Shown here piece after piece: positions 1 to 64,000 of a DNA stretch of 64,000 nt. The position numbers were made by a program, and so were the translations under genes. The notes under the pieces are model-generated. The model was not told where the DNA came from and did not search any database. It saw only the letters and a list, made by a program, of their open reading frames with translations. The stretch lies in assembly GCA_000004985.1 (NCBI GenBank), contig GG738921.1; one strand, 5' to 3'. This DNA is from Naegleria gruberi (lineage: Eukaryota). How positions within the stretch are numbered: position 1 is the stretch's first letter; each line of letters starts with the position of its first letter.

Positions 1-39
1 AATCATCACAAACAACAACATGATGATAAGGACGACAAC

Positions 40-2756
40 ATGCAATGTAAATACAATGAGAGACAAAGAAGAGCCCTTGCTCTACTGATGGCCATCAGAG
101 ACAAATATGAGAAAAACCTTGAAAAGAGTAGTAAGATAACAACAACAAGTGGAGGATCTTTATATTCATCTAAAAGGATGAGTTCAACGAGAATAACAAC
201 TAACACGAGCACAACAGCAGCATGTTCTTCATTCAAAACAATGCTCAAACTTGCACTCGTGTTGATAGTTGGAGTGTGGTGCGTCTTATCATTCATGAGT
301 GACGTTATAATACTTGATGATTATGCAGCAAGTGGTTTTCATCATCGTTATGAATATTTGGAAGATGATTTCTATGAATTCAATCATAATAATATAATGT
401 TTGTGATGGCGGAACCACCTGGCATTTCGCCCCAAGCCCTAAAGGAAATACTAAGCAGAGAATCGGAAATTATGAGGCAAGAACCGATATACAATGATTT
501 TAGCTTCAGTTCCTTATTTTCAATGAATGGTTTACATAGTTTAGCAAGCAAGGCAACTGACTTTTTGCAGAGGGGTGGTTTTGAATCGAGTGCTGATGTG
601 GCAACTCAATGCCTGATTAATAGTCCGAGAAAATGTGACAACTCTAGGAAATTACAATTGATTCAATTCAACTGGCTTGGACCAACTGTAAATGCTAATG
701 TTGCCAAGATTGTCCTAGAGGAAATGTTGGGAATATGTGCAGAAATTGTAACAATGAATGTAACTCATGCTCTTGAAGAGATGGCAGAATATGGAACGAG
801 AAGATCATATGCCATGCTTGAATTTTGGAGTGAATCTAGAAAATTTCAATACGACAAGTATGTTGTCAATGATAAGACTATAATGGGTAAGTTGATATCC
901 ACCACAATATCAAAAACTAATTCAAATCAAAAATTCAAATTACTATTTTGACAGATGTTGGTGAGTTAGGTATCAATGCAAAGTTGGGTTGGTACATTTT
1001 AGGTTTCATGAAGGATGAGTATGACCTTATCGACGAATACAGAGAGTATAGAACTGAGAAGGCAGCTCACTACCTTGCAACTAACGATACCTATCCACTT
1101 GGTAGGTTTATAGGAGGAGCAAAGAGCTGGATCACTTTTGATCAACAAATTATAACAAATCTCAAGCTCAATCTCCAGATACAATATACACAGGAAGAAA
1201 ATGCAGAGGATTTTCTGATTTCAAAAATTCAAGAAGCAAACGATAGAAAAGAACCAGTATTGTTCTATCTTTGGTATCCTCATCAAATTTTCAAAAAGCT
1301 GTCTATTAAGAATGTTTACCTTCCTCCTAGTTCAGAAAGTTGTTGGACCTCTTACAATCAAGAGAATCAACTCATTGATTGTGACTATCCAACAGAGTTA
1401 TTGAGAAAATTGGTCTCCCCAAAACTCACAGAGGATATGGTTCTCAACTCCTTCTTTTCCAAATTTGCCTATGAAAGTACAGATCAAATAGATATTTTGG
1501 CAGATATTGTGTTTCAGGAAATGTCAGTAGTTGATGCATCTTGTAAGTGGCTGAGAAATAACACAAAAAGAGTAGCTTATTGGGTATCTGATCATAATGA
1601 TACCTCCAGTAGTGTGATTGGTATAGTGATTGCATCTCTGTTTGTCATTTCGCTCTTCTTCTGTACTATATTTATTACTGGTTTGGTGCTTTACTTTATG
1701 TATAGAAAGAATTTGAGAAAGAGATCTCTTAAATATGCCCCAAGAACAACACCATTCACTCTAGTTTTTACAGATATTCAAAACTCTACACTTTTGTGGG
1801 CTACTGCCTCTGAAACGATGAAATCAGTACTGTCTATTCACAACATTATTATGAGGTCAAACATTCAAAAGTACAAGGGTTATGAGGCCAAGACAGCAGG
1901 TGATAGTTTCACTGTGGCATTTGTTGATCCGTTGTGTGCACTGGCTTTTTGCATTAGTGTTCAGAAGGATTTATTGCTGGCCAATTGGCCTTCTGATTCT
2001 CTTCTACTTCCTGATATGAAGGAAGTTAGGTGGAATGAAAGCTTGATTTACAGAGGTCCTAGAATTAGAATGGGAATACATGCGGGATCTGATTGCAATA
2101 TTCAAATTGACAAAAAGACGCAACGTATGGAATATGTGGGCAATATGGTTCATATTGCTAACAAGATTGAGGCATCATCAGTTGGTGGCAGAATTTATGT
2201 TTCAGGTGCTTTTGTCCAAGCTATCAAGAGTAGATTAATGTTGTTTGATTCTGCTTCCAACTCTAGTAATCCAAAGACTTCCAAAGAAGATGTAACTACA
2301 TCTGCCAACACTCAATATTATGATGATTCCTCTGATAAAGGAATAAGCAAATACGTGCAGGAATTGAATAATAACTTGATTGAATTTGAAGATCTAGGAC
2401 CTAAGCAAGAAATTGAAATTGGAGGAACAAAGATACCCTTATTTATGGTAAAAGATTTTAGCTTTGCAAGAACATCTTGGATTCAGCAATTCGAAAGAGT
2501 TCTAGAAGAGTCACCAGTAGAAGAACAAAAAGTAATTGGCCAAAAATTGGACCTGATTGAAGAGGTGGAAAAGTTTATTACAGATCCGGGCTCATTCCCA
2601 GCTGAAAGAAAGTCAAAATTAATATATGACTTTATCAACCACACCTCCGATGCTGAGCTCAATCTTCCATCATGGAATAGCAAGTATTTTATTGATTTAT
2701 TCGACAATGTCTTCCGTTACATTACTACCCAACATGTAAACATTAAGGAAGAATAA
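40..2756 (+). CDS. Receptor-type class III adenylyl/guanylyl cyclase with an N-terminal extracellular domain, single TM and cyclase domain (architecture like Dictyostelium ACG). Exons about 40..886 and 955..2756; intron 887-954 (GTAAGT..TTTTGACAG).
   Basis: The two ORFs 40..951 and 948..2756 are joined by a 68-bp GTAAGT/AG intron that restores the frame. The TM segment is VIGIVIASLFVISLFFCTIFITGLVLYFMY. It is followed by a canonical class III cyclase core (FTDIQNST..KTAGDSFTVAF..RIRMGIHAGS..GNMVHIANKIE). The 5' end may lie before position 40; an alternative ATG is at 178. Confidence 0.75.
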
Positions 2757-3056
2757 TTGACTAGTTTTCGGTAGTGATTCAACCTCATTAGTGAAAATCT
2801 TGCCATAGGATGAAAAACTTTACAAAATCTCCAACCCAAAAATCTCACCAATTAAAAATTTCTGTTGACATTACAATGGAAATCCATTTTATTCCTTTAG
2901 CACCACCAATAAATCAAAACAAGTACCGAATAATTACCAATTTTTTGGTTCTCTTCTTGTTGTTGCTATTTAAGCAAACATTGAAAACACCAAAAATTTC
3001 CCAAACAAAAAAAACTCTAACAACAAACTTTGTACAAAAACAACAATCTAATAGAA

Positions 3057-3553
3057 ATGGCCAGAACCAAGCAAACTGCATATAGAGGAGTTGGGCAAAA
3101 GGCTCCAAGAAAGAGTATTGCCAATAAGATTGCCAAGTAAGTTTTTGTCTTCTGAACTAGTTTCATTAACATGGTTTTGTAATTTTTCTTTAATTGCAAT
3201 TGATTAACAGGAAATCTGCCAAGCAACCACATAGTGGCGGTCTTAAAAAGGTTCACAGATACAAACCAGGTACAGTTGCCTTGAGAGAAATCAGAAAGTA
3301 TCAAAAATCTACCGAGTTGCTCATCAGAAAATTACCATTCCAAAGATTAGTCAGAGAAATTGCACAAGACTACAAATCAGATTTGAGGTTCCAATCCAAT
3401 GCAGTCCTAGCCCTTCAAGAAGCTTCTGAAGCTTATCTTGTCTCTCTCTTTGAGGATACTAATTTGTGTGCAATTCACGCCAAGAGAGTTACCATCATGC
3501 ATAAGGATATGCAACTCGCTGCAAGAATTAGAGGTGAAAAGCTAAATAAATAA
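3057..3553 (+). CDS. Histone H3 variant with one intron (exons 3057..3136 and 3211..3553; intron 3137-3210, GTAAGT..AACAG).
   Basis: The spliced protein reads [80 protein letters not shown]...IRGEKLNK. The histone fold is near-canonical H3. The N-tail diverges: ARKS(9-10) is replaced by AYRG. Confidence 0.9.
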
Positions 3554-3664
3554 ATGTATTGATTGTTATAATGCTCCATTGTTCTATTGTAGTTAATCCA
3601 CTGAACAGAATTATCTTGCATTAATTTTGTTATTCCACAATATTATTGTTATTAAAATTCAAAA

Positions 3665-4698
3665 TTATCTTAAAATCCACATTGAATCAACTCCTTGAAT
3701 GGATGACAAAATTGAGCCACCAATCCATGAAGAATACTTTCTCTCAGGTGGAGCCACAACCCTACACGGTGTCAGATTAAGTTCCCTCTTGAGTCTTTCT
3801 GTAAAATTAGGGAAGAGAGTATTTCCTCCAGAGAGAATAATGTTTTTCTGACATTCTTCCTTGAATTTCGAATCGAGATGTTGTAAAGATTTGAGAATTA
3901 GCTCATGAATGGAAGCTCTGGTTTTTCAATGAGAGAAGGTTGAAAGAGAGCTTCTGGACATTTGTATTGATCTAGACCAAGTGAAATGCCATTTTCTCCA
4001 ATTTCATAATATCGATCACAAATGTCAAATCTTTGAGTTTCCCAATGATAATCCATTGAAATCTGACACAATCTTTGCTTTATCTGAATTAAATGTTCGA
4101 CCCCTGTAGAGCTATCAAATTCTTCTCCAATTTTGTATCCACAATTTTCAATCAACTTTTCCAAAAATAGAGATAAATCCCTTCCACCAAATTCCACACC
4201 ACAACAATGTTGAGTTAACACTTGGCCCTCATCAATAGTAACTGAATTAGTGATACAATCTCCACTCTTCAATACCAATCCAGTTGTCCTGCCAGATGCC
4301 AAAAGTGATAACATGTTCCTGTCAGCCAAAGCAAAAACAGGAACTCCCAATTTCTCAAAAACAATCTCTGTAATTCCCACTCTCGTTCTTTTCACATTAT
4401 TCAATGAATTATATCCTATTAGAATCGGATATTCCTTCATTTCAATAATTTTCATTTCTTCCAAAATTAAATGTTCCAACATTAGTTCTAAATCGTCCAA
4501 TTGAGTGATAATTCCTTTATCGATTGGATATTTTAGATCAGGAAGTAAAGAATTTGATTTAATTTTGGAGTAAATTCTTCTGGATTGACCTGTCAGAGAT
4601 TTGTTGATGTCTGAAGTGGGCTCATCGTCCATTCCATAGCCTGTGGAAATGGTGCCAGAACCCAAGTCAATAACTACCTTTGTGTTGTGTTGATACAT
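3665..4698 (-). CDS. Actin-related protein, with an apparent 1-nt frameshift near 3905-3912 as assembled.
   Basis: ORF 3898..4698(-) has actin-fold motifs: VVIDLGSGTISTGYG, YPIDKGII, LLASGRTTGLVLKSGDCITNSVTIDEGQVL, GGRDLSLFLEKLIENCGY, KCPEALFQPS. The actin C-terminus (IHELILKS..NIILSGGNTLFPNF..VVAPPERKYSSWIGGSILSS..MWI) continues to 3665 in the -1 frame. No GT..AG intron can bridge the two frames. Confidence 0.7.
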
Positions 4699-5169
4699 TT
4701 TTTTTTGATTGATTTTGTAACAAGTTCAGTAAGAAATTGATAGTTGACAGGAAAGTTCAATAGAGATAACTCAAAATTTTGCCAATCTTTGTGAGAAAAC
4801 CTTCATAAAAGATTAATTCTCCATTCAAATTCTCACACCTCCAAAACTGTAGTTTGAATTTCAACACGTTCAACAAAAAGAAGGAAATTCCAAGAGAGAA
4901 AAATTGGTGCAAATTTGGGTCCAATAACGAAAATAATTGTCGCAAAAGAATGGTAACAATTGGCTCAATGAATACTTCACAATTGGTAAAAAACCAATAT
5001 TCCTCCCTATTCCGCACTCTATTTCTGCCAACCACCAAGTAAATTTAATAAAATTCAATATAATATCCCAAGATAATACAAAAATCTGCAAGAATTTTTT
5101 TTTTCAAACTCGAAAAAAAACAACCAACGAACCCGCGCGATTTTTTAGTTAGAAAAAAAACAAACAACA

Positions 5170-6630
5170 ATGGAATCGATAGAGTTGGAATCAACATCGG
5201 CTTCTAATTTATCTAAGAGTTCCGCTTCGTCTTTGAATACAACAACGAAGGAACACAAGCACAAACATCATCATCATGATCACGGAGATCACCATCATGA
5301 TCATGAACATCATCACGATGATGAAGATGACAATTCAACGGATCAAACTCAACTTTTAAAAACATCTTCGAGTGGATTGATGGAATATGAATTGGATCGT
5401 GTAAAATTGAATGGTGAAACGTTGAAGAAAATTTACCTCTCCAAGAGTAAACCACTGTGGAAGGAACCAGATTTTGTCAAGATGGTTATTATGATTACTA
5501 TGGTTTTACTCATGTTTTTAGCTGAACTTACTGTTGGTGTGATGGCCGAGTCTCTTACATTGTTGGCTGATTCGTTCCACATGCTTTCCGATGGTATTTC
5601 CTTGATGGTTGGAGCTGCATGCATTTGGTTAGCAAAGAAAGGACCAACTAATTTAATGACATTTGGTTTTGGAAGAGCTGAAACATTGGGAGGTTTGATT
5701 AATGCTGTCTTTTTGGTCAGTGTTGTGTTGTATGTGATTATGGAATCAATTCAAAGGTTTTTCATGCCGGAGAGGATTACTGATCCTTTATTAGTATTGT
5801 GTGTTGGAGGTGCTGGTCTTTTAATTAACTTGATTGGACTTGTCATGTTCTGTGGCCATCATCCTCATCCTGGACACGATCATGACCACGACCACGGACA
5901 TGGACATAGTCATAAACATTCACACGAAGAACACGACCACGATCATGAACACGAACATAATCATGACCATGACCATTCTCATCATGAACACGAACATACT
6001 GAAAAGAAGGAGCACAAGGAACACAAGCACAGATCTGAAAATATTTTCGGTGTCTTTTTACACATTTTGGGAGATTTCCTTGGTTCCATTGCTGTCATGA
6101 TTTCCTCTGGTCTTTTACTCATCTTTGATAAGAAGGATGAAAATGGTAATTATCCACACACTTGGGTTCTCTATGTTGATCCAGTTCTCAGTCTTATTAT
6201 GAGTGGTATTATTCTAGTTACTGCCATTCCTCTTTTGAAATCAACTTGTAGAACTTTGTTGCAATCTGTACCACATGATGTTGATATTCCTAAATTGAAA
6301 TCAAGTATTTTGGAAGTTGAGGGAGTTCTTTCTTGTCATGAATTGCATGTTTGGCAACTTGTTGGAAAGACCTCAATTGCCAGTGTTCACATTCTCACTA
6401 CTGAAAATAATAGAGGATTTATGAGAATTGCCAAACAACTTCAAAAGGTATTCCACAAGTTTAATATCCATGCCTCCACTATTCAACCAGAATTCATTTC
6501 AAGCACTTCAAATAATAAGGGAGAAGAAGCTCAGCCATGTCATCTTTTATGTACCGATACTTGCTATGAACATTTTTGTTGTGCTCCAAATCCAGCAAAG
6601 GAAGATATTGATCCAGCAGAAAATGTGTAA
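5170..6630 (+). CDS. Cation diffusion facilitator (ZnT/SLC30-like) zinc transporter with His-rich N-terminus and His-rich cytosolic loop.
   Basis: 486-aa uninterrupted ORF with a six-TM CDF core (LADSFHMLSDGISL.., HILGDFLGSIAV). His/Asp-rich stretches HHHHDHGDHHHDHEHHHDD and HDHDHDHGHGHSHKHSHEEHDHDHEHEHNHDHDHSHHEHEH. Confidence 0.85.
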   Translation: MESIELESTSASNLSKSSASSLNTTTKEHKHKHHHHDHGDHHHDHEHHHDDEDDNSTDQTQLLKTSSSGLMEYELDRVKLNGETLKKIYLSKSKPLWKEPDFVKMVIMITMVLLMFLAELTVGVMAESLTLLADSFHMLSDGISLMVGAACIWLAKKGPTNLMTFGFGRAETLGGLINAVFLVSVVLYVIMESIQRFFMPERITDPLLVLCVGGAGLLINLIGLVMFCGHHPHPGHDHDHDHGHGHSHKHSHEEHDHDHEHEHNHDHDHSHHEHEHTEKKEHKEHKHRSENIFGVFLHILGDFLGSIAVMISSGLLLIFDKKDENGNYPHTWVLYVDPVLSLIMSGIILVTAIPLLKSTCRTLLQSVPHDVDIPKLKSSILEVEGVLSCHELHVWQLVGKTSIASVHILTTENNRGFMRIAKQLQKVFHKFNIHASTIQPEFISSTSNNKGEEAQPCHLLCTDTCYEHFCCAPNPAKEDIDPAENV

Positions 6631-6906
6631 ATAAATTTAAACTATTACAACCTAAACAATGGAATTTGCATTTCAATTATTCTTAAAGATAATAAATATG
6701 GTATGTAGAAGTTTAATGAATAATAATCAATAGAACTATGTAACCCTTTATTCACAATCAAATATTGCACTTGTCAACCCGGTGTATTTTTGTAAAGATA
6801 CACAAGTGTCAGCTGTATTTACATGTAACCCCTTCCAGTGTAGAAAATCTCATACAATTAGCTAAGATTCGTATTTCCCAACTCAAAAAATATACTAAAC
6901 CAAACA

Positions 6907-8511
6907 TGCGAGCAATTCTTTGTCATCTATTTATCATTTGCTGCATGTCAATAGTTGTTGCATGCCAACAACAGCAACCAACCAATGGTACTCTTGGTTT
7001 CATTTACTCACTCAACTCAACCAAATCTGTCAGCTATCTTCTCCCAAATATTGGTGGCACAATTAGTTGCATGGTCGAAGGTGATTCAGTTCTCTATGGA
7101 GAGTTCTCATTGAGTGAAAGTACAGTGAAACCAGGATATACATGGACAAATTCGAATTATAATAAGCCATTGTCTCCAGTTGCTTTCTTTACTTTGAATT
7201 TGAGTCAAGTTTTCATTCCGCCAAATGTCACTGAAGATCAAATTGATTTTGAAACATCATTTATGGTCAATTGGAAGAGTTTCATTCCAACAAGCTTTAA
7301 TCTTGATCCAACTTCATACGAAATTAGAAAATATTATGCATCTGCCAATAGTTTTTACCCATTTTCCACTTATGCACCAAAAGATTATGGAACTTTAGTC
7401 CAAATCGAAGATGCCTCAGAAATTGTTATCACATTTGGTATTTTCGTGTTCAATTCAATGCAAAAGGTTTCTTTTGATGAGTACGTAGCTATTAACTATC
7501 CAAGATCCTTGTGGTTGGACAATTATAGTTCAGACAATATCAAAAATGTTTCGTATAACTTTCCATTAGCAAGTTATACTCCACATGCATTAACAAATAA
7601 TGTAATCAAGGTGATAAGGGGCTCTACAGGTAGTAAGGGAGCCGTACCAAGTAATTATGCAATCCTGGGTCTGTTTTTATATAGAACTTATGAGGGTCAC
7701 ACCAGTAACATTACTCTAACTCAGTCATCTGTCTCTATTTCTTATGAGAAATCACAATATTATCTTGATTTTAGCTATAAAATGGTTGATATAGATATAG
7801 ATACATTGACATGCCAATTTATTGCTTATAATTCATTAACTTCACTTAAAAAGACTCTCACCAAGGATCAATTGATTTGTGACTTGGACAATTCATATTC
7901 ACAAAATCATGATTTGTATATTATTGCCAAATTGAAGCCTAAACCACCTACTCCACCTACTCCTCAACCATCCAATAATAATAATGGAAACAAAAAGACA
8001 ATATTGATGGTTACAGGATTTGAAGAAACTTTAACTTTGACGAAAGGTCAAGAACAAGTTTTTCATGTTTTTGCAAGTTCCAAAAAGAAAGTTGAGTTTA
8101 AAACCAGTTTTATTTTTGGTGGATTAACTACCAAACCAGAATTTAATTCATTTTGACGCCAAGCTCACCAATGGAAATGGAATCATTTCGAATATCTATT
8201 CGTATAATGTCTACTTGTTGGTTTCGAATACTGATCTCCTTGCCACGGATTGCAAATTCTCAATTACTCCAAATGTAACCTCCCTCCCAGGTTCAACAGA
8301 TCCAAACAACAATTCGAATCTATTCTCCATAGAACAAATTCTTGTCATTGTTCTACCAATAGTTGTTGGTGGTGGCGTGATGGTTTGTGCCATTGTTGCC
8401 TTTATTATTGTGGCACTTGTTGTTTACAGAAAGAGAAGGAATACAACAACATCAGATATGAATGTACAATTGATGCAAACAACTCCCTATTATGAAATTA
8501 GTAGACAATAA
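6907..8511 (+). CDS. Type I membrane glycoprotein (signal peptide, large N-glycosylation-rich ectodomain, PTPPTP linker, C-terminal TM plus short basic tail). Apparent 1-nt frameshift in the T4 run at 8151-8154.
   Basis: Signal peptide MRAILCHLFIICCMSIVVAC at 6907. ORF 6765..8156 and ORF 8215..8511 (TM LVIVLPIVVGGGVMVCAIVAFIIVALVVYRKRR) are in frames that join naturally (..EFNSFDAKLTNG..) if one T is removed. No plausible intron. Confidence 0.55.
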
Positions 8512-8555
8512 ATTGAATCATAATAAGAAGTTGTTTAGTAAAAGTTAAAATGAAT

Positions 8556-8626
8556 TGCATTAGCCGGGAGTCGAACCCGGGTCACCAGCTTGGAAGGCTG
8601 GTATGATACCGTTACACTACTAATGC
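8556..8626 (-). tRNA. tRNA-Gly-TCC: tRNA-Gly (anticodon TCC).
   Basis: The reverse complement reads GCATTAGTAGTGTAACGGTATCATACCAGCCTTCCAAGCTGGTGACCCGGGTTCGACTCCCGGCTAATGCA. The 7-bp acceptor stem pairs. The anticodon loop CTTCCAA gives TCC. The T-arm is GGTTCGACTCC (B box). Confidence 0.9.
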
Positions 8627-8710
8627 TTTACATTAAGGTTATTCAAAATCACACTCTTCTTTATTATCACAACTAAGGCTCAATACTTTTTTCGAGCATT
8701 CAAATTGAAT

Positions 8711-9049
8711 TTAGCAAGGTCTTGCATAGGCGTATGGGTAAGCATAAGGAGCAGCATATGAAACTGGAGCAACTGCATAAGTGGCAACTGGTGCAGCAAC
8801 TGCATAGGTTGCAGCCACAGGAGCAGCATAGGTAACTGGAGCAACTGCATAGGCATAAGTTGAAGCAACAGGTGGATAGCAATTGACACCTCCATATGCT
8901 CCATATCCTCCGTATGCTCCATATCCTCCATATGAATATGGATAAGCGTATGGATATGCATAAGATGAAGCAATATAAGAATCAGTTGAACAATGCACTG
9001 TGCAAGCAGCAACTAAGAGGACAACCAGAATGGCAATGATTTGTTTCAT
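8711..9049 (-). CDS. Small secreted low-complexity Tyr/Ala/Pro/Gly-rich repeat protein (AYPY, GGYGAY, AAPVATYAV repeats).
   Basis: 112-aa ORF with signal peptide MKQIIAILVVLLVAACTVHC followed by repeats. The overlapping same-strand ORFs 8680..9012 and 8700..8882 are alternative-frame artefacts of the repeat. Confidence 0.55.
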   Translation of the reverse strand: MKQIIAILVVLLVAACTVHCSTDSYIASSYAYPYAYPYSYGGYGAYGGYGAYGGVNCYPPVASTYAYAVAPVTYAAPVAATYAVAAPVATYAVAPVSYAAPYAYPYAYARPC

Positions 9050-9179
9050 TTTGTTTTTTAGTTTTGATTTGTTTTGGAGAATGTAAATCTCGTTTGATTA
9101 ACTATGATTTTTACATACAATAAGATTAGNNNNNNNNNNNNNNNNNNNNNNNNNNNNNNNNNNNNNNNNNNNNNNNNNN

Positions 9180-10725
9180 CTGATAAGCTTACTGACAACC
9201 TCTTGAGTTTTCTTGATTCCTCTTGGTGCCAGAGGTTCCTCATACGTTCCATCATTTGAAATTATTCCTGGCTGAACAGTATCTGGAGTGTTAAGGAAAC
9301 TTGGAGGAGAAACTGCATGTTCATCAGTGGCTGGCCAATTTGACATGGGCGATATTGGAGGGGTTGAACTCACAGCAGTTGAAATGGTAGAGTTTGCCCT
9401 GTAATGAACTGAAGGTTGAGAAGGATGACTCTCTTCCATAATTTGATCCATTTCAATTACTGTATTGACAAAGGTATGAACAGAGTCAGCAACCAAGCCA
9501 CTAACTTTCTCAGTGTCTCTCCTTCTCAAGAATACTCTGATATTCTTCAATTTCTTTGTGAGAATCATCAATCTGATGGTTGTAATAACCCAATAAATAA
9601 TAAATACAATTACAAATACTAGGAAAATTCCAAAAACAAAGAAAATGACTGAATACCAAGGAAATCTGTAATAGTCAATTATACCATATGGCCACTTAGT
9701 TGCAGCTCCAGTTTCCAAAATAACTTGAACCCAAATGCAATAAATTGATGGATAGAGAAGCACCAGGAAAATGTGCCAAATTCTGAAAACCAAATTAGAC
9801 AGGAAAAACTCAATAATGTTAAATAGTAGATTCATGCCATGATACCCGAATGTAAAGTAGGACATTGGGTCGGGGTCGTTATTAGTTGGATTTCCATTTG
9901 CAAGGTCGGGTATAACCATGACCCAATATCCAATCACAACCACGACTGCCGATACATGATTCCACTCAGCAAGTAACCACAGTACCGTAGAAACGAAACT
10001 AAATAATTTTCGGACCAAAGGATGCAATTCATCTAAACTTTTAGTAGGTCCTTCAGTTTCAGATTCATTAAAGTACTTGTAGCATGATGTAATGTAAAAC
10101 AATCCAAATACTGATTGCAAAACATAGTAAATTGCCAGCACTAGAGCTGAAGTATTTGTAAAAAACGAAAAGTATGTCATGAAATCCTTTGGTCTGAAAA
10201 AGGTTGGATCAATAGACATTTGCACTGTTATCCACAATGCAACAATCACTCGGAAAATGTACAGTAATATGGTTAATGGTCTTTTAAAGCCAAATCCTTC
10301 AAAGACAAACTGTGAAGGATCACGCAATCTTTACAAATTAACATCATGATAATGCATGACAGAATTAGATTCATTATTAGGACACAATTTGAAAGAATCA
10401 ACACAATCCATATTCGAAACAATATTGCAACTACTTACCTATTATAAATGATTTTCTTGTCTTCCTTTTCCAATTCTTTCTGATCTGAAAAATTGGGTTT
10501 TGGCACAGAATTAGGATCCTTTCCCAGTCTAAATGTCATTTGCCTCTGTTTAATGTATTCATCAGTTCGTGTCTTTTTCTGTTGAAATCGAAAGCCTTTC
10601 GTTATCAGAACAGTAACTGCTCCAAATATGATAAAGAAGAAAGTCGTTACGTTGGTCGAAATGATCAGGGATGGAACCAAATTAAAGTATGGTCGATCAT
10701 CCCGAAGGAATGGTACAACAGGCAT
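9180..10725 (-). CDS. Conserved multi-pass membrane protein (possibly AIG1/FAR-17a-like), two exons. The 3' end is lost in the assembly gap.
   Basis: Exon 1 is 10439..10725 (MPVVPFLRDDRPYF..KKIIYN). The intron is 10329-10438 (GTAAGT..TTTGTAAAG). Exon 2 runs from 10328 downward with multiple TM helices. The ORF runs into the N-gap 9130-9179. Confidence 0.6.
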
Positions 10726-11988
10726 GATGTTATATTATTATTGTTGATAGTTTGTGTATAATTTAAGTTGTTGTAGTGGGAAGACTCGAAGAAGGTTGTT
10801 GGCTATAAAAGAGTTGACTTGTTATTCTTCTGTGTTATTGTATTGATGATGATGAAAAAAGTTGAAACTCTTCGGAAGTAAAATTTGATTCTCTGTTATC
10901 TATAGATATTTACAAATAATAATTGATAATGCTGATTTGAATAGATTTGAATGAGGAATGTTTTAATGGTTTCTCTGTTGTTGTTGTTGTTGTTTACCTT
11001 CTAATACTTCTTGTCGATTTGAATGGTGAAGCAACATTTAACTTTAAAGAGGAGGAGGAGGAGGGTAATATTATTGAGGATGATTTGGAAATTGTGCTGT
11101 TACTGCTGATGCTTGTAACAAACACAGTGGTAGCACGTTGTTGTTAGCTTTTTTTTACTTTGTTTTCTTAAACACATGATGGCGCTCAATTTGCGATCAT
11201 TTTTGTAGTTGGAGTACCGTGTTTGGAATTGATACGACCATAAAGAAGGAAGAAACAGTCAATTAAGGTCCCGGTCACTATGATATTAAAGGATATCCAG
11301 AGTAGCAGAAACGTATGATATTGAGTGAAATTAAAGTTTAGTCTACTTTCTTCTAGTTTCTTCTTACAAATTTTAAAGTTTAATAAATTTTAATGAAAAA
11401 CACAATTGACAGAAATATTAGTTTTAACCTTTACTGATTTTTGGGTTTAATTTGGTGTGAACCTACTTCACGACCTGACAAAAAGGGTATAATCACTATT
11501 CTGGACAAACTTTTTAGCAAATTCTTTGCCAATTTAATGAAAATGAGCTCGTGGAGTTTTCCCTCACTTTTACAATAACTTTGTAATGTGAACAATGAGT
11601 CAGTATCTACAGTTTTTAAGCAAACTACAGAAAAATTCTTCAAACATCTGTGTGAAAACTGTAAAGGAAAGTAATTATTCGAAAGTTGAGTTGCATGTCG
11701 TGAATGGAAAGGTATCGCTGACATTAATGTCCTACACCTCAACCAATTTCAGTCAGTTTGGAGTTTTTTAAATACGAGCTTATGATCCTCACACATCTTC
11801 ATCAATCTTCAAGCAGCATGACAAGTTCTTGATCAACAAAAAAATAACAACATTCCACATCTGCGTCGCTCGATTTCTATTCGAGAGAGACTTCAAAAAC
11901 GCTCATCAACATCATTTATCAACTGTTGCAATCTCCAACAACAACAATAACAAATAGAAAAAGCTTACAAAACTTCTCCACTCTCTTC

Positions 11989-13740
11989 ATGATGGATTCA
12001 ACAACGCCGTTGTCTTCATCACCAACCCCAAAAACTACAACAAAACAGGAAAATGGCGGGAAGACGATACAAAAAACTGCCAGCAAGATAAACTGCCTGA
12101 GTCCTCTGAGTCCAACCTCACCAGCAGCAACAGCAAACGGTTCTTCATCCTTTATGAATGAGGGAGTGGATGGTGATTCGGTCTCATCGACTGGTTCTGG
12201 AGGTTCATCATCTAAGAGAAAAAAGCACAAATTTCAAGCGAGGGATTATTGTTTGGTTTTTGAAGAGGCTATCAAGGATGTAGAGTGCATGGATATATTT
12301 AAATCATTTCTGAAGAATTGTTCATCGGAGGAGATGCTTGAATTTATACAAGAATATGATAGATATGAAAAAGTGTACAAATTGAAAAAGTTGAGTTATT
12401 TTGTAAGCCCCTTGCGAAGAAGATCAATTACTTCTGGTGGGAGTGCTACTAGTGGAGAGAGTTATCATTCAAATGTGACGACAACAGCCAGTTGTGTGAG
12501 TAATGTGAGTGATTTGTCGGTTGACTGGAATCAACTCAAGCAAGGTGTGGTAGAATTGAAAGAGAGTGCTTTGAGTATTATTGATACGTTTGTTTCGAAA
12601 GGATCGAAAAAAGAGATTAACATTGGATCGTTACAGAAACAATCTTTGGAAAGGTTTGAAGAAATTAACAAGCAAATATTGACGGTAGATTTAAAATCAA
12701 CAACCAGCTCGTCACAAGGGTTAGAGACCTTGTTGAATGTATTGGATTTGTTGAATCCATCGATTTTGTTTGATGGAATGGCATTGGCTATTTCTACAGA
12801 TTTAAAGTTTGATCAATTCCCTAGATTTGTGAGAAGTGATGCTCTTTTCAAGTTTTTACAAAAGAAGGGAGAAAAGTATACGAGATCGATAGCCATCAAC
12901 ATTTCGCAAGGTTACGAGATTGATATTCGTTTCAAACCAAGCGATTTGGAGGATAGGATTATTGATGACAAGCTCATCTATTTCGGATTTACAGTAATGC
13001 AGGATACACCAGATTGGGAGTTTGTCAAAGTTACTGACCTCTATCAATTACAATTGTCAAAAACAACTTACTTCTTCGATAATGACAAGAAAGAAAGTGG
13101 TCTAAAATTGCACAAGACGGTTGCCATCTTCCCATTCCCATTACAAGATGTTTGGAATATGGTGTGTAATCCTGAAAATCACTTCAAGTTTGATCCAAAA
13201 GGAAATGAAGATTTCAAAGTTAGAGACTATTTTCCTCCAAATGATCCTATTATGAAGAATCCGTATGCATTGACAGAAATTGAAACAGAACCGAAATTTG
13301 GCCCATTCATGAAGAGAAGACACTTGCCATTCATTTTGTCTACATTCTATGATCATGGATTGCAAGGTTACATTGTTATCTGCAGAAGTTTTAACGATGA
13401 ACCAAATTATCCTGACAGAATTCACTATGAGGGATTTAATTATTCCATTTATTTACCTATTGATGACTACCACTGTAGAGCAATCTTCATTGACTATACA
13501 GATATCAAGTTACCCTTCTCAAATGGAACACTATTTGAAAAGGCTACTTACAAGATTTATTCTGGAGCTAAGATTAAGGGAATGCTAAAAGTAATGAAAG
13601 ATTTGTCTCAAGATGGAAAGAAGAGAATTGAAATGGTTGGAAATGATGAAAGAAATTGGAACAAATCTGTAGAATTACACAAAGAACTTTATCCAGAGAG
13701 ATCATGGTACAATGAATGGCAACGATTGAAAAAGTTCTAG
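11989..13740 (+). CDS. RGS-domain protein with a C-terminal START-like lipid-binding domain.
   Basis: ATG at 11989 lies inside ORF 11926..13740. There is a Ser/Thr-rich N-terminus. The RGS-like segment is ARDYCLVFEEAIKDVECMDIFKSFLKNCSSEEMLEFIQEYDRYEKVY. The C-terminal about 250 aa has a START-like pattern and is paralogous to the gene at 29396-31188. Confidence 0.6.
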   Translation: MMDSTTPLSSSPTPKTTTKQENGGKTIQKTASKINCLSPLSPTSPAATANGSSSFMNEGVDGDSVSSTGSGGSSSKRKKHKFQARDYCLVFEEAIKDVECMDIFKSFLKNCSSEEMLEFIQEYDRYEKVYKLKKLSYFVSPLRRRSITSGGSATSGESYHSNVTTTASCVSNVSDLSVDWNQLKQGVVELKESALSIIDTFVSKGSKKEINIGSLQKQSLERFEEINKQILTVDLKSTTSSSQGLETLLNVLDLLNPSILFDGMALAISTDLKFDQFPRFVRSDALFKFLQKKGEKYTRSIAINISQGYEIDIRFKPSDLEDRIIDDKLIYFGFTVMQDTPDWEFVKVTDLYQLQLSKTTYFFDNDKKESGLKLHKTVAIFPFPLQDVWNMVCNPENHFKFDPKGNEDFKVRDYFPPNDPIMKNPYALTEIETEPKFGPFMKRRHLPFILSTFYDHGLQGYIVICRSFNDEPNYPDRIHYEGFNYSIYLPIDDYHCRAIFIDYTDIKLPFSNGTLFEKATYKIYSGAKIKGMLKVMKDLSQDGKKRIEMVGNDERNWNKSVELHKELYPERSWYNEWQRLKKF

Positions 13741-14260
13741 TCTAGACTAGATAATGATCAACAACCTTGACCTAAATCCAATCACGGAAAAACTCAATGA
13801 GAATGGGCTATCCAAATCCAGATTTGGCCAAATGATTCGAAATGCATTATCTTATCCCTGCTATCCAGAGTTATATTCTACCCACTACCAAAACTAATTT
13901 CCCATTCTCCTACGCAACCAATAGACCTTAATAAATGTTAAAAACAATTTTGCACCTCCTCTTCCTTGTTGTACATTGGAAAGTATTCGAATATATTTTA
14001 CAAAATATCAATAGTACATTCTATTCGCTGTTTCGGCTGTTTCGTAATCTCTCATTTATTAAAAAAGGTGCGTCTTTCAATAATGGAGTTATTAATTTCA
14101 ACTAAATCAACCAGACGAAACAATAAGAAAGCAATTATGAATAATACCCAATGAAAGTCCAAGGCAGGATTTTAGATGGTACGCACTTCATTGGGAGTTT
14201 TCAAAAAACTATTAAAAGATCTTTGTGCATTCTCCAGATTTCCAATATTCAAAAAAAAGA

Positions 14261-16462
14261 ATGAAATTGAAAAGAAACAAGAAGGAAAGTGATTCTAATG
14301 AAATCAAGGACGAAAGGGAGCCAAATATTAGGTTCGCCATGTGGTTTATTGTGAGAATAATGGGATGGGAAATGATTTGGATTGTATTGGGAATGATTGG
14401 ATGGGCTGCGCTTGGTTCCATTCCGGTAAGTATTCGAATGTTGAATTTTATTCGAAAGCTTAACACCTATTATATAGCATGGTAAGTTTGCTAAATGTGA
14501 ATTGCAATTTTTCTAATTACAATGAAAATAGTATTCAATATTTTAATGGGTGAATTAATTAAGGCTGTTTTCTCATCGACAACTGCCAAAACAAGTTATA
14601 CGAATGAAATTAATAATTTAGCCATGTGGATGGCCATTATTGCAGTTATTGCAGCTATTGTCATGTGGATGGGTTTTTCAATGACAAGTTATGCATTTGT
14701 AAGTTTCTTTCGAATAAGCTCAATTCTAAACTTTCTAAATTAGGAAAGAATTGGTGTAAGATTCAAGACAGCTTATATTGAATCCCTTTTAAAACAAGAA
14801 ACTGGTTACTTTGATATGAAAAGAACTGGTGAACTCATGTCTTGGATGACCGAATCAATGGAACAAATTCAAGACAGTTTCAGTAACAAACTCGGAAGAA
14901 TCGTCCAGTTTAGTATCCAAATCATTTTGGGTGTCATCTTGGCCCTTGTCTTTGCCTGGAAAATGGCCATCGCCATGGTTGCCTTCTCTCCATTAATTGC
15001 AGTCTTAATGTTTGCCTCAGGATTCGCCTCACAACTCGTCACTAGAAGAACCATGAAAATTTCCAATGAAGGATCTGCAATGGCCAACGAAGTTATTGGA
15101 GCTATTCGTACTGTTCGTTCTATGGATGCTGAACAAAAGGAAATTGACAGATATAAGAGACAAATGAGATCAGGAAATGCCATGTATGTCATTAAGGGAA
15201 TTGTTTTGGGATCTCCAATTGGTTTTTCTGAAATTTGCATTTGGGGAATTTTAGCATTTGGAATGTAAGTTGAATTTTAATAGAATTTGAGAAATTTTAA
15301 CATGTATTAGGTGGTGGGGAGGTAAATTATTACAAGATGGTGAAATTGAATTCCAAAACATGTTCAGAGTTTTCACATTGCTCTTAATGTCAGTTTTGGG
15401 TAGCTCACAAATTATGAGTTTCCTTCCAGATTTGACACGTGCCATTGCTGCCAGTAAGAATCTCTTAAAGGTCATTCACAGAAAACCAGCCATGAGATTT
15501 GGAGGTGGAATTACCCCAGAAAAAATTGAAGGAAAGATTGAATTTAAGGATGTTTGTTTTTCATATCCAACTCGTCCAAATATTCAGGTTTTGAAGAACT
15601 TTACTTTCAATATCAAACCTGGTCAATCAATTGCTTTAGTTGGTAGTTCAGGATCTGGTAAATCAACCATTGTTAGTTTATTGGAAAGATTTTATGAACC
15701 ATCGAGCGGTAATATTATTTTGGATGGAAATGAATTGGCTGAAATTGATCCACATTGGCTTCGTAGTCATATTGGATTGGTTGGACAAGAACCTGTATTG
15801 GTAAGTTTTTTTATGAACTTTCGAATATTTATATTGTGAAATAGTTTGGTGGTACTATTAAGGAAAATATTTGTTATGCTATTAGAAAGACTTCTATTGA
15901 TCCGTTCCCAAGTGATGAAGAAATTATCAATGCTGCTAAAGCTGCCAACGCTCACGATTTCATTTCCTCTCTTCCAGATGGTTACAATACCAAATTAGGA
16001 GAACGTGGTGTTTCCTTATCCGGTGGCCAAAAACAACGTATAGCCATAGCCAGAGCTGTCATCCAAAATCCTGAAATTCTACTTTTGGACGAAGCCACCT
16101 CTGCCCTGGACACAAACTCTGAAGCTGTAGTCCAAGATGCCCTCAACAAACTCATGAAAGGAAGAACAACCATTGTCATTGCCCACAGATTGTCCACCAT
16201 TGTCGATTCAGACATGATTCTCGTTTTCCATAAGGGTGAATTGAAAGAAGTTGGTACTCATGATCAATTGATGGATTTAGAAGGAGGTCTCTATGCAGAA
16301 TTGGCCAGAAAACAAATGATGAGAAAGGAAGAAAGTTTGGATAAAATACCATCAGTTCCATCCGCCATTGATATGTATAAGGAAGATGAGATTGAGATGC
16401 AACCATTAGAAAAGATTCCAAGTACTGATTCGGCTGATTCGAATGAAGATTCTATGGTTTAA
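14261..16462 (+). CDS. ABCB-family half transporter (TMD-NBD), 5-6 exons: 14261..14425, candidate micro-exon 14478..14481, 14532..14698, 14744..15264, 15311..15800, 15845..16462.
   Basis: Exons are joined by GTAAGT..AG introns of 45-52 bp. The TMD has the ABC-membrane pattern. The NBD carries Walker A (GSSGSGKST), the signature (LSGGQKQR) and Walker B ([12 protein letters not shown]). The reading frame is only maintained if CATG (14478-14481) is spliced in. Confidence 0.85.
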
Positions 16463-16617
16463 TTTCGTAATTTATTAGAAATGTTGAAAGTTTTGTTATG
16501 AACCAATTTTGTAAAGTGTTGTGCTTAGTATTTGAAAATATTAACACAAGAGGGTAAAGAACTTATTNNNNNNNNNNNNNNNNNNNNNNNNNNNNNNNNN
16601 NNNNNNNNNNNNNNNNN

Positions 16618-18629
16618 GTTTCTTTCACTCTTTCGAATATGTCAATCATATCATTCATGCAGTGAAGTTGAATTTTTCTGAAGAATGGCAAAAGATCAGC
16701 ATNTGAATCAATTAACCCTTGTAATTCATCATAAATTTCGTCCAATTTAGGATGATTCAACTCAAGAGGTGATCCTTTCGTTAAATAGGTTTTCTGAATG
16801 TGGATTGCAATCTTCTTTCTGTTTTTTGGTTTCGTCCTGGTGATCCTTTCCACATCCTTGTAGCAGAGAATCGGTTCTGGACAATAAGACCTTCTGGCAA
16901 AGTCCAATATTATCGTAAAGGTCTTCTTATTGGCCAAACATTGTTCCAATCCAGAATCTTGATTCCAATCCACATGTTTCTTATCCGATAACCAAGCATA
17001 CACTATTGGCAATGTTATACTAATCACCACATCCGAAATACTGTAAAACAGCAACACATTTCCATAAGGAATGAAAAAATCCAAAAATTTTGAAAATACT
17101 GGAATAAAACCAAACGCCACAAATATCACAATACTCAATAATTTCAATAACACCAAAACGAGTGTTTCCTTTCTCATATTCCACGTATCTCTATCTGCAA
17201 TTATACACAAAATAATGAGAATTACCTCAACAACAATGTAGAAAAATGTTTCAACTCCAACCAATATAAAAGTTGAATTGGTAATGCCACATCCTCTCTC
17301 CACAGTGAATAATCCACCATCATTAGTAAAGATGGTCGTTCCCTTTCTCAATTTCTGATCCCATTCAATTCCACCCATTATGAGAAATAGAATAACATGA
17401 AGTGAAAAGATAATGAAATAGCACAGTACAATAAAGAGGTTGCTCACGAAAAAGTTTAACACCTTTGCTCGTTTCATTTCCTTTTCAAAATCTTCCCTAG
17501 CTACAGAAAACCCATCACTGTATGTGTATGATTTGACATCGTCATCTGCCATTGAATATTCAGTAACATCAAAATCCACCATTTTGACAGACCGATCAAC
17601 GTCTTTTAAGGAGAAGTTACTAGCTGATTTCTTTTTAAGAAATGCCCTAGGGGAAGTGTTGCTACTTTCATTTCTTGTTAATGCTACTGAACTATCTATT
17701 GAAATATTCGAAACTGGACTAGTTGCTCCACTCGATTCATTCATAACTCCATTCGACTGCACATCTGCATTATTTTGAAACGCCTCCACAATGGTTGTAT
17801 TTGTCGATGTATTTGTTGTTGTATTATTACTAGACTTGCCATTTCCTTTTTTAGTTATCTTATGAGCTAAAGATTCCAAATTCGTTGTCGATTTTCCAAC
17901 CGTTCCACCAATCAACATTTTCATCTTTCTCAAATTCAACAAGTGTAGCAATACCAATCGATAACATCTAAAAATTGCTGGAAGAATCAACGAAGGAGGC
18001 AAGACGAAATAGGTCACCGAATAAATAAAACATGGATATTCTCTCCTACCAATTGCATATCTCAGGGAGGTCGAATAGATAATGAATGCACTTGCGAATA
18101 GTGTAAGAAACATGTAGACTAAACCTCTGGATTGAATGTGTCGAGAGTTTCGTTTCCAATACAAGCCGAAACATGTCAGAATGAAGAGAATGGAATAGAA
18201 AAACATGATTGCAATGGAAAACGAAACTGAAAGCCAAGTTTCTGGACAAATCCCATAAATTACTGTTGCATTAGGTCCGTATCGACTAAAATCGCCCAAA
18301 TTTAGAAGAATCGTATAACATCCATTGAGTGGATCTACAGTTGAATTAGTACTCGAGTTATTGAGTTGTTGTGAAGAGGATGATGAATTATCTAAATAGT
18401 TGTCAGCTTGATGTCGGGTATTATGTACTATAGAATAGTATTCTTTCGAATCGAATATACGAATCAATGAATTCATTTGAAAATTATCCTCTTCGATTGA
18501 CTGCGATGGAATTAATGTTTGATGACTGCAAATGCCGAATACTAGCAGTAGCACTGACAATTTTACAGCAATTTCCCTCAGCCGTTTGAAAGTCTGCTGC
18601 TGGCATTTGACAGGTTTAATTGCTGGCAT
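16618..18629 (-). CDS. Seven-TM receptor-like protein with a C-terminal RGS-like domain. The 3' end is truncated by the assembly gap.
   Basis: ORF 16563..18629(-) has about 7 hydrophobic helices and a Ser/Thr/Asn-rich loop. It is followed by LEQCLANKKTFTIILDFARRSYCPEPILCYKDVERI, an RGS N-terminal consensus. The ORF runs into the N-gap 16568-16617. Confidence 0.55.
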
Positions 18630-19038
18630 TTTTTTTAAGTGATCCTTTCATGCGTTTTTGTTTGTGTGCTTACAGCTGACATCAAACCTCGTTTGTCAGG
18701 TTTTTGGCCAATTTAGAAATTCAAATAGGCTCCCCAAAGGGAATGGTTCTTTATATTTCATCTTAATACTTTGCATCACCAATAATTCCACCTCCACAAG
18801 ACTATTCTCTACATGTGCATTAAACAATTTTAAAGAATGCCTCGTTGAAAAGGAAAATTATTGGAGGAGATAACTTCTACTACAGAGAAGATTTCTTATA
18901 GCGCAGTGTAAGGTTGAGAAGAAAGCCAGTTTGTTTAATGTACGTGGAGTTCGTTATTAACAAACTACACACATTAAGCAATGCACATCTGTTTCAATTT
19001 CTTTGTGGTTAAATTGATATCAATTAATTCGTATTTAT

Positions 19039-19815
19039 TTACATGTGAGAGTTGGATTTGATTCGTTTGATTTCAATGACTGGCTTTGGAACAATAGTTT
19101 GAATGGTGGCAGCTCTACCTCTTGTTGTTGTTGTTGAATTAAATTCGTATGAGAAGGCAGAAAATGAAAGTCTCTTCTTACTAGTAGTATGGAAAGAAGT
19201 GGATTTGAAATCTTGATTGGTGGCAGATTGTTGTGGAGGTGGAGTATTCAAAAGCTCGAATTGAGGAACTAACAGAGTTTGTGAATTGGAGCTCACAGCT
19301 GGGAATGTAAAGTTGCCAAGAGGAGAAATTGGTGGAGTAATTTGATGGAATCTTGTGTTGGTAGTGTGGACAATTGACTTGGAAGGACTCTTTTTGAGTT
19401 TTGGAATCGATGGCTCTACTTCTTGTTGTACCGAAATAATTGGAATGGTCAAGTGAAGATTGGAAGCTTGTTTCATCAGGATTGGTTGAAGTTTTGAAGA
19501 GGAAGCAACCTTTGATATTGGAGAGATGGAAATGGATTTGGTTCTGACGAGAATTGGTTTTGGTAAGGCAGCAACACCCTTAGAAGAAGCAACAGCAGGA
19601 ATGCCAACACTCTGATTGTCCCTCTCATATAAATTATGTAAATCAAGTATATTCTCATGCATTAAAAAGTATCCATTCAAATCCAGCACACAACCTTCAT
19701 ACGATTGTTCAGCCAACATCACAACACATGTCCACACGGAGACCAATAAACCTTTGAGTAATTGCCAGAGTGCGCTATAGCCGATTAAACTAGTTGAGTA
19801 AGAAGTGGAAGTCAT
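19039..19815 (-). CDS. Hypothetical Ser/Thr/Pro-rich protein with an N-terminal hydrophobic segment.
   Basis: 258-aa ORF. No recognisable domain. Confidence 0.35.
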   Translation of the reverse strand: MTSTSYSTSLIGYSALWQLLKGLLVSVWTCVVMLAEQSYEGCVLDLNGYFLMHENILDLHNLYERDNQSVGIPAVASSKGVAALPKPILVRTKSISISPISKVASSSKLQPILMKQASNLHLTIPIISVQQEVEPSIPKLKKSPSKSIVHTTNTRFHQITPPISPLGNFTFPAVSSNSQTLLVPQFELLNTPPPQQSATNQDFKSTSFHTTSKKRLSFSAFSYEFNSTTTTRGRAATIQTIVPKPVIEIKRIKSNSHM

Positions 19816-20463
19816 TCTTTATAGACAACAAAATAATTGTTCTTATTGTTTTTCTTGTTGTTGTTGATTTTTTTTTCTGTTATTGTCATCCAACTTGCGT
19901 TTGACTCTCTTTATGTTGGTTATGTGTTGGAGGAGGAGCTTGAGATGTGTAATGTCTTACTAGAGTTAAATCGTTATAAAAAAACAGAATAAGGACAAAA
20001 GAAAAATAAATTACATGCAAAGAATGATTCAGCAACTTATTTGGAATTTATTTTATGTTGTTATTGCTCAGCTTGATGTTGATAATTTCGGAATGGAAAT
20101 TTAATACTCAATAAGGATTTAAAAATGCATATATCTCCAAAGTAAATTGCACCAAGATAAAATCGACTAATTGAATACTGTATTATTGTGTCCATCTCGT
20201 TCCTTGAACAATTAATATTAATTTGTTCCACAAGAGGTGCTTTTTAGTTGAATCTTGAGAGATAATTTTAATCTCAAATTTCAAGAAGTTCTCCTGCTCC
20301 ATTGGAAGTGAATTAAGACACTCTCATAATTTTTACAAATGCTCCACAGATTCTCATTGTATTAAATGATTTCCCAATCATCATATTCTTCATCAAATAT
20401 CCCAATCACCCGATAATTAATTTATTTTGTTATTAAATTTAAGTATTTTTAATTTTATAAAAA

Positions 20464-21763
20464 ATGAACTCGCTTAGCCTTAATCTTACTTTGCATTGCG
20501 GAAGAGATCTTCCAAAGGTAAGAAGAAATTTCATCACAATTTGATTTTTTAATGTTTTAAAATTCTCTATTGATTTGTTTACCATATGATGATGTTGTTG
20601 TTATTAATTGCATTGAATTTATGATCATCATTTAGGCCGATTTGTTATCTTCGATTGATGCCTATGCTGTTGTTATTGTTCCGATTATTGGAGGACAAAC
20701 CAAAACATTTAAAACAAAATGTGTGCAAGATGACCCAAATCCTGATTGGGAATTTGATTTGTTCTGTACAGATGTGGATGGAACCAGAGATTGTCTTGTT
20801 GAAATTTGGGATGAAGATACTTTGAGAAATGAAAAGGTTTGCACTGCCATACTTTCTCTTGTTGAGTTGAAATCATCAGGCACATGGCTTGGAAAGCATA
20901 TAGTCTTGAAATGCTTATCTGGATTCAAACCATTCAAGGGAGCTAAAGAGTGCTGTATTATCGTATCAGCAAGTGCTCACATTTCTTTTGCTGACCTCAC
21001 TCGCAAAATCACATCTCCAAACAAGTATGTGGATCCATCAAAAAAGACTATTGTCTTCCCTTTCTCACCTCATGGTGACAATACTCAACTCTATATTAAA
21101 ATTTCAGCTGGAAAGAGATTCAAGATTTCGGTTTTGGACACTTCAGAATTTAGAACAAGACTTGTCATGTTTGAAGTTGCTGGAAAGAATATCACTTCTC
21201 AAATTATCAAACTCAAAGAACCAAAGAAAAAGTATGGAATTAGCTATTATAGAAAGATTAAGATGAAGAAGGCTGACATTAAATCATGGACAAGCGTCAA
21301 TCTTTTGGTTTCTAATTGTTCACTAGTTGCAACAAAGGGTGTGGAAGCTATTGTAAATGAACATGGCTGGTATGGATCCATGACCTTTGATCAAGCTAAA
21401 AAGACTTTGAAAAATATTATTGTGGATGAGGAATCTAAGAGTATTTTCATGCTGGAAAACAACTTTAGCTATATGGTGGACTTTGATTCAGACAACTTTG
21501 ACCAAAAGGTTTGTCTCTCTGATGAATACTCAGCTCAAGGATATCATGTCGAGTTTGTATATGCAAAGGGAAATAGATTGAGTATCACTTCACATGGAGA
21601 ACCAAGAGTTCAAACCAATACAAGAGTAGTATATAGATATTCTTCACAAGTGAAAGACTCTGAATACGGCACTCCATTCTTCCAATTCAGTGTTGAACTC
21701 TATCACAAGATACAACCACAACTTTACCAACTCAACAGCTATATTCCTTTAAGTTTGAATTAA
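20464..21763 (+). CDS. C2-domain protein. Exons 20464..20517 and 20636..21763; intron GTAAGA..TTTAG.
   Basis: Exon 1 (MNSLSLNLTLHCGRDLPK) joins in frame to ADLLSSIDAYAVVIVPIIGGQTKTFKTKCVQDDPNPDWEFDLF (C2 beta-sandwich pattern). The C-terminal half has a weak SH2-like start (WYGSMTFDQAKKTL) but lacks the conserved Arg. Confidence 0.6.
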
Positions 21764-24270
21764 ACTTTATTTTGTTGATCTATGAAAAACCTGCTCTTTA
21801 CACATGTATTGGAACATTCAAGCAAGATAGATTGTGTCGAAGGAGTAATCAAGGAAAGGAAATAATCATAATCACTCCTTAGTTCTTCAGATGCGAATGC
21901 AAAATTGAGAGCTGAGGATGAAACAGCCATTCTAACAATATCCTTATCATTTCTTAATCTATTAGATGCGAAAGCTAAAGATGTTGAATCTGAACTGACT
22001 GCCAATTTGACAATTTCTTCTGTATCTCTTATTCTATCAGATGCATACTTTAGCAGCGAACCACTATTCTTCAAAATGAGAAGCATAAACTTTGTGTCAT
22101 CATTTAAATTCAATAACAATTTCTCAATAATATGGCTATCAATACTTTCATGAAACCGTAAAATAGAGGCAATAATTGACTGTGATAGATTTTGTGGATC
22201 TACATGTGCAAAAATTCTACCATGACGTCCACAAGAGGTTAAAATTGTATCCAGTAAATCTTCATCCTCATAATTGAGCATTTCAAAAGAAAAATTGTCG
22301 TATGGGTAGAAAACACCAGAATATATCTTGATGATATTCACGTGACTTGAATTAAAGTAGGCAAGGGATGCTTCTTGTAGCCGTTTCACAAAGGGAAGGT
22401 AAATCTCTCCCATATTGCAAAAAAAGTAATTCGTACCCTTAACTGATTTGGAGCATGGATCCATGCAATAGAGAGCATATTCACCATAATAATCCAATAA
22501 TTTTTCATTGAAATGATCTCCATAGATGGAAATAAAGTATTCTCTATCAAAAAATAGCATTGGATGAGCATATTGCAATGAGGGTTTCTTTTGTGATGGT
22601 GGCCTGAGCTGTTGATGAAGTAAGACAAGCTCGGTCTTGAATTCATCCTTTCCAAAAGAACGACAAATAATCATCTCATAAACTTTTTCCTCTCTAAATC
22701 CTTGTTTCAATGCCATATTTACACATTCCTTAATTATTTCAATGTTTCCCCTTAATGATCTCGAAAAATTTGCAAATGAGAGAGCATTTCTGCTTGTGGC
22801 AAATCTCATAAATTCTGAATTGTTCTTTAAATTATCAGAAGCAAACTCTATTATTCTCCAATCAATATCATACATCTGTTTGACAAATTCAAAGTCATCT
22901 CTCAATTCCAAAGTAGCACACTTAAAAAATGTATAGCTCCTTCTCACCAACAGTTCAATAAGATGATGATTAGATCTTAATTCTTTAGGAAATTGCATTG
23001 CCGTTTTTAAATCAAATGCTGGTAGAATTGATTTGATGAATTCTGCATTCTTCCTTATTGAATCACCAAATAAATTCAATATACTTCCATTTTTAGATAA
23101 AAGTTCTTTAGCAACAGAAATGGAATTACGAATCTCTTTCGATACAAACTCAATCAATTCGTGTTCCCTCTTCAATATTGGTAGTATCAAATCTAAATTG
23201 CTCCTCAATCTCTCAGATGCATATTTGAGGGCTTTTGGGTAGAGTCTTGTGACAATTTGTAAAATCTCCTCGTCATCTACCTCAAAGGATCCATCAAAAA
23301 CATTTTTCAATACACCTAAATCATCTTTGGCATACCTGACTACTTCCTTGATGGTGAAAAATCGTTTTGGAATGAAAGAGGGTGGCAATAGCTCCTTCTC
23401 AACTACCATTCTCCAAAATTCTTCTCCTTGTGGTTGGTAGAGTTGTGAAAATTGCTTGTTGTTATCCTTGTTCATTACCAATTTGAGAGCTAGCTCTGAA
23501 TATATCTCCTTTTTAATCCATTTACATACGTTCAACTCTCCATTCTCCAGTGCAGTGCCTACTATCTCTGGGTCTGCTTTAAATTTTGAATTTGAATATC
23601 TGAGCACTGATCCGTAATATTTTACAGCTTGTAACACCAATTCCCTATTCGACTTGATTTCTTTTGCCTTCTTTTTCAATTCTGTATCATTTCTCAATTT
23701 TTCACACGTCACATATTTGAATATTCTTGTAGTAAACCTAAACAATCCAACAATTCCCAACTCATCCTCATCAGAAAAATCAATTTTTCTCCTCACTTTC
23801 TGCAAATCATTTCCACACTCAGATAAATCCAAAGCAGCTTCCAATAATTCTCTATCAGATCGTAACTCTTTACTGGCAGAACGAAAGCAAACCTGATGCT
23901 CCTTCACCACACTCATCATAAACTGCCTATCACTCGTCAATTGCTGTGATGCATATCTAATCAACCACCCTCTCAACATGATCAATTTCTTCATAAATCC
24001 AAAATCATTATTTTCAATCAATGGAAATCTTTTCACAAAACATCTCACCGAATAATTATCCTCACACTTTTTCAAACATTCAATATATTCCATCTTTTTT
24101 TTAAATAATGCTAATTGATCAATTAATCGGAATTTTCGTAATTTGTGGAAATTAATATTGTGTGAGTAGAGGTTGGAATTCTTGCATGGTTCCGAGAGGT
24201 CATCGAGTAGAATAATAACTGGTTCTCGCCATGATGATGATGGTACCATCATTGGCATGGTTGTGTCCAT
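21760..24270 (-). CDS. DUF4116-like repeat protein (about 20 tandem degenerate repeats of the form LRxDxExVxxAV....).
   Basis: 836-aa uninterrupted ORF with repeats such as LRSDRELLEAAL, LRNDTELKKKA, LRSNLDLILPIL, LRDDFEFVKQMY, LRNDKDIVRMAVSSS. Its stop codon overlaps the stop of the convergent C2 gene. Confidence 0.5.
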   Translation of the reverse strand: MDTTMPMMVPSSSWREPVIILLDDLSEPCKNSNLYSHNINFHKLRKFRLIDQLALFKKKMEYIECLKKCEDNYSVRCFVKRFPLIENNDFGFMKKLIMLRGWLIRYASQQLTSDRQFMMSVVKEHQVCFRSASKELRSDRELLEAALDLSECGNDLQKVRRKIDFSDEDELGIVGLFRFTTRIFKYVTCEKLRNDTELKKKAKEIKSNRELVLQAVKYYGSVLRYSNSKFKADPEIVGTALENGELNVCKWIKKEIYSELALKLVMNKDNNKQFSQLYQPQGEEFWRMVVEKELLPPSFIPKRFFTIKEVVRYAKDDLGVLKNVFDGSFEVDDEEILQIVTRLYPKALKYASERLRSNLDLILPILKREHELIEFVSKEIRNSISVAKELLSKNGSILNLFGDSIRKNAEFIKSILPAFDLKTAMQFPKELRSNHHLIELLVRRSYTFFKCATLELRDDFEFVKQMYDIDWRIIEFASDNLKNNSEFMRFATSRNALSFANFSRSLRGNIEIIKECVNMALKQGFREEKVYEMIICRSFGKDEFKTELVLLHQQLRPPSQKKPSLQYAHPMLFFDREYFISIYGDHFNEKLLDYYGEYALYCMDPCSKSVKGTNYFFCNMGEIYLPFVKRLQEASLAYFNSSHVNIIKIYSGVFYPYDNFSFEMLNYEDEDLLDTILTSCGRHGRIFAHVDPQNLSQSIIASILRFHESIDSHIIEKLLLNLNDDTKFMLLILKNSGSLLKYASDRIRDTEEIVKLAVSSDSTSLAFASNRLRNDKDIVRMAVSSSALNFAFASEELRSDYDYFLSLITPSTQSILLECSNTCVKSRFFIDQQNKV

Positions 24271-24434
24271 CTCTTGCTTTATTTTTTTTAAAATTCTGTT
24301 TACAAAGAATTATTTAATGAAATAATCCACTTCCAAGTACCCAAATGTTCATGACATATATAATAATGATGATGACAGGTTTAAAGTTCCCCAAAATTAT
24401 TTCCATGAACATTTGAGTACTTGGAAGTGGATTC

Positions 24435-25522
24435 TCATCTTTGCATTTCAGTACTGTGTGAAATACAAGTATAGCCAGTGAGTATCATTATTTTAATTGG
24501 ATCGATAGTTCTATTCCATTCCAATAAGATACTCTCCTGAAAAACTTTAGTTTCATTTAGTCTCTTTAGGGCGCTTGTTTTAACAATGGATGCATTTTGT
24601 AATCGATGTAAAATGATTAGATTTTCAATGGATTTCTGTGCATTTTCAATGGAAATCTCAATTTCACCTCTTTTTAAATCAATCTTGTTGATTACGAAAA
24701 CTATCGAAAAAGAGTTTCGTTTTTTAAAACGAATTATATCACAAAGAATCTTGTTTAAACTTTGGACTGAATCCTTTTGATCCAAGCTACAAACAAGCAC
24801 GAAACACGACTGTTCCGTACACATTTTCCTAACTTCTTCTTCTCTTTTTTCCTTTTCGTCTTGCACTTCATAATAATCTTTTTCCATTATTAGAATGTTA
24901 AAATTACATTCAAATTATATTTTCGTACCTAGTTCTTTAACTCTAATAGTCAATTCTACACCATCAATCTCTAATTTTATCCTCCTTGAAGACAATATCT
25001 TCCTATTAGGCGATCTATCAAATAATCCATCAGCAACTCGCCTCACAATACACCTCTTTCCAACATTGTCAATTCCCAAAAGAAGAGCAAACATTTCCTT
25101 TTCTGGTTTGGATTTCATCCTTAATTTTCTCTTCATGCACGAAATTAAAACTTTTCTTCGCATTGAAACCTTTGGATTGGAAAGAATTTTGTAAATTGCT
25201 TCAAACTCATGATGGTGTTGTCTGAAATAGAGTGTATCCTTCATTTCCTTTTTCTGTTTCAAATTCTGTACATCTTTCCAGGTTTCCATGTCCAATTCCT
25301 TGTCCACATCACATTCATATCTAAACAATTTAAATTTCATCATGAAATAATTCCACCAAAACTCATCAAAATAATCATCAAGATCCTGCATATGCATTGC
25401 ATATTAAACATATCCCAATGATACCCAAGAATATCCAAATCATCATCTTGATCATTCCTAATAAACTTCATTATCAAGAGAAGAATTTCTGGAGGTAAGG
25501 AAGTAAAAAGTTCTCGTTTCAT
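24435..25522 (-). CDS. F-box-like N-terminus plus a divergent (possibly inactive) Ras-superfamily GTPase-like domain. Multi-exon; internal structure uncertain.
   Basis: Exon 25340..25522 has LPPEILLLIMKFI (F-box-like). Later exons carry a P-loop-like GIDNVGKR, then NKID (G4) and TSALK (G5), but no DxxGQ (G3). One 51-bp GTACGA..AAAAAG intron is found at about 24888-24938. A frame discontinuity near 25340-25397 is unresolved. Confidence 0.45.
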
Positions 25523-25712
25523 TTTTTTTTAGAAAAGTTCATCGGGTTTGAGGCATTTAAAAAAAATGAGGTACAAACTTTGATTTATATATAGCTCAAT
25601 ATAAATTATTAAAATTCAAAAATTGAGAATATTGTATAATGGTATGCCTAGGTTACAATTTGAAACAATGAGTGACTCAATTGTTATGATGATTAAAAAT
25701 TAATGTTATGAC

Positions 25713-26099
25713 TGCGTCGACCGGGAATTGAAATTCCTTTTTAGGAATATTATATTTAATATTTAAATAGTTTACAATATTGAATAATGAACAACGTGTA
25801 AATGTGTTGAAGTAGGGTACCCGTGAGTCGATTCACCATATTTGGAAAGGTACCATTCAAGAACAACAACAATAAATGTATTTAATATTAATTATTTGAT
25901 ACCGGGAGTCGCTTTTCCTTTTTGGGAATGTTGTATGTGTGTTATAAACTGGTCGACGCATTTAAAATTTTTTAATTTTTTTAAAAAAATGAAATTGGGT
26001 AACGGGAGACGGTTTACTATATATGGAACATTCAAACATACAATTGAACCCGGGTCACGGCGATGGCAACGCCGTATTCTACCACTAAACCATCGACGC
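25713..26099 (-). pseudogene. tRNA-Gly-GCC: tRNA-Gly (GCC) gene interrupted in the T-arm by a 309-bp insertion.
   Basis: The minus strand 26099->26042 reads GCGTCGATGGTTTAGTGGTAGAATACGGCGTTGCCATCGCCGTGACCCGGGTTCAATT. This covers the acceptor, A box, anticodon loop TTGCCAT and 5' T-stem plus loop. Unrelated sequence occupies 26041->25733. TTCAATT then appears again (25732-25726), followed by CCCGGTCGACGCA (25725-25713), the 3' T-stem plus acceptor that pairs with GCGTCGA. Confidence 0.8.
25733..26041 (-). mobile_element. 309-bp insertion inside the tRNA-Gly(GCC) gene, flanked by a 7-bp direct duplication TTCAATT. It contains two degenerate internal repeats carrying tRNA-end-like motifs.
   Basis: Target-site-duplication-like repeat of the T-loop. 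Internal motifs ATTCC(C/T)AAAAAGGAA x2 and GAATG.TCC...CG.CTC.CG.TACCC x2. Additional tRNA-like fragments GCGTCGACCAG.. and ..GCGACTCCCGG.. are present. Confidence 0.55.
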
Positions 26100-26325
26100 T
26101 TCACGTTCATTTGGAATGAAATGAACATCTCAAGAACAATAATTGCTTATATTTTAATACTGGATTTTTGTGAAACAATTAATCCATGAATGTGCAAAGT
26201 TTAACCGACCAATGCTACTTTGTGCCTCGAATGTACTTCCAAATTCAAATGGTCCTGCCTCAAAAGATGCTTCCAAATTAAGCAACGGGACACAGTAGTA
26301 ACTTTTGATTACGTAACAAAACAAA

Positions 26326-27059
26326 ATGCCTCACGATCCTACTCGTCTTCAACATTTAATCAAAAACTATTACAAGTCAGACTTGGAAAAGATTCACAAG
26401 AATTATGAAAGAATTTGTGATAGATACAATTTGGAAAAGAAGGATTTTCTGAATGATGTCTCTCTGTACAATCATTGTGATTTACTGAGCGTTTCCAATA
26501 TTTATTCAACCATCAGGAACGAATCATTAAAGATTATTCCAGTAGACTATGTGGAAACCTTCAAGAAGAGAAAGAGAAATCAAAACACCACCACTTTAGG
26601 TGAAGACTCTGACGAAACAGAAGCAAAATCTGCCAAAACATCATCCGACAAGACCTGTGCTCACTGTGGTGGCTCCGAATTCATCTTTGTTTGTAATGGT
26701 AACAGTGATGGCATGTATTTGGAGTTTCCAAATGGTAGAACAGTCTCTGGACAAACTCCACAGCTGACAGCATTAACAGATGGTGATGGAGTTTCTCTCC
26801 ATGTTTGTGTTGGTAAGTTTTCTTCTTCATCACTGGAATGTAATATTGTTATTATTATTTGATGAAAATTCGTGATGATATCTTATGATGATGATTAAAA
26901 GGATGTGGAATGGTTCATGGATTCAACTCTACCCAACTCAAGAGAGATTTGGAAAGGTACGAATTTGCTCTGGAAGATATGAACGAAGCTGATCAAGATG
27001 AATTACTCTTCGAAGAGGATGACAACAACAACAGCAAGAATAAACTTTCACCATGTTGA
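26326..27059 (+). CDS. Hypothetical protein with a C-terminal CxxC..CxxC zinc-ribbon. Exons 26326..26812 and 26902..27059; intron GTAAGT..TTAAAAG.
   Basis: Splicing joins ..CAHCGGSEFIFVC..LHVCVG to CGMVHGFNSTQLKRDLERYEF..* in frame. The tail is acidic. Confidence 0.6.
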
Positions 27060-27268
27060 AGGAAAACAGACTTTACATAATTCACACTTGTTCATTGTAT
27101 CATTCCCCACTTCAACACCTTGAAGATAAATCTGTTGAATGTACCTGAAGGAAAATATCAACGTGTAATTCGTTAAAGAATATTTTATTTTTTTTCTAAA
27201 TTTTTAAAAAAAATCATCAACATTCGTAACGGTAACTTTTGTGGTTCCTGAAAGATTGGTCTTCAATT

Positions 27269-29159
27269 TTATTTACTATTCACCAAGACAGGACTAAAGT
27301 TACCCTTGAAAGAAACAATGAGTACAAAGGCAATAATCAAAAATACAAAATCTGTCCACAAAATAATTGATGGAGCTAGAGGAGTACACAATTGCAACAC
27401 ATTAATATAAACCATGAAGAGAATACTCCACAAAGTAGTCAATGTACTTGAAATGGTCATGGTCGTAGATGGATGAACTGGATAGGTCGTATAGACAATC
27501 ATTTGATTCAACAATGGCATTGTAGGTACTGAAAACATTCCGATCAATACAAAGGACATTCCAGACAAGACTAACAAGACATCATTCTTCTGCCACAACA
27601 TTAATATACAGAACCATAGGAAGGCTAAACAAGCAGAGGCACTGGTAATGATTGTGATGAGTTTGAATTGTTTGGTCTTATCAAAGAGGATACTCAACAC
27701 GATGGAGGAAATTGTAGCAAAGACAATCAAGATAATATTCAAATTACCAGAATCAATGGCTGTATACTTGTTACCCTTGATGATTTGTTCCAAAATATAG
27801 ATGGATTGGAAGAAGGAATTGATGAGTGTGGAAGCAGCTAATAACATGAAGAAGGATGGTAATCGGATCAACTTTTTCAAACCAAAGACAAATGTTTGAG
27901 GAGGATAAACATCTTTTGGTTCTTCTTGTTTTGTCTTGGATTGTTTGGTTTCAGCTGCTGATGTTTCAAGGTCTTGATTGGATAATGGTTCTTCAGCAGT
28001 GTTGGAACCTTCAGTTAGAGATTGTGTGAGGTCACCATTAAAGCCAGGATTGGATTCTTCTTTGGTTGGTTCTGGAGCTATAGCAGGTGGTGTAGGTGGC
28101 TTACTCTTAAAGAAGAGCAAAACAAGAAAAACACACAAGGTTGCCATTACTCCTTGAATTCCCAAAAAGATGCCAAGGCCCAAATCTGAAATCTTTAAAT
28201 CCTCTTCACTTTCACTTCCAATGGTCATGAGACGAGGTCCAACAAGATAGGACAAGAGACTTCCGAATACACCTGAGAACAAGACAACAACCTGCACAAC
28301 TGTTCTCTCCTTATTTCCAAACCAAAAGACTCCAAACAAGTCACCACATTGAGTAATGAATGGTTGTCCACATGCAATGAAGATTTGTCCAATTAATGAA
28401 AGCCAAAATGAAGTTTCATTTCCCTATTATCATTCAAATTGTGGAGGTTGAATATGTGTAAAAAGGATATGTGAAATGTATGAAAACTTACTTGAATACC
28501 AATTAATCTAATCCATGCACCAATACATGTCAGTATAGAATATATAGAAACACTCCATTTTAAACCAAATCGTTTCAGAACGAATGAAACTAGAAAAGTA
28601 ATTGGAATAGTTGCAATTAAAAAGACCAAAGAAGTCATATTAATCTTCCAATTAGCATCAAGGCGGTAAAACTTCATCAATAGAGTTCTAATAGCATGGA
28701 CAATTTCATTAGGACACCACAAATTACTTTTGTTACTAGTACTCACCCTGAAGTTGTATAGGTCGACATGCAAATAATAGAAGTGACCATACATAATGCA
28801 AATATTGCTAATTGAAACCATCTTCTAATGTATAATTTAGGTTCTTGAGTTTGTTCTTGTTGTTGATGTTGACTCGGAAGAGGGGAGGACAAAATCTCTT
28901 CCTGTTGTTGTTCATCTTGTGCCTGCAAGCTACCATTATTAAGGGATGGATAGGAACCATCAAGCTCCTCTTTATATTGCAGAGTTTGATGAGGTTGCCT
29001 TCTCTCATCAAGGAGTTGTTCCCCGACATCTACTTCATATTGGTGATCTTTCATCATGCGACACTGCTGAATGGTGTAGTGAACTCTTTTTTTAAATAGT
29101 GAAATCATTTGTTGCTGGATCATCATTCTATCTCTCTTTGGATGTTTGTGCGCAGTCAT
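27269..29159 (-). CDS. MFS transporter of the FLVCR/MFSD7-like type. Multi-exon, with an apparent frameshift or unresolved junction near 28760-28821.
   Basis: Exons in ORFs 28743..29159, 28393..28821 and 27269..28339. FLVCR-like TM1-3 pattern: RRWFQLAIFALCMVTS.., ..SNLWCPNEIVHAIRTLLMKFYRLDANWKINMTSLVFLIATIPITFLVSF..CIGAWIRLIG. A GTAAGT intron follows IGIQ at about 28455. Confidence 0.65.
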
Positions 29160-29395
29160 GATGATGTTGAGTTCTTCTTTGGGTGTGTGAATTGTTTATT
29201 AAGGAAGATTAAGGGGTTAGATTCTGCTTGAGGAGGAAGAGGATGAGGGTTTATTCAACTTTCCAATTATCATGGTTGGATGGGGGTGGTAGCGAGAAGG
29301 AAAAGGAATTATGATAGATCAAACAAAGCAGATATGTCCCATGTATGTTATCATGTTAAGATAAAGATGCATAATGGTGATGAAGATAACATTGT

Positions 29396-31188
29396 TCATC
29401 TCAGATAAATATCACCATTCTTTTTGAATAGCTGATAGAGGTAGGCATCTCTTTGAGGAATTGGAAAACCATTCCTTTCATTCTCCTTCAAGTATTTGAG
29501 TCCAAGCTTGTAGAATTTACTGGCTCGGTTGGTAATGACCTTGTCCATCATTAATTTTGGAATGGATCCTTTCATGTCAATATAGTAAATCTCATGGAAT
29601 TTAGTTTCATTTTCCGAGAGGGATTCAAAGAACCAACCGCCCACTACACATGCCTTAATGATTTTCTTTTTGGATTTCTCTTGTTTTTCATTGTGTAATT
29701 GGTGCTCTGGATTTTCTTCCAAACACAACGAGTCACAACTCTTGAATCCTATAATGTACAGATTGCTCACTCGATCGTGTACTGAGCTGGTGCAGACAAT
29801 GATTTCTCGATCCTTGATTGGCCAAATGAGTTTGTACTTTTCATGATTTATGACTGATGTGAAGAGTTTGTCCTTTGTTTGAATGTGAGGCTCTTCAACA
29901 TATTTCACCGTTTGAATATCATAAATGTACTCATCTATCTTTTGTCTATATTCTTGATTGGTAAAAGTTTTCAAAACTTGTTTTACATTGTAAGGAAAGA
30001 GAATTTCAAATTTGAAAAATTTCAATCCAACACTATTTCCAAAATCATACTTGTCTTTTGTAAAGTAGCACTTGTATTGTTTCTGATTGACTGCCAAAAT
30101 CCATTCTCTATTGTTGATAGTTTCTCCACAAAACACTTTTCTTTTAAGGAAGGCAAAATCACCAAGTGAAAAGTTTTGATTTTTCAAATCGGCCATTGAT
30201 TCAACAGCCATATACTCTATACCTTCTTTGAGGGTCCCAATTTCATGTAGAATATCAATGGTCTTGCCACTTTTTATCAAGTAATTATGAAACAAGTCAC
30301 TTTTCAAAAAACCATGGAAATAATTCAACTTGAGTGATTCGTGAATAAACATTTCAACCTTTCTAAACAAGTTTTCTGGATTATCGGCATGCTCTTGGAA
30401 ACACTTTTTGAATGAATTGATGGTTTTCTCTTTCAAAGTGTGTGGTAAATTGATTCTTTAGGTGAAATATTGCAAATGAAAGTTTCAATAATGCTATTGG
30501 CAATTTTCTCAACCTTTTCGAATTTTTCCATTGTTACAAAAGAGCTAGACATCCGATCGTAATTTTTGTCTGAAATGTTGTGTGGAATCATTACACCGTT
30601 GTGAGCTATTTCATCACTGTCAATGACATCTAGAAATGTCATTGAAATTCCATCATGTGACAGCTCATCCTCATGGGATTCAACAGATGAAAGAGAAACA
30701 TTGGAAATTACAGAAGAGGAAGTATTCTTTCCTTCAATCAGTGAAGGGGGATTGAAACTAGAGGGAGTGGACGAAACCAAATACTGTTTACATATAAATC
30801 TGTAATGTTTGGCGCTTTCCAAGAATTCTACAGCTTCTTCCATCTTTTTAGTTAGTAGAAACTGCTTAAATATCGAATAGATTTGTTTGTGAGTGATAAC
30901 TGCTTCGTAGCTGTAATGGAAATTCGAAAGATCTTGTTCATCAATCACTTTACTATTCGAATGTTGTTTTGATGAGGAAGATGCTGAAGATATATCATCT
31001 CTGGAATGCTCAATCTCATATCCCTCGTCTATATCAAGTAAATGTTGAGTGGAAAAGAATTTTCCTGGTAAATGTGAAGTTTGGCTGATAGTTGTGGACA
31101 TTGAAGACATGGGTAAAAGATCAAGGTGTGATGGTTCACTGTTGCTCTTGAAGGCAGAAGTGTGATGCATGGTTTGACTTGATGGCAT
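29396..31188 (-). CDS. Second RGS plus START-like domain protein, paralogous to the gene at 11989-13740. Apparent 1-nt frameshift at about 30433-30440.
   Basis: ORF 30433..31188 has an RGS-like segment (YEAVITHKQIYSIFKQFLLTKKMEEAVEFLESAKHYRF). ORF 29396..30436 has a START-like region (..REIIVCTSSVHDRVSNLYIIGFKS..GGWFFESLSENETKFHEIYYIDMKGSIPKLMMDKVITNRASKFYKLGLKYL). The two ORFs overlap by 4 nt in different frames. There is no room for an intron. Confidence 0.55.
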
Positions 31189-31323
31189 TTTGTTTTTTCA
31201 AAGAAAAGTCATTTCAGTAAGTTTCGCCGTAAAGCAGGTTCTAATTGGTTAAATTTTGAAATCCTATTTAAGGCAAAAGACCGCCATTAGGTTATATCAG
31301 TGATTTTGAGATCTCAATCGTAA

Positions 31324-31395
31324 GCCGCTATAGCTCAGAGGAAGAGCTTCGATCTCCTAAGTCGAAGGTCGCCGGTTCGAGCCCGGCTAGTGGTA
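31324..31395 (+). tRNA. tRNA-Arg-CCT: tRNA-Arg (anticodon CCT).
   Basis: Sequence GCCGCTATAGCTCAGAGGAAGAGCTTCGATCTCCTAAGTCGAAGGTCGCCGGTTCGAGCCCGGCTAGTGGTA. The anticodon loop CTCCTAA gives CCT. A box TAGCTCAGAGG and B box GGTTCGAGCCC. The acceptor stem has two G-U pairs. Confidence 0.8.
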
Positions 31396-32355
31396 TAATT
31401 TTTTATTTTTGTCCATTTTCCATCGACCTTTTCACGAGTCTTTGATGTATTTTTCATCCTTCAAGTTTGCTCCTTAATTATTAGTACATTTATGAGAAAT
31501 GAATATTTAAATTGATTTTAAATTGTAAAAAAATATTTCTAATAATTTCTTCTTGATTGTTCTCGTCTAATAATCCTTGACCAAGAATTCTTTCCATCTA
31601 TTTGCAAACCTAAATTCATTCTATCATGTAATATTGCTCTATTTCATTGTACTTATTCAAGAAGTTTCACTCATTTCAGGCATTAGGAAGATTTCTAATA
31701 TCAATGGCAATATTATATTGTTTCGAACCCTTTTTGGCTAATTCATCAACATGTCCTTTTACCTTTTCCAATTTAATTTCCAAATATTGTTCTATCAAAT
31801 TCATCTTTAAAAATTGAAAATTTCCCATCATATCTTGGATTTAGAAATAACATAATGAAGGAGAAAGCAAAAAGAAAAAACTTGTGGCAGAGAAACGATA
31901 ACTATGGACTTGGAACATTGCAATCACGATTTGGTTGTAAATCTATTCATTCAAACATCCTGCTTCCTCTTATTCCTCTTCTGCTTCCTCTTCTCTATTG
32001 TATCCAAATGGATGACAAGTTTTTCTACTCATTAAGGCAAGACAACAATTTACAACATATTCATAGTAAGGCTTTCCATCTACATGGGTTAGTTTGGGTT
32101 GATAGTAGGCTCTTTGTATTGTGCTTCCTGAACTTGTAAGTGATTGAAATGTATTTTTGAAAACATAGAATGATTCTGTGTGGAAATCAGAATTTGCAAA
32201 TATTGCTTTAACTTTGATTGATTCCAATTCGTTTTCTTTGTCATTGTAATCAAATGAAGATAGATATAGGTATATTGATGAGTTTTCTCTAAAATCCTTA
32301 ACCTCTGTTAATTATCGCGTAGAGAAATACAGTGTTTGTAACTAATTTCATAAAA

Positions 32356-33264
32356 CTACTTACTTTTGGCAACACCCAAGTGATCGAAACAAGCTGAAAA
32401 CTTGGCCCCAAATGCTGTGAACTTATCTGAATAACAACATCTATCAATATTATCAGGACTAACACGAAATGTCAAAGTATGTATGGATAATGGAAACTCT
32501 GCTGCCCATCTATGAACAATAGGAGGATAATTAGTTGAGGATAATTCCTTTCTTCCAACATGGAACATTTCAATATTGTTGAAAGGTTTGAATGGTTCTT
32601 CCTCAACTTTCTTCATCCCAACCACAAATTTAAACTTGAGAAAATCATCATCATCTGTTGAGTAAGCGGCAATATGAGTCTTATCAAGAAATACTCCATA
32701 AGATGCTTCAGGCATAATGAATTTTCTGCTGTGAACAAGATAGGATTGAGGTTCTAGATCAAAATTACAAATAAAAAAGTCGAGTCTTATTCTATCAAAT
32801 ACCTGTTGCTTATTCTCTACTGGAATTGTGGAATTAAGTGTTAAAAATACTGTAGAATTGCCCAAACATTCATCTTCATCATCTGTTTCCGATTAGACAA
32901 TTAGAAAATTAATAAAACGCAACATACCTGGCAGAAGGTCCACAACCCACTCGTGTCCAAACTGTATGAAAGGTTCAGAATAATAGCTAGTATTAAAAGG
33001 GCCAGTTTTTGGTACCTTAACATCTGCAATATGAATGGTATAATCTTTTTTCTGTGGTGGAATATTCTCCTGCACAAATTGGTAAAGGTCTTCTCCTATA
33101 GGTTTCAATATTGGCTCAATTTCTGTTTCTGTGAACTCTGTATCTATTTTTGCTTTCTTTTCTGCAATAAGTTCTAAGGTTTTCTTAGAAGATTTGAAAA
33201 ATTCATTGGACATAACTAGGTTGATAAAGTCCAAAATGCTATCATTTTGTGGGAAATGATCCAC
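32356..33264 (-). CDS. Hypothetical protein. Exons 32893..33264 and 32356..32865; intron GTATGT..AACAG. Possibly further 3' exons toward 31970-32227.
   Basis: Two ORFs joined by a 27-bp-spaced GTATGT/AG intron. There is a GTAAGT donor after ..HLGVAK at about 32360. No recognisable domain. Confidence 0.4.
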
Positions 33265-33275
33265 TACTGCAATAA

Positions 33276-34063
33276 NNNNNNNNNNNNNNNNNNNNNNNNN
33301 NNNNNNNNNNNNNNNNNNNNNNNNNNNNNNNNNNNNNNNNNNNNNNNNNNNNNNNNNNNNNNNNNNNNNNNNNNNNNNNNNNNNNNNNNNNNNNNNNNNN
33401 NNNNNNNNNNNNNNNNNNNNNNNNNNNNNNNNNNNNNNNNNNNNNNNNNNNNNNNNNNNNNNNNNNNNNNNNNNNNNNNNNNNNNNNNNNNNNNNNNNNN
33501 NNNNNNNNNNNNNNNNNNNNNNNNNNNNNNNNNNNNNNNNNNNNNNNNNNNNNNNNNNNNNNNNNNNNNNNNNNNNNNNNNNNNNNNNNNNNNNNNNNNN
33601 NNNNNNNNNNNNNNNNNNNNNNNNNNNNNNNNNNNNNNNNNNNNNNNNNNNNNNNNNNNNNNNNNNNNNNNNNNNNNNNNNNNNNNNNNNNNNNNNNNNN
33701 NNNNNNNNNNNNNNNNNNNNNNNNNNNNNNNNNNNNNNNNNNNNNNNNNNNNNNNNNNNNNNNNNNNNNNNNNNNNNNNNNNNNNNNNNNNNNNNNNNNN
33801 NNNNNNNNNNNNNNNNNNNNNNNNNNNNNNNNNNNNNNNNNNNNNNNNNNNNNNNNNNNNNNNNNNNNNNNNNNNNNNNNNNNNNNNNNNNNNNNNNNNN
33901 NNNNNNNNNNNNNNNNNNNNNNNNNNNNNNNNNNNNNNNNNNNNNNNNNNNNNNNNNNNNNNNNNNNNNNNNNNNNNNNNNNNNNNNNNNNNNNNNNNNN
34001 NNNNNNNNNNNNNNNNNNNNNNNNNNNNNNNNNNNNNNNNNNNNNNNNNNNNNNNNNNNNNNN
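33276..34063. other. Assembly gap (788 N). Shorter 50-N gaps lie at 9130-9179, 16568-16617 and 56270-56319.
   Basis: Runs of n in the sequence. Each gap truncates an adjacent gene model. Confidence 1.
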
Positions 34064-35523
34064 CAACATTCTCGTTGGTTACCCTTACATTAAGAACCTT
34101 TAGAGAACTCCTAGGTAAATGAGGAATAACTGAAGCTTCAAAGGCCTCACCTAAAACTTCTTCCAGTTTGCAATTTACTATTGCTTGGATATTTTGATGA
34201 ATAATTTTATCTTCGAACTGTTCACCTTGCAGATCCAAAATTTTTAAATCTTCACAGTCATGGAAAAAGAATGGTTCCTCTTCAATATCAATATAAGTAT
34301 CAGTATGGTACAGCAGTTTTTCCAAATGTTGTCCTATTAAAGCCTTAACAACATTAAAACAAATTATTTCGTTAGTACCTCCATAAATTTTAAGAATTCT
34401 GAGTTGTAAACAACTTTTCAATTGTTCCAAAATATCTTCTTTTAAAATTGTAAATTGAAAATTTCTCGGAAATTGTAATGTTAATTTAGACAACTTAGAG
34501 AGATTACAGAGACAACCTAGCAATGTATCTAACTCATATGAGGGATCATATTCATTAGTGAAAACAACATTCAATCTTTCTAATGTTCTTGAAAGGAGAC
34601 CCAAATTCTTTTGAAGATTCAATATTGTTTCATCAGAAGTTGATTTCCATGCCACCTTGAGCTTTTTCAAATGGGAGAATGAATTAGATGAAAATACTGA
34701 AAAGAATGAACCAGTTATATTTGATAGTGTGTCTCGAGCAAAGAGGGAAAATTTTTCAATCTTTTGTGAAACATTGGAAAGTACTAATGACAGGATAGAA
34801 TCATCAAAATAACTAGGGTTGATAACCAAAACTGTTAAATTTGGACATTGTTGTGTGATATCCTCAATATTCTTGCGTGTTAGTGGATAGTTAGAACGAA
34901 ACTCTGTCAAAGATTGAGGAAACCCAATCACGGTTTGATCCATTTCTTCTTCATGGAGCTTTCGTTCAGATACAAGACGCATCAACTCGAGAGTTTTTAA
35001 ATTTTTAAACTCTTTCAACAAGTGAAAATATTCAGTTTTAAGATTAGTAAGTGTCAATACTTTCAAAGATTCCAACAATGGACTTGCATTCATTATCCAC
35101 TCAACAATGAAACTTCCAGACACGCAAGTTGCAGCACTCAACCTCAACTCTTCCATTGACAATCGTCCAAGCTCACACAAACCCACATCTAAAAAAGCAT
35201 ATATTAATCGACCATTCATAAATAATAATAATAAATTGATAACAATTACCTGTTAATGACCAGAAATCCAAAGAATTGAATGTAAACAAATCAATAACCT
35301 TCAATCGTTTCATCTTGATCAGTAAATTATCCACAACTCCTCCGATCCTATGATTATCCAATCCGATGTGAATAAAGTATTGAGTCTTGTTATTCAGGAA
35401 ATAATACCAGATCCACTCGGCAAAAGTCTTTGAAATAAATCTCATCTGCAGCAAGTGGTATTCATTGAAAAAACATAGCAAGTGTTCGGCACACAAATCA
35501 CAAGGTAAATTCTGAATTTTCAT
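34064..35523 (-). CDS. F-box-like plus leucine-rich-repeat protein. Intron at about 35191-35251 (GTAATT..TTTTTAG). The 3' end is lost in the 788-bp gap.
   Basis: Exon 1 (MKIQNLPCDLCAEHLLCFFNEYHLL..) is F-box-like. Exon 2 has LRR-like repeats (LxxLxxLxLxxL). The ORF runs into N-gap 33276-34063. Confidence 0.5.
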
Positions 35524-35965
35524 TTTTTTTTTTGATTTGACAGGAAATCTTTGTTAAACTGGAATGAAATTGTAATATCTAAATAATTTAAATATTAAAT
35601 TATTTAATATTTAAATATTTCAATTTTACATGATACAATTGAGGGATCTGATCTATTCTTAAATTCATCCTCAAAATATTTGTTTTGAATGAAATTTGAA
35701 AATGTCAACAAATAATTGGTTGTTTGACCTACAACAAATTAAGGATGATATGATGATAAATAACAATGATGATGGTTGGTAGTTGTTCCGATGGTGATGT
35801 ACCAACTTGAATTTTTTCCTAATAATAAAATAATTTCCAAATCATGATGAAGGATTAATTCCAAAAATTGCAATTATTACTATTATTTAAATGATGATGA
35901 GATGATGTGGTGAAATTCTTGGAGTTAATAGATGTGAAACTACTCCAAGAATCAACAGAGTCGTG

Positions 35966-38900
35966 ATGGACTGGTTGTTGCCAATATTTTTGACTTTTTC
36001 ATTCTTTTCAAAATTGAAAAAAATGTTGAAGAGAACAAGTACCAGCCTTCAACCCAAGAGAAAATTCGGAGGCTCTCTCCTATCAACAGTGCACAATACC
36101 AATGGCACCAACTCTAGGGCAACCAATAGAATTAATCATCATGTTGGTTGTCTTTTTTCGAATCCTTCCGTTGGCTTTCATTCAACTATGGGAATTAATT
36201 CATCATCATCATCGAATATTAGTACAACAACAACATCATCTAATACTACTACTACTTCGAGTAAAAGAACATCAAATAATAATAATATTCAATCGATTAA
36301 TATTGGAAATATTAATTTATATTCATCAACATCCGTTCAGGAAGGTGAACAAACAATAGAGCAAGAATTGTTAATACCAAATTATTCATTATTTGGAGAG
36401 GATGTTTCACAATTGGATCAACAGAAGGACATTCTTTCACATCTCAAGTGGATGGCAATGAAGGATAAGATGAAACAGGACATGTTTTTGATTGGACATT
36501 ACGGAGAATTGAAGAGACATTTGGCATTTACATATTGCCAGTTGGCTAGAAGAAGTGTGGAATATGTTTGTATCACTAAAGATACAAGTGAACACGATTT
36601 TAAACAAAGAAGAGAAATAGAGACAGGTTCTGCTTTTTATGTGGATCAAGCTGCTGTTAGAGCTGCAAAGAATGGCTCAGTTTTGATTTTGGAAGGAATT
36701 GAAAAGGCAGATCTCAACATTTTGCCAATTTTGAATAATCTGATGGAGAATAGAGAAATGGCCCTCGAATCTGGAACCATGCTCATCTCTCCACAACGTT
36801 ATAAACAATTAATCGAAGAGGAGGGGAAAACACCAGAAGAATTAAAATTAATGAAGATTGAACCAGTTCATGAAGATTTTAGAATTATTGCTATGGGATT
36901 GCCTGTTCCATATTATGATGGAAATACTTTGGACCCTCCATTGAGATCGAGATTTAATGCTAGAGTTATTGATTTACCATCAATGGAGTCAATCTTCAGT
37001 TCCTTGGTCAATCATAGAACCAATGACCAAGTTCTTTCATTTCTCAGCAATGAACAAAAGAAGAGTCTCTTCTTGTCTCTCATTCAATTCACTCAGTCTA
37101 TTGTCCATTTGGATAACATGCTGATGAATAGTAAGGATGCTGTAAATACCAATAGCAAGACTGGCTCTATTGAATTGCTCCCAAGATTTCCAATCGATAA
37201 TTTGAAGAATTTAATTGAAATGTTGAATGATTACAGATCGATATTTGCTTCCTCTGTTGAGAATGTCGAAAGTCTCATCCATACCTTATATCCTTTCGAA
37301 CTCTTCATGTCGAGAGAGAAGGACAAATCTGAAGATGAAAAATTAGAGCAAAACAAAATGATTGAAATTATTAAGGAGCAATTGAAGGAGTGCTCGACCA
37401 AAATTCATGAAATAATTTCTCAAGATTTCTCTCCAGCATCATCTTCTGACCAGAAACAAGAATTAATTGGAAATCTTTTATCTCAAGCTAAGGCCACTCA
37501 CTTTAAAGATATTGGATTTGTTCTGATTGAAAAACATAGACAAGTTCTCACTGAAATGATGAGATCTCATTTGTGTGGAAAGGATATGTGCTTGATTGGA
37601 GGCAAGGGTTCAGGAAAATCACTCATTTCTCATGCCTTTGCAAGTATGGTTGGCTACAAGGCAGTTGTCTTTCCAATGTACAAGGAAATGACTTCGAAGG
37701 ATTTGCTACAAAAAAGAGGAACAGACTCGGCAGGTAATACCATTTGGAAAAATTCAGTGCTCATTGACTCAATGATTGATGGCTCGCTGTGTATCTTGGA
37801 CGGCATTGATAGAATGAGTACAGATATTTTGCTTTCCATTCAAACTCTTATTCAAGATCGTGTATTGTACTTGTTCAATGGAAATCGTTATGTTTCACAT
37901 GAATATTATGACAAGTTCCTTTCTCAAGGATTTACCAAAGAAGAGTTGAGCAGCAAGGGAATTTATAGAATTCATGAGGATTTTAGAATTATTGCTATCG
38001 GATTAAATGATTCCCTCAAGTGGCTCTCATTAGAATTATTCAACTTGTTCCATTTCCATACTGTTCCAAAACTTTCCATTGAAGAGGAGGTAGATTTGTT
38101 GAGTTCTAGAGTTGGAGCTGATGCATCTAGCCAAAATTTGATTAATGCCCTAATCAGAATCAAGAATGATTACAATAACACAGAATTCAACCAAGACCAG
38201 CGTTTAATTTCCATGAGAGATTTGATTAGAATTGTCAAGAGAAGTATGATTTTCAAGGATGAATGCATTTTGACCGCCATAGAAAGAACTACCATGACCT
38301 ACTTGTTACCAAAGCACCATTTGGAATTATTAAGAAAATTGGCTATCAAGTACAAGGTTTCACACAATCAAAACACCCCAACTGATAAGCCAGTTCATAT
38401 CGAAAAGACTGACACTCACATACAAATGGATGATATCAAAGTTCCAATTAATTTAAATGCCAATTTATTACTGGTTCCAAAGCCATACTTTGTGCAGACA
38501 GAACAACATGCCATTGTGATGAAAGCCATGCTCAAGGATCATCTCATTGGTGATCACAGTTTACTCATTGGCTATCAAGGTGTTGGTAAAAACAAGATTA
38601 CAGATCAATTTTTAAATTTGCTCCAATGTGAAAGAGAGTACATGCAACTCCATCGTGACATTACCATTGCTTCTCTGACAGTTCAACCTTCTGTTGTGGA
38701 TGGAGTTTTGACCTACATTGATTCTCCACTTGTTAAAGCTGTTCGCCACGGAAGAATTCTAGTTTTGGATGAAATTGATAAGGCACCTTTGGAAGTTGTT
38801 TCAATTTTAAAGTCACTAGTTGAGGATGGAAATATGGTTCTCGGAGATGGAAGAACAATTGTAACCATGAAGGAATATCAAAAGAGAAAGCAACAAAATG

Positions 38901-41900
38901 ATCCACATTTACACAAACTCTTACCAATCATGAAGGGATTTAGAATTATTGCATTGTCCAATCCTCCAACATTCCCATTCCATGGAAATTCATTCTATGA
39001 TGCTAGTGGTGATATTTTCTCTAATCACTATGTTAGTAATCCAAGAGGTGACAGTGAAATCAAATTGTTGCAAAGTTATGGACCAGATGTTCCATTGTTG
39101 ATTATCAAAAAGTTGAGCGGTGCCTTTGATGATTTACGATTGGCAGTCGAAGAGGGTGTCATTCAATATCCATACTCTACAAGAGAATTGGTTCATATCG
39201 TCAAACATTTACAAGCATTCCCTAACGAGGCAACTCTTCAAGATGCACTTGCTAATGTTTTCGATTTTGACTCATTTGATAGAGAAACTCTTGAATTCTT
39301 GGCCAAAGTTTTCCAAAAACATGAAATTCCAGTATCATTCAACAATATTGGTGAGTAGTTTCAAAAGATTTTCAAAGTGCATCAACAATATTCCTTCTTC
39401 AGAACAATTTTCTATTAGGATGGCCCAAGAAGTTCCACTTGTAAAAACCAATGAAGGAAAAAACATTTGTTTTCTAAGTTCGAGTAAGTTTTCTTTTTTC
39501 TTTCCCATACTTAACCTGAGAAAGATCCAAAATTGACCTCAAGTTGTGAAATTCAAAACGTACCATATTTTATTAGAAATTACACAAGTAATCAAATGTA
39601 TTACGATGAACCAGATTCTGGAGCTTTTGCTACAAAAAATCCAGCAGACAAATTTACAAATTTGATGGAATTTAGTGAATTGAGATATATCATTAACTTG
39701 CCATGCAACAAGGCTAAAGAAATTGTTTCTTTGGAAGATTCTGTACATGTCTTTTCAACATCAAATCCATTTGGAATGATTCATTTTGAGAGTAATGCAT
39801 GTGATTCATTCAAAGTGACCGAGTTGTACTATATTCAATCTAAATTGGGTCCAAACTTGAGTTTTGTTTCTCTTAAAAACATCAAGGTAGTTGCCTTATT
39901 TTCTGCTAAACTTGCTAGACCAGACAGGTTCAAAGTCGATACTCAATCCAATTTCATAGACACTGATGTGTATGCACTGATTTATCATCCAAAACTCAAT
40001 AAGAAATTTGAATTGGACTTTTCATATAGTCAATTCGTTCAAAATTCTCTGCATAAGGATGTGAGAAGTTTACCGATTCAAATTCTAACAGAATTTACCG
40101 ATAGCCATTCAATGGTTGGAATCTATCAAAGTGGATCAAGAACAATTCAATTAATTGATATGAGCTCATGGGATCCTTCCGTTCCTATCAAAAGAGGTAC
40201 ACCTCCACATAATTCTAAGAGTATCCACTTGCCTTTTAACATAGACACCGTTAGATGGCTCTCACCAAATACATTCCTGGTTTTAGAGTATGGTGGTGTG
40301 AGTAATTATTGGAAAGTTGTGGAATTGAATGGAAATTCTGTGGAAATTAAGGATGTAAGCGACATGTCAACAATATCTCTCAAGGAGTATCATGTAAACT
40401 CGAGCGGAAAGGAAAATCTCATTTTTGCTCAACCATTTATCAAGGAGAATACTCCTCAAGAAGTATATTTGAGAAAGATTGCGAGAAAGGATGATTTACT
40501 CACTATTGAAACTGATTTATCTCTTCAAAAAGGAAATCCAAAAATTGTCAATGTACAAACCAAGTATTTGAAGAAATCCAACCAATTGGTTCTCCTACAT
40601 CACGATAACGATGGTCTTCCTACATTGGATGTATTGAATTTTGAAAGGAATACTTATCGTAGAGTAACTCCCCCTGAGAGAAAGTCCAAAGTTGCACCTT
40701 CTTTCGATTCTTCCAAGTCTCGATTTGTAGACCTTTCCAATGGATACATTGCACTCTTAGATGAGGAAAACAAACTCTTCTTATTCAATTTGAATGTGGA
40801 CAAGTTAGCAGAGGAAGCTATCAGCTGGAAAAAGTTCCACACTTCTGGTACCTCTTCTGACTCTCTCAAAATCGAATATATTCAACAAGACAAGGAAGCT
40901 AGCTTCCCTAAACACGGAAAAATTGATGATTTGCCTCATGTTGGAGGTAATACTTTTGCGGGTGGCTCTGGAGGGTTTGATACTGCCGGCTTAGCAGGCG
41001 CTGGAGGTCCATACCGATTATACAAGGAGGGAAATCCAATTGTTCAAGTTTCCGATGAAGTGAAGAATAATGTTAGTAAGGAAATTTTGGAAAGAGCCAG
41101 AGCCATGGCAGAACAAGCATACAAGAAGAGATTGCAAGAAATTGACATGACAGCGCATGAAATGAACTTGTACTCTCAATATAAGAATAATGTGAGCCAG
41201 CAAATTGATCAACTGAGAAAAACTCTTGCAGGATTAAAGTGGAGAGATGAAGAGGAGGAACGTGTTTGGATTAAAAATCAAACAACAGGTGAAATTGATG
41301 ATAACAAGATTGTGGAAGGAATTGTTGGAGAAAAGAACATTTACAAGAGGAGAGCCAATGAAAATGAAAAGAGAAAATCAAATCTTCCTAAAAAGAAGAA
41401 GCTACTCCACTTTGTAATGGATGTTTCTGGTTCAATGTATCGATTCAATCATCAAGATGAAAGATTGGACAAAATGTTGGAAATTGCTGTCATTATTATG
41501 GAAAGTTTTAAAGGATTTGAGGACAGATATGAATACAAGATTACAGGGCACTCTGGACAAACAAGTTGTTTGGAATTGGTCAAAAGAGGAGCTCCACCAA
41601 AAGATGAAAAGGAACGTCTCAAGGTTCTTCTTAAAATGCATGCTCACTCGCAATATTGTTGGAGTGGAGATACGACAGTGCGAGCAATTAGAGATGCTTC
41701 AAAGAATGAGGAAAATGATTTTGTTTTTGTCTTTTCAGATGCCAACTTATCAAGATATGGAATTTCACATCAAGATATTGCTGTTCATTTGAAGAAGAAT
41801 ACCTTTATCATTTTCATTGCATCCATGTTTAATGAAGCACAAGAACTCAAGCAAGGTCTTCCATCTTCCAATAGTTTCGTATGTTTGGATACACGAGAAT

Positions 41901-41959
41901 TATCAACAACTTTCAAGAAGATCCTATCTCAAAACATTACCATGAGTAAAAATAAATAA
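35966..41959 (+). CDS. VWA8: VWA8-like protein (about 1940 aa): MoxR/dynein-like AAA modules plus a C-terminal von Willebrand A domain. Exons 35966..39350 and 39525..41959; intron 39351-39524.
   Basis: ORFs 35963..39358 and 39533..41959 are joined in frame by a 174-bp GTGAGT..GAGAAAG intron (..FNNIG|DPKLTSSCEIQNV..). Walker A GGKGSGKS and GYQGVGKN. VWA MIDAS motif DVSGSM. The N-terminus is basic and hydroxylated, resembling a presequence (MLKRTSTSLQPKRKFGGSLLS). Confidence 0.8.
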
Positions 41960-42284
41960 ATTATGAATCATATTAGTACAACCTTAAAAGTCCTTTCCAC
42001 CATTGGCAATTCCAAATCGTGGAATGATGAGATATATGAAAGATTCATGGAACACAATGTTTTGCACGATCCAAAGAATAGGTTCCACCTCAATAGGATA
42101 TGAATACATGCCACCATCACCTTCCTAACATATTCCTCATTATCAAAAACCAATTATCTAATAGAAATATTCCTTGCTCATCATTTTGAGACATTTTTTA
42201 AAATATATTAATTAAATAATTTCATTGTAGTAATAATAAATTAGGAAATAAATATATTACACAATAAAACTACATTTGAGAATA

Positions 42285-43718
42285 TTAATCAGTTTTGGTC
42301 TTCTTTTTTGGTGGCTTGGCAGCCTTTTCATTATTGCTCACAACTTCCAGAGTGTGCACGAGAGCATTGCAAGCAGTTTCAGTAAGGATATTTCCCTCAC
42401 TATCTTTGCAGCAAAATCTTGGAACAATAGAGACCAGCTTGGAAAAGAATGGACACTTGCCATCGTCTCTCTTCTCTTCCAAAATATTGACCAGTTCTTC
42501 AGCAAGTTCTTTCTTTGGGAGGTTTCCAGATTCTTCATCTAGCTCTGCATAAACATCTTTGAGTTCCTTTAAGAGCAATTTCTTGGCGAATTCAGTAAAG
42601 AGATCATCAATGCAATTGTTTCCAAATACATCATATCTTTCAAAGGATGGAGTTGGAGCTGGTTCTTGAAGTGCCTTATAGAAACAAATGGTGCATAAAT
42701 CATAGTCATCCTTCTCTGGATCGACATAACGATAACCTCTAATTTTCTCTTTACAAGCATTGCAAGAATAGGTATCGAAATTCTCCTCTCCTATAGTTTG
42801 GAAAATGTGATCGTGTGGGTGATCGACATCTTTACAAATTGGCAAATCAGAGCCCTTTTGTTTCATGACAATCTTTTCACAACAATAGCCACACAAATCA
42901 TATTCTCCACAATCAAGACAATTGTATCTGATTCCAGTAATAGGTTCCTCACAAATGTCGCATGTGAATTCGGGCAAATCCTCTTGTTCTTCCTCTTCCT
43001 CTTCCTCAAATTCATCAATGGCTTTGACCCTTCCAATAATTCTACGTTTGAAGAATGCATTGATCAACTCTCTTTCCACATAACCATAACTATGTCTGCA
43101 CTGATTGACATTTTCAACTAGCTCATAAAATCTATCCTTAGGAAAACAATCAATATGGAAGTTATCACTAGAATCCTTGTCCCAAATATAAGTCTCCCTA
43201 TGCTCAATCTTGGCACCACACTCGGCACATTCAACACCCCAATATCCATTCTCACCTGGTGTGGAAAATGACAAATCTGTACAACCCAAATCTCTATAGT
43301 ACATTCTGACAATTTTTATCATCTTTTGTTTCCAACTAGTTTCATCTTTCACTAGGTTTAATCTAGCCTCCAAAACCTCTTTCGTCCACTTTTCCTTCTC
43401 CTTCATCACATTGAACAGCAAAGGTTCCCACAAGGCATCAGACAAGGCAAAATTTCTAAATAATTTACAAACTGGTTCGATGCTCTGAGCCAAATCGTAC
43501 TCATCCAAGAAGGATAATACCCTCAGAAAGAGAGGTTTAAATCCAATACCATCCATGATCCATTCTGGTGATTTCTCTTGAAATAAGACTCTTGATTTCG
43601 AATTATTGTTGTTCGATTGTTCCGAAGTTGTTGATTCTTGAGTGTTGTTGTTGATCGGTACGGGATCAGCGAACAAGCAGAGAAAATGATGTAATGGACG
43701 AACTTTGATGTCTTTCAT
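42285..43718 (-). CDS. Protein with an F-box-like N-terminus and two ZZ-type zinc fingers.
   Basis: 477-aa uninterrupted ORF. ZZ motifs are CDICEEPITGIRYNCLDCGEYDLCGYCC and CNACKEKIRGYRYVDPEKDDYDLCTICF. The F-box-like segment is KPLFLRVLSFLDEYDL. There is an acidic EEEEEE linker. Confidence 0.65.
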   Translation of the reverse strand: MKDIKVRPLHHFLCLFADPVPINNNTQESTTSEQSNNNNSKSRVLFQEKSPEWIMDGIGFKPLFLRVLSFLDEYDLAQSIEPVCKLFRNFALSDALWEPLLFNVMKEKEKWTKEVLEARLNLVKDETSWKQKMIKIVRMYYRDLGCTDLSFSTPGENGYWGVECAECGAKIEHRETYIWDKDSSDNFHIDCFPKDRFYELVENVNQCRHSYGYVERELINAFFKRRIIGRVKAIDEFEEEEEEEQEDLPEFTCDICEEPITGIRYNCLDCGEYDLCGYCCEKIVMKQKGSDLPICKDVDHPHDHIFQTIGEENFDTYSCNACKEKIRGYRYVDPEKDDYDLCTICFYKALQEPAPTPSFERYDVFGNNCIDDLFTEFAKKLLLKELKDVYAELDEESGNLPKKELAEELVNILEEKRDDGKCPFFSKLVSIVPRFCCKDSEGNILTETACNALVHTLEVVSNNEKAAKPPKKKTKTD

Positions 43719-43941
43719 TTTTTTTTATTAATTTTTTTTCAAAATCTGGAATTATTTATGGCGCCATACTTTACAATAACGCAAAATGTCTAAAAGAAAG
43801 AATTATGTTGCCGTAGCATGACTGTTGGCTTCATCTATAGAATTGATCATCAACTTAGTCTGATTCAGGGAGATTGGATCATTTTCATCATGTCTTGCTA
43901 ATCGATTCGAGATATGGAGGAGCTTTTCATATTATCAAGAA

Positions 43942-44014
43942 GCCGACATAGCTCAGTTGGGAGAGCGTAAGACTGAAGATCTTAAGGTCCCTGGTTCGAT
44001 CCCTGGTGTCGGCA
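43942..44014 (+). tRNA. tRNA-Phe-GAA: tRNA-Phe (anticodon GAA).
   Basis: Sequence GCCGACATAGCTCAGTTGGGAGAGCGTAAGACTGAAGATCTTAAGGTCCCTGGTTCGATCCCTGGTGTCGGCA. A textbook cloverleaf. The anticodon loop CTGAAGA gives GAA. Confidence 0.95.
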
Positions 44015-44072
44015 AATTTTAATTTTCCAATATTCCTTTCAAACATAAATCTGTCTTTTAGATTTTATTAAT

Positions 44073-44895
44073 AGAGTTCCGGCAAATGCGTATTTTGAAA
44101 ATGCGCTTTTTTAAAATGCGCATTTTTGGTACTGGTTTTTTCTGGTAGATATTGAAAGTGGGTATTTGATTAAATTTAGTCAGTGTTTTTCGGTAAATAT
44201 TGAATTTATTCACTCTTCAACAATTACATCAGAGTCAATATTGAACATGGATTTTTTTGGCATTACTATATACCTTTGGTTGAAGAAATACTGGTATTTC
44301 TATATTCATATCAATTTCCTTTACAGACTTGGTCTTGAAAGATCCTTTTTTACCTGGTGTTACCAATCCATATGATGCCAATCTATCTTCTTCATCCACA
44401 CCATGAGAATCAGTTGGCTGAGTTGAAGTGGAATTTGGATTTTGTGATTGATTTTGTGTAGGATCTGCAGAACTCGAACCAATTTGTATCTAATGAACTG
44501 GAACCAAGTTACTATCTCCATGGTAAATATTATGGAACTAAAGACAACAATGGATCAAGTTTCCGAATTCATACCAGAAAAGGAGAAAGAGTTTGCAGCT
44601 TTGGCAGAAACAAAGAAACTACAAAAGAGCTTTTTCGAATCTCTCAAAAAACCCAAACAAACGGATCAATAATTATCGAAATTAGAAAGAAACTGTTGGG
44701 AATAAATTCAATGTTTATCAATTAATTTCGAAAAATACCGATTAAACACCATGTGGTGGAACTGGTTTTGATGGGTTCAATAAATTTCGAAAAACGTCGA
44801 TTGATGGCAATCACCAACACCCACCAAAAAAAACCGGTACTGAAAATGCGCATTTTTTGAAAATGCGCTTTTTAAATGCGCATTTGCCGGAACTC
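44073..44895. mobile_element. Non-autonomous MITE-like DNA element, 823 bp, with about 75-bp terminal inverted repeats and TA flanks.
   Basis: The left TIR is 44073-44147: GAGTTCCGGCAAATGCGTATTTTGAAAATGCGCTTTTTTAAAATGCGCATTTTTGGTACTGGTTTTTT. The right TIR (44826-44895) is its reverse complement, about 90% identical, and ends CCGGAACTC. Each arm has three palindromic AAATGCGCATTT-type motifs. TA sits immediately outside both ends. There are subterminal direct repeats AATTTCGAAAAAYRYCGATTRA at 44718 and 44781. The internal ORFs are short with no transposase. Confidence 0.6.
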
Positions 44896-44969
44896 TAATG
44901 TAAAGATAGTTTCAAATTTGCTACAATGAGCGTTTCAGCGATCACACATCAAAACACAATCCATTAAAC

Positions 44970-45773
44970 ATGCTCAAAACGGTACAACCACGGCTAAAAG
45001 AACGAAAAAAAATGTCGCTATTTACACTCCTGCTTGCCATTTGTTTATGTGGCTTGATTTATGCCATGCCACATGTCAATGCCACGGCTAGTCAATGCAC
45101 CAGACCATTTAACACATACAGTTCAAGTGCCAAGAGAAGTACAGCTGCAGCAGTTGCTCTTTCTAAAACATTCGATTTTTCACAAGATATTTTAGCTGCA
45201 CAAACAGCTGTCAACCAAGAATCTGATGTTTCGACATTGGCAGCTACAAGCTTATTTTCCTTCGGTAAGCTTTCTGCAAAAGCCAAACAAAATGTGAAAA
45301 TGGCACCAAAACATTTCACTGGTAAAACTGGACCATTATTCGCCAAGATTCAGAATCGTATAATGGAATTCACTGGATTGGACGAAACTGCATGTGTTGC
45401 ATGTCGATTGAATTGTCTAGATGCCATTCCTACCTTTGGAACTATCTTTAGCGAATGTGAAAATCAATTCTATTATTATGGATGTCAAAAAGTAGCTCCA
45501 TGTCATTCCATGTCAGATGGCAATGTCGTATTGGAAACTGCTGTTGGTATTTGTTTGGAAAGAAATAAGTGTAAATTGGTAGATTCATTGGTAGATTTGC
45601 AAAATACTAGAAGAAGAATTGGATTTGCTAGGAGACGAATGGTTTCGCCAACAATAGACGAAATTAAGAAGGGAGTTGTTTCAAGAGTTGGACAATATAT
45701 TGATAATTATAATAGAAAACCATTTTCTTTTGGTAAAAAGAGAGGTTTGTTTGGAGGTAGAGGTAGAAATTAA
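44970..45773 (+). CDS. Hypothetical secreted Cys-containing protein (probable start at ATG 45012).
   Basis: 267-aa ORF with a signal-peptide-like segment MSLFTLLLAICLCGLIYA and about 10 Cys. No recognisable domain. Confidence 0.45.
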   Translation: MLKTVQPRLKERKKMSLFTLLLAICLCGLIYAMPHVNATASQCTRPFNTYSSSAKRSTAAAVALSKTFDFSQDILAAQTAVNQESDVSTLAATSLFSFGKLSAKAKQNVKMAPKHFTGKTGPLFAKIQNRIMEFTGLDETACVACRLNCLDAIPTFGTIFSECENQFYYYGCQKVAPCHSMSDGNVVLETAVGICLERNKCKLVDSLVDLQNTRRRIGFARRRMVSPTIDEIKKGVVSRVGQYIDNYNRKPFSFGKKRGLFGGRGRN

Positions 45774-45993
45774 ATCTTGTTGAGATTCTAATAAAGTTTA
45801 GTTTTTTCTTTCGTTTTATATAATAAACATTTTCCCGCCATTTATAACATACAGTAACAACAGTAAGTTCGAAGTTTAAAAAATAAGCAAAAATAAAAAA
45901 TTGTTTTCTTAATCCAAAAAAAAAGCGTGGTCTAAAATATCATCACGAATATTAATTTTTTATTTTTCAATATTTTATACATATATTAGAGAG

Positions 45994-47541
45994 ATGAATT
46001 CCAGAATATTTGATTGTGCCCAGACGAATAATAGCGAGAGGATGGAAATTCTGCTCGGAACCGATGAAAAGAAGAGGAAAATTCTTGCCAATGGAAGAAA
46101 TAAGAAGAATTTGACTCCGCTGCATATTGCTTGTGATTGGAATGCTGCTCAGTGTGTAAGAGTCTTGTTGGAGGCTGGTGCTAATCGTGAGGCTGTTGAT
46201 GATCATGGAAGAAATGCCTTCTCATTTGCAAAGAGAGGTGGATTTATTGAAATTATCAACATGTTGGAAACTTACTACCCGAATGGTAGTTTGATCAATG
46301 AAAAGATTGGAAATAAGGGTGGTGCTTCGTCTTCCTCTGCATCAGCATCATCATCATCAGATGTGAAGGAAAATAATGCAAAGATTAGTGATTTAACAAT
46401 GAATATTGTGCAAGCATCATCAAATCCAATTAAGGAAAACAGTCAAGAGAAGGAGGTGAGATTTGAAGCTCCTCTTAAAAGAACTGCTTCTTATTTTTCA
46501 AAGAGTTCAAAGGTGCCAAAAATGGAAGATGATGAATCTGTGAGCAGTGCTGGCTATTCACAATCAGATGATGAATTAGATAGTCCAATAGTCAGTTCTA
46601 GAATTCAATGGGTTTCGACTGAGAAACGTAAACAAAGACCAAAATCAAATCCAAACAAGATATCACCAATATCAAGAGTTAGACCAGTAACAAACCAAGT
46701 ATCAAAGAATACAGGAAGCGAAACAAAGTCATGTGCAACAACATTTGATATTATCAAAACAAAACCAATCAGTAAGAAGGAAACTAAACTTGTCACTGAG
46801 AGTAAGGACTTTGATGAGAATGAAAAACAAGTTCTTCTCAATATGAAACGTCAATATTTCAAGATTAACTTACAAGGAGCCGAATATACTATTCATGCAA
46901 GACTATTACAAAATGATTCTGAAAAGAAAGTGATATGTTGTCATGGATTTTCATACTGCCAGTCTGGTTATCAATGGATCAAGTTGGCTGCAGCTCTTCA
47001 TCAACGTGGATGGGATGTCATATTATTGGATTTACCAGGCTTTGGAAAGAGTTCTGGCGCTACTCATCAAACAAGAATTTGGAAAAATGATGGACCTGAT
47101 ATTGTGAAAACTATTTTGGAAGGTTTGTCTTTACCAAGGATATGTGTTATTGGAAGATGTGGAGGAGCTGCAACACTCATGAGAACATTTGTAAAATATC
47201 CTCATCTATTTCACAAACGATTTTTGACCCACAACTCAGTCATTGGTGAATGGCCACTTCAATTCGACAATCTCCTCCAGAAAACCAAAACAAAACTCAT
47301 GGTGACATGGTGTGCAGATCCTGATCACTCTAAAATGTGTGTCGCCTACAAGCATTTGAACTTTTTGAGAAAGACCAATTTTGAAAATGTTAAATTCATG
47401 GATATAGACCTCAACTTTTTAGGTAGTGGAAATGGATATGTTGAAGGGATAACTAGAACTAATTTTGTAAATTACAACATTCCAAGTCCAGAATATCTAA
47501 AGATGGCTATAACCCACTTGGAAGAAGCTTATGCACCATAA
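45994..47541 (+). CDS. Ankyrin-repeat plus alpha/beta-hydrolase-fold protein.
   Basis: 515-aa ORF. ANK-like repeats at the N-terminus (NLTPLHIACDWNAAQCVRVLLEAGANREAVDDHGRNAFSFA). A Ser/Asp-rich linker. C-terminal hydrolase fold (ICCHGFSYCQSGYQWIKLAAALHQRGWDVILLDLPGFGKSSG). Confidence 0.6.
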   Translation: MNSRIFDCAQTNNSERMEILLGTDEKKRKILANGRNKKNLTPLHIACDWNAAQCVRVLLEAGANREAVDDHGRNAFSFAKRGGFIEIINMLETYYPNGSLINEKIGNKGGASSSSASASSSSDVKENNAKISDLTMNIVQASSNPIKENSQEKEVRFEAPLKRTASYFSKSSKVPKMEDDESVSSAGYSQSDDELDSPIVSSRIQWVSTEKRKQRPKSNPNKISPISRVRPVTNQVSKNTGSETKSCATTFDIIKTKPISKKETKLVTESKDFDENEKQVLLNMKRQYFKINLQGAEYTIHARLLQNDSEKKVICCHGFSYCQSGYQWIKLAAALHQRGWDVILLDLPGFGKSSGATHQTRIWKNDGPDIVKTILEGLSLPRICVIGRCGGAATLMRTFVKYPHLFHKRFLTHNSVIGEWPLQFDNLLQKTKTKLMVTWCADPDHSKMCVAYKHLNFLRKTNFENVKFMDIDLNFLGSGNGYVEGITRTNFVNYNIPSPEYLKMAITHLEEAYAP

Positions 47542-47945
47542 GTGTTGAATCAACATTTCGAATTTGTTAATGATGACAGTTGGCATTTTGTTGGCTTGTT
47601 CATTCTCTTGAGAATCTAGTGTGATGGAATAGCTAGTCCCCCTTCCTGATATTGGATCCAAATTAGTTCATGTTTGCCACCTTCAATATTTTTACAAAGT
47701 TTACAAAAATTGTTAAAAATCAAATTCGAATTGTGCCAAACAAGCGCAACAACTCTTTCCAAATCTTTTTGTTTTTGGGCCTTTCGCCATGGCTGTTTTT
47801 TAATAATACTACATTCGTCATGGATTAGGGCACCTCGGACGAAACTAAATTGTCGTATCCGCTTAACCAGGTACTAAATTGCACTGATTTTTTGAATGTT
47901 TTCAAAGTAAAAACAAACGTCTAGATTGCCACTCAACGATGAAAC

Positions 47946-48290
47946 ATGCAACAAGCAAACATTTCTCTACATAATCAAAGAAGAAAGCATACGAAACACA
48001 TTCGAATATATCTTCTCCTCACAATTCTTGGAATTCTTTCTTTATTACTCGGATTGATAGAGATTGGCATTTCCATCGTGTTGGGTATTTGGAGTGCCGT
48101 GAAATGTCGTGATGATGATTGTGATGAAAACTTAACAGCATGGATTATAATTCCATTATGTTTGACGGCTGCCATGTTTGCATGTGTTGGGTTTATTTTG
48201 ATACCTGTTGGGATTTTGGGAATGTTAAAGTGGAGGAGAATGGAAATGATGAATGCAGTGATGGAAAGTCAGCATGTTGCGTCTGTTTAG
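47946..48290 (+). CDS. Small (114 aa) predicted 2-3 TM membrane protein.
   Basis: ORF with hydrophobic helices LLLTILGILSLLLGLIEIGISIVLGIW and IIIPLCLTAAMFACVGFILIPVGILGML. No homology recognised. Confidence 0.3.
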   Translation: MQQANISLHNQRRKHTKHIRIYLLLTILGILSLLLGLIEIGISIVLGIWSAVKCRDDDCDENLTAWIIIPLCLTAAMFACVGFILIPVGILGMLKWRRMEMMNAVMESQHVASV

Positions 48291-48449
48291 TTTGGTTTCG
48301 AATGTTTTCTAATTTTTGAAAACTTGAGATTTTTTCCTATTGAGAAACAATGAAATAGTGCCAGAATTGGTCAATTTAGATTTTACTGGTTTTTAACCTT
48401 ATAAATCTTTCCATTTGTGCATTATTTTCATGAGTTATGTTTCGTTTCA

Positions 48450-50040
48450 ATATTACAATTCCATTAGAAACATGTGTTTATTCTACCACGTAAAAACTTC
48501 CTTATGGAGATGGAATCTAATTCCATTTCTTTCATTTGCATCCCAAATGGCATTCGAAACTGAAGTTACCAATTGTTCTGGACCACAAACTAAAACACCA
48601 ACATATGCATTCAATTCTCCTCTTTCTTTCATTTCCTTTTTCACTTGTTCCAAGAATTGTTTTGGATTGGCTCTTCCTTTATGAATAAATGCTGTTTGTT
48701 GTGAATTTTCTTCTTTCATTTTGGAAATGAAAATATTTGGTTTTAAATTCTTATTTCCATTCGTTTCCAAGAGTTGAGGAAATACTTGAATCATATCAGT
48801 GGTTGGAATTGACCAACAAGTATAAACAGTCTTATCTTGAATATTCTTTTCCAACAAGTGTGAATAAATTGAATGAACTGGTGTAATACCAATTCCACCA
48901 CCAAACATGACAATTGTCTTGTATCTCAATAATGGAACTGATAATGATCCATAAGCACCTTCAACTCTACAAATTAATTCATTGGCTGATTGAGCCTTCT
49001 CTTGAGCAATTTTTGCAACTTGTTTTGACCATCCACTTCCAAAATTCTTTACATGAACTGTAAATTCTAATTCCTTCTTTTTAATCATTCCACCATCAAT
49101 TTCCTTACAACTACTAACTGTGATTGGATGGTGTTGATATTTTGAAACAGCAGGAATGTATAAGAATATGAAATGTCCCATTGAAGGATTACTGCCAAAT
49201 GTCAAGAATGGTTTTCTCATTGTAATGGTTGTAACTTGACTCTTTTCATCATATTTGATTGAATCAATTTTGGTTGGAATACCAAATCCAAATACCACTC
49301 TCAAAAATACATCAAACAGATATAATAAAATTGATAATGCCATATAAGGTAATAAATTAATATATCCAGAACCATGAATAATTGATAAAATGACAATTAA
49401 AATGGACAAGATGACATGTGAAATTAAAAAGACCTCCCATAGCTTTCTTCTTATGACTGGGAATGTCATTAACCAAAGAATAGTCATGAAAAACCATGCA
49501 ATAATTCCCAAAATTGGAAATGTTGGAGATGTCACATCAACTAAATATAATCCAGATGCATTATAATGAACAACCATTGCAATTCCATGAGCAGTTACAA
49601 AAAACCATTGTAAAATACCCAACCATCTGTGATATTTAATTGCTCTATCAAATGAAATTCCAAATAAAACTTGTAAAACTGAATATCTCGTGACTGGAAA
49701 TAAAATTAATCCAAAATTGAAAACACAAACAGAAGCAAATGCTTTTCCAGCTTCAGCTGATGTTGCATTCACATATCCAAATGCAAACCAAATGGCCACA
49801 AGAATCCAATAACATGAAATTACAACAGCTTCACCCAAAGTTAAATCTAAAATGGTATTAATGTAAATTCCAATAAATTTCAAATTGACTTGTTTGGTCA
49901 ATCTTCTGTACAAGATCAAATCAAGGAATAGATTTGGATTCACTCTTGGTCCAATCACACTCAATAAGAATCCACCAATAACCAACAATCCACAAATGAA
50001 TGCAGTAGCAATCAAATGCCATCTGTAGGAATTGGCAAGT
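48450..50040. repeat. Inverted-repeat arm (partner 59150-60740). Near-identical 1.6-kb 3' portions of the two DOMON-ferric-reductase paralogs.
   Basis: The encoded C-terminal about 530 aa are identical except GIPTK/GVPTK, KIAQEK/KVAQEK, EKNIQDK/EKNVQDK and KMKEEN/KMKDEN. Identity continues about 30 bp past the stop codons and then ends abruptly. Upstream of about 50030 and 59160 the copies are only about 70-80% identical. Confidence 0.85.
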
Positions 50041-51576
50041 TTGGTCAATGAGTTCATTGAGATACTTCCATCCTTAATGTTGCCAGTAGAAGAACCACAT
50101 GTGGCCAATTCACTGCCAGGAGGAGCTGCCAAGTGTGCCAAAGTAGCTGTTTGTAAAAAGTTAATCATGACATTTTTGCCTCTGTAATTGTGGACATATT
50201 CCATGGATGTAGATGTTTTGGCTATAGCCCAAGAAATTGAAATTTGTGCATTTGTAAATAAGTGATCCAATGAATCCTTAGTATTGACCAAACGTGTCCA
50301 TTTCAAATGAAGTTCATAATTTCCACTCACAGATCTTAATCCTCCATTTTTGGAAATGAAATCTTGAGATGAATCTAATGTTGGTGCTTGAAGATTACCT
50401 TGCATGTATGTGTCTAATATAACTGGGTTTCCACTTGAATCCACATATCCAAACATTGTATCAGCAGTGTCCATTCCAGAGTTGGTTCCATGATTAAATC
50501 CAATTGATGCATAGCCATAAATTCCTGTGGCAATCAATCCAAATTCAATAATTGGTACATTTGCATCATTTGGATTTGTTAAAACTTTCCAATACAATTT
50601 CAAAGAATCAGAAGTTCCATAATTAGCAACTAACTTGTAATTAGCTGTAGGATAATCAGCAGAGTTGACCCACTGAGTTAAAATACTTTGTGAATATCCA
50701 GTTTGAAGTGAACAGGTCGAATTACTACTACTAGAACCTCCATCCGAAACTACTGGTTGACTTGGCAATACTCCATACTCACCAGTAGCATAACCAGCTG
50801 AAAGGAAATTCAAACTTGGACCTTTGCCAGTGCTGGTATGTCTAACCATTCCAGTACTGGTGGAGTGGAGTGCCCAGGAAGTTTTCATGACTGCATTGGT
50901 GAAAATGACATCGTGGGAATCTCCTGTTTTAACGAAACGTGTCCACTTGATATGTGTCTCACCTGTGGCCGAGTTGTATCCACCATTTCTTTGAAGGATA
51001 TCATCGGAAGCATCACTCACTGGTGATTGTGGCTTTGCAACCATCCATGCATCCATGATGGTTACACTTTGAGAAGCACTATTATAATACCCGAAAACTT
51101 TATCAATTCATCATCATTAATAATATTAAGTTAATATTGCCAATAACAACTTACTGGTATCACCCTTCATTGGATCTCCATTTAAATAACCAAAGCAAAA
51201 CGAGACGTAACCTCTCGTGTTTTTGGCCACAGCTCCAAATTCCAAGATTGCATCATTAATATCAGAGCTTTTTTCATTCCTTAATAATTTCCAATATAGC
51301 TTGAGATTGGAACTGAATGTGGCCACATTTCCCGATGGATAATCAGTGGAAGATACAAACTGAGTATTCATACTCTGACTGTATACAATAGTTGCCTTAC
51401 GTTCCGAACCTTTTATTCTTCTAGTTGTATTATAATTATTATAAGTATCTAATATTTTATAATGATGATGATGAAACTCTTGAAAGCAACAACAACATCA
51501 TCATCATCGTCAATACAATAATCAAACTCCTTAGCCATTGACTCGAAATTAAATGATGATTCTTTGATAACGCCAT
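48483..51576 (-). CDS. Ferric-reductase/NOX-like transmembrane oxidoreductase with two N-terminal DOMON domains (copy A). Exons 48483..51097 and 51155..51371, plus a 5' signal region up to ATG 51576 that is out of frame.
   Basis: Intron 51098-51154 (GTAAGT..GATAAAG). DOMON-like repeats x2. A 6-TM ferric-reductase core with His pairs. FAD motif HPITVSS and NADPH motif GGGIGITP. The N-terminal exon MALSKNHHLISSQWLRSLIIVLTMMMMLLLL.. stops in a (TCA)4 run before reaching the DOMON frame. Confidence 0.75.
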
Positions 51577-52400
51577 TTTTCTTATTACTTCTTAATTTGT
51601 TTTAAAAGTGCATCACAATTTGGCCATTACTGTTCATTCATATCTCTCACTTGTGTATGGCCACTGTAATAGAAGAAGGTTCTTAGAAGTGGAGTGGATC
51701 AGTCTTTGGGTTTTCCAAGTTCTTCATTCCAATATTAGTTCTGATAATTATTAGTGAAAGAATATAATTTGGAAAGTCTGCAATCTTAATCAATGCCATC
51801 TTGATGTCATTATCCTATCTCATTTCCTTTGAAAGTTCAGCATTGCATTAGAAATCATTTCCAACACCGTTAAAGAATTTCAGAAACAATTTCATTGACT
51901 TTGGGTATTCTAATCAATTTCTATTTTCCCAGATAGGAGTGTTAAATCTATTGCTTGCAACCAGATGGTTACCTTTTTGGAAATTTACAGTATTGAAGCT
52001 TGTTTCTTTGACATGGTTTACAATGCTATTTTCAATTTTGAGTTCTCATAGAACCATTCAAAGTTGATTGTAAATTGTAATTTTATAAAATATATGGAAA
52101 TCTTTATTAATAATCTTACTATCGTTAAATTAGAGTTTCACGGTACACATATTTAATTGCCTACCACTTTTTCAAGAAAATCCCTTTAAAAAACCTTGAT
52201 TTCCATTAATGATTCTACTAGACCATGTTTAGAACACGGTAACCATTTTAAATTTTACAATATCTTTGTGCATTTCCCTTCTTGTAAATTAAATATTGAT
52301 ACGAGACTACTTGTAAACCCTATAAATGAAGCTAAAATTGCCGTTGCTTCATTCAATAACAAACAAAAAAACAATTAAACTCATTATTCGAATCTCAAAA

Positions 52401-52577
52401 ATGTCTGCCCAACAAACTATGATTGTCATGATGCTCTTGGCTTGTATCATGTTCTTCTTTGCCTCACCAATTAATGCTCAATATTATGAATCTGAAGTTT
52501 ATGCTGGTGCTGCTGAACAAGGTTTTGCTGCCATGTTGTTGATTGCCATCTTGGCTGTTATTGGAATGGTATTCTAA
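52401..52577 (+). CDS. Small (58 aa) two-helix hydrophobic peptide.
   Basis: MSAQQTMIVMMLLACIMFFFASPINAQYYESEVYAGAAEQGFAAMLLIAILAVIGMVF. A perfect 8-bp hairpin GTATGCCA..TGGCATAC lies about 80 bp downstream. Confidence 0.3.
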   Translation: MSAQQTMIVMMLLACIMFFFASPINAQYYESEVYAGAAEQGFAAMLLIAILAVIGMVF

Positions 52578-53401
52578 ACTACTGATGTAATTCTAATAAT
52601 TTCACTCTTCTTCCTTTGTATATTAACTAGTAGTGTCAGCACCCATACCGGTATGCCATTAAACAAAGTGGCATACACCATATTGTATAATATTTGTAAC
52701 AGTAAATAACATTGTTATTTGAATTCATTGTCAAAACAATTAACCAACAGAGTTAGAAGAAGATAAGCTGCTCACTTTGTTTGATTGCGAAAACTCAATT
52801 AATTACTCGGTAACAATCAGAAAGGATTACAGACAAGCTTGCACCATGCCAAAATTTACATTTTTCAAATATTGTAAAAAAAAATTGTGAAAAATGTTAG
52901 GTTCACTGTGGAGAGGCTGATTTTCGGAGTGGTTTCTCGTGATGAAACTCTGCGAATTTCACAACATTATTTCAACACGACTTGAATAGTAGTAATAATA
53001 GTAATTTTTATTGGTGGATTAGAATTATGAAAATTGGAAATTATTTTTCGTGATGGAAAAATTCAAGGTGATGTTTCCATCACATCCGTATCATTCACTA
53101 CTATATCTGCTGGAAAAGTGTCAAAGCAACATTGTTCGGAATGGTCAATAGTAGGGTAGGGAACTTTCTCTGGTAAATTTTGAGCAAGTTTTGATAGGTA
53201 AAAAACGAATTTACAAACAACATAGATGTTAAATGTGAATAATTTTCACCACTTCAGAAATCACTCAACAACCTGATTTGCAAGCTATAAAACAATAAAT
53301 AGGTTTTACCAACACAAATAAGAAAACCACATAATATTACCGTTACGAAATTCAACAAAAAAAAATACAACAATCTGTACCAACATGATGACTGAATGCT
53401 T

Positions 53402-54619
53402 TTACTTGAGTGGGACGTAGGCAGGTCTTCTCATCTCACTTCTTCTTCTGCTCACATAAATAATTCCCACCACAGCAATCGAAGTTGCCAAAACCATCAA
53501 CACCCCACCAATGGTAGCACATATAATGATGGCCAGATTTTCCTCCTCCTCCAAAAGTGATGATAGACCTCTGGGAGGATGATTCTGAGAGGATTTTCCA
53601 ACAATTGGATGGAATGGATGTGGAGAAATTCCCCTCCTAAAGGTGGGATAGTCCTGTACGGAGAAGGTTGTGCCATTCATCATGATGTTTAAATCTCCGT
53701 AGAGTGAGTGGATGTAATGGCTGTTTTGGCAGAGTTTGCATTTGGAGTTTTGACTTCCTTCGATGCAACTTTCCATCTTGTAGCTCATTACTGAGAATTT
53801 TGTAAAGATTTCCAGTTGACCTTTGATTTGAGCAGCAGCTCCTTTGCATTCATCACGTGAAGTTTTCTGAATAATCATTTCATAGTTGGCTGTGAGAATA
53901 TCATATCTGTTAGTGGTTGGTTCAATTTGAGTTGCATTTCTAAACTTGACAAATAATTCAGTGCTTGGATCTGGATTTGTGGAAAACCAATTCGAATCAT
54001 CATGATACAGAAAATTATATTGGAAAGTATCTGATGGATAGGGAATTTCACTCCTTTCCAGAATTACTGTCAATGCATGACTATGTAATGTGATACGAGT
54101 GCAATTATTCTCCTCTGAAAATGCAAATGAATATCCACGAACATATTGAATCCACTTGTAACAGCCATAGGATATGACCGATTGACTAACAGAAGAAAAT
54201 AATCCAATATTCACCTGACAGGTTAAACTAGCTTGTGATCCAAATTGAAGAATGGTATCATTTTGGACTAGATTAAATGTTGAATGTTGAATATTGACCA
54301 TAATATCTTTAAATTCATCGGATTTTCTCTCAAGGTCAACTATATGGAAACGTGCTGTTGAAGAACCAAACCAGACAAACATTTGATTAAAATCACTTTC
54401 TCTCGTTTGGCTTTCCTTCATGTAAATGCTCCGATAATAGTTTCCCGATAGACATTCATTACTTTTCACAAATTGACCATTCGTCAGTAGAAGTAGTATG
54501 CATATCATCATGATAAAGAAAAGTATTGATGTAAAATTAATGTTGTTGTTGGTGCTGAATTGATGAAGTTTAGGTGTAGACATTTTTTCTTTAAATTCAG
54601 GAGTTTTGGCAGTTAACAC
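53402..54619 (-). CDS. Hypothetical type I membrane protein (N-terminal signal/anchor, Cys-rich ectodomain, C-terminal TM).
   Basis: 405-aa uninterrupted ORF. C-terminal TM AIIICATIGGVLMVLATSIAVVGIIYV followed by a basic tail. Confidence 0.45.
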   Translation of the reverse strand: MLTAKTPEFKEKMSTPKLHQFSTNNNINFTSILFFIMMICILLLLTNGQFVKSNECLSGNYYRSIYMKESQTRESDFNQMFVWFGSSTARFHIVDLERKSDEFKDIMVNIQHSTFNLVQNDTILQFGSQASLTCQVNIGLFSSVSQSVISYGCYKWIQYVRGYSFAFSEENNCTRITLHSHALTVILERSEIPYPSDTFQYNFLYHDDSNWFSTNPDPSTELFVKFRNATQIEPTTNRYDILTANYEMIIQKTSRDECKGAAAQIKGQLEIFTKFSVMSYKMESCIEGSQNSKCKLCQNSHYIHSLYGDLNIMMNGTTFSVQDYPTFRRGISPHPFHPIVGKSSQNHPPRGLSSLLEEEENLAIIICATIGGVLMVLATSIAVVGIIYVSRRRSEMRRPAYVPLK

Positions 54620-55096
54620 ACCGAATCTCCATTGAGGGCGTTGACACTGTAAAATTTCGTCCGCACCATGATGTATTTGCCCTTAGATTGGTTCAACACC
54701 ATGTTACCATTGTTGTATCCAAAGCATTAAGTTGATGTTATTAATTTCACATATATCCAAATTGGAAATGAATAAATTTGGAATATTGCCAAAGCTGGAA
54801 AATAAGGGAGTTTGATAAATAAACTGGACTAAATTTTTTAAATTTATCAAACAAACTCAAACAAAATGAATAGAGAAGAATCCAAACAAGAACAAATTCT
54901 ATCCGCACAAAGAAAGCAACATCCACATCTAGGACCATCTGGTTGGCCACCAATGAATAAGAAGAGGGATGATACAATCAGCACAGAAAGAATCCAAGGT
55001 CGAGAGAATGCTCCTCATGTTGGTGAATCCAGTGTAAACTTTAATCAAACAGAGGATCATGATTGGGTTGTTTTGTAAATATTTTACATTGATATA

Positions 55097-56078
55097 TTAT
55101 ACAGTTGTTTTAGCAGTAAATTCCTCTTCCAAACCTTCCAAAGTAGAAAATCCATCTGATAATGTAATGATTGTTACATCACACAAATCTGTCTTTTCGT
55201 TAAACTTGTAAATAAAGTGAGTGCCAACATTATTTTCATCCTCATAGAATAGAACGTTGTAATCAGCTGTTCCATTTCCAGAAATTACACTAGGATACAC
55301 TCTATACTTGACATTTCGTTTTAATATCAAGTCTCCTGATTGTTTAAAGTCAATATCTGAAAGTTGAATTTCAAATTTGCTAGGTCCTCCTAAAATTACA
55401 AATTTTTCTATTCTCAATCGTTAGAATATTCACAATTCTCGTTCAAACTTACCTTTGGCGAGAATGGCAACCTTATTTTGAATCAAATAAGCATCGAATA
55501 AGGAACTAGGATTGATTCCGTGCAAACTCAAATCAATTTTGGTCCATCCACTGTGCATTTGTGCTGAACCAAGATTTCCAGTAATGTACAATTCATTATT
55601 CTCGGTACAAATTAAAGAAACCCATTGTCCAGCACTAATAGCCTTAATCTTACTATTTGTTGGAACAGTTAGAGGCATTGGATCATAAATCTTGTTTGGT
55701 GTTGCATACCCCAATTGTTGATAATCATTAGATCCGAAAACAACTCCACTATCATCCTCAAATATTACTATACAATAAGCATAACCAGAAGCAATCAGTT
55801 TGACTGATTTCCCCTTCACTAATGGTGATGCTATTTCAACAGGTGTATGAATATCATGTTCAGAATCTGATGGTTGTTTAGCAAACTGTGCAAGACCTGT
55901 ATTTCCACAAAAATACAATCTCTTATCAGGTACAGTCACAAAGTAGGTGTGGCCATATCCAGAGTAGGCAGATCCGAATGCCTGTACACCTTCTGGAACG
56001 ACAACCTTCTTGGCCTTGATTTGTTTGGTATAATCGAGTGAATTCTTATCATCAGTTCCAGTTTGTCCCCTTTATAAT
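55097..56078 (-). CDS. RCC1-repeat (beta-propeller) protein. Intron at about 55418-55465. The 5' end lies in or beyond the gap at 56270-56319.
   Basis: RCC1-like blades (VVFGSNDYQQLGY, LYITGNLGSAQMHSGW, YFCGNTGLAQF). ORFs 55430..55939 and 55097..55417 are joined by a GTAAGT..AATAG intron. The open frame extends upstream to about 56078. Confidence 0.55.
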
Positions 56079-56412
56079 TAGATCCAAAATATTTTACATC
56101 ATGATCAATTTGTTGATGATTTAATTATTTAATTAGATCATTTATAATATTTAAATATTCATATGATGATGATGATGATTGATGAGATGGAATAATAAAT
56201 TTTGATCAATTCCAAGATCATTATATTAATATATTAATAATATTAAAATTACACACAAATGATCAAAGANNNNNNNNNNNNNNNNNNNNNNNNNNNNNNN
56301 NNNNNNNNNNNNNNNNNNNCCATCATCTCCATTTTCATTCTTTTCATCCTCCAATCCATCACCAAACTCCTTTTTATAAAATAAAAGGAATAATTTAAAT
56401 TATAATAATTGT

Positions 56413-57174
56413 TTAATATTTATTCCATTTAACAGATTCATCAAGCATAGAGCAGAAATAATCAAATTCAATTCTAATCATCTTCTCTTCAGGTTTGTAA
56501 ATTAATTTAAATTGATTAATTCCAAATTTCCATAAAATACCATCATGCTCCCATTTAAATGCATACCACTTATCACTAAACAAAGGAGGAAGGCTATAAT
56601 TTCCAGCAAACAACCAATGATATGTTATCTTTGGAACTATTCTTCCTTCCCTTGCAATGCCACCCTCAATCAACATCTCTTCTTTTAAAATGCTATATGG
56701 TTTTGCCTTTTGTATTTGATAATCAAAGAATAGCTTTGCTTCGTGATCATCTGTTACAGAAACATAATGTTGATGATGCCACTTGACATTATGGGTTGTA
56801 TCTGGCTGAGCATTTCTAATAACTACCTCCTCAATAGTTCTCGGAAGTACCTTTAGGTATCTTGTTGCATAATATTCATCAGAATATTTTTCATCCATTA
56901 TCTCACGCAGTGTTATTGTTGGTAGGGAAGTATCAAAAAAGTATTCAAGTTGTTGTCTTTTCTCTAATGGTATGTTCACTTTCTTACTCTCTTCACTGCC
57001 TTCAAGAATGTTTGTTACTTGGCGTTTAGCTGTTTTCAAATCATCAACCTTCTCTACAACAAAACGTATTTTGTTTGTATTGTTATTCTTCTCCAACGAT
57101 TTATTCATAGCTACCCTCTTACTTTTGCTCAACCTGTATACTTCAAATGTTACTTCTGTTTTGTTGGTGACCAT
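56413..57174 (-). CDS. Hypothetical protein (253 aa).
   Basis: Uninterrupted ORF with compositionally normal coding sequence. No recognisable domain. Confidence 0.35.
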   Translation of the reverse strand: MVTNKTEVTFEVYRLSKSKRVAMNKSLEKNNNTNKIRFVVEKVDDLKTAKRQVTNILEGSEESKKVNIPLEKRQQLEYFFDTSLPTITLREIMDEKYSDEYYATRYLKVLPRTIEEVVIRNAQPDTTHNVKWHHQHYVSVTDDHEAKLFFDYQIQKAKPYSILKEEMLIEGGIAREGRIVPKITYHWLFAGNYSLPPLFSDKWYAFKWEHDGILWKFGINQFKLIYKPEEKMIRIEFDYFCSMLDESVKWNKY

Positions 57175-57719
57175 AGAAAATACTTGTTTGTTTTGTTTTG
57201 ATTTTGTTGTTGCTCATGTTGTTGTTGTTGTTGATATGTGGTGTTGTTGATGTTATTGTATTTTTTTTTACGTGAGTTTACAAATTGAAAAACAAGCAAG
57301 AATGAAACGCGGTGCCAAATGGAAATAAGATAAAAAACTGATAGGTAATGCATTCTGGACATTGTTGAATGAACCATTATCGATATCTAGTGTATAAAAT
57401 AATCTCCTTTTGGTTAGCGACATGAATTGTTGGGAGCTGTTAATATGTAAAAGGTCAAAACGAAACACCCAATTTTTCATGTTTCCTTTCCGCTCTACTT
57501 CAAGTTTCGAATAACGTCTATTGGGGCTACCTGAAGAACACAATGATTAAGAGAGAACTTCACATGCCAATTCTTTTGGTGAACGATTTCTCAAAGTTTC
57601 CAATGGTTTCGGATAGGTGATGCAAATAGCCACTTGGATTCTTTTAGCCATTTGTTTCATCAGAAAGTCAATTTAGGTTTCAGCCCTTGCCGAACTTGTA
57701 ACTGGATACCAACAAAAAA

Positions 57720-60708
57720 ATGGCGTTTTATGTTATTCGAAACTCGCAGCTCTTTCTTCTGTCTGCACTCTTGTTGGTAACAGTTTTAGCATGTCATGAC
57801 CCAGCACATGCAGCAAACGTTACCTATAGCCAAAGTATTGAAACTCAATTCGTAAATCCCTCTGATTATCCAGCAACAAACGTTGCCTCTTTCGGTTCGA
57901 ATCTGAAACTTTATTGGAAACTCTTAAAAAACGAAAAGAGTTCAGATATTAATAATGCCATTCTAGAATTTGGTGCTGTTGCTCTTCGTACTAAAGGTTA
58001 CCTTTCCTTTTGTTTTGGTTATTTAAGTGGAGATCCAATGAAGGGAGATACCAGTAAGTTATTTTTTTATTCGAAAGTTCTAAAGCATTAATATTCAATC
58101 TAAAGTCTTTGGTTTCTTCAATCAAGCTTCAGGTAGCATCACTGTTATGGACGCTTGGATGACTAACAAACCTGCACCACCAACCAGTGATCCCTCTGAT
58201 GATATCATCCAGAAGAATGGAGGGTTTCGAACAGTTAATGGAATATCCGAAACTCACATGAAATGGACACGTTTCGTCAAGACCAACGATACTAGAGATG
58301 TTGTATTTACTAACACTGCCATGAGAATGTCCTGGGCTATTCACTCAACTAGTACTTCAATGGTGGAACATACCAGTCAAGGAAGTGGCACAACTGTTAA
58401 CTTTCTTTCGGCTGGATTCGTAACTGGTGAATATGGAAAGCTTCCACAACCACCAGTGATTGCAACAGGAGGTGGAAATAACTGTTCACTTCCAACTGGA
58501 TATTCACAAAGTATTTTAACTCAGTGGGTCAATTCTGCTGATTATCCTGCAGCTAATTACAAGTTAGTTGCTAATTATGGAACATCTGATTCTTTGAAAT
58601 TGTATTGGAAAGTTTTGACCAATCCAAATGATGCCAATAATCCAATTATTGAATTTGGATTGTTGGCTACAGGTATTTATGGTTATGCTTCACTTGGTTT
58701 CAATCATGGAGCTAGTTCAGGAATGCAAACTGCTGATACCATGTTTGGTTATGTAGATTCAACTGGTAAGGCAGTGATTATTGATGCTTACATGCAAGGA
58801 AATTTGCAAGCACCAGCTCCAGACACCACTCAAAATTTTATTTCAAGCAATGGTGGTTTGAGATCTGTCAATGGCAATTATGAACTCCATTTGAAATGGA
58901 CACGTTTGGTAAATACTAAGGACGCTATGGATTATACATTCAGCAATGCACAAATTCCAATTTCATGGGCTCTTTCCAAAACTTCTACTTCCATTACTTC
59001 TGTTCACAGTTACAGAGACAAGAATGTCATGATTAATTTCATGCAAAATGGAGCTTCCACTGAAATGGCAGCTCCTCCTGGCAGTAGTTTGGCATGTGGA
59101 TCAAGTAGTGGTTCACAAACTGGAACTGTTGTCATTGATGAAGGTTTGAAATTAGCAAATTCCTACAGATGGCATTTGATTGCTACTGCATTCATTTGTG
59201 GATTGTTGGTCATTGGTGGATTCTTATTGAGTGTGATTGGACCAAGAGTGAATCCAAATCTATTCCTTGATTTGATCTTGTACAGAAGATTGACAAAACA
59301 AGTCAATTTGAAATTTATTGGAATTTACATTAATACCATTTTAGATTTAACATTGGGTGAAGCTGTTGTAATTTCATGTTATTGGATTCTTGTGGCCATT
59401 TGGTTTGCATTTGGATATGTGAATGCAACATCAGCAGAAGCTGGAAAAGCATTTGCCTCTGTTTGTGTTTTCAATTTTGGATTAATTTTATTTCCAGTCA
59501 CAAGATATTCAGTTTTACAAGTTTTATTTGGAATTTCATTTGATAGAGCAATTAAATATCACAGATGGTTGGGTATTTTACAATGGTTTTTTGTAACTGC
59601 TCATGGAATTGCAATGGTTGTTCATTATAATGCATCTGGATTATATTTAGTTGATGTGACATCTCCAACATTTCCAATTTTGGGAATTATTGCATGGTTT
59701 TTCATGACTATACTTTGGTTAATGACATTCCCAGTCATAAGAAGAAAGTTGTGGGAAGTCTTTTTAATTTCACATGTCATCTTATCCATTTTAATTGTCA
59801 TTTTATCAATTATTCATGGTTCTGGATATATTAATTTATTACCTTATATGGCATTATCAATTTTATTATATCTATTTGATGTATTTTTGAGAGTGGTATT
59901 TGGATTTGGTGTTCCAACCAAAATTGATTCAATCAAATATGATGAAAAGAGTCAAGTTACAACCATTACAATGAGAAAACCATTCCTAACATTTGGTAGT
60001 AATCCTTCAATGGGACATTTCATATTCTTATATATTCCTGCTGTTTCAAAATATCAACACCATCCAATCACAGTTAGTAGTTGTAAGGAAATTGATGGTG
60101 GAATGATTAAAAAGAAGGAATTGGAATTTACAGTTCATGTCAAGAATTTTGGAAGTGGATGGTCAAAACAAGTTGCAAAAGTTGCTCAAGAGAAGGCTCA
60201 ATCAGCCAATGAATTAATTTGTAGAGTTGAAGGTGCTTATGGATCATTATCAGTTCCATTATTGAGATACAAGACAATTGTCATGTTTGGTGGTGGAATT
60301 GGTATTACACCAGTTCATTCAATTTATTCACACTTGTTGGAAAAGAATGTTCAAGATAAGACTGTTTATACTTGTTGGTCAATTCCAACCACTGATATGA
60401 TTCAAGTATTTCCTCAACTTTTGGAAACGAATGGAAATAAGAATTTGAAACCAAATATTTTCATTTCCAAAATGAAGGATGAGAATTCACAACAAACAGC
60501 ATTCATTCATAAAGGAAGAGCCAATCCAAAACAATTCTTGGAACAAGTGAAAAAGGAAATGAAAGAAAGAGGAGAATTGAATGCATATGTTGGTGTTTTA
60601 GTTTGTGGTCCAGAACAATTGGTAACTTCAGTTTCGAATGCCATTTGGGATGCAAATGAAAGAAATGGAATTAGATTCCATCTCCATAAGGAAGTTTTTA
60701 CGTGGTAG
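57720..60708 (+). CDS. Ferric-reductase/NOX-like transmembrane oxidoreductase with two N-terminal DOMON domains (copy B). Exons 57720..58053 and 58133..60708.
   Basis: Signal peptide MAFYVIRNSQLFLLSALLLVTVLACHDPAHA. Intron 58054-58132 (GTAAGT..GCTTCAG). The domain order matches copy A. The C-terminal about 530 aa differ from copy A at only 4 residues. Confidence 0.85.
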
Positions 60709-60754
60709 AATAAACACATGTTTCTAATGGAATTCCAGAATGTAGTGATTTATT

Positions 60755-63487
60755 CTAGAATAAAAACTCGCAGTCAGCAAATCTTGAACTATCCACTAAT
60801 TTTTCAAGTTTTCTAATCATGAAAATCCAACTATTGTTGTGTTCTGTCTTTTTGGTAAAAAACACAATCATATTATCCAATCCAATACTCAGGTTCAAAT
60901 CATATCCATATCTAGCTAAGTATGGAGCAAATCTAACCTTTAGCAAAGACAAATGATTAAATTGAACCATTTTTTCACTCTCTTTGATAAATTTAGTTCC
61001 ATCCTCTTGCTCGTCTTCATTTTCAGGTACAGCACTTATTGATCTGATTCCAGATGAGTCTCCAGAGAAGAAGAATGTTCTATCATCTCTTATTGAGCTA
61101 TTAGCTTGATGATATTGGAAAGGAACTAACATTTTGTTCAAATAGTTAGAATTGTGAATACCCGTAATAAATCTAGAATCTAAATTTTTCGTAGCATCTT
61201 TAGAACATTCCAGTACCATCGAATATTGTTCAGAAAAAATTGATGAAGGACGGAGCTTGTTCAAAGTCTCATGTATCTTGAAGTGAGTTGTGAAACTGTA
61301 AAATGACGGGTAGCCAATCTCACTATAAGCATTACTTCCTAAAATAAAGCTGGTATAGTCTTCTAGTGAAAAAATAACACCTTCTGGTAATTTAGAAATA
61401 TTTACAATATTACCATGTAACCTATTTTCCAAAGTATTAAAGTACATTTTAAATTCAAAATCAGATTTTTCAATCAAAATTGGATAAGGAAGAGGATTTT
61501 GAATCCTAGTCAGATCATTACGTTCAATGAGTGTCAAAACTTCTAAATTTTCCTTCCAGTTATCGTATGCATCTCCAATTAGTATTGATCCTGATTCTGT
61601 AAGAACATCCGTAAAGGCTCTAAAGTATTGTGTATCGCTATCAAAGTAGGCATCGACTGGTACAACATGTCGTTTTGACTCATTATTAATATCATTTCTA
61701 TTCCTGAAATTTTCGCATCCTTTTGGCCCTATTTGCAGGAAAGGATTCAGAAGAGAAAAGGTCAGTAAATGTGCAGCGTAACCCTTTGCTGGGAAGTGAT
61801 AAAGTTTGTTACATTTAGTAACAATAAATGATTCATAAAATGTGTTAACAAGTTGATGAACTCCTTGATAACCTTTCTGAGTAAAGCAAAATTGATTTTC
61901 AAAGAAAATGAGATCCTTTCTCTTATGTGAAATGTTCAAAACAAACAGTTCAGTGATATTTTTTGTCAAATCAATTTCACTGAAAATGTCTAGAGAAAGT
62001 AGAGTGCATATTTGAATTGCGAATTGATAATTTGTAATTATTTCAGTGAAAATCAAGTATGCTAAATCTCTCAAAAATAGTGTTTCAAATGAAGAATACT
62101 TTCCTGCTTGAAGATATCCATCCTTAAATACTGCTATTAATAATTGAATAATATCATTGGAAGTGATATGTTCTTCAACAGATGATATCAGTTGGATAAG
62201 TGTTTCAAGTCTTTTCATGGCATTTTGACTTTGAATAGTTTTATCCTCTACTTTAGGTGCTTCATTAATTCCTTCCAGAACAGTGAATCCAATTTGTTCC
62301 ATTTCGAATGAGAATGAGTTAATCCAATCTTTGATAATATGGAAGATATCTAAAGAATTCATTATTTGCCAAAGCCAATAGCACGTAGATTTCTGGACTA
62401 CATATCCATTAAATATCAAGTCCTTGCTTCTGCCAATATTTTGTGAAATTAAGTATTCCCTAATGCTTTCTGTAGTGACTGTTGAGATTCTACAAAGAAT
62501 AAATTGTGAGCTTTCAAAATTATGTAATCTTCCAGAAAAGTAAATGTTTCCTTGCTCTGTTACAAGTATTGTGTGCTGAGAACCGCATGCAACTTTGACT
62601 GGTCGTTCATTGTGAAATAAAGAAGAAGTTACTTGTTGAGCTTTGCATGGTTCTGTATGTGAACAATTTGGAATTGATAATTGTTTTTGTAAATTTTGCC
62701 CAAAAGCATACAATTGATTAGATTCGGTAATGAAGAAGGCAAAATCAGCTCCGTTATGAATTGATTCAATTTTTTCTTCCACCATACAATCACCATCGTA
62801 TAGTGAAATCTTTGATAGAGTTTCCACAGACTGTATTCCATCTCCAACATCACCTGTATTTAAAAATATTATTATTGTTTCGAATAGAAATTACAACTTA
62901 CCAATAATATAAACTTGTGAATCACATTCATTTAAAATCATGGTACCATTTTCCAAACTAACAATCTGTTTTATCCTAAACTTTGCACCTTCCACTCTAT
63001 CAGGAATTTTAACTCCGATCAAGTATGTCATCAAGCTGTCATCCTCTGCCAAATCCAATCCAAAGTTCTTCTCCTTCTCTCCCAACTCTCCATTCGGTTT
63101 TAAATCAGCAAGTTCCGCAAAATTTACTCTCCTTTGCATCCTTTGTACAAATGATTTAATTTGTTTCTCATAATCATCAATATCAATCAAACATTGTGTA
63201 TTAGTATTTCTACCAGTAACAAATACAATATTTTGCAACGGATTATCCTCATCACCTTCTTCTCTCCAATATTTTCTCTTCTTTGAACCATCACCATCAC
63301 CACCAGCACCACTACCATTACCATCATCACTCTCATCCATATTTTCGGAAGAGATCGCCCGATCAGATGAAAATAATTCCACTTCACCAGTACCTTCCGG
63401 AATGATCGACGTGGAAAATCCTAACAAACTGGCCTGTAAAGCAAAATTTAGAGCAGCCAAATGGATCGGAGCGGCTGATGAAAGCAT
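60755..63487 (-). CDS. Large RCC1-like-repeat protein with a long C-terminal region of unknown function. Exons 62902..63487 and 60755..62853; 48-bp GTAAGT..ATACAG intron.
   Basis: N-terminal blades (IVFVTGRNTNTQCLI, LYAFGQNLQKQLS, VKVACGSQHTILVTEQGNIYFSGRL). The exons join in frame (..YIIG|DVGDG..). Confidence 0.5.
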
Positions 63488-64000
63488 TTTGATGTAATTT
63501 TTTTAAAATTTTAATTATAATAAAATTAAAAGATTTCTTGTTGTGATGGTGATCATCAAATAGTGAAGATTCAGACCATTAGTATTAAAATTCAAGTTTG
63601 TTGTTATCAATTAAATCAAACAAATAAAAAATTTGAAAAAAAAATAATCACTTCATCTCAGCATTGCTGATTATCTTCATCATTTCAATACGGAATACAT
63701 TGATATTCAATGTACATCATCTTTGGATATCCATCAATAGTAGAATAGTAATTTTATTGTTTGAAATTTTAATCATCAAGAAATTTAATATCATCATCAC
63801 TTGGGAAAAATTTCAAATCAATAAATACATCTCGGATGTTGTTAGAACAGGTTAATTTGCTGTTCTAATAGTATTTTAAATAGTATTCCGCAAGTTTACT
63901 CTTTGAAATTATTTTTAATTTGGCTCAAAGTCGATTTTCATCAAAATCATTAAAATCGGCCTATCTACTTGGTCATCACAAAAACCATCAATTGGAGATT

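Follow-up and report, generated by a model that had tools for sequence, protein, structure and literature searches.

RGS genes form a very large class in Naegleria, whose genomes carry about 108 of them together with about 80 cyclase genes, each class amounting to about 1 % of all genes (PMC9283941). The RGS proteins of N. fowleri comprise 28 of the 7TM-RGS type, 79 others and one RGS-RhoGEF; the Nf 7TM-RGS boxes act as GAPs on Naegleria G-alpha subunits, and 7TM-RGS proteins are an already known and biochemically tested Naegleria class (PMC9283941). The closest described systems of this kind, AtRGS1 and Nf 7TM RGS1-4 (Bosch et al. 2022, PMC9283941), have a seven-helix domain followed by a cytosolic C-terminal RGS domain, with EGF, lectin and GPS ectodomains in the Nf proteins. 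In a eukaryote-wide survey START is given as a recurrent partner domain of RGS (PMC3971589), and the pairing of RGS with START is not new to the literature.

A GTPase-activating domain followed by a C-terminal START domain is found in the metazoan proteins DLC1/2/3 (STARD12/13/8), which also carry a SAM domain and in which the activating domain is a RhoGAP that acts on small GTPases. In ACOT11/Them1, of the animal lineage, START is appended to a hotdog thioesterase, whose activity it tunes by sensing lipid. An RGS-homology domain and a lipid-binding module share one protein in SNX13/14/25 (RGS-PX), an opisthokont family in which the module is a phosphoinositide-binding PX domain. The animal R4 RGS proteins are small single-domain GAPs.

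Here we describe two RGS-START genes and one 7TM-RGS gene within a 64 000 nt stretch of Naegleria gruberi DNA (the window). The three are probably members of the expanded RGS repertoire, the RGS-START genes belonging to a family seen so far in Heterolobosea only, with a proximity that follows from gene numbers.

Location and annotation of the RGS genes

The sequence-only reading had placed three RGS-domain genes in the window, and all of them were found at or very near the positions given (Table 1). It had allowed for a social amoeba as the source, but the organism is N. gruberi (Heterolobosea), identified by 100 % matches to N. gruberi proteins, and the window is ordinary N. gruberi chromosome with three members of the very large RGS repertoire of the genus. 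A family-HMM scan of six-frame translations of the window yielded no RGS or START-like ORF besides these three genes.

Table 1. Coordinates of the RGS genes, their domains and the receptor cyclase in the window
Feature	Position	Strand	Details
Receptor-type class III nucleotidyl cyclase	40..2756	+	Pfam Guanylate_cyc 61.6 bits, OpuAC 28.5 bits
Gene 1, RGS-START protein	11989..13740	+	583 aa, single exon; from ORF listing; 100 % identical to N. gruberi predicted protein
Gene 1 RGS domain	12259..12843	+	Pfam PF00615 31.8 bits (GA 23.9)
Gene 1 C-terminal START-fold domain	12889..13737	+	Predicted fold; no Pfam detection
7TM-RGS gene	16618..18629	-	3' end lost in assembly gap 16568-16617
7TM-RGS gene, RGS-like C-terminal domain	16621..16955	-	Gap-truncated; Pfam RGS 16.8 bits, below GA 23.9
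7TM-RGS gene, seven hydrophobic transmembrane segments	17001..18233	-	Residues 133-543; Kyte-Doolittle scan of window protein and homologue P0007
Gene 3, RGS-START protein	29396..31188	-	597 aa once 1 nt frameshift repaired
Gene 3 START domain	29477..30109	-	PF01852 24.1 bits (ORF alone), 22.0 bits (repaired protein), GA 22; marginal
Gene 3 RGS domain	30281..30912	-	N-part 30793-30912, C-part 30281-30540; Pfam RGS 48.5 bits (repaired)
Gene 3 frameshift site	30453..30454	-	Between gaa and tca; one added A gives '...SPKEINLPHTLKEK...'

Searches with the Pfam models PF00615 and PF01852 had been proposed as a check; they support RGS in genes 1 and 3 and START in gene 3, but START in gene 1 was not detected and the RGS-like domain of the 7TM-RGS gene scored 16.8 bits. 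The order RGS then START, read from the sequence in two genes, is borne out, with RGS above the cutoff in both and START recognized by Pfam in gene 3 and by its fold in gene 1.

Of the public N. gruberi models for the three genes, two are wrong. Model P0004 is a chimera that fuses the START half of gene 3 to an upstream LRR-like gene and omits 30437-31188, thereby hiding the RGS-START gene, and the truncated P0006 (474 aa) ends after TM4 of the 7TM-RGS protein without the RGS region or any RGS annotation, thereby hiding the RGS box; domain censuses from such models therefore undercount. The model of gene 1, P0001, begins at the second Met (11992).

Gene 1 and its predicted START fold

The PF00615 match of gene 1 spans ORF residues 112-306 and profile positions 2-113 of 117, and the RGS box is interrupted behind its first helices by a Ser/Thr-rich stretch of about 67 aa (family median 13 aa). 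Its C-terminal domain has no match in Pfam even when hits up to E<=10 are admitted, and the corresponding START-like profile had no genuine match among PDB sequences; tube initiator and glutaredoxin, which came up as matches to the START-like profiles, were spurious. The predicted structure of this domain has the full helix-grip topology with a long C-terminal helix, along with several low-confidence loops, and its nearest structures are StAR-type START domains, all of them lipid- or sterol-binding and clearly nearer than other Bet v1-like folds. The structural matches include the START domains of STARD13 and ACOT11 (one with myristic acid), at 7–15 % sequence identity to characterised START domains. 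Assignment of the gene 1 C-terminal domain to the START fold is thus supported by the model, and one whole RGS-START subfamily escapes the Pfam START profile.

The frameshift in gene 3

Gene 3 consists of two ORFs, 30433-31188 and 29396-30436, that are one base out of frame. When the frame is repaired, the junction aligns without gaps both to RGS16 ('APKEVNIDHETRE') and to the metagenomic homologue P0005 ('HKELNLAYGTKEK'), while the unrepaired ORFs, each taken alone, score 21.1 and 17.6 bits against Pfam RGS (GA 23.9). About 99 aa of low-complexity sequence are inserted between the two parts of the RGS domain. Matches of the domain found with phmmer are to RGS16/18/8/5/4, the best PDB sequence matches being the R4-class RGS16, RGS18 and RGS8, and there are weak matches also to the RGS domains of SNX25 and Axin. 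The homologue P0005 scores 27.9 bits against PF01852.

An intron behind the frame change was ruled out: frame 2 opens only after a TAA at 30460-30458 and frame 1 ends with a TGA at 30435-30433, and since the coding segments abut and the peptide runs on against RGS16 and P0005 with no spare residues, none is possible at the break. Programmed -1 frameshifting is unlikely, a slippery heptamer being absent at the site. The locus could instead be a recent pseudogene, in which the 1 nt deletion is real and the RGS-START protein is no longer made. The frame break is present in the sole available assembly, so that gene 3 is possibly non-functional, and a collection of 5.8 billion proteins holds no intact version, only the chimeric P0004. 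However, apart from the frame break neither of the flanking ORFs (251 aa and 346 aa) contains a stop, and they are still 51 % identical to an intact homologue; only one base within an A-run is affected, in a draft assembly with gaps and a stray N nearby, which fits a base-calling or assembly error. On balance a pseudogene is somewhat doubtful.

An RGS-START family in Heterolobosea

Genes 1 and 3 had been described as two paralogs, and they do belong to the same family, but not as the product of a recent local duplication: with 23 % identity and different nearest relatives, they are, by sequence comparison, from different and anciently diverged subfamilies. In a search of 1.84 billion proteins the profile of the START-like domain found 206 representatives at E<=1e-3, and the family exceeds 200 clusters. 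Pfam RGS matches are present in 96 of the 149 best representatives, and the family HMMs place RGS ahead of START in 103 of 106 members with at least 150 aa upstream. The six-frame translation of the window matches the clade START profile at gene 1 (E 7.9e-134) and gene 3 (E 3.5e-100), the profile alignment including both genes. Twenty clusters were sampled for their taxa, and all 12 that were named are from Naegleria, Willaertia or Acrasis, with the family thus seen so far in Heterolobosea only; the pathogen N. fowleri has a member (P0008). RGS-START-BLUF variants occur in Acrasis, Willaertia and N. gruberi.

The view that this pairing lies outside the classic RGS families is correct for the classic animal RGS classes. 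Literature searches for Naegleria RGS with START or a StAR-related lipid domain, and for BLUF combined with RGS, including in Naegleria, found nothing relevant, and the RGS-START genes are uncharacterised but belong to already catalogued families.

Predicted G-alpha contacts and lipid binding

The best sequence matches of the gene 3 box, the R4-class proteins RGS16, RGS18, RGS8 and RGS4, have in common with it the Asn of a 'KE[IV]N' motif and an acidic pair, whereas the RGS-START proteins of the window differ from them in their long low-complexity inserts, the START domain and the absence of the 'SEEN' Asn. We take RGS4 Asn128 and Glu-Asn 87/88 as reference positions for G-alpha contact. All three genes have the equivalent of Asn128 (KEINI in gene 1, KEINL in gene 3 and LELNH in the 7TM-RGS gene), and across the RGS-START family the Asn of 'KE[ILV]N[LIV]' is 96 % conserved, with the acidic pair and a D..R motif largely conserved, although gene 3 is without the latter. 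At the position of Asn88 ('SEEN') gene 1 has Met, gene 3 has Ala and the 7TM-RGS gene has Pro, and the family as a whole has S, P or A.

It is reasonable to regard genes 1 and 3 as putative lipid-regulated G-protein GAPs. The RGS box would bind activated G-alpha and accelerate GTP hydrolysis, and the predicted START domain would bind a sterol or lipid and either position the GAP at a given membrane or gate its activity, in parallel with the RhoGAP-START (DLC) and thioesterase-START (ACOT11) arrangements. The likeness to the DLC proteins, whose STARD13 START is among the top structural matches, is analogous, with no evidence of a common fusion ancestry; the DLC domain is a RhoGAP and the RGS-START box is of the type for heterotrimeric G-alpha. 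ACOT11, also represented among the structural matches, is similar in having START appended to an enzymatic domain but differs in its partner domain and lineage. With the RGS-PX sorting nexins the sequence match is weak (SNX25), and their PX module contrasts with the hydrophobic-pocket START of the RGS-START proteins.

Two readings depart from this one. The RGS boxes could be G-alpha effector or scaffold modules rather than GAPs, like those of Axin, GRKs, sorting nexins and RGS-RhoGEFs, lipid transfer by START being the main function. The lack of conservation of the Asn88-equivalent contact, the long disordered inserts that break the boxes of genes 1 and 3 and the weak matches of the gene 3 box to SNX25 and Axin are consistent with this, but the Asn that stabilises the catalytic site is the residue conserved at 96 % in the family, and R4-class GAPs head the PDB sequence matches, so that we consider this reading unlikely. 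Alternatively, the C-terminal domain could keep the START fold without binding lipid and serve in protein interaction or autoinhibition. The low identity to characterised START domains, the complete failure of the Pfam START profile to detect gene 1 and the low confidence of several model loops would fit such a role; the complete helix-grip topology with its long C-terminal helix, and nearest structures that are without exception lipid- or sterol-binding START domains rather than other Bet v1-like folds, argue against it, and it too seems improbable.

The lipid-regulated GAP remains our preferred reading. A stronger form of it, which we put forward as speculation with a low chance of being right, is that RGS-START is a heterolobosean invention in which a lipid or sterol, or blue light in the RGS-START-BLUF proteins, directly switches G-alpha GAP activity. 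If this were true, these amoebae would be able to restrain self-activating G proteins without a receptor, through a brake gated by metabolites or light. With dozens of such proteins tied to a lipid domain in each genome, that of N. fowleri included, RGS-START would constitute a major input layer of the G-protein pathway that has gone unstudied.

The 7TM-RGS gene

The description of the central gene as a seven-helix membrane protein ending in an RGS-like domain agrees with its seven segments and the RGS-like region downstream, and the protein belongs with AtRGS1 and the 7TM-RGS proteins of N. fowleri. Its Pfam RGS score lies under the cutoff because the domain runs into the N-gap; the homologue P0007, 49 % identical and with an intact C-terminus, scores 25.0 bits, and a family-specific RGS HMM matches the window protein at E 3.5e-7. 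Among PDB sequences the RGS region matches RGS22 best (E 0.003) and, weakly, the RGS-homology regions of p115RhoGEF and GRK2 (E ~1). An AF2 prediction from a 2-sequence alignment (pLDDT 36.8) was too poor for use. The protein has an N-terminal signal-like segment at residues 17-40, which, like the seven hydrophobic segments, is conserved in P0007, and TM3 is joined to TM4 by a low-complexity loop of about 165 aa; the loop sets it apart from AtRGS1 and Nf 7TM RGS1-4, and its ectodomain is short and domain-free, unlike those of the Nf proteins. By reading of the sequence, its RGS box is also divergent, with 'PEP' where the R4-class RGS16 has 'EEN'. In such a protein an extracellular or membrane cue may modulate a GAP in the cytosol whose targets are self-activating G-alpha subunits.

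Gene neighbourhood and the receptor cyclase

The earlier notion of a notable concentration of G-protein and cAMP genes is weak, given the interleaved unrelated genes, the lack of synteny and the number of RGS and cyclase genes in each genome; the nearness of the three RGS genes is most likely due to such genes being so numerous rather than to a functional cluster. Under uniform random placement, a rough Poisson estimate built on N. fowleri gene counts gives about 0.04-0.3 clusters of three RGS genes in 19 kb per genome; because the spacing is mildly unexpected by this measure, there may be some local duplication history. Two metagenomic contigs of a related organism that bear homologues (L001 and L002) have no other gene in common with the window, and no microsynteny was found. 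It is very improbable that the three RGS genes and the cyclase form a functional, co-regulated G-protein/cAMP signalling island, for although the RGS genes lie within 19.2 kb, somewhat above the uniform-placement expectation, with the cyclase 9 kb upstream, they and their neighbours use both strands, unrelated ABC transporter, C2, DUF4116, Ras-like GTPase and MFS-like transporter genes lie between them, the two RGS-START genes (23 % identical) are of different subfamilies, L001 and L002 lack the other genes of the window, and RGS and cyclase genes each already make up about 1 % of Naegleria genes. The RGS genes of the window are unremarkable representatives of greatly expanded families and not a special signalling cluster.

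The gene at the start of the window had been likened to the receptor cyclase ACG. It is indeed a cyclase, with a TM segment, an extracellular OpuAC-like binding domain, a second TM segment and the cyclase domain in that order. Dictyostelium ACG carries a CHASE-type sensor, whereas the window cyclase has the OpuAC-type binding domain and no CHASE-type sensor. The gene contains at least one intron, near position 940, with an AG-ending junction.

Genes 1 and 3

Genes 1 and 3, read from sequence as joining an RGS-like helix bundle to a START/Bet v1-like fold, do encode an RGS box followed by a START domain, and this domain finding is correct and fairly ordinary. In gene 1 Pfam recognizes the RGS box at 31.8 bits (cutoff 23.9); a Ser/Thr-rich insert interrupts the box, so that the match covers 195 residues against 117 positions in the model. 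Pfam searches at E<=10 return nothing for the C-terminal 284 aa, and a profile of this region found no meaningful match among PDB sequences. A profile of gene 1 and two relatives aligns with the gene 3 START family over 203 columns (hhalign 79 %, E 1.6e-5). The AlphaFold2 model of the region, made from a five-sequence alignment and of modest confidence (pLDDT 62.9, pTM 0.73), has the helix-grip strand order and a long C-terminal helix, and its best 44 Foldseek matches are all START-type lipid-transfer domains (best E 1.7e-8), including those of STARD10, STARD4, STARD5, STARD13/DLC2, CERT, ACOT11 and STARD3, a silkworm carotenoid-binding protein and a bacterial START protein. From the profile alignment, the predicted fold and the structural matches together, the C-terminus is a START domain, and the earlier START/Bet v1-like call is right and can be made more specific, as START in the strict sense.

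Gene 3 (29396-31188, -) likewise carries RGS and START, but it is not the single open frame first described, being split into two ORFs one base out of phase. The break falls between '...cct aaa gaa' and 'tca att tac...'; addition of one A after 30454 gives '...NISPKEINLPHTLKEKTINSF...', a junction that matches human RGS16 position by position ('SEAPKEVNIDHETRE') and also aligns with a 51 % identical metagenome homologue ('QAHKELNLAYGTKEK'). The repaired protein (597 aa) scores 48.5 bits with Pfam RGS and 22.0 bits with Pfam START (cutoff 22), for which the downstream ORF by itself scores 24.1 bits and the metagenome homologue 27.9 bits. The break is probably a base-calling error in an A-run, and this is favoured over a recent pseudogene, the less likely reading, since no other stop interrupts either ORF. 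An intron is ruled out as the cause, with zero sequence remaining between the coding segments. The public model (P0004, 948 aa) proves on exon mapping to be a chimera, running from 35445 to 32359 through an unrelated leucine-rich-looking gene across the 788-N gap and then from 30433 to 29399, and it omits 30437-31188, the whole RGS N-terminal half of gene 3. We note that the gene 3 homologue on a metagenomic contig (L001:1-240) is interrupted inside the first RGS helices (between KKKMEE and AIEF) by an intron of about 42 nt with GT...AG borders, and that gene 3 lacks an intron at this position.

Features of the window and of the encoded proteins
Feature	Position	Strand	Remarks
Receptor-type class III cyclase	40-2756	+	two ORFs split by intron near 940
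Gene 1	11989-13740	+	single ORF, 583 aa
Ser/Thr-rich RGS-box insert	12400-12560		gene 1
N run	16568-16617		50 N, inside 7TM gene
7TM gene	16618-18629	-	seven-helix protein with RGS-like tail
Signal-like hydrophobic segment	residues 17-40		7TM gene protein, N-terminal
Seven hydrophobic segments	residues 133-543		7TM gene protein
Gene 3 downstream ORF	29396-30436	-	346 aa
Gene 3 upstream ORF	30433-31188	-	251 aa
Ser/Thr-rich RGS-box insert	30541-30792		gene 3
N run	33276-34063		788 N

The RGS-START family

When 1.84 billion representative proteins were searched with a profile of the START-like domain, 206 representatives passed E<=1e-3, of which 109 also passed E<=1e-10. The domain usually lies 150-500 residues from the N-terminus. 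Among the best 149 of the 206, Pfam detects RGS in 96 and START in 44; with family-specific HMMs an RGS box is found in 103 of the 106 members with at least 150 residues upstream, always N-terminal to START. Several members are named 'RGS domain-containing protein' in UniProt. Twenty clusters were looked up, of which the 12 named ones are all heterolobosean (N. gruberi, N. fowleri, N. lovaniensis, Willaertia magna and Acrasis kona) and the rest are metagenome contigs. Genes 1 and 3 are 23 % identical and their sets of nearest relatives are disjoint, and they are therefore not a recent local duplicate pair, as their description as paralogues might have implied.

The asparagine of the motif KE[ILV]N[LIV], which we take to be the equivalent of RGS4 Asn128, is conserved in 96 % of the family. 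The acidic pair of the RGS box is mostly retained, as is its D..R motif. The asparagine of the animal RGS 'SEEN' motif gives way to S, P or A in the family; gene 1 has Met at this place, gene 3 Ala. The box inserts (67 aa in gene 1, 99 aa in gene 3) could be phospho-regulatory loops; most members have no insert, the median gap being 13 aa, and P0002, a close paralogue of gene 1, has one of 61 aa.

The combination lies outside the classic animal RGS classes, as had been proposed, but it is not new, since a survey across eukaryotes (PMC3971589) had already listed START among the domains that recurrently combine with RGS. Our literature search found no functional study of RGS-START proteins. The present analysis adds a START assignment for a Pfam-invisible subfamily (gene 1 and relatives), shows how large the family is, how tightly RGS and START are coupled in it and that it is so far confined to Heterolobosea, corrects the models of two of the three RGS genes, and brings in the RGS-START-BLUF variants.

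The analysis establishes domain composition and order, conservation of the Gα-contacting asparagine and the START fold. In the proposed mechanism the RGS box would be a GAP for one or several of Naegleria's many Gα subunits, the START domain would take up a hydrophobic ligand, and the bound ligand would localize or gate the GAP. Precedents are the RhoGAP-START proteins (DLC/STARD8/12/13) and the thioesterase-START protein ACOT11, START domains of both being among the structural matches of the gene 1 model.

A C-terminal BLUF blue-light sensor domain is present in seven of the 149 START-like clade representatives. Carriers, all outside the window, include P0138 (Acrasis kona), P0085 (Willaertia magna), P0111, P0101 and P0112, whose cluster includes N. 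gruberi EFC49155. These are candidate light-regulated Gα GAPs, and a literature search found no paper on BLUF together with RGS in Naegleria.

The 7TM gene and the cyclase

The 7TM gene very probably encodes a 7TM-RGS protein. Its signal-like segment is followed by about 90 residues with Asn-X-Ser/Thr sites and cysteines, and a low-complexity loop of about 165 aa separates the third and fourth hydrophobic segments; a 49 % identical metagenomic homologue (P0007) has the same layout. The region past TM7 scores 16.8 bits with Pfam RGS, a low value because the tail reaches the N-gap, and P0007, with a full C-terminus, scores 25.0 bits. A two-sequence profile matches RGS22 best (E 0.003), followed weakly (E about 1) by the RGS-homology regions of p115RhoGEF and GRK2, and the RGS HMM of the RGS-START family matches the protein at E 3.5e-7. 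The AlphaFold2 model (pLDDT 36.8) is too poor for use. The hydrophobic segments, the P0007 score and the family HMM support the seven-helix protein with an RGS-like end that had been proposed. The 3' end of the gene (16563-18629, -) is broken by a single N at 16703 and the 50-N gap, and the public model (P0006, NAEGRDRAFT_59832, 474 aa) stops past TM4, without TM5-7 and the RGS-like tail. Proteins of this kind are already known, the present gene being an unannotated member. The mechanism proposed for it is modelled on AtRGS1 and on the 7TM-RGS proteins of N. fowleri, for whose RGS boxes GAP activity has been demonstrated (PMC9283941).

The cyclase has a transmembrane helix, an extracellular OpuAC-type (glycine-betaine-binding-protein-like) domain, a second transmembrane helix and a class III cyclase domain. 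This layout upholds the receptor part of the label 'ACG-like receptor cyclase' but not an ACG-type sensor, the sensor domain of Dictyostelium ACG being of a type other than this ectodomain.

Genomic context

N. fowleri encodes 28 7TM-RGS proteins, 79 other RGS proteins, one RGS-RhoGEF and 80 cyclases (PMC9283941), and RGS proteins and cyclases therefore each make up about 1 % of genes. Between and around the three RGS genes are ABC transporter, C2-domain, DUF4116-repeat, divergent Ras-like GTPase and MFS-like transporter genes, and the remainder of the window consists of unrelated genes. From genome sizes of about 30 Mb (N. fowleri) and 41 Mb (N. gruberi) we assumed about one RGS gene per 200-400 kb. 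At this density a Poisson model predicts some 0.04-0.3 occurrences per genome of three RGS genes within 19 kb. The grouping would be mildly surprising if genes were scattered uniformly, but is nothing unusual in families that expand by duplication. No neighbours are common to the window and the two metagenomic contigs that carry homologous genes (L001 and L002, 38 % G+C). We find no good support for a functional island of RGS genes and cyclase, and the case for a 'notable concentration' of signalling genes is weak, these being of common classes, interleaved with unrelated genes and without shared neighbours on the two contigs.

The gene 1 product matches an NCBI 'predicted protein [Naegleria gruberi]' at 100 % identity, and stretches of gene 3 and the 7TM gene are likewise identical to N. 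gruberi entries; these identities place the DNA in N. gruberi, a heterolobosean amoeboflagellate and not the social amoeba that had been considered. G+C is about 35 % across the window, which contains five N runs of the draft assembly. An apparent dip to 0.21 at 32001-34000 in the composition profile coincides with the 788-N gap and is probably produced by the gap and not by a genuinely AT-rich island.

The divergent small GTPase (24435-25397, -) spans two ORFs, the upstream one with a P-loop-like 'GIDNVGKR' motif and the C-terminal one with an NKID motif and a Pfam Ras score of 30.2 bits. An 836-aa protein (21760-24270, -) has at least seven DUF4116 repeats (198.6 bits). Two paralogous genes 7 kb apart on opposite strands (48483-51056, -; 58147-60708, +), with near-identical Pfam profiles, encode NOX/FRE-like oxidoreductases with an extracellular DOMON domain, each with DOMON, ferric-reductase transmembrane, FAD- and NAD-binding domains. 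A large ORF (35963-39358, +) with three dynein-related AAA_5 domains (278.6 bits) is possibly part of a midasin/Rea1-like AAA ATPase, which an ORF on the same strand without a Pfam match (39533-41959, +) may continue.

Follow-up and report, generated by a model that had tools for sequence, protein, structure and literature searches.

Is a stretch of only four nucleotides, CATG, an exon in its own right in an ABC transporter gene of Naegleria gruberi? The question arises in NAEGRDRAFT_82015, a gene with six exons and five introns on the + strand of the window, by which we mean the whole stretch of 64,000 nucleotides of N. gruberi NEG-M that we analysed (contig GG738921.1). Between the end of exon 1 and the start of the next large exon lie 106 nt, and CATG sits in the middle of them. 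An earlier note on this DNA had proposed that these four nucleotides are a coding micro-exon. The coordinates and the sequence it gave are exact (exon 1 ends at 14425, CATG occupies 14478-14481, the next exon starts at 14532). Our analysis leads to the same reading: CATG is very probably a genuine 4-nt internal coding exon, and we infer that it is included in the mRNA. Among 22 models of the interval the one with this exon comes out best, it restores a histidine found in the orthologues, and its product equals the deposited protein.

The transporter gene and its reading frame

All five introns of the gene start with GTAAGT and end with TAG (Table 1). With CATG included, the coding sequence is 1965 nt long and encodes a protein of 654 amino acids. 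In this product PF00664 (ABC_membrane) matches residues 45-313 (E = 8.8e-42) and PF00005 (ABC_tran) matches residues 380-535 (E = 2.6e-34); the Walker A motif GSSGSGKST, the signature LSGGQKQR and the Walker B motif are all legible in the translation. Since one ABC_membrane domain is followed by one ABC_tran domain, the protein is an ABCB-type half-transporter. It has the same domain plan as other ABCB (MDR/TAP-type) half-transporters and there is nothing unusual about it. As for the residues that the micro-exon encodes, they belong to the first transmembrane stretch and are unexceptional among the orthologues. The earlier note had put them in TM1-TM2; they fall in the opening part of the ABC_membrane match. 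We found no paralogues of the transporter within the window.

Table 1. Parts of NAEGRDRAFT_82015 in window coordinates, with splice-site scores for the 106-nt interval.
Feature	Position	Strand	Length (nt)	Splice sites (score)	Remarks
Exon 1	14261-14425	+	165		ATG to CCG; 55 codons, phase 0
Intron 1	14426-14477	+	52	GTAAGT (+9.4 bits)...TATATAG (+6.2 bits)	branch-point-like CTTAAC at 14459-14464
Rival donor	14430-14435	+		GTATTC (-8.4 bits)	with acceptor 14531 keeps the frame without CATG (P-V-I-F)
Probable micro-exon CATG	14478-14481	+	4		His56 codon and first base of Val57
Intron 2	14482-14531	+	50	GTAAGT (+12.4 bits)...AAAATAG (+6.5 bits)	branch-point-like CTAAT at 14513-14517
Exon 3	14532-14698	+	167		starts TA TTC AAT, completing Val57
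Intron 3	14699-14743	+	45	GTAAGT...AATTAG	
Exon 4	14744-15264	+	521		product identical to P0036
Intron 4	15265-15310	+	46	GTAAGT...TAG	position common to Willaertia magna
Exon 5	15311-15800	+	490		
Intron 5	15801-15844	+	44	GTAAGT...TAG	position common to the relative on contig L004 (P0005 reads through into the intron there)
Exon 6	15845-16462	+			includes the TAA stop; last part of the ATP-binding domain

The reading frame shows why CATG matters. If exon 1 is joined directly to the exon at 14532, the junction reads CCG TAT TCA ATA TTT TAA, with a stop (TAA) after four codons. If CATG is included, the junction reads CCG CAT GTA TTC (P-H-V-F) and the protein continues as ...GSIPHVFNIL.... That skipping CATG leads to a stop had already been seen and is correct. 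The accompanying claim that any extension of a neighbouring exon breaks the frame does not hold, because exon 1 can be extended by 4 nt, up to a GT at 14430. Nor is it right that the frame can only be kept with CATG, since this GT keeps it too, though as a very weak donor. It is the second GT of GTAAGTATTC, and exon 1 would then end at 14429 (CCG GTA A). CATG is needed in any model with the consensus donor at 14426, and the frame-keeping alternative is this GTATTC donor. As the model with the donor at 14430 is in frame, a decision between the two models is needed.

The two models, and simple skipping, predict different strings at the junctions. With CATG included these are GGTTCCATTCCGCATGTATTCAATATT, CCGCATGTATTC and GGTTCCATTCCGCATGTATTCAATATTTTAATGG; with the donor at 14430 they are GGTTCCATTCCGGTAATATTCAATATT, CCGGTAATATTC and GGTTCCATTCCGGTAATATTCAATATTTTAATGG; with CATG skipped (14425 joined to 14532) they are GGTTCCATTCCGTATTCAATATT and GGTTCCATTCCGTATTCAATATTTTAATGG.

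Splice models for the 106-nt interval

We enumerated all GT-AG models with one or two introns across the interval, as well as single-intron GC-AG and AT-AC models. There are 22 GT-AG models that are in frame and free of stops. The micro-exon model tops all 22, both in alignment to the Willaertia orthologue (281 versus 271 for the next) and in splice-site score (34.5 bits versus 24.8 for the next). Two other short exons are in frame, one of 19 nt (14478-14496) and one of 10 nt (14487-14496), but each comes with a 35-nt intron, a poor donor and 3-5 residues beyond those of the orthologues. In the close relative described below a 1-nt deletion at 14493 would shift the frame of both, which removes these alternatives. 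For the single-intron AT-AC and GC-AG models homology is worse in every case.

Both introns that flank CATG are complete: they begin with a perfect GTAAGT donor, end with a TAG acceptor and contain, about 15 nt from the end, a branch-like YTAAY element. Intron 2 opens at 14482 with GTAAGTTTGC. The scores in Table 1 come from a donor and acceptor position matrix built on 11 other introns of the window, and for donors the matrix is somewhat circular because few introns went into it and some of these were located through a GTAAGT search. An unbiased scan of GT...AG pairs that bridge two long open reading frames likewise puts GTAAGT first, the lone evident exception being one clear GTATGT intron. 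The acceptor and the donor on either side of CATG, which the earlier note called strong, score +6.2 bits (14477) and +12.4 bits (14482).

The lengths of the introns point in the same direction. Thirteen introns of the window are well defined; they measure 44-89 nt, with a median of 50, and the 106-nt interval therefore corresponds to about two normal introns. A published table gives a mean intron length of 203 bp for N. gruberi (PMC8296547); hence longer introns do exist in this species.

Could the arrangement have arisen by chance? GTAAGT is depleted in the window, with 26 occurrences on both strands compared to a mean of about 50 for permuted hexamers. The bare pattern AG-N4-GTAAGT is unremarkable (2 in the window versus 1.0 expected). 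For the full pattern GTAAGT-N35-65-AG-N4-GTAAGT-N35-65-AG the window has a single match, and none of 100 dinucleotide shuffles has any.

These results bear directly on the main rival, a single 102-nt intron that runs from the donor GTATTC at 14430 to the acceptor at 14531 and contains the internal TAG-CATG-GTAAGT by chance. The protein would then read ...GSIP-V-I-FNIL.... This model is in frame, free of stops and gives a protein of equal length, and on homology it comes second of the 22. Yet its donor scores -8.4 bits while a perfect GTAAGT (+9.4 bits) overlaps it 4 nt upstream, and its intron would be longer than each of the 13 defined introns of the window. It also needs a chance acceptor and a chance perfect donor that happen to split the interval into 52 and 50 nt, an arrangement the shuffles never produced. 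Together with the evidence from orthologues and from the deposited protein discussed below, this makes the 102-nt intron very unlikely.

The micro-exon product is letter for letter the deposited protein EFC37156.1 (XP_002669900.1, UniProt D2W1B3) of locus NAEGRDRAFT_82015, described as a "predicted protein". We looked up the exact sequences of six splice-model products, and only that of the micro-exon model is in the protein collection searched; the other five, including that of the 102-nt intron, which differs from the deposited protein, are absent from it. Among the enumerated in-frame models only the micro-exon model yields ...GSIPHVFNIL.... Because the deposited protein is identical and no other in-frame model gives this string, the reference annotation must hold the 4-nt exon. 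The remark in the earlier note that exons of this size are usually missed by gene finders is therefore inapplicable here. The deposited model may, however, stem from a homology-guided predictor, in which case the match is agreement and not independent proof of transcription. Three intron-free open reading frames of the window are also letter for letter N. gruberi NEG-M proteins, XP_002669897.1 among them. A look-up of the annotated gene table around the neighbouring N. gruberi gene returned no record. A literature search with the accessions of the gene found no paper, and neither did one for work treating micro-exons in Naegleria.

While examining the introns we also noted the palindrome TTCGAA, usually as [AT]TTCGAA[AT]. 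There are 48 sites across the window, about 3 times as many as for permuted hexamers. Six of them lie inside introns (14433, 14451, 14709, 15820, 58070 and 62879). The 13 defined introns together measure 700 nt, 5 of them carry the palindrome, and at the rate of the whole window 0.53 occurrences would be expected in place of the 6 (Poisson P about 2e-5). The palindrome is also found between genes, for example at 13986, 44727 and 44786. A role as an intronic or regulatory motif in N. gruberi is conceivable.

Orthologues, a close relative and the origin of the introns

We compared the site with three orthologues whose proteins, where they align, share 60-64 % identity with that of N. gruberi. 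Willaertia magna reads CCT CAT ATA TTT AAT, metagenome contig L003 reads CCA CAC ATT TTC AAC and metagenome contig L058 reads CCC CAC ATA TTT AAC, in each case P-H-I-F encoded by uninterrupted DNA. His56 is thus invariant in all three (CAT, CAC and CAC), and Val57 aligns with isoleucine in all three. The micro-exon model (CCG CAT GTA TTC, P-H-V-F) differs from the orthologues by one transition, a conservative change from isoleucine to valine. The 102-nt intron (CCG GTA ATA TTC, P-V-I-F) does keep the isoleucine of the three orthologues at position 57. But it would require CAY to become GTA, three base changes that lose the histidine shared by all three, and the 4 nt between the chance acceptor and donor would have to spell the ancestral histidine codon by coincidence. 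At this level of comparison the orthologues favour the micro-exon model over its rival.

A more distant group of paralogues reads P-[VI]-[VLA]-[LF] at the site. The P-V-I-F of the 102-nt intron, which fits the pattern P-V-[IVL], resembles this group, and homology alone is for this reason not decisive. The two-residue insertion relative to orthologues for which the earlier note had proposed to look does not exist; the orthologues have two residues at the same place. A scan of metagenomes with the N. gruberi protein alone gave no match. With an alignment as query the scan returned only paralogue-level relatives of at most 40 % identity, all intronless through the site; they are informative on spacing and do not constitute a test of the micro-exon.

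Two observations on relatives of the gene were made along the way. The Willaertia model ABK040_000065 (P0004, 557 aa; JBEGDK010000064.1, L001:3001-6229) appears to be mis-spliced: ...WAFERIG is followed directly by ...APIGAQEF, after which the model runs into an unrelated downstream region. The Willaertia DNA itself holds an intact orthologue, consisting of a 290-codon open reading frame, one intron and a 329-codon open reading frame. In addition, contig L004 (ENA ERZ929261, from the same sample as L057, the contig discussed next) carries a 70 %-identical relative of the transporter, P0005, which has an intron at the position of intron 5 in the window and an extra intron inside the equivalent of exon 4. 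This contig starts downstream of the micro-exon region. Its source is either a second Naegleria-like organism or a paralogue.

A much closer comparison is provided by L057, an independent ENA metagenome contig that is 98.3 % identical to the window over 8.3 kb. There are 12 differences in the coding sequence, 11 of them synonymous and 1 non-synonymous, which shows purifying selection in the micro-exon frame. One synonymous difference falls in exon 1 and none in exon 3. In the 106-nt interval the contig has three substitutions and a 1-nt deletion, all within intron bodies. In intron 1 the change 14461 T>A leaves CTAAAC, and in intron 2, which carries the deletion at 14493, the substitutions at 14512 and 14518 flank an intact CTAAT. 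CATG and all five splice signals, including both donors and both acceptors, are unchanged, in a comparison that is too close to NEG-M to show selective conservation of the 13-nt core.

One could also argue that the whole puzzle is an artefact, caused by an indel in the assembly, by a pseudogene, or by a true N-terminus that lies elsewhere (at the ATG at 14522 or at the methionine of MGEL). After all, the window is a draft in which runs of N occur, for example 100 nt downstream of the gene, and a prokaryote-style gene caller began the protein P0001 of a relative at MGEL. However, in the independent contig L057 the exon sequence is the same, which refutes the sequencing indel that the earlier note had left as a way out. 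The ratio of 11 synonymous to 1 non-synonymous substitutions likewise speaks against an artefact. The N-terminus encoded by exon 1 is conserved, being homologous to that of the Willaertia and L058 orthologues with the common residues EPNIRF, GWExIW and G..P, and the Pfam ABC_membrane match begins at residue 45 in exon 1 and crosses the junction. We regard an artefact as extremely unlikely.

As to the assembly, runs of N mark gaps at 9130-9179, 16568-16617, 33276-34063 and 56270-56319. L057 spans the second of these, about 100 nt downstream of the ABC gene, with 191 nt in place of 50 N. A dip in GC content at 32-34 kb is merely the run of 788 N.

Where, then, do the two introns come from? Introns 1, 2 and 3 are absent from Willaertia, whose first 290 codons form one open reading frame, and the only intron in common is intron 4. 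Judged from these sequences, the micro-exon arrangement is lineage-specific, as the same codons are uninterrupted in the three orthologues. Each of the four genes has its own arrangement in codons 54-62. Willaertia (L001:3150-3200) has no intron there. L003 (L003:1-60) has one between codons 54 and 55. N. gruberi (window 14420-14535) has one between codons 55 and 56 and another after the first base of codon 57 (phase 1). L058 (L058:505-600) has one between codons 61 and 62, with the donor GTTAGT and not GTAAGT. Four arrangements in nine codons among four orthologues suggest recent intron gain or sliding at this place, as a lead drawn from four sequences, three of which come from poorly characterised sources. 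A tandem duplication is not supported as the origin, because the similarity of introns 1 and 2 to each other does not exceed that of shuffled sequence (z = 0.7). A more specific idea, which we offer with considerable doubt, is that in the Naegleria clade helix 1 could form a hotspot where introns were recently gained or slid. The 4-nt exon would then be a by-product of two independent insertions 4 nt apart, which would force strictly ordered splicing.

Probable stepwise splicing and comparison with known micro-exons

How could an exon of four nucleotides be spliced? Introns in N. gruberi measure about 45-60 nt, and their splice sites are probably paired across each intron. Since just 4 nt separate the acceptor of intron 1 from the donor of intron 2, it is not plausible that both are occupied at once. 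Splicing of the two introns is probably sequential, in either order, and after the first removal CATG would be the end or the start of an exon of normal size. For plant micro-exons, too, it is thought impossible that the spliceosomes of both flanking introns are present at once, and ordered removal is expected (PMC8831610). Once spliced in, CATG would contribute to transmembrane helix 1 the codon of the conserved His56 and, for Val57, the first base; skipping it would give the early stop described above.

This stepwise removal raises another alternative. The site could serve recursive (ratchet) splicing, as the earlier note had mentioned, or it could be a poison junction under regulation, at which the micro-exon is frequently skipped. 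Acceptor and donor are almost juxtaposed, as in the recursive sites of Drosophila and vertebrates, where GTAAGT follows the acceptor almost at once. The stop four codons on is what a poison junction would produce, and the probable removal of both introns in two steps, which we consider mechanistically likely, also resembles recursive splicing. Recursive sites, however, leave zero nucleotides in the mRNA and are known from very long introns. Here 4 nt lie between the AG and the GT; in the micro-exon model they are needed for the frame, stay in the mRNA and encode a conserved histidine, and the whole interval measures 106 nt. Purifying selection in the frame that includes the micro-exon also speaks against this alternative. 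Hence, a recursive site or a poison junction is highly improbable.

A micro-exon, by comparison, is of a known kind. Coding micro-exons of 1-15 nt occur in plants and animals, among them the 1-nt exons of APC11 and VPS55, and adjacent exons of 5 nt and 12 nt have been validated in rice (PMC8831610). The CATG exon resembles these micro-exons in being an internal exon of a few nucleotides that, with the consensus donor at 14426, is needed for the frame, in having strong GTRAGT donors, and in being "subsumed in a larger exon" in relatives without the flanking introns (PMC8831610). It differs from them in its host, a heterolobosean amoeba with few introns (1.7 exons per gene; PMC8296547), and in being flanked by minimal introns of 50-52 nt. 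It is also lineage-specific and not anciently conserved, and it is already annotated and not missed.

What does the finding mean? Micro-exons of 1-15 nt are a known kind of exon and the CATG exon is already in the public model, which makes it a curiosity and not a discovery. It leaves the current understanding of splicing and of ABC transporters unchanged. Nevertheless, it illustrates cleanly an ultra-short exon in a protist whose introns are few and minimal. In such a protist introns must be recognised singly, and simultaneous occupation of splice sites 4 nt apart is hardly possible. The different intron positions in close relatives add a small but usable data point on intron gain or sliding in Heterolobosea. 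For N. gruberi itself, this awkward spot is very probably correct in the public model of the transporter, and the junction strings that go with it are now given exactly.

Follow-up and report, generated by a model that had tools for sequence, protein, structure and literature searches.

The retrotransposons TRE5/TRE3 and DGLT-A of Dictyostelium and Ty1/Ty3 of yeast target genes that are transcribed by RNA polymerase III. They land tens of base pairs upstream or downstream of the gene, not within it, and are recognized by LTRs or poly(A) tails and by target duplications of 4-6 bp or of variable length. Prokaryotic tyrosine integrases reportedly cross over in the 7-nt T-loop or in the anticodon loop of tRNA genes. 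Dada is, to our knowledge, the sole example of a DNA transposon that integrates within small-RNA genes. Its elements generate a 6-7-bp target duplication within tRNA or snRNA genes and are without terminal inverted repeats (PMC3706591; PMC8869645). Ectopic bulge-helix-bulge introns and split or permuted tRNA genes are described for Archaea, Cyanidioschyzon merolae and nucleomorphs (PMC4033280, PMC3978253, PMC3728597).

We analysed a stretch of 64,000 nucleotides of the Naegleria gruberi genome (the window) in which a tRNA-Gly(GCC) gene is interrupted in its T-loop. The split locus is most likely a dead copy of the gene made by insertion, rather than an exotic intron. With a probability of roughly 0.4 we suggest a recent staggered-cut insertion of a non-autonomous repeat that is associated with tRNA T-loops and resembles Dada in behaviour only. 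A literature search found no papers on interrupted tRNA genes in Naegleria and no reports of Dada in Naegleria or other Heterolobosea.

Anatomy of the interrupted gene

The gene lies on the minus strand in a unique intergenic spacer between ordinary genes. Its 5′ part (nt 1-58, GCGTCGATGGTTTAGTGGTAGAATACGGCGTTGCCATCGCCGTGACCCGGGTTCAATT, 26042..26099), read directly from the sequence, holds the 5′ strand of the acceptor stem, the D arm, the anticodon arm (GCC), the 5′ strand of the T-stem and the whole T-loop TTCAATT (26042..26048). It is followed by a non-coding insert of 309 bp (25733..26041), after which the 3′ part (TTCAATTCCCGGTCGACGCA, 25713..25732) resumes with a second TTCAATT (25732-25726) and continues with the 3′ strands of the T-stem and acceptor stem and the discriminator A. 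The direct repeat is exactly 7 nt long at both junctions because the neighbouring bases on either side differ. The T5 run 14-18 nt beyond the tRNA 3′ end (25695..25699, minus strand) would be the gene's own RNA polymerase III terminator. The initial annotation was base-exact in its sequences and coordinates (minus strand 26099-26042, 26041-25733 and 25732-25713). The dictyostelid context that it invoked was wrong: the host is N. gruberi, and a neighbouring ORF is 100% identical to an N. gruberi protein.

With the insert and one TTCAATT taken out, 71 nt remain, in which ARAGORN recognizes the canonical fold of a tRNA-Gly(gcc). The proposed interruption of a T-loop by a 309-bp insert with a 7-bp duplication is supported. 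The joined tRNA is identical in 71/71 positions to an intact tRNA-Gly(GCC) on a Naegleria-like environmental metagenome contig (L021), and with this identity the match is not due to chance. The 5′ part is 100% identical to L021 204-264 and the 3′ part 100% identical to L021 258-277, where the gene carries its own T5 terminator; the intact paralog with a TTCAATT loop that had been proposed as a check was thus found. A search of JGI metagenomes with a 19-mer of the tRNA returned this one intact Naegleria-like gene and 29 unrelated SINE-like animal repeats.

In place, the split gene was called neither by ARAGORN nor by Rfam at the gathering threshold, and the Rfam tRNA model scored 18.8 bits on the 5′ part, which is below threshold. 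The B box is cut after GGTTCAATT, and a continuous cloverleaf in which both the A box and the B box are whole is missing at the locus. The T-loop corresponds to the B-box promoter element, and its break very probably inactivated this copy. The locus would be one member of a multicopy nuclear tRNA-Gly(GCC) family of N. gruberi that was broken by a single T-loop insertion.

It is extremely improbable that the interruption is an assembly artefact, with tRNA pieces from different places or a chimeric insert. An environmental ENA contig (L001) that was found via the neighbouring membrane-protein gene is 97.4% identical to the window and ends at 27001, short of the locus, which would leave room for such an error. 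However, misassemblies join identical repeats, and the internal repeats here are 61-78% identical; the junctions lie at a precise 7-bp duplication, within a spacer that is unique and bordered by ordinary genes. A second contig reached through the same neighbouring gene (L002, a 53% relative) has no tRNA.

Several known classes do not fit the insert. The earlier view that it is not a canonical tRNA intron is supported. A group I or other structured intron was rejected: Rfam gave no family match for the insert, group I introns included, at E values up to 10, and no register of TTCAATT ends the intron in G. For a spliceosomal intron, the insert does begin with GTATGT, but no 3′ site ending in AG restores the tRNA. 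The only TG...CA register for a solo LTR (TGTATG...ATTTCA) leaves the unlike flanks TCAAT and ATTCC. A tRNA-derived SINE or non-LTR retroposon was rejected as well, with the Rfam tRNA model silent within the insert and neither end carrying an A-rich or simple-repeat tail on either strand.

The retrotransposons of Dictyostelium and yeast share with the locus the association with tRNA genes and the B-box/TFIIIC region, but here the insert is inside the gene and has no LTR, poly(A) tail or 4-6-bp duplication. With prokaryotic integrative elements it has in common a 7-nt T-loop at both junctions, flanked by symmetric T-stem arms. It differs from these in being a eukaryotic nuclear locus without an integrase gene; moreover, the insert brings no replacement tRNA 3′ end, and its arms beside the 7-mer (GGAAT / GTATG) are unlike the T-stem arms. 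An integrase attachment site with a replacement tRNA 3′ end was rejected on the ground that the arms do not fit.

The insert resembles Dada in several respects. Like the known elements, it is without terminal inverted repeats. The targets of Dada are multicopy small-RNA genes, including tRNA-Gly (PMC3706591; PMC8869645), and the exact 7-bp TTCAATT at both insert junctions agrees with the duplication that defines Dada insertions (PMC3706591). Internally deleted non-autonomous derivatives at the same sites have been described, as have tandem copies and junctions with 'wrong' flanks (PMC3706591; PMC8869645). On the other hand, the known tRNA targets of Dada are nt 8-13 and the anticodon stem/loop whereas this insert is in the T-loop, and the known elements have lengths of 4.7-11 kb and a DDE transposase. 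The present insert measures 309 bp and is non-coding, and no transposase was found among window ORFs of at least 120 aa. A look for sub-terminal inverted repeats with a mirror image in the target gave no clear case: the GGAAT+TTCAA of the right junction is partly inverted in TTGAATGTTCC (nt 7-17 of the insert), for which the target showed no mirrored copy at the same distance.

Tandem repeats in the insert and its flanks

The insert is a degenerate tandem array in the orientation of the gene, composed of two ~181-bp units with two ~90-bp subunits each. Unit A (26041-25901, minus strand) and unit B (25900-25733, minus strand) are ~61% identical overall, and their alignment score of 63 compares to 24.5 +/- 4.4 for shuffles. 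Each subunit has a common block of ~16 nt, followed by a T-loop-like 7-mer and then CCCGGT, so that the insert carries three further degenerate copies of its own junction with the tRNA. On the minus strand, block X_A (TTCCATATATAGTAAA with ACCGTCT and CCCGTT, 25998..26028) aligns at a 181-nt offset with block X_B (TTCCAAATATGGTGAA with TCGACTC and ACGGGT, 25816..25847), which also aligns with the other blocks. Block Y_A (TTCCCAAAAAGGAAA with AGCGACT and CCCGGT, 25898..25928) looks like a fossil insert/T-loop/T-stem junction, and in block Y_B (25717..25747) the insert end TTCCTAAAAAGGAAT meets the real T-loop TTCAATT and the real CCCGGT of the tRNA. Between Y_A and the real junction the similarity is 78% over 36 nt with a 181-nt spacing (repeat D1). 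Together with the unit alignment this shows that the two degenerate internal repeat pairs of the initial annotation are real.

Alignment of the four blocks needs one gap only. In leave-out profiles the other block type was the best or second-best non-training match in the window; the X-Y block homology is by itself weak, with E about 1-3. Across the 128 kb of strands that were searched, three copies of the 17-mer GWRAANCGACTCCCGGT were found compared to 0.31 expected, each of them inside the insert and on the gene's strand. The differences between Y_A and the real junction are concentrated in the 7-mer (4/7 vs 2/21 in the flanks, Fisher p = 0.02). The CGACT ending of the internal 7-mers is found again in the tRNA-Gly(TCC) gene at 8556-8626, whose T-loop is TTCGACT, and these 7-mers share a TTCGACT-like state, while the real junction has TTCAATT.

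Fragments resembling tRNA ends had also been claimed for the insert, and these do exist. The terminal 10 nt at the 3′ end of the tRNA recur exactly, in inverted form, as TGCGTCGACC (25960-25951). This copy forms part of TGCGTCGACCAG (25949..25960, minus strand), an inverted copy of the tRNA 3′ end that matches at 10/10 and then 1/2 positions, in a repeat of 17 nt at 82% (I3); TGCGTCGACCAG could equally be a decayed copy of the tRNA 5′ end GCGTCGA..GTTTA. A second fragment, AGCGACTCCCGGT (25913-25901), is T-arm-like. The three extra degenerate junction copies lend weight to the earlier guess of a tRNA-derived or tRNA-targeting repeat family. A general tRNA-likeness of the subunits was rejected; when the tRNA was aligned locally to the insert, even the top score was within the range of shuffles. 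The insert has no meaningful ORFs and no terminal inverted repeats, and a protein-space search with the translated small ORFs across the locus and the neighbouring ORFs, concatenated, gave no relatives of the insert ORFs.

Similarity to the blocks is also found in the flanks. The 5′ flank TTCCAAATGAACGTGAA (26100..26116, minus strand) abuts tRNA nt 1 and resembles the 16-nt block. The 16-nt-block-like pattern, which was written post hoc, matches the window three times, on each occasion at this locus, compared to 0.25 expected. These matches suggest that the 17-nt motif directly abutting the gene may be a relative of the subunit block. Further upstream still, away from the insert, lies the X-block-like 19-mer GTGTCCCGTTGCTTAATTT (26275..26293, minus strand). 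When both strands of the window are compared to the X_A 19-mer and up to 4 mismatches are allowed, it is the sole other match, and its degree of similarity was reached in 1/300 shuffles. Judged from these sequences, the block-like 5′ flank and the upstream 19-mer hint at a local origin.

Such an origin is conceivable as an old local rearrangement in which the 3′ part of the gene and its flanks were tandemly duplicated in place, with a ~90-bp and then a ~181-bp period, after which the copies decayed. Repeated gene conversion from intact tRNA-Gly(GCC) paralogs would keep the outer tRNA pieces identical to the family; in fission yeast, conversion among dispersed tRNA genes is documented. Every repeat is direct and in the orientation of the gene, and the enrichment of direct-repeat matches at the locus (51 vs 10.4 expected) reaches past the insert. 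Besides the two flanking similarities, this scenario would directly explain the T-stem sequence CCCGGT in the fossil junction. We nevertheless consider it unlikely. Efficient conversion would need more homology than the 20 nt of the 3′ piece, which is nevertheless perfect and has a T-loop unlike the state common to the internal copies. The flank similarity is unexceptional when compared to other AT-rich spacers in the window: unit B as a copy of the ~70-nt 5′ flank of the gene beat shuffles, but such spacers match equally well. Furthermore, tandem duplication alone does not yield complementary pieces that overlap by exactly the 7-nt T-loop. A templated local duplication with its source inside the window was rejected, since blastn at word size 7 and nhmmer profiles detected no second copy of the insert in the 64 kb outside the locus.

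Transcription and RNA folding

T runs act as terminators for RNA polymerase III, and each of five intact Naegleria tRNA genes examined is trailed by a T4-T6 run. Inside the insert, a T7 run that is followed by A7 (25983..25989, minus strand) is a predicted terminator ~52 nt past the first T-loop, and a T4 run was read from the sequence at 25967-25964 on the same strand. Because the T7 run would be a strong stop within the insert, read-through by RNA polymerase III is unlikely. Transcription through a putative intron would thus be expected to end at the T7 (25989-25983) or T4 run.

These runs bear on the reading that the split gene is functional. The interruption of 316 nt would be removed as an ectopic intron of the bulge-helix-bulge type, or the two pieces would be transcribed separately and then joined in archaeal style. 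Both pieces are perfect despite the old-looking insert, and the block that precedes the 3′ piece resembles the tRNA 5′ flank. The duplicated UUCAAUU can form a bulge-helix-bulge-like motif because AAUU is self-complementary (T-stem / UUC bulge / AAUU:AAUU 4-bp helix / UUC bulge / GUUCC:GGAAU), and cuts in both bulges would give the correct T-loop. As in the ectopic introns, the tRNA is interrupted outside position 37/38 and an arrangement of helix, 3-nt bulge, 4-bp helix and 3-nt bulge can be drawn. However, this geometry is automatic once this T-loop is duplicated. The central helix is weak and all A-U, and the motif is broken by an extra 12-nt loop. In a relaxed form the central pairs reach a probability of ~0.45 in a mini-substrate, but the motif is absent from the minimum-energy fold of the full-length RNA. 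That fold favours other pairings and, at -81.0 vs -60.5 kcal/mol for the cloverleaf, is ~20 kcal/mol better; in it, TGCGTCGACCAG captures the real 3′ end by base pairing, at the expense of the cloverleaf.

Other differences point the same way. The 316 nt far exceed known ectopic tRNA introns and contain the T7 terminator, an A box is missing from the 3′ piece, introns are absent from the five other Naegleria tRNA genes, and the case is a single one. In the portions of the intron literature drawn on here, the class is unreported in this lineage. We therefore regard removal or joining of this kind as very unlikely. The internal T7 terminator makes the intron alternative weaker than the initial annotation allowed, but does not eliminate it, given the motif open to the duplicated UUCAAUU. 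It is highly improbable that this free-living heterolobosean has a working split tRNA gene whose pieces are kept perfect by selection and joined at this motif, from a 316-nt T-loop intron or from two transcripts.

Proposed insertion into a T-loop and its implications

For the preferred reading, insertion of a T-loop-associated repeat, four steps can be considered. In the first, the array would already have existed before it joined this gene. This follows from the contrast between units that are ~61% identical and tRNA bases of which all 78 are unchanged; with a unit divergence that accumulated at this site, 78/78 unchanged bases would have a chance of ~5e-8. The TTCGACT-like state of the internal 7-mers, unlike the TTCAATT of the real junction, also speaks for an older array. 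The second step would be joining by a staggered 7-bp cut and fill-in, in the style of a transposase or integrase. Third, the same sequence end may have met tRNA T-loops more than once, in view of the fossil junctions with T-loop-like 7-mers. Insertion inside a tRNA gene was seen once, and the three fossil junctions within the insert hint at earlier T-loop contacts. The array would then be a non-autonomous repeat of low copy number, associated with T-loops and dependent on mobilisation in trans, with a likeness to Dada in behaviour only. In the fourth step, RNA polymerase III starting from the split copy would halt at the T7 run, ~52 nt into the insert, so that no full precursor is made and glycine decoding is left to intact paralogs.

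The fossil junctions carry CCCGGT, which simple cut-and-paste does not explain, and an extra step such as tandem duplication at an earlier site or composite mobilisation would be needed. No transposase, integrase or reverse transcriptase was found among window ORFs of at least 120 aa. Counting against insertion are also the lack of terminal inverted repeats, the low transposable-element content of the N. gruberi genome, the single copy in 64 kb and the viral, prokaryotic and protein-space searches, which gave no relatives. The junction patterns had no match in viral contigs, and the scan of prokaryotic genomes yielded one chance match, in a coding region of Algoriphagus.

The break could also have been closed without a transposon. 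In this case a chromosome break in the T-loop would have been repaired with a fragment of a tRNA-related tandem repeat captured from elsewhere in the genome, the 7-bp repeat being due to fill-in or microhomology. Such a capture would account for an insert that starts mid-subunit and is without terminal inverted repeats, for a source that is absent from the window, and for a recent event as implied by the perfect tRNA pieces. It would also fit the resemblance of TTTATTGTTG, at the equivalent point of unit B, to the left junction TTCAATTGTATG. The right end of the insert, however, falls exactly at the boundary between 16-nt block and 7-mer, a boundary that recurs three times more and looks site-specific, and an exact 7-bp duplication is unusual for filler-DNA repair. 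Capture during repair thus seems rather improbable.

If the locus is a one-off dead gene copy, it is ordinary and mainly an annotation matter, with neither a gene nor an intron to be counted; it matters for annotation because tRNA finders miss the split gene. A eukaryotic mobile element with specificity for the tRNA T-loop (B box) would be the first of its kind, and it is doubtful that the insert represents one. If a repeat family that lands in T-loops does exist, the B box/T-loop would be a new target site for elements that integrate inside small-RNA genes, and Heterolobosea would be a new eukaryotic lineage on the very short list of such elements. The transposable-element content of N. gruberi was only 0.28% in one survey (bioRxiv 10.64898/2026.06.24.734286), and the family would then be a rare mobile element in a transposable-element-poor genome. 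The fossil junctions would in that case show an element picking up pieces of its target, which may be a possible route to tRNA-like repeats.

The split gene, its intact counterpart and its surroundings

Reading of the minus strand confirmed the split T-loop, the 309-bp insert and the TTCAATT duplication, and the feature described in the initial annotation is real and precise. The 5′ part of the tRNA-Gly(GCC) gene (58 nt, 26099-26042) comprises the acceptor stem, the anticodon arm (GCC), the T-stem and the T-loop TTCAATT to its end. It is followed by 309 bp unrelated to the tRNA (26041-25733) and by the 3′ part (25732-25713), in which a second TTCAATT precedes CCCGGTCGACGCA; the flanking direct repeat is exactly 7 nt long. 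Removal of the insert and one repeat copy leaves 71 nt, for which ARAGORN returns a canonical tRNA-Gly(gcc) fold. In place, the split gene is called neither by ARAGORN nor by Rfam at gathering score, and its 5′ part alone scores 18.8 bits. An artefactual split caused by misassembly is hardly credible.

An intact paralog with the same TTCAATT loop, which had been proposed as a check, was found when JGI metagenomes were scanned with 19 nt of the variable-loop/T-arm region. Among the 30 contigs recovered, one (L021, 36% G+C) carries tRNA-Ile(AAT) and then an uninterrupted tRNA-Gly(GCC), followed by T5 runs and identical at 71/71 positions to the joined pieces of the split gene. Because the flanking sequence finds no match in the window, this gene represents another locus or species. 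At the level of sequence, this shows the two pieces to be an unmutated copy of a normal Naegleria gene, TTCAATT loop included. The other 29 contigs (L003-L020, L022-L032; Ga0224501 / Ga0224511) have in common the 19-mer CCGTGACCCGGGTTCAATT, located in a conserved repeat of ~42-46% G+C that continues with ...GAGTATTTCAAGGGATTTTTCCCTGGCTGATC.... The repeat is SINE-like, derives from a tRNA and belongs to some animal present in the sediment samples; it has no relation to Naegleria.

The dictyostelid context invoked earlier does not apply, as the host is the heterolobosean amoeboflagellate N. gruberi: an ORF 230 bp upstream of the split tRNA matches a predicted Naegleria gruberi protein at 100% identity, and an ENA metagenome contig (L001; ERZ929261, run ERR1078381) is 97.4% identical to window 27001-30965. 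The same metagenome contains a far more distant Naegleria-like homologue (L002, 53% protein identity), and both close and distant relatives are thus present in public reads.

The window is AT-rich (~35% G+C) and densely filled with ordinary eukaryotic genes, including actin, ABC and cation transporters, RGS, RCC1, ferric reductases and a dynein-type AAA protein. The gene that immediately follows the split tRNA, likewise on the minus strand (24435-25522), encodes a divergent Ras-like GTPase. It comprises at least two ORFs, and the 27 nt between them (24888-24914) are presumably a frameshift or a very short intron; a further 60-aa ORF (25340-25522) is located upstream. Between this gene and a DUF4116 gene, an AT-rich near-perfect palindrome (24317-24438) matches the mir-3145 hairpin model on both strands, but at 34 and 30 bits it falls far short of the 98-bit threshold and is a long inverted repeat, not that microRNA. 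Two paralogous genes of the ferric-reductase/NADPH-oxidase type (DOMON, Ferric_reduct and FAD/NAD binding; 48483-51056, minus, and 58147-60708, plus) stand in opposite orientation ~7 kb from each other; both have an RCC1-repeat gene nearby (55430-55939; 60755-62827), and the arrangement looks like an inverted segmental duplication. The G+C content falls to 21% at 32000-34100, where the two strands carry overlapping long ORFs (33242-34069, minus; 33247-34122, plus; 33264-35219, minus), suggestive of a low-complexity coding tract made of simple repeats.

A decayed tandem array and its age

The insert consists of a tandem array, now decayed, that runs in the same direction as the gene. End-to-end alignment of unit A (26041-25901) with unit B (25900-25733, continuing into the tRNA) scores 63, compared to 24.5 +/- 4.4 (maximum 46) for shuffles; the units are 61% identical overall, with two blocks better kept. 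Each unit holds two related ~32-nt blocks composed of a 16-nt block, a T-loop-like 7-mer and six T-stem-like bases, and the four are spaced 100, 81 and 100 nt apart: X_A, TTCCATATATAGTAAA-ACCGTCT-CCCGTT; Y_A, TTCCCAAAAAGGAAA-AGCGACT-CCCGGT; X_B, TTCCAAATATGGTGAA-TCGACTC-ACGGGT; and Y_B, TTCCTAAAAAGGAAT-TTCAATT-CCCGGT. Y_B is the real junction and ends in 13 bases of tRNA T-loop and T-stem sequence. The relationships of Y_A to Y_B and of X_A to X_B are solid. A relation between X and Y blocks is weaker, and is suggested by leave-out profiles (E ~1-3), in which each block ranked first or second among non-training hits in 128 kb of strands searched. For a 17-mer derived from Y_A, the window contains three occurrences (0.31 expected), all of them within the insert and in the gene's orientation.

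If the divergence of A and B to 61% post-dated the split, the probability of finding 78/78 tRNA bases unchanged would be ~5e-8. The differences between Y_A and Y_B concentrate in the 7-mer (4/7 versus 2/21 in the flanks, p = 0.02), and the three internal 7-mers have a common ..CGACT or CGTCT state, not TTCAATT, resembling the TTCGACT loop of tRNA-Gly(TCC) at 8556-8626. On the simplest reading, an array with T-arm-like motifs would have pre-existed and been joined recently to an intact tRNA-Gly(GCC), the breakpoint falling exactly at the T-loop start on one side and the T-loop end on the other.

An old local duplication, with outer tRNA pieces refreshed by gene conversion, is unlikely. Two similarities do hint at a local origin: the 17 nt abutting the gene on its 5′ side (TTCCAAATGAACGTGAA) are similar to the 16-nt block, and the 19-mer GTGTCCCGTTGCTTAATTT (26293-26275, minus), the sole other window match with at most four mismatches, is identical to X_A at 15/19 positions. 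However, the wider flank similarity, although better than shuffles, does not exceed that of other AT-rich spacers, and gene conversion is a weak explanation for the 20-nt 3′ piece. The 19-mer lies ~180 nt upstream of the tRNA gene, near the start of a divergent ORF (26326-26862), and a degenerate repeat family may extend past the insert.

Expression of the split gene and the intron alternative

Transcription by RNA polymerase III should end ~52 nt past the start of the insert, because the insert contains T7 (25989-25983) and T4 runs and the five intact Naegleria tRNA genes examined each have T4-T6 runs at their 3′ side; termination at such runs is expected from general polymerase III biology. 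With the B box cut and a terminator in the insert, the split copy is most likely dead. Short motifs recur among the 5′ flanks of tRNA genes (window 8627-8650, 31300-31323 and 26125-26142; L021 20-46 and 180-206). GTGATTTTGA(A/G)AT lies ~24 nt upstream of tRNA-Gly(TCC) and tRNA-Arg(CCT), and the split gene has a similar TTCTTGAGAT in its 5′ flank; tRNA-Arg(CCT) and both L021 genes have TTAAGGCAA in theirs, and ..RAA precedes every gene. Such motifs are candidate upstream promoter elements for RNA polymerase III in Naegleria.

A functional intron or split gene is very improbable. Since AAUU is self-complementary, the duplicated UUCAAUU can pair in a bulge-helix-bulge topology (T-stem / UUC bulge / AAUU:AAUU / UUC bulge / GUUCC:GGAAU) with central-pair probabilities of ~0.45 in a mini-substrate, and cutting both bulges would yield the correct T-loop. 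Yet such a motif results automatically from duplicating this particular loop; its core is all A-U, it has a 12-nt extra loop, and it is outcompeted in the full-length fold. The preferred fold of the full 387-nt RNA has a free energy of -81.0 kcal/mol and places the tRNA 3′ end opposite an internal TGCGUCGACC, compared to only -60.5 kcal/mol for a cloverleaf-constrained fold. The intron would also be 316 nt long with the T7 terminator inside, and the remaining Naegleria tRNA genes examined have no introns. Whatever splice register is chosen within TTCAATT, the intron does not end in G, and use of an AG-type 3′ site never regenerates the tRNA. Rfam gave no matching family for the insert at a cutoff as loose as E = 10, which rules out a group I intron.

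Possible origin of the insert

The insert has no ORF of note, terminal inverted repeats, A-rich tail or LTR-type ends, and no relatives of its translated ORFs were found in protein space. We tentatively favour, with a probability of about 0.4, a single insertion of a non-autonomous repeat. A 7-bp staggered cut in the T-loop followed by fill-in, an action typical of a transposase or integrase, would account for the duplication. The right end of the repeat, the 16-nt block, would have come to lie against a tRNA T-loop on more than one occasion, given that the insert contains fossil junctions, degenerate copies of the insert/T-loop/T-stem boundary. Their six T-stem bases are left unexplained by plain transposition and would require earlier tandem duplication or composite mobilisation. 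Capture of a tRNA-related satellite fragment during break repair is a doubtful alternative. The 64-kb window holds no further insert copies, and mobility is a proposal.

Among published elements, the most similar in behaviour are Dada DNA transposons, which insert within tRNA and snRNA genes with 6-7-bp duplications, lack terminal inverted repeats, and occur as short derivatives, tandem copies and with odd flanks (PMC3706591; PMC8869645). The insert resembles them in its position inside a small-RNA gene, duplication size and lack of terminal inverted repeats. However, known tRNA targets of Dada are nt 8-13 and the anticodon stem/loop rather than the T-loop, and known elements encode a large DDE transposase. 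No Dada report from Naegleria was found in the literature and no transposase among window ORFs of at least 120 aa; membership is therefore not established. The inserted DNA is an unusual tRNA-T-loop-associated tandem repeat, and the split gene is most likely one copy of a multicopy tRNA gene that an insertion killed recently. The interest of the locus lies in whether the insert belongs to a T-loop-specific mobile family.

Follow-up and report, generated by a model that had tools for sequence, protein, structure and literature searches.

Genes and features of the locus

The DNA analysed here is a stretch of 64 kb (referred to below as the window) from the amoeboflagellate Naegleria gruberi NEG-M (Heterolobosea), and four uninterrupted open reading frames (ORFs) of the window match annotated proteins of this strain exactly, among them EFC37201 (NAEGRDRAFT_59833) and EFC37162, which both come from one scaffold of 207,235 bp. 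The window is gene-dense, with a GC content of ~35%, and contains assembly gaps. Runs of N are present at ~33270-34060 and, as short ones, near 9100 and 16570, in or beside predicted ORFs, and a GC trough of 21% at 32-34 kb is partly due to the gap.

A tRNA-Phe(GAA) gene (43942-44014, plus strand) was found by ARAGORN and by Rfam (RF00005, 67.9 bits) and is followed by a TTTT Pol III terminator at 44018-44021. Upstream of it lies the divergent gene NAEGRDRAFT_59833 (42285-43718, minus strand), which codes for a ZZ-type zinc finger protein, and downstream lies NAEGRDRAFT_59834 (44970-45773, plus strand), whose product of 267 amino acids has a signal-peptide-like N-terminal segment. The tRNA gene and NAEGRDRAFT_59834 are separated by a non-coding segment of 824 bp (44073-44896, 34% GC) that is bounded by inverted repeats. 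It begins 58 nt downstream of the tRNA gene, the same spacing as in an earlier reading that was made from the letters alone (the sequence-only reading), and the ATG of NAEGRDRAFT_59834 follows 73 nt past its end.

Two other features of the window were recorded in passing. A pair of ferric-reductase-like paralogues, at 48483-51056 on the minus strand and 58147-60708 on the plus strand, is arranged in inverted orientation with ~7 kb between the genes; the two are 88% identical overall, with ~99% identity in the C-terminal ~515 residues and only ~70% in the N-terminal ~340 residues, a pattern that suggests a recent gene conversion across the 3′ halves. Further away, a near-perfect hairpin at 24324-24433 (30-nt arms, 97% complementary, with a loop of 50 nt) occupies the short intergenic region upstream of a minus-strand gene of 836 amino acids, and could represent a very small insertion of the foldback or MITE-like type, or else a palindrome with a regulatory role.

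Terminal inverted repeats and subterminal repeats

A repeat finder, an alignment of the arms and BLAST were used to delimit the terminal inverted repeats (TIRs), which are ~82 nt long and lie at 44073-44154 (left, plus strand) and 44815-44896 (right, minus strand). The left one starts with 5′-AGAGTTCCGGCAAATGCG, and the right one has the same 18-nt terminus. The sequence-only reading had already recognized the inverted pair and the non-coding segment between its members, with TIRs of ~75 bp (at 44073-44147 and 44826-44895), but had ended the element one base early (44073-44895, 823 bp). When the arms are taken with one extra base each (44072-44154 and 44815-44897), the resulting 83 nt reach a complementarity of 80% in an ungapped and of 82-86% in a gapped comparison. 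They match each other with a BLAST E value of 2.8e-17 within the 64-kb window, which has no stronger inverted repeat and, within 6 kb, none that comes near theirs in length. The outermost 19 nt of these 83-nt arms, TAGAGTTCCGGCAAATGCG, are identical, which corresponds to 18 nt when counted from the tips of the element. The element thus ends with 5′-AG...CT-3′, its outermost letters being AGAGTTCC on the left and GGAACTCT on the right.

Each arm carries an array of three short motifs. On the left, AAATGCG(C/T)(A/T)TTT is repeated with a spacing of 15 nt (at 44084, 44099 and 44114, together 44084-44125), and the third copy alone is a perfect palindrome; on the right, AAATGCGC(A/T)TTT begins at 44844, 44861 and 44874 (together 44844-44885), with perfect palindromes in first and third place. 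The arrays therefore agree with the earlier description of three perfect palindromes in each TIR, except that perfection holds for three of the six copies, one on the left and two on the right. With at most one mismatch allowed, the motif AAATGCGCATTT has six matches in the window, split evenly between the arms with none outside them, where 0.34 would be expected, and none of 100 shuffled sequences reached six. A scan of the whole window likewise placed the motif cores ATGCGCAT and AAATGCGC in the arms exclusively.

Inside the TIRs, each end has direct repeats of its own. On the left, a repeat finder and a pattern scan revealed three copies of GTNNATATTGAA (plus strand; at 44145, 44193 and 44234, spanning 44145-44245), which are the only exact matches to it in the 64 kb. 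On the right, the repeat finder gave two copies of TCAAT(T/A)AATTTCGAAAAANNNCGATT (plus strand; 44718-44743 and 44777-44802, spanning 44718-44802) with 85% identity, as the sequence-only reading had described for this end. A stable hairpin can form in each arm (z = -3.8 and -4.1), and it may be speculated that, if transcribed together, the two TIRs could pair as a stem of ~80 bp. The search of Rfam returned the tRNA as its sole match, the weak hits in the arms being below the threshold and regarded as noise. A scan of the element for bacterial promoters and terminators, which is not meaningful in a eukaryote, returned nothing except the palindromes.

Coding capacity

The longest stop-free stretch in the element has 87 codons, and the element has no match in Pfam. 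A homologue search with an internal ORF of 84 amino acids, the longest on the minus strand, came back empty. When every stop-free segment of 22 or more amino acids from the six frames was joined into one query, nothing was found at E ≤ 10 among 5.8 billion protein clusters. Six ORFs of the element were also looked up as exact sequences in the protein collection, where none was present. In a test of ORF length, the longest ORF was unremarkable (32% of shuffles) and the third-longest mildly long (0.4%), which was not counted as evidence for coding. The earlier statement that the interval has no meaningful ORF is thus borne out, and since there is no coding capacity in any frame, the element is non-autonomous. 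Its internal region was also compared by blastn and tblastx with the rest of the window, and showed no similarity that would identify it as captured host sequence.

An empty site in a close relative

The 90% cluster of the NAEGRDRAFT_59834 protein contains a second member, derived from an ENA metagenome, and this led to a contig of 2,353 bp (ERZ929261, run ERR1078381; here called L007) from a close Naegleria relative. Its homologue of NAEGRDRAFT_59834 has 97% amino acid identity across all 267 residues. The contig also has a tRNA-Phe(GAA) gene, at 1080-1152, and the start codon of the homologue is found 182 nt further on. In a blastn comparison, positions 1074-1164 of L007 correspond to 43936-44026 of the window (98.9%), 1235-1265 to 44040-44070, and 1264-2353 to 44896-45968 (95.7% over 1,099 nt), and for 44071-44895 of the window L007 has no counterpart. 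After the tRNA gene the contig reads cttttagattttattATTgtaaagat and continues straight into the downstream gene.

At the level of single bases, the junction is gattttatt-AAT-AGAGTTCC ... GGAACTCT-AAT-gtaaagat in the window and gattttatt-ATT-gtaaagat in L007. When 44073-44899 (the element plus one AAT) is taken out of the window, the remainder and L007 align through the junction with a single substitution and no gaps; the empty site has ATT where NEG-M has AAT. Both breakpoints fall on the tips of the inverted repeats, and the trinucleotide occurs twice in the filled allele and once in the empty one. Breakpoints exactly at the tips together with a duplicated trinucleotide are the signature of a transposase-mediated insertion or, if the polarity is reversed, of a precise excision. 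The sequence-only reading had proposed that an empty site be sought in a related strain or species, and had regarded conservation of the interval at orthologous loci as the mark of a locus-specific regulatory structure; L007 lacks the whole 824 bp, that is, exactly 44073-44896 plus 3 nt. Because a close relative has the homologous empty site, the segment is to be seen as a mobile insertion.

Presence in one genome and absence in the other leave the event unpolarised, and the segment might instead be ancestral and have been lost in the lineage of L007 through a deletion between short direct repeats in which no transposase took part, all the more as a microhomology of 3-4 nt (TAAT/TATT) is present on both sides of it. 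However, a random microhomology event would hardly have both its breakpoints at the outer ends of a pair of 82-nt inverted repeats, and a loss that is precise to the tips is the way a transposase excises its element, which would then still be mobile. Such a deletion is a most improbable account of the data.

The homology between L007 and the window ends ~6 nt 5′ of the tRNA gene (L007 1-1079 versus window 43719-43935), where L007 carries, in place of the divergent ZZ-finger gene of NEG-M, the final (3′) portion of a gene resembling arrestin (weak Pfam matches to Arrestin_N/C). This exchange puts a rearrangement breakpoint next to the tRNA gene, and on account of it the L007 locus may be an orthologue that has been rearranged or else a paralogue; in both cases it is a valid empty site. 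The corresponding loci in N. fowleri and in a metagenomic relative with 50% identity had no synteny and no tRNA gene nearby; the former is too diverged, and neither was informative as an empty-site test.

Two further observations were made in this comparison. From tRNA-Phe to the insertion point (L007 1165-1234 versus window 44027-44039), the spacer has three indels of 17, 14 and 26 nt, each of them longer in L007, in contrast to the ~96% identity of the adjacent coding sequence; intergenic DNA turns over fast in this lineage. A short upstream ORF, MSVSAITHQNTIH followed by a stop, is situated at 44928-44969, past the right TIR and ahead of the annotated start codon of NAEGRDRAFT_59834. L007 has every base of it unchanged, so that it may belong to a conserved 5′ leader of this gene.

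Length of the target-site duplication

The filled allele is longer than the empty allele by 827 nt, which equals the element plus 3-4 nt. An enumeration of the possible target-site duplications (TSDs) showed that, with the ends of the TIRs kept symmetric, no perfect duplication of 3 nt or more is available except AAT. Its copies, identified by the TSD scan and the alignment to the empty site, are at 44070-44072 on the left and 44897-44899 on the right. A duplication of 4 nt, TAAT, also fits if the ends are offset by one base; TAA requires an offset of 2 nt (TAGAG...CTC), and for TA the two ends would have to be unequal by 3 nt (ATAGAG...CTC). The TSD is therefore 3 bp long and reads AAT, a 4-bp TAAT being compatible as well. 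The AAT version had been mentioned by the sequence-only reading as its second choice, and it is this one that matches the empty site of L007 exactly.

The choice preferred in that reading was a TA duplication, as would be made by a Stowaway-like or Tc1/mariner-derived MITE. TA does stand directly outside GAGTTCC...GGAACTC at both ends, and Tc1/mariner (ITm) elements are known to generate TA duplications (PMC10045372). However, an element of the form TA|GAG...CTC|TA should leave an empty site of 21 nt, GATTTTATTAA-TA-ATGTAAAG, and the site actually present in L007 has 18 nt, GATTTTATTATTGTAAAG. As TA is self-complementary, it may equally be taken to lengthen the inverted repeat by 2 nt, and each of the flanking TA dinucleotides consists of one terminal base of the TSD and the terminal A or T of the TIR. 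The termini differ too, those of Tc1 and Stowaway being typically CAGT or CTCCCTCC and those of the present element AGAGTTCCGG. A TA-duplicating origin is thus very unlikely.

It is scarcely credible that the element belongs to the hAT, Mutator-like or Kolobok groups and that a longer or otherwise different TSD has decayed. In favour of such a membership one may point to the sequence TAGAG, which resembles hAT termini, to the long TIRs beginning with GAG as in MULEs, and to the combination of long TIRs with subterminal repeats. The TSDs of hAT elements have 8 bp and those of MULEs 9-10 bp. Flanks of 8, 9 and 10 nt were compared here and matched at chance level (2/8 and 4-5/9), and the empty site sets the duplication at 3-4 nt, whatever decay may have followed, so that a hAT or MULE duplication was rejected. 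Kolobok, which has been reported in Naegleria, has 5′-RR...YY-3′ ends and a TTAA-specific TSD of 4 bp (PMC9587614). The 5′-AG...CT-3′ ends of the element fit this pattern and the genus is the same, but a duplication of the Kolobok or piggyBac type was ruled out, as TTAA is lacking at the right flank (TAATG or CTAAT) and in the empty site of L007 (TTATTG).

A non-autonomous cut-and-paste element

The segment at 44073-44896 between tRNA-Phe and NAEGRDRAFT_59834 of NEG-M is very probably a non-autonomous class II element of the cut-and-paste, TIR type. The DNA-type TIR element that the sequence-only reading had seen at this place is thereby confirmed in its TIRs, its TSD, its empty site and its lack of coding capacity. 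The opposite idea, that of an immobile regulatory structure of palindromes, or of a local duplication in inverted orientation, peculiar to the region between tRNA-Phe and NAEGRDRAFT_59834, has next to no probability, for although the segment is single in the window, is situated 73 nt upstream of a gene start, forms a hairpin with each arm and has palindromic motifs that could be transcription-factor sites, the motif is missing from every other intergenic region of the 64 kb, and L007 keeps the tRNA gene, the flanks and the protein gene at 96-99% but is without the 824 bp, with its breakpoints at the tips of the TIRs.

A DDE-type transposase, encoded elsewhere, would mobilise the element in trans. 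This enzyme would presumably bind the half-palindromes AAATGCGCATTT, of which each end offers three at a spacing of ~15 nt, and perhaps also the subterminal repeats specific for each end; it would then cut the element out at the tips of the TIRs and, after cutting the target with a 3-nt stagger, integrate it in such a manner that AAT is duplicated. Between the filled and the empty allele the flanks have diverged by ~4%, whereas the two TIRs differ from each other by 14-20%, and for this reason the mismatches between the TIRs were probably inherited from the source copy and did not arise by decay after the insertion. As an alternative, the insertion could be older and could have been lost from the relative by precise excision.

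No second copy or fragment of the cut-and-paste element was found in the 64 kb. The two other tRNA genes of the window are without a copy, and the single insertion beside tRNA-Phe is no evidence of targeting. Searches of wider collections with the pattern of the TIR terminus gave no match in viral contigs, two in JGI metagenomes, both in GC-rich bacterial contigs and attributable to chance, and one chance match in GTDB prokaryote genomes (Glutamicibacter); the pattern of the motif array also had no match in viral contigs. These results hint weakly that the family is not abundant in the Naegleria DNA that was sampled, and have little bearing on NEG-M itself.

No description of MITEs in Naegleria was found in the literature. 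One might imagine that the element stands for an uncharacterised family of DNA transposons of the Heterolobosea, possibly outside the named superfamilies, with TIR arrays of a palindromic 12-mer as transposase-binding sites, with recent mobility and polymorphism within the N. gruberi complex, and with a preference for the downstream flank of tRNA genes, but this whole picture is unlikely to be correct. As a kind of feature, the segment is otherwise ordinary, a real insertion of a non-autonomous DNA transposon of the TIR type, flanked by a TSD of 3 bp. If the picture of a new family that prefers tRNA flanks were true, it would offer a lead towards a genetic tool built on a transposon, the first one for Naegleria, and would show that a cut-and-paste element of a deep-branching eukaryote can target sites close to Pol III genes.

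The transposable elements of Naegleria are poorly catalogued, and according to a methylome study only a small fraction of the repeats of N. gruberi can be classified (PMC12344493). An element with exact ends, a 3-bp TSD and a natural empty allele therefore provides a clean seed for the definition of a family, for the search for its transposase and for the question of activity. The insertion also splits the upstream region of NAEGRDRAFT_59834, parting the gene from the spacer of ~58-110 nt that adjoins it in the empty allele, and it may be speculated that the promoter of this gene was changed in this way. With its position beside a tRNA gene and 73 nt before a gene start, the element constitutes a natural test of the effect of a TIR insertion on a compact protist promoter.

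Comparison with known elements

The position of the element had led the sequence-only reading to a comparison with the mobile elements of dictyostelids. The TRE and DGLT-A elements of these Amoebozoa are retroelements that target Pol III genes through TFIIIB/C. The likeness consists in the location within ~60 nt downstream of a tRNA gene; the host here is the heterolobosean Naegleria gruberi, in contrast, and the element is of the DNA type, with the structure of TIRs and TSD, so that the comparison does not hold.

Among DNA transposons, TSDs of 3 bp are made by Zator, of 3-4 bp by AcademX and of 0-4 bp by the PHIS group (Harbinger, ISL2EU and relatives) (PMC10045372), and the TSD found here, 3 bp with 4 also compatible, falls within the range of PHIS. 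Zator and AcademX are alike to the element in the length of the TSD alone. The CACTA elements also have a 3-bp TSD. For CACTA/EnSpm (CMC) the length accordingly fits, but the termini do not, being AGAGT and not CACTA. Stowaway and Tc1/mariner share with the element the non-autonomous TIR structure, the AT-rich intergenic site and the TA that abuts a GAG...CTC core, and differ from it in that they duplicate 2 nt and not the 3-4 nt seen in the empty site. The 3-bp TSD thus argues against Tc1/mariner and points towards PHIS/PIF-Harbinger (“Tourist-like”), Zator, AcademX or CMC.

The canonical PIF/Harbinger target is TWA (TAA or TTA), and the mobilisation of these elements depends on two proteins, a DDE_Tnp_4 transposase and one of the Myb-like type. 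The resemblance to Tourist-like MITEs and to non-autonomous PIF-Harbinger elements such as mPing is found in the short non-coding TIR structure, the 3-bp TSD, the precise empty site, which is consistent with a clean insertion or excision, and the insertion near the 5′ end of a gene. The differences are that the duplication with symmetric ends is AAT and not TAA or TTA, that the TIRs, in which a palindromic motif is repeated three times, have ~82 nt, versus ~15 nt in Tourist and mPing, and that the 824 bp are at or just above the usual size limit of MITEs (~800 bp). “Tourist-like” is a better analogy for the element than “Stowaway-like”, even though AAT is not a canonical TWA.

Follow-up and report, generated by a model that had tools for sequence, protein, structure and literature searches.

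How do two neighbouring genes come to be almost the same over one half of their length and deeply diverged over the other? This question is raised by a divergent pair of DOMON-DOMON-ferric reductase genes, here called A and B, that lie in the 64,000-nucleotide stretch of Naegleria gruberi DNA analysed here (contig GG738921.1; 'the window'). An earlier note on this DNA had attributed the similarity to a recent gene-conversion or intrastrand-exchange tract, with an assembly duplication or collapse as the alternative.

Gene models and the near-identical tract

Gene A (NAEGRDRAFT_75169, XP_002669946.1) occupies positions 48483-51576 on the minus strand. Its exons as modelled here (51576-51478, with the first intron uncertain, 51395-51155 and 51097-48483) encode 984 amino acids; the public model (P0001) matches exactly an 857-amino-acid open reading frame (ORF) at 48483-51056, i.e. 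it is truncated. Gene B (NAEGRDRAFT_82019, XP_002669907.1, UniProt D2W1C9) lies at 57720-60708 on the plus strand, and the spliced translation of its two exons (57720-58053 and 58106-60708) is the deposited 978-amino-acid protein, with no differences. The coding sequences are colinear throughout and have an intron position in common, after the residues GDT. A distance of 6.1 kb separates the two start codons (51576 and 57720). The unique spacer between them (51577-57719) contains, all on the minus strand, an ORF for a 405-amino-acid membrane protein, an RCC1-like gene and a 253-amino-acid ORF. A scaffold gap of 50 N at 56270-56319 within the spacer separates A from B, which means that the orientation of the copies to each other, and the distance between them, depend on how the draft was originally scaffolded.

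The surroundings of the two genes were compared with one another and with those of the N. fowleri ortholog. No protein-level similarity was found among the left flank, the spacer and the right flank; the duplicated unit is thus the gene only, and a larger duplication was rejected. ORFs within 10 kb on either side of the N. fowleri ortholog had no match in the window except the reductase gene itself, and synteny of the spacer genes with N. fowleri, which equal ORF lengths (405 and 169 amino acids) had suggested, was rejected. A scan of the spacer for bacterial promoters and terminators, irrelevant for a eukaryote, returned chance-level matches. A literature search for six accessions and locus tags found none of them in any paper.

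Base-by-base comparison showed that the similarity is concentrated in two inverted arms of 1586 nucleotides, at 48457-50042 (minus strand) in gene A and 59149-60734 (plus strand) in gene B, which align without gaps and differ at 30 positions (98.1% identity). Each arm runs from the first transmembrane segment (TM1) through the stop codon and 26 nucleotides of 3' flank, and a repeat search placed the arms 9106 nucleotides apart. The first 9 nucleotides hold 3 of the 30 mismatches; the clean part of the tract (59158-60734 in B) holds the other 27 in 1577 nucleotides (1.7%), compared with 27% mismatch in the homologous sequence upstream. Uniform divergence along the whole gene, which the earlier note had named as an outcome that would count against its reading, is therefore not what is seen. 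A maximum chi-square scan placed the 5' breakpoint at B coordinate 59158, and none of 200 permutations matched the observed statistic. The 5' end of the tract falls at the codons for LANSYRWHL and the 3' edge 26 nucleotides past both TAG stops, beyond which similarity between the copies is absent; both edges are abrupt. The repeat and the breakpoint scan confirm the earlier description of a sharply bounded tract of about 1.6 kb, while its description of the arms as virtually identical holds for the proteins, which differ at 4 of about 519 residues, all conservatively (three I/V and one E/D), but has to be softened to near-identical for the nucleotides. Third codon positions hold 22 of the 27 differences in the clean tract. 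The longest mismatch-free run, of 230 nucleotides, is not unusual (P about 0.33), and on this ground we rejected a very recent second event nested within the tract at its 3' end. At the position of the 5' edge lies the linker between the second DOMON domain (DOMON2) and TM1 (59094-59148, plus strand, in B; 50043-50103 in A), which is hypervariable and rich in Ser, Gly and Thr, with indels and a dN of 0.79.

In a Sanger draft, such a pattern might also arise from repeat mis-assembly, in the form of a chimeric consensus, an alternative haplotype or a mis-join over a gap. The 50-N gap in the spacer would fit with this, as would an unplaced contig carrying a mosaic family member (P0004, see below), a sign that the family is hard to assemble or structurally heterozygous; in addition, exact-protein look-ups with A, the B ORF, B exon 1 and P0004 gave no independent contig. 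Duplication by an assembler, however, produces identical copies and collapse leaves one, whereas the arms differ at 30 sites, predominantly at third positions and with both frames intact. Each arm also has unique 5' and 3' junctions in gap-free sequence, at 34064-56269 for arm A and 56320-64000 for arm B, the flanks of A and B are unrelated, and both 5' halves are under purifying selection and would each depend on a catalytic half for their function. The 30 differences, together with the location of each arm and both its junctions within a single contig, weaken the assembly alternative, and we regard an artefact as unlikely, with little probability left to it.

Two allelic haplotypes of a single locus, scaffolded adjacent to each other and inverted, would be another way to obtain such a pair. 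N. gruberi NEG-M is described as heterozygous in literature summarised in PMC9928731, and the divergence of the tract (1.7-1.9%) is within a conceivable allelic range. The 5' halves, on the other hand, differ at 27% of nucleotides, their synonymous sites are saturated, and the linkers and signal peptides are distinct. Alleles would moreover be colinear with common flanks, whereas the genes flanking A and B are unrelated, which makes this origin extremely improbable.

Synonymous divergence against an ortholog control

To compare the two halves of the genes, dN and dS were estimated by the NG86 method. Between A and B, dS rises from 0.076-0.079 in the tract to 1.13 upstream of it, and dN from 0.003-0.004 to 0.20; the count of synonymous differences inside and outside the tract that the earlier note had suggested thus bears out the contrast. 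Fourfold-degenerate sites follow the same order: the proportion that differs is 5.8% for the tract but 38.6% for DOMON2 and 56.5% for DOMON1. The word 'recent', applied earlier to the tract, can be kept in a relative sense only, as the dS of 0.08 amounts to roughly 7% of that measured upstream.

Extreme purifying selection that included synonymous sites, acting after an old duplication, could in principle produce this contrast without any exchange, and the catalytic half is indeed the better conserved between species (71% identity to the N. fowleri protein, versus 55-67% for the other half). As a control we used the same two halves of the orthologous, single-copy genes of N. fowleri and N. lovaniensis. 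Between these species dS was 0.90 for the N-terminal half and 1.04 for the C-terminal half, and fourfold-site differences were flat at 47-51%, with the catalytic half, at 49%, as high as the DOMON half. As the ortholog control has no drop of dS in the catalytic half, constraint cannot explain the A-B tract, while non-reciprocal transfer can. The identity between A and B also runs 26 nucleotides past the stop codon before ending abruptly. On these comparisons constraint alone is effectively refuted, and next to no probability attaches to it. The earlier proposal of a non-reciprocal exchange confined to the transmembrane and FAD/NAD half is, in turn, supported by the dS contrast together with the flat control.

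Divergence between A and B falls in steps from 5' to 3'. DOMON1 is saturated (pS 0.74) and most of DOMON2 has a dS of 0.83. The first 54 codons of DOMON2 form a second high-identity patch, shorter and older than the tract (58483-58644, plus strand, in B; 50553-50714 in A), where dS is 0.17, as against 1.52 for these codons in the N. fowleri/N. lovaniensis pair. With a dS of 0.08, the catalytic half is the lowest stratum. The earlier figure of about 70-80% identity does not hold uniformly over the N-terminal region. The tract does cover the transmembrane and FAD/NAD half as had been claimed, but a series of strata takes the place of one conversion tract, and such stratified divergence requires more than one event.

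The strata bear directly on whether a single recent event put a fresh 3' half onto an older, diverged paralog with no other exchange, by partial segmental duplication, template switching or one long conversion. The sharp 5' and 3' edges would be expected from such an event, and the differences within the tract are spread as for a single age, as the length of the longest clean run indicates. Set against the flat ortholog control, however, the DOMON strata need at least two to three events, and A and B are colinear over their whole coding sequence with a common intron position; we therefore consider a one-off origin improbable, although less so than an artefact. It would still be a non-reciprocal transfer, differing from repeated conversion in the number of events only.

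GC-biased conversion was also considered and rejected: rather than being raised, GC3 drops to 0.23 in the tract from 0.28-0.31 elsewhere in the sequences compared. The diverged 5' halves have a dN/dS of about 0.18, and by this measure genes A and B are both still under purifying selection. Since the duplication, protein change in the DOMON half has been about threefold faster than in the orthologous pair (dN 0.20 for A-B versus 0.07).

A proposed history of repeated conversion

We conclude that A and B are very probably inverted duplicates that have exchanged sequence by interlocus gene conversion retreating toward the 3' end. N. fowleri and N. lovaniensis have one copy each, which answers the earlier question of single-copy versus duplicated orthologs, and A groups with B in neighbour-joining trees of DOMON1 (95% bootstrap) and DOMON2 (90%), the outgroups being single-copy genes only. 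Because A and B group together even in the DOMON trees, the duplication is, on this phylogenetic evidence, specific to the N. gruberi lineage. That lineage belongs to the Heterolobosea (Discoba), and the earlier treatment of the organism as an amoebozoan was wrong.

According to the proposed history, an ancestral DOMON-DOMON-ferric reductase gene would have been duplicated and inverted head-to-head after this lineage had diverged from that of N. fowleri and N. lovaniensis. The copies would then have exchanged sequence by non-allelic conversion, i.e. homologous-recombination repair with the other paralog as template, and conversion would have shrunk progressively toward the 3' end. DOMON1 would have been the first to escape and is now saturated; DOMON2 would have been last homogenised later than DOMON1, and a still later exchange would have taken in its first 54 codons. 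The most recent homogenisation would be that of the 1.6-kb segment encoding the transmembrane haem and FAD/NAD(P)H parts, with its 26 nucleotides of 3' flank. The sharp 5' edge may reflect the indel-rich linker, acting as a homology barrier that halts heteroduplex extension, and the 3' edge would be the end of the duplicated unit. Both the recombination mechanism and the barrier role of the linker are what we infer from the pattern of divergence. Naegleria encodes RAD51, DMC1, MSH2 and MSH6 (PMC9928731).

The locus is an ordinary but clean instance of a known phenomenon, gene conversion. In the human Y-chromosome palindromes and the RHD/RHCE pair, inverted duplicates are kept near-identical by intrachromosomal non-reciprocal exchange, with sharp identity boundaries and mosaic divergence. 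The A-B pair differs from these in its smaller scale (1.6-kb arms, 9.1 kb apart) and in that the gene is homogenised in part. Our literature search found no described example of such arm-to-arm conversion in a heterolobosean protist. A precedent for homogeneity of N. gruberi paralogs is the flagellar alpha-tubulin family, described as about eight exceptionally similar DNA segments (Lai et al. 1988, PMC2115128); as portrayed there, however, that family is dispersed and similar gene-wide, whereas homogenisation of A and B is partial and sharply bounded.

The pair offers a quantifiable case of partial concerted evolution in a heterolobosean, and would indicate that paralogs of kilobase size undergo ectopic homologous recombination in N. 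gruberi, a species for which most of the evidence on recombination and sexuality is indirect. It leaves the current understanding of gene conversion and of FRD enzymes unchanged. In practice, phylogenies or ortholog assignments of Naegleria DOMON-FRE paralogs based on the catalytic half would mislead, and over 1.6 kb the two genes cannot be told apart by short-read mapping, by quantification from RNA-seq or by proteomics.

A three-DOMON relative, P0004 (EFC35437.1), is a third N. gruberi protein, encoded on a 2,987-nucleotide unplaced contig; its DOMON segments form a mosaic, some of them A-like and others B-like. This composition points to exchange within the DOMON-FRE family, and it suggests shuffling of DOMONs between loci. 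A broader and rather doubtful possibility is modular diversification, in which recombination would keep the catalytic core invariant across DOMON-FRE loci, the linker would insulate the DOMONs, and the DOMONs would be shuffled or duplicated between loci. If so, the ectodomains would form a repertoire that serves different extracellular electron acceptors and, as a corollary, crossover between the inverted arms could produce both orientations of the 9.1-kb inter-arm segment in populations.

Predicted function of the encoded proteins

The architecture described earlier, two DOMONs joined to a NOX/FRE core, was recovered with Pfam, which matched DOMON over two stretches (E=3e-20), Ferric_reduct (E=1e-19), FAD_binding_8 (E=7e-7) and NAD_binding_6 (E=2e-12). 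In gene B, on the plus strand, DOMON1 lies at 57813-58458, split by the intron at 58054-58105, and DOMON2 at 58483-59061; these are followed by the Ferric_reduct transmembrane domain at 59461-59805 and by FAD_binding_8 (motif HPIT) with NAD_binding_6 (motifs GGGIGITP and CGP) at 59950-60642. A family profile found two DOMONs in each of the proteins A, B, N. fowleri and N. lovaniensis. The earlier note had called this architecture uncommon, but it is both published and widespread. Zhang et al. (2013; PLoS One 8:e58126, PMC3591440) define DOMON-FRE as model M10 of the eFRE group, list seven N. gruberi DOMON-FRE paralogs together with homologs from Albugo and Phytophthora, and mention that the form with two DOMONs has a signal peptide. 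Genes A and B share this architecture and are members of the group; the inverted pair and its homogenised catalytic half are not discussed in that paper. Among the best cluster representatives outside the A-B pair, 59 of 148 carry between one and seven DOMONs upstream of a reductase core.

Two pairs of histidines with the spacing H-x13-H, matching the four haem ligands that a ferric-reductase domain carries on two helices, are present in B (H597/H611 and H668/H682) and are kept in A and in the N. fowleri and N. lovaniensis proteins. The dehydrogenase region of A and B aligns to the NOX2 dehydrogenase domain and matches NOX2, NOX5 and DUOX chains (solved structures 8gz3, 8kei, 5o0x, 6sz5 and 7d3e); A and B have in common with these oxidases a bis-haem core of six helices and a homologous dehydrogenase domain. 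In the second pair, in TM5, the spacing is 13 residues in A and B but 12 in NOX2 (His209/His222; PMC3591440), and the HMMER alignment has a one-residue gap in NOX2 at this point. The signature of the NOX group, His-119, located at +4 after His-115 in TM3 (PMC3591440), is replaced in A and B by Met at +4 after H611 (AHGIAM). The TM5 spacing of 13 and the Met at the His-119 position argue that A and B fit the metalloreductase (FRE) group and not the ROS-producing group, and membership of the latter was rejected. By these features A and B are FRE-group flavocytochromes, of a known type.

A Met and a His are invariant across 15 DOMONs of the family, including both DOMONs of A and of B; all of 49 diverse DOMONs keep the His, and a majority keep the Met. 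An AlphaFold2 (AF2) model of DOMON2 of gene B (pLDDT 94.2) has a DOMON/cytochrome fold, and a fold search with this model matched the DBH DOMON and the CDH and PDH cytochrome domains, the latter two with TM scores of 0.5-0.6. A search of PDB sequences with the DOMON profile gave no significant matches, and a full-length AF2 model, built from six sequences, was discarded (pLDDT 46.5).

Electrons would thus be predicted to pass from cytosolic NAD(P)H to FAD, across two transmembrane b-haems, to the b-haem or haems of the DOMONs at the Met/His pair, and from there to Fe(III), Cu(II) or another acceptor outside the cell; a total of four b-haems is predicted. Haem occupancy of the DOMONs and the Fe(III)/Cu(II) substrate are predictions only, drawn from residues and models. 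The earlier suggestion of an electron chain to DOMON-bound haem or sugar is reasonable for haem, given the invariant Met/His and the DOMON/cytochrome fold, while sugar is less likely. A similar conduit is found in CYBDOM proteins (Arabidopsis HYP1/CRR and animal FRRS1/SDR2), in which a two-haem membrane module leads to a Met/His-ligated b-haem in an extracellular DOMON; in HYP1 the pair is M90/H174, and ferric and cupric reductase activity has been demonstrated (PMC10784544). The Naegleria proteins resemble these in the invariant Met and His of their DOMONs, although the conduit is here predicted from sequence. They differ in the membrane module: Pfam gave no match to a cytochrome b561 domain in A or B, and the membrane domain is instead a NOX/FRE Ferric_reduct domain with its own FAD/NAD(P)H dehydrogenase, so the donor would be NAD(P)H rather than ascorbate. 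On domain content, A and B would work like CYBDOM proteins but are not members of that family. The contrast between the two halves of the genes hints at subfunctionalised extracellular electron-transfer modules on a common catalytic core. In N. fowleri, cells have a constitutive extracellular ferric reductase activity, reported without a gene assigned to it (PMC7326272).

Gene models and extent of the near-identical tract

Genes A and B are located on one 207,235-nt scaffold. The spliced 978-aa model of gene B (57720-58053 joined to 58106-60708, plus strand) matches XP_002669907.1/EFC37163.1 exactly (NAEGRDRAFT_82019, UniProt D2W1C9), as does the 857-aa open reading frame of gene A (48483-51056, minus strand) with XP_002669946.1/EFC37202.1 (NAEGRDRAFT_75169). 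The earlier note had taken the source for amoebozoan; the protein matches are exact, and Naegleria gruberi belongs to Discoba/Heterolobosea. The public gene A model is truncated, beginning at an internal Met (51056) and lacking the in-frame exons at 51097-51576 (minus strand), which code for a hydrophobic N-terminus and for the initial half of DOMON1. Both copies carry a phase 1 intron of 52-57 nt after ..GDT (51098-51154, minus strand, in gene A; 58054-58105, plus strand, in gene B). The first intron in our gene A model has no consensus donor, leaving its exact borders uncertain. The N. fowleri ortholog (locus L001, 10001-13021) is intronless, while that of N. lovaniensis has a 70-nt, phase 2 intron (locus L003, 10369-10438) inside the Arg codon of ..PMRGDT..; the N. 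gruberi intron site lies three codons downstream of it, close but non-identical.

A repeat search aligned the inverted arms (48457-50042 and 59149-60734) over 1586 nt without gaps at 98% complementarity. Base-by-base comparison revealed 30 mismatches, three of them within the first 9 nt, and the clean tract at 59158-60734 contains 27 mismatches in 1577 nt, compared with 27% mismatched positions in the homologous coding sequence upstream. A maximum chi-square scan placed the change-point at 59158 (0 of 200 permutations reached the observed statistic). The 5' edge falls in the codons of ..KLANSYRWHL.., directly ahead of TM1, and the 3' edge lies 26 nt past the TAG codon of each gene; after that point the two sequences show no relationship. 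Within the tract the proteins differ at 4 of ~519 residues (three I/V, one E/D), versus 68-80% identity in the DOMON domains. A near-identical 3' half with abrupt edges, as described in the earlier note, is thereby confirmed. The longest stretch without differences in the tract (230 nt) has P ~0.33, so that one age could account for all of them. Three clusters of three differences, each spanning at most 12 nt (59749-59757, 59986-59997 and 60477-60483, plus strand, with counterparts in arm A), are mildly unexpected under uniform placement (P ~0.01); patchy mismatch repair, multinucleotide mutations or short unconverted islands are possible sources. No GC3 enrichment was found in the tract.

The probability that an assembly artefact produced the near-identical arms is small. 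Each arm is gap-free together with its two unique junctions (arm A, 34064-56269; arm B, 56320-64000), and the 30 differences are mostly silent and leave both frames intact, unlike an assembler duplication or collapse. The flanks and spacer have no similarity to one another, which argues against mis-scaffolded alleles. A 50-N scaffold gap (56270-56319) does lie in the spacer between the paralogs, and further N runs representing scaffold gaps occur at 9130-9179, 16568-16617, 16703 and 33276-34063. A third N. gruberi protein, EFC35437.1 (XP_002668181.1), complicates this assessment. It is a partial protein with three DOMONs, encoded on an unplaced 2,987-nt contig outside the window. Its residues 1-190 match gene A DOMON1 at 100% identity; the second DOMON is B-like over its first two-thirds and then A-like (residues 226-285 are identical to gene B DOMON2, 301-345 to gene A DOMON2), and is followed by a unique Ser/Thr/Pro-rich linker and a third, A-like DOMON. 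Such a mosaic either adds to the evidence for exchange among family members or points to complexity in the assembly or the haplotypes; a third locus, an allele of A with a different structure and an assembly chimera are the candidate identities.

Silent divergence and probable repeated exchange

Nei-Gojobori estimates for A versus B were dS 1.13 and dN 0.20 over the N-terminal 426 codons, and dS 0.079 and dN 0.004 over the C-terminal 519; divergence is not uniform along the gene, in agreement with the earlier note. Selection alone could be proposed to keep the catalytic halves alike. The decisive control came from the orthologs of N. fowleri and N. lovaniensis, in each of which the gene is single-copy. 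Here dS was 0.90 in the N-terminal and 1.04 in the C-terminal half, and 4-fold degenerate sites differed at 51% in DOMON1, 47% in DOMON2 and 49% in the catalytic half, compared with 56.5%, 38.6% and 5.8% for A versus B. The silent rate of the catalytic half is therefore not intrinsically low, and only the N. gruberi paralogs show the ~15-fold drop. Taken with the 26 identical nt of 3' flank, the drop excludes selection as the cause and calls for non-reciprocal sequence transfer. Gene conversion is well supported as the explanation of the tract.

Divergence between A and B is stepped: DOMON1 is saturated (pS 0.74), the first 54 codons of DOMON2 (50553-50714 and 58483-58644) have dS 0.17 and the remainder 0.83, the linker between DOMON2 and TM1 has dS 1.5, dN 0.79 and indels, and the catalytic half has dS 0.08. 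The ortholog control, in contrast, is flat along the gene. To produce the mosaic, three or more exchanges must have taken place at different times. The conversion tract in the catalytic half stands, but the older low-dS patch in DOMON2 shows that it was not the only event. The refined reading is an inverted duplicate, specific to the lineage, whose concerted evolution came in several episodes that retreated toward the 3' side. The pattern suggests a conversion-competent zone shrinking toward the 3' end, with the no longer alignable linker perhaps now acting as a homology barrier.

In a neighbour-joining analysis of 15 DOMON domains, the DOMON1 domains of A and B grouped together (95% bootstrap), as did their DOMON2 domains (90%). 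This pairing suggests that the gene was duplicated within the N. gruberi lineage only, although early conversion could give the same grouping; DOMON1 and DOMON2 themselves predate the genus. Orthologs proved single-copy in both other species, a check that the earlier note had called for. Among DOMON1 sites that differ between A and B but are shared by the outgroups, 27 have the outgroup residue in B and 6 have it in A; copy A is the fast-evolving copy. In the DOMON region, A and B have a dN of 0.20 against 0.07 for the orthologs, roughly a threefold excess at similar dS, and both copies are under purifying selection (dN/dS ~0.18).

Protein architecture

Pfam searches identified DOMON (two stretches), Ferric_reduct, FAD_binding_8 and NAD_binding_6. 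The four haem-ligating histidines form two H-x13-H pairs, and HPIT, GGGIGITP and CGP motifs are present. By sequence the nearest solved relatives are NOX2, cyanobacterial NOX5 and DUOX1. Unlike in NOX, however, the signature His-119 is replaced by Met and the TM5 spacing is 13 rather than 12 residues, so the predicted reductase core fits the metalloreductase (FRE) group. One Met and one His are invariant among the 15 aligned DOMONs of the family. A confident AF2 model of DOMON2 (49-sequence alignment; pLDDT 94.2, pTM 0.90) had as its best PDB matches the human dopamine beta-hydroxylase DOMON and, from pyranose and cellobiose dehydrogenases, the haem-b cytochrome domains. The Met/His pair would be equivalent to M90/H174 of Arabidopsis CYBDOM HYP1, a trans-membrane ferric/cupric reductase in which these residues are proposed to hold the third b-haem (PMC10784544). 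Electrons may accordingly pass from NAD(P)H through FAD and two membrane haems to the DOMON haem(s) and an external acceptor. N. fowleri cells have constitutive extracellular ferric reductase activity, not tied to any gene (PMC7326272).

The architecture, called uncommon in the earlier note, is not new: DOMON-reductase fusions were described by Zhang et al., whose clade contains seven paralogs from N. gruberi together with oomycete homologs (PMC3591440). When 1.84 billion cluster representatives were searched exhaustively, 3647 proteins matched at E <= 0.001, and a family-specific profile detected one to seven upstream DOMONs in 59 of the best 148 matches besides the A/B pair. Neither the phenomenon nor the protein family is new; no earlier account of the A/B locus was found in the literature.

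Neighbouring features

RCC1-like repeat genes lie in the spacer (55433-55939, minus strand) and directly right of gene B (60758-62827, minus strand), the stop codon of the latter only ~20 nt from the tract edge. No similarity between the two was detected at blastp E <= 1e-3, which places them outside the duplicated unit. The 788-N gap (33276-34063) falls where the sequence is very AT-rich (GC 0.21 over 32-34 kb). Three tRNA genes were detected: tRNA-Arg-CCT (31324-31395, plus strand), tRNA-Phe-GAA (43942-44014, plus strand), just downstream of which is an 83-nt inverted repeat (44072-44154 and 44815-44897; 80%, 660 nt between arms), and tRNA-Gly-TCC (8556-8626, minus strand). Adjoining the last is a direct repeat of two 61-nt copies (8747-8879; 75% identity, starts 72 nt apart), which is probably either a short coding repeat or a low-complexity one.
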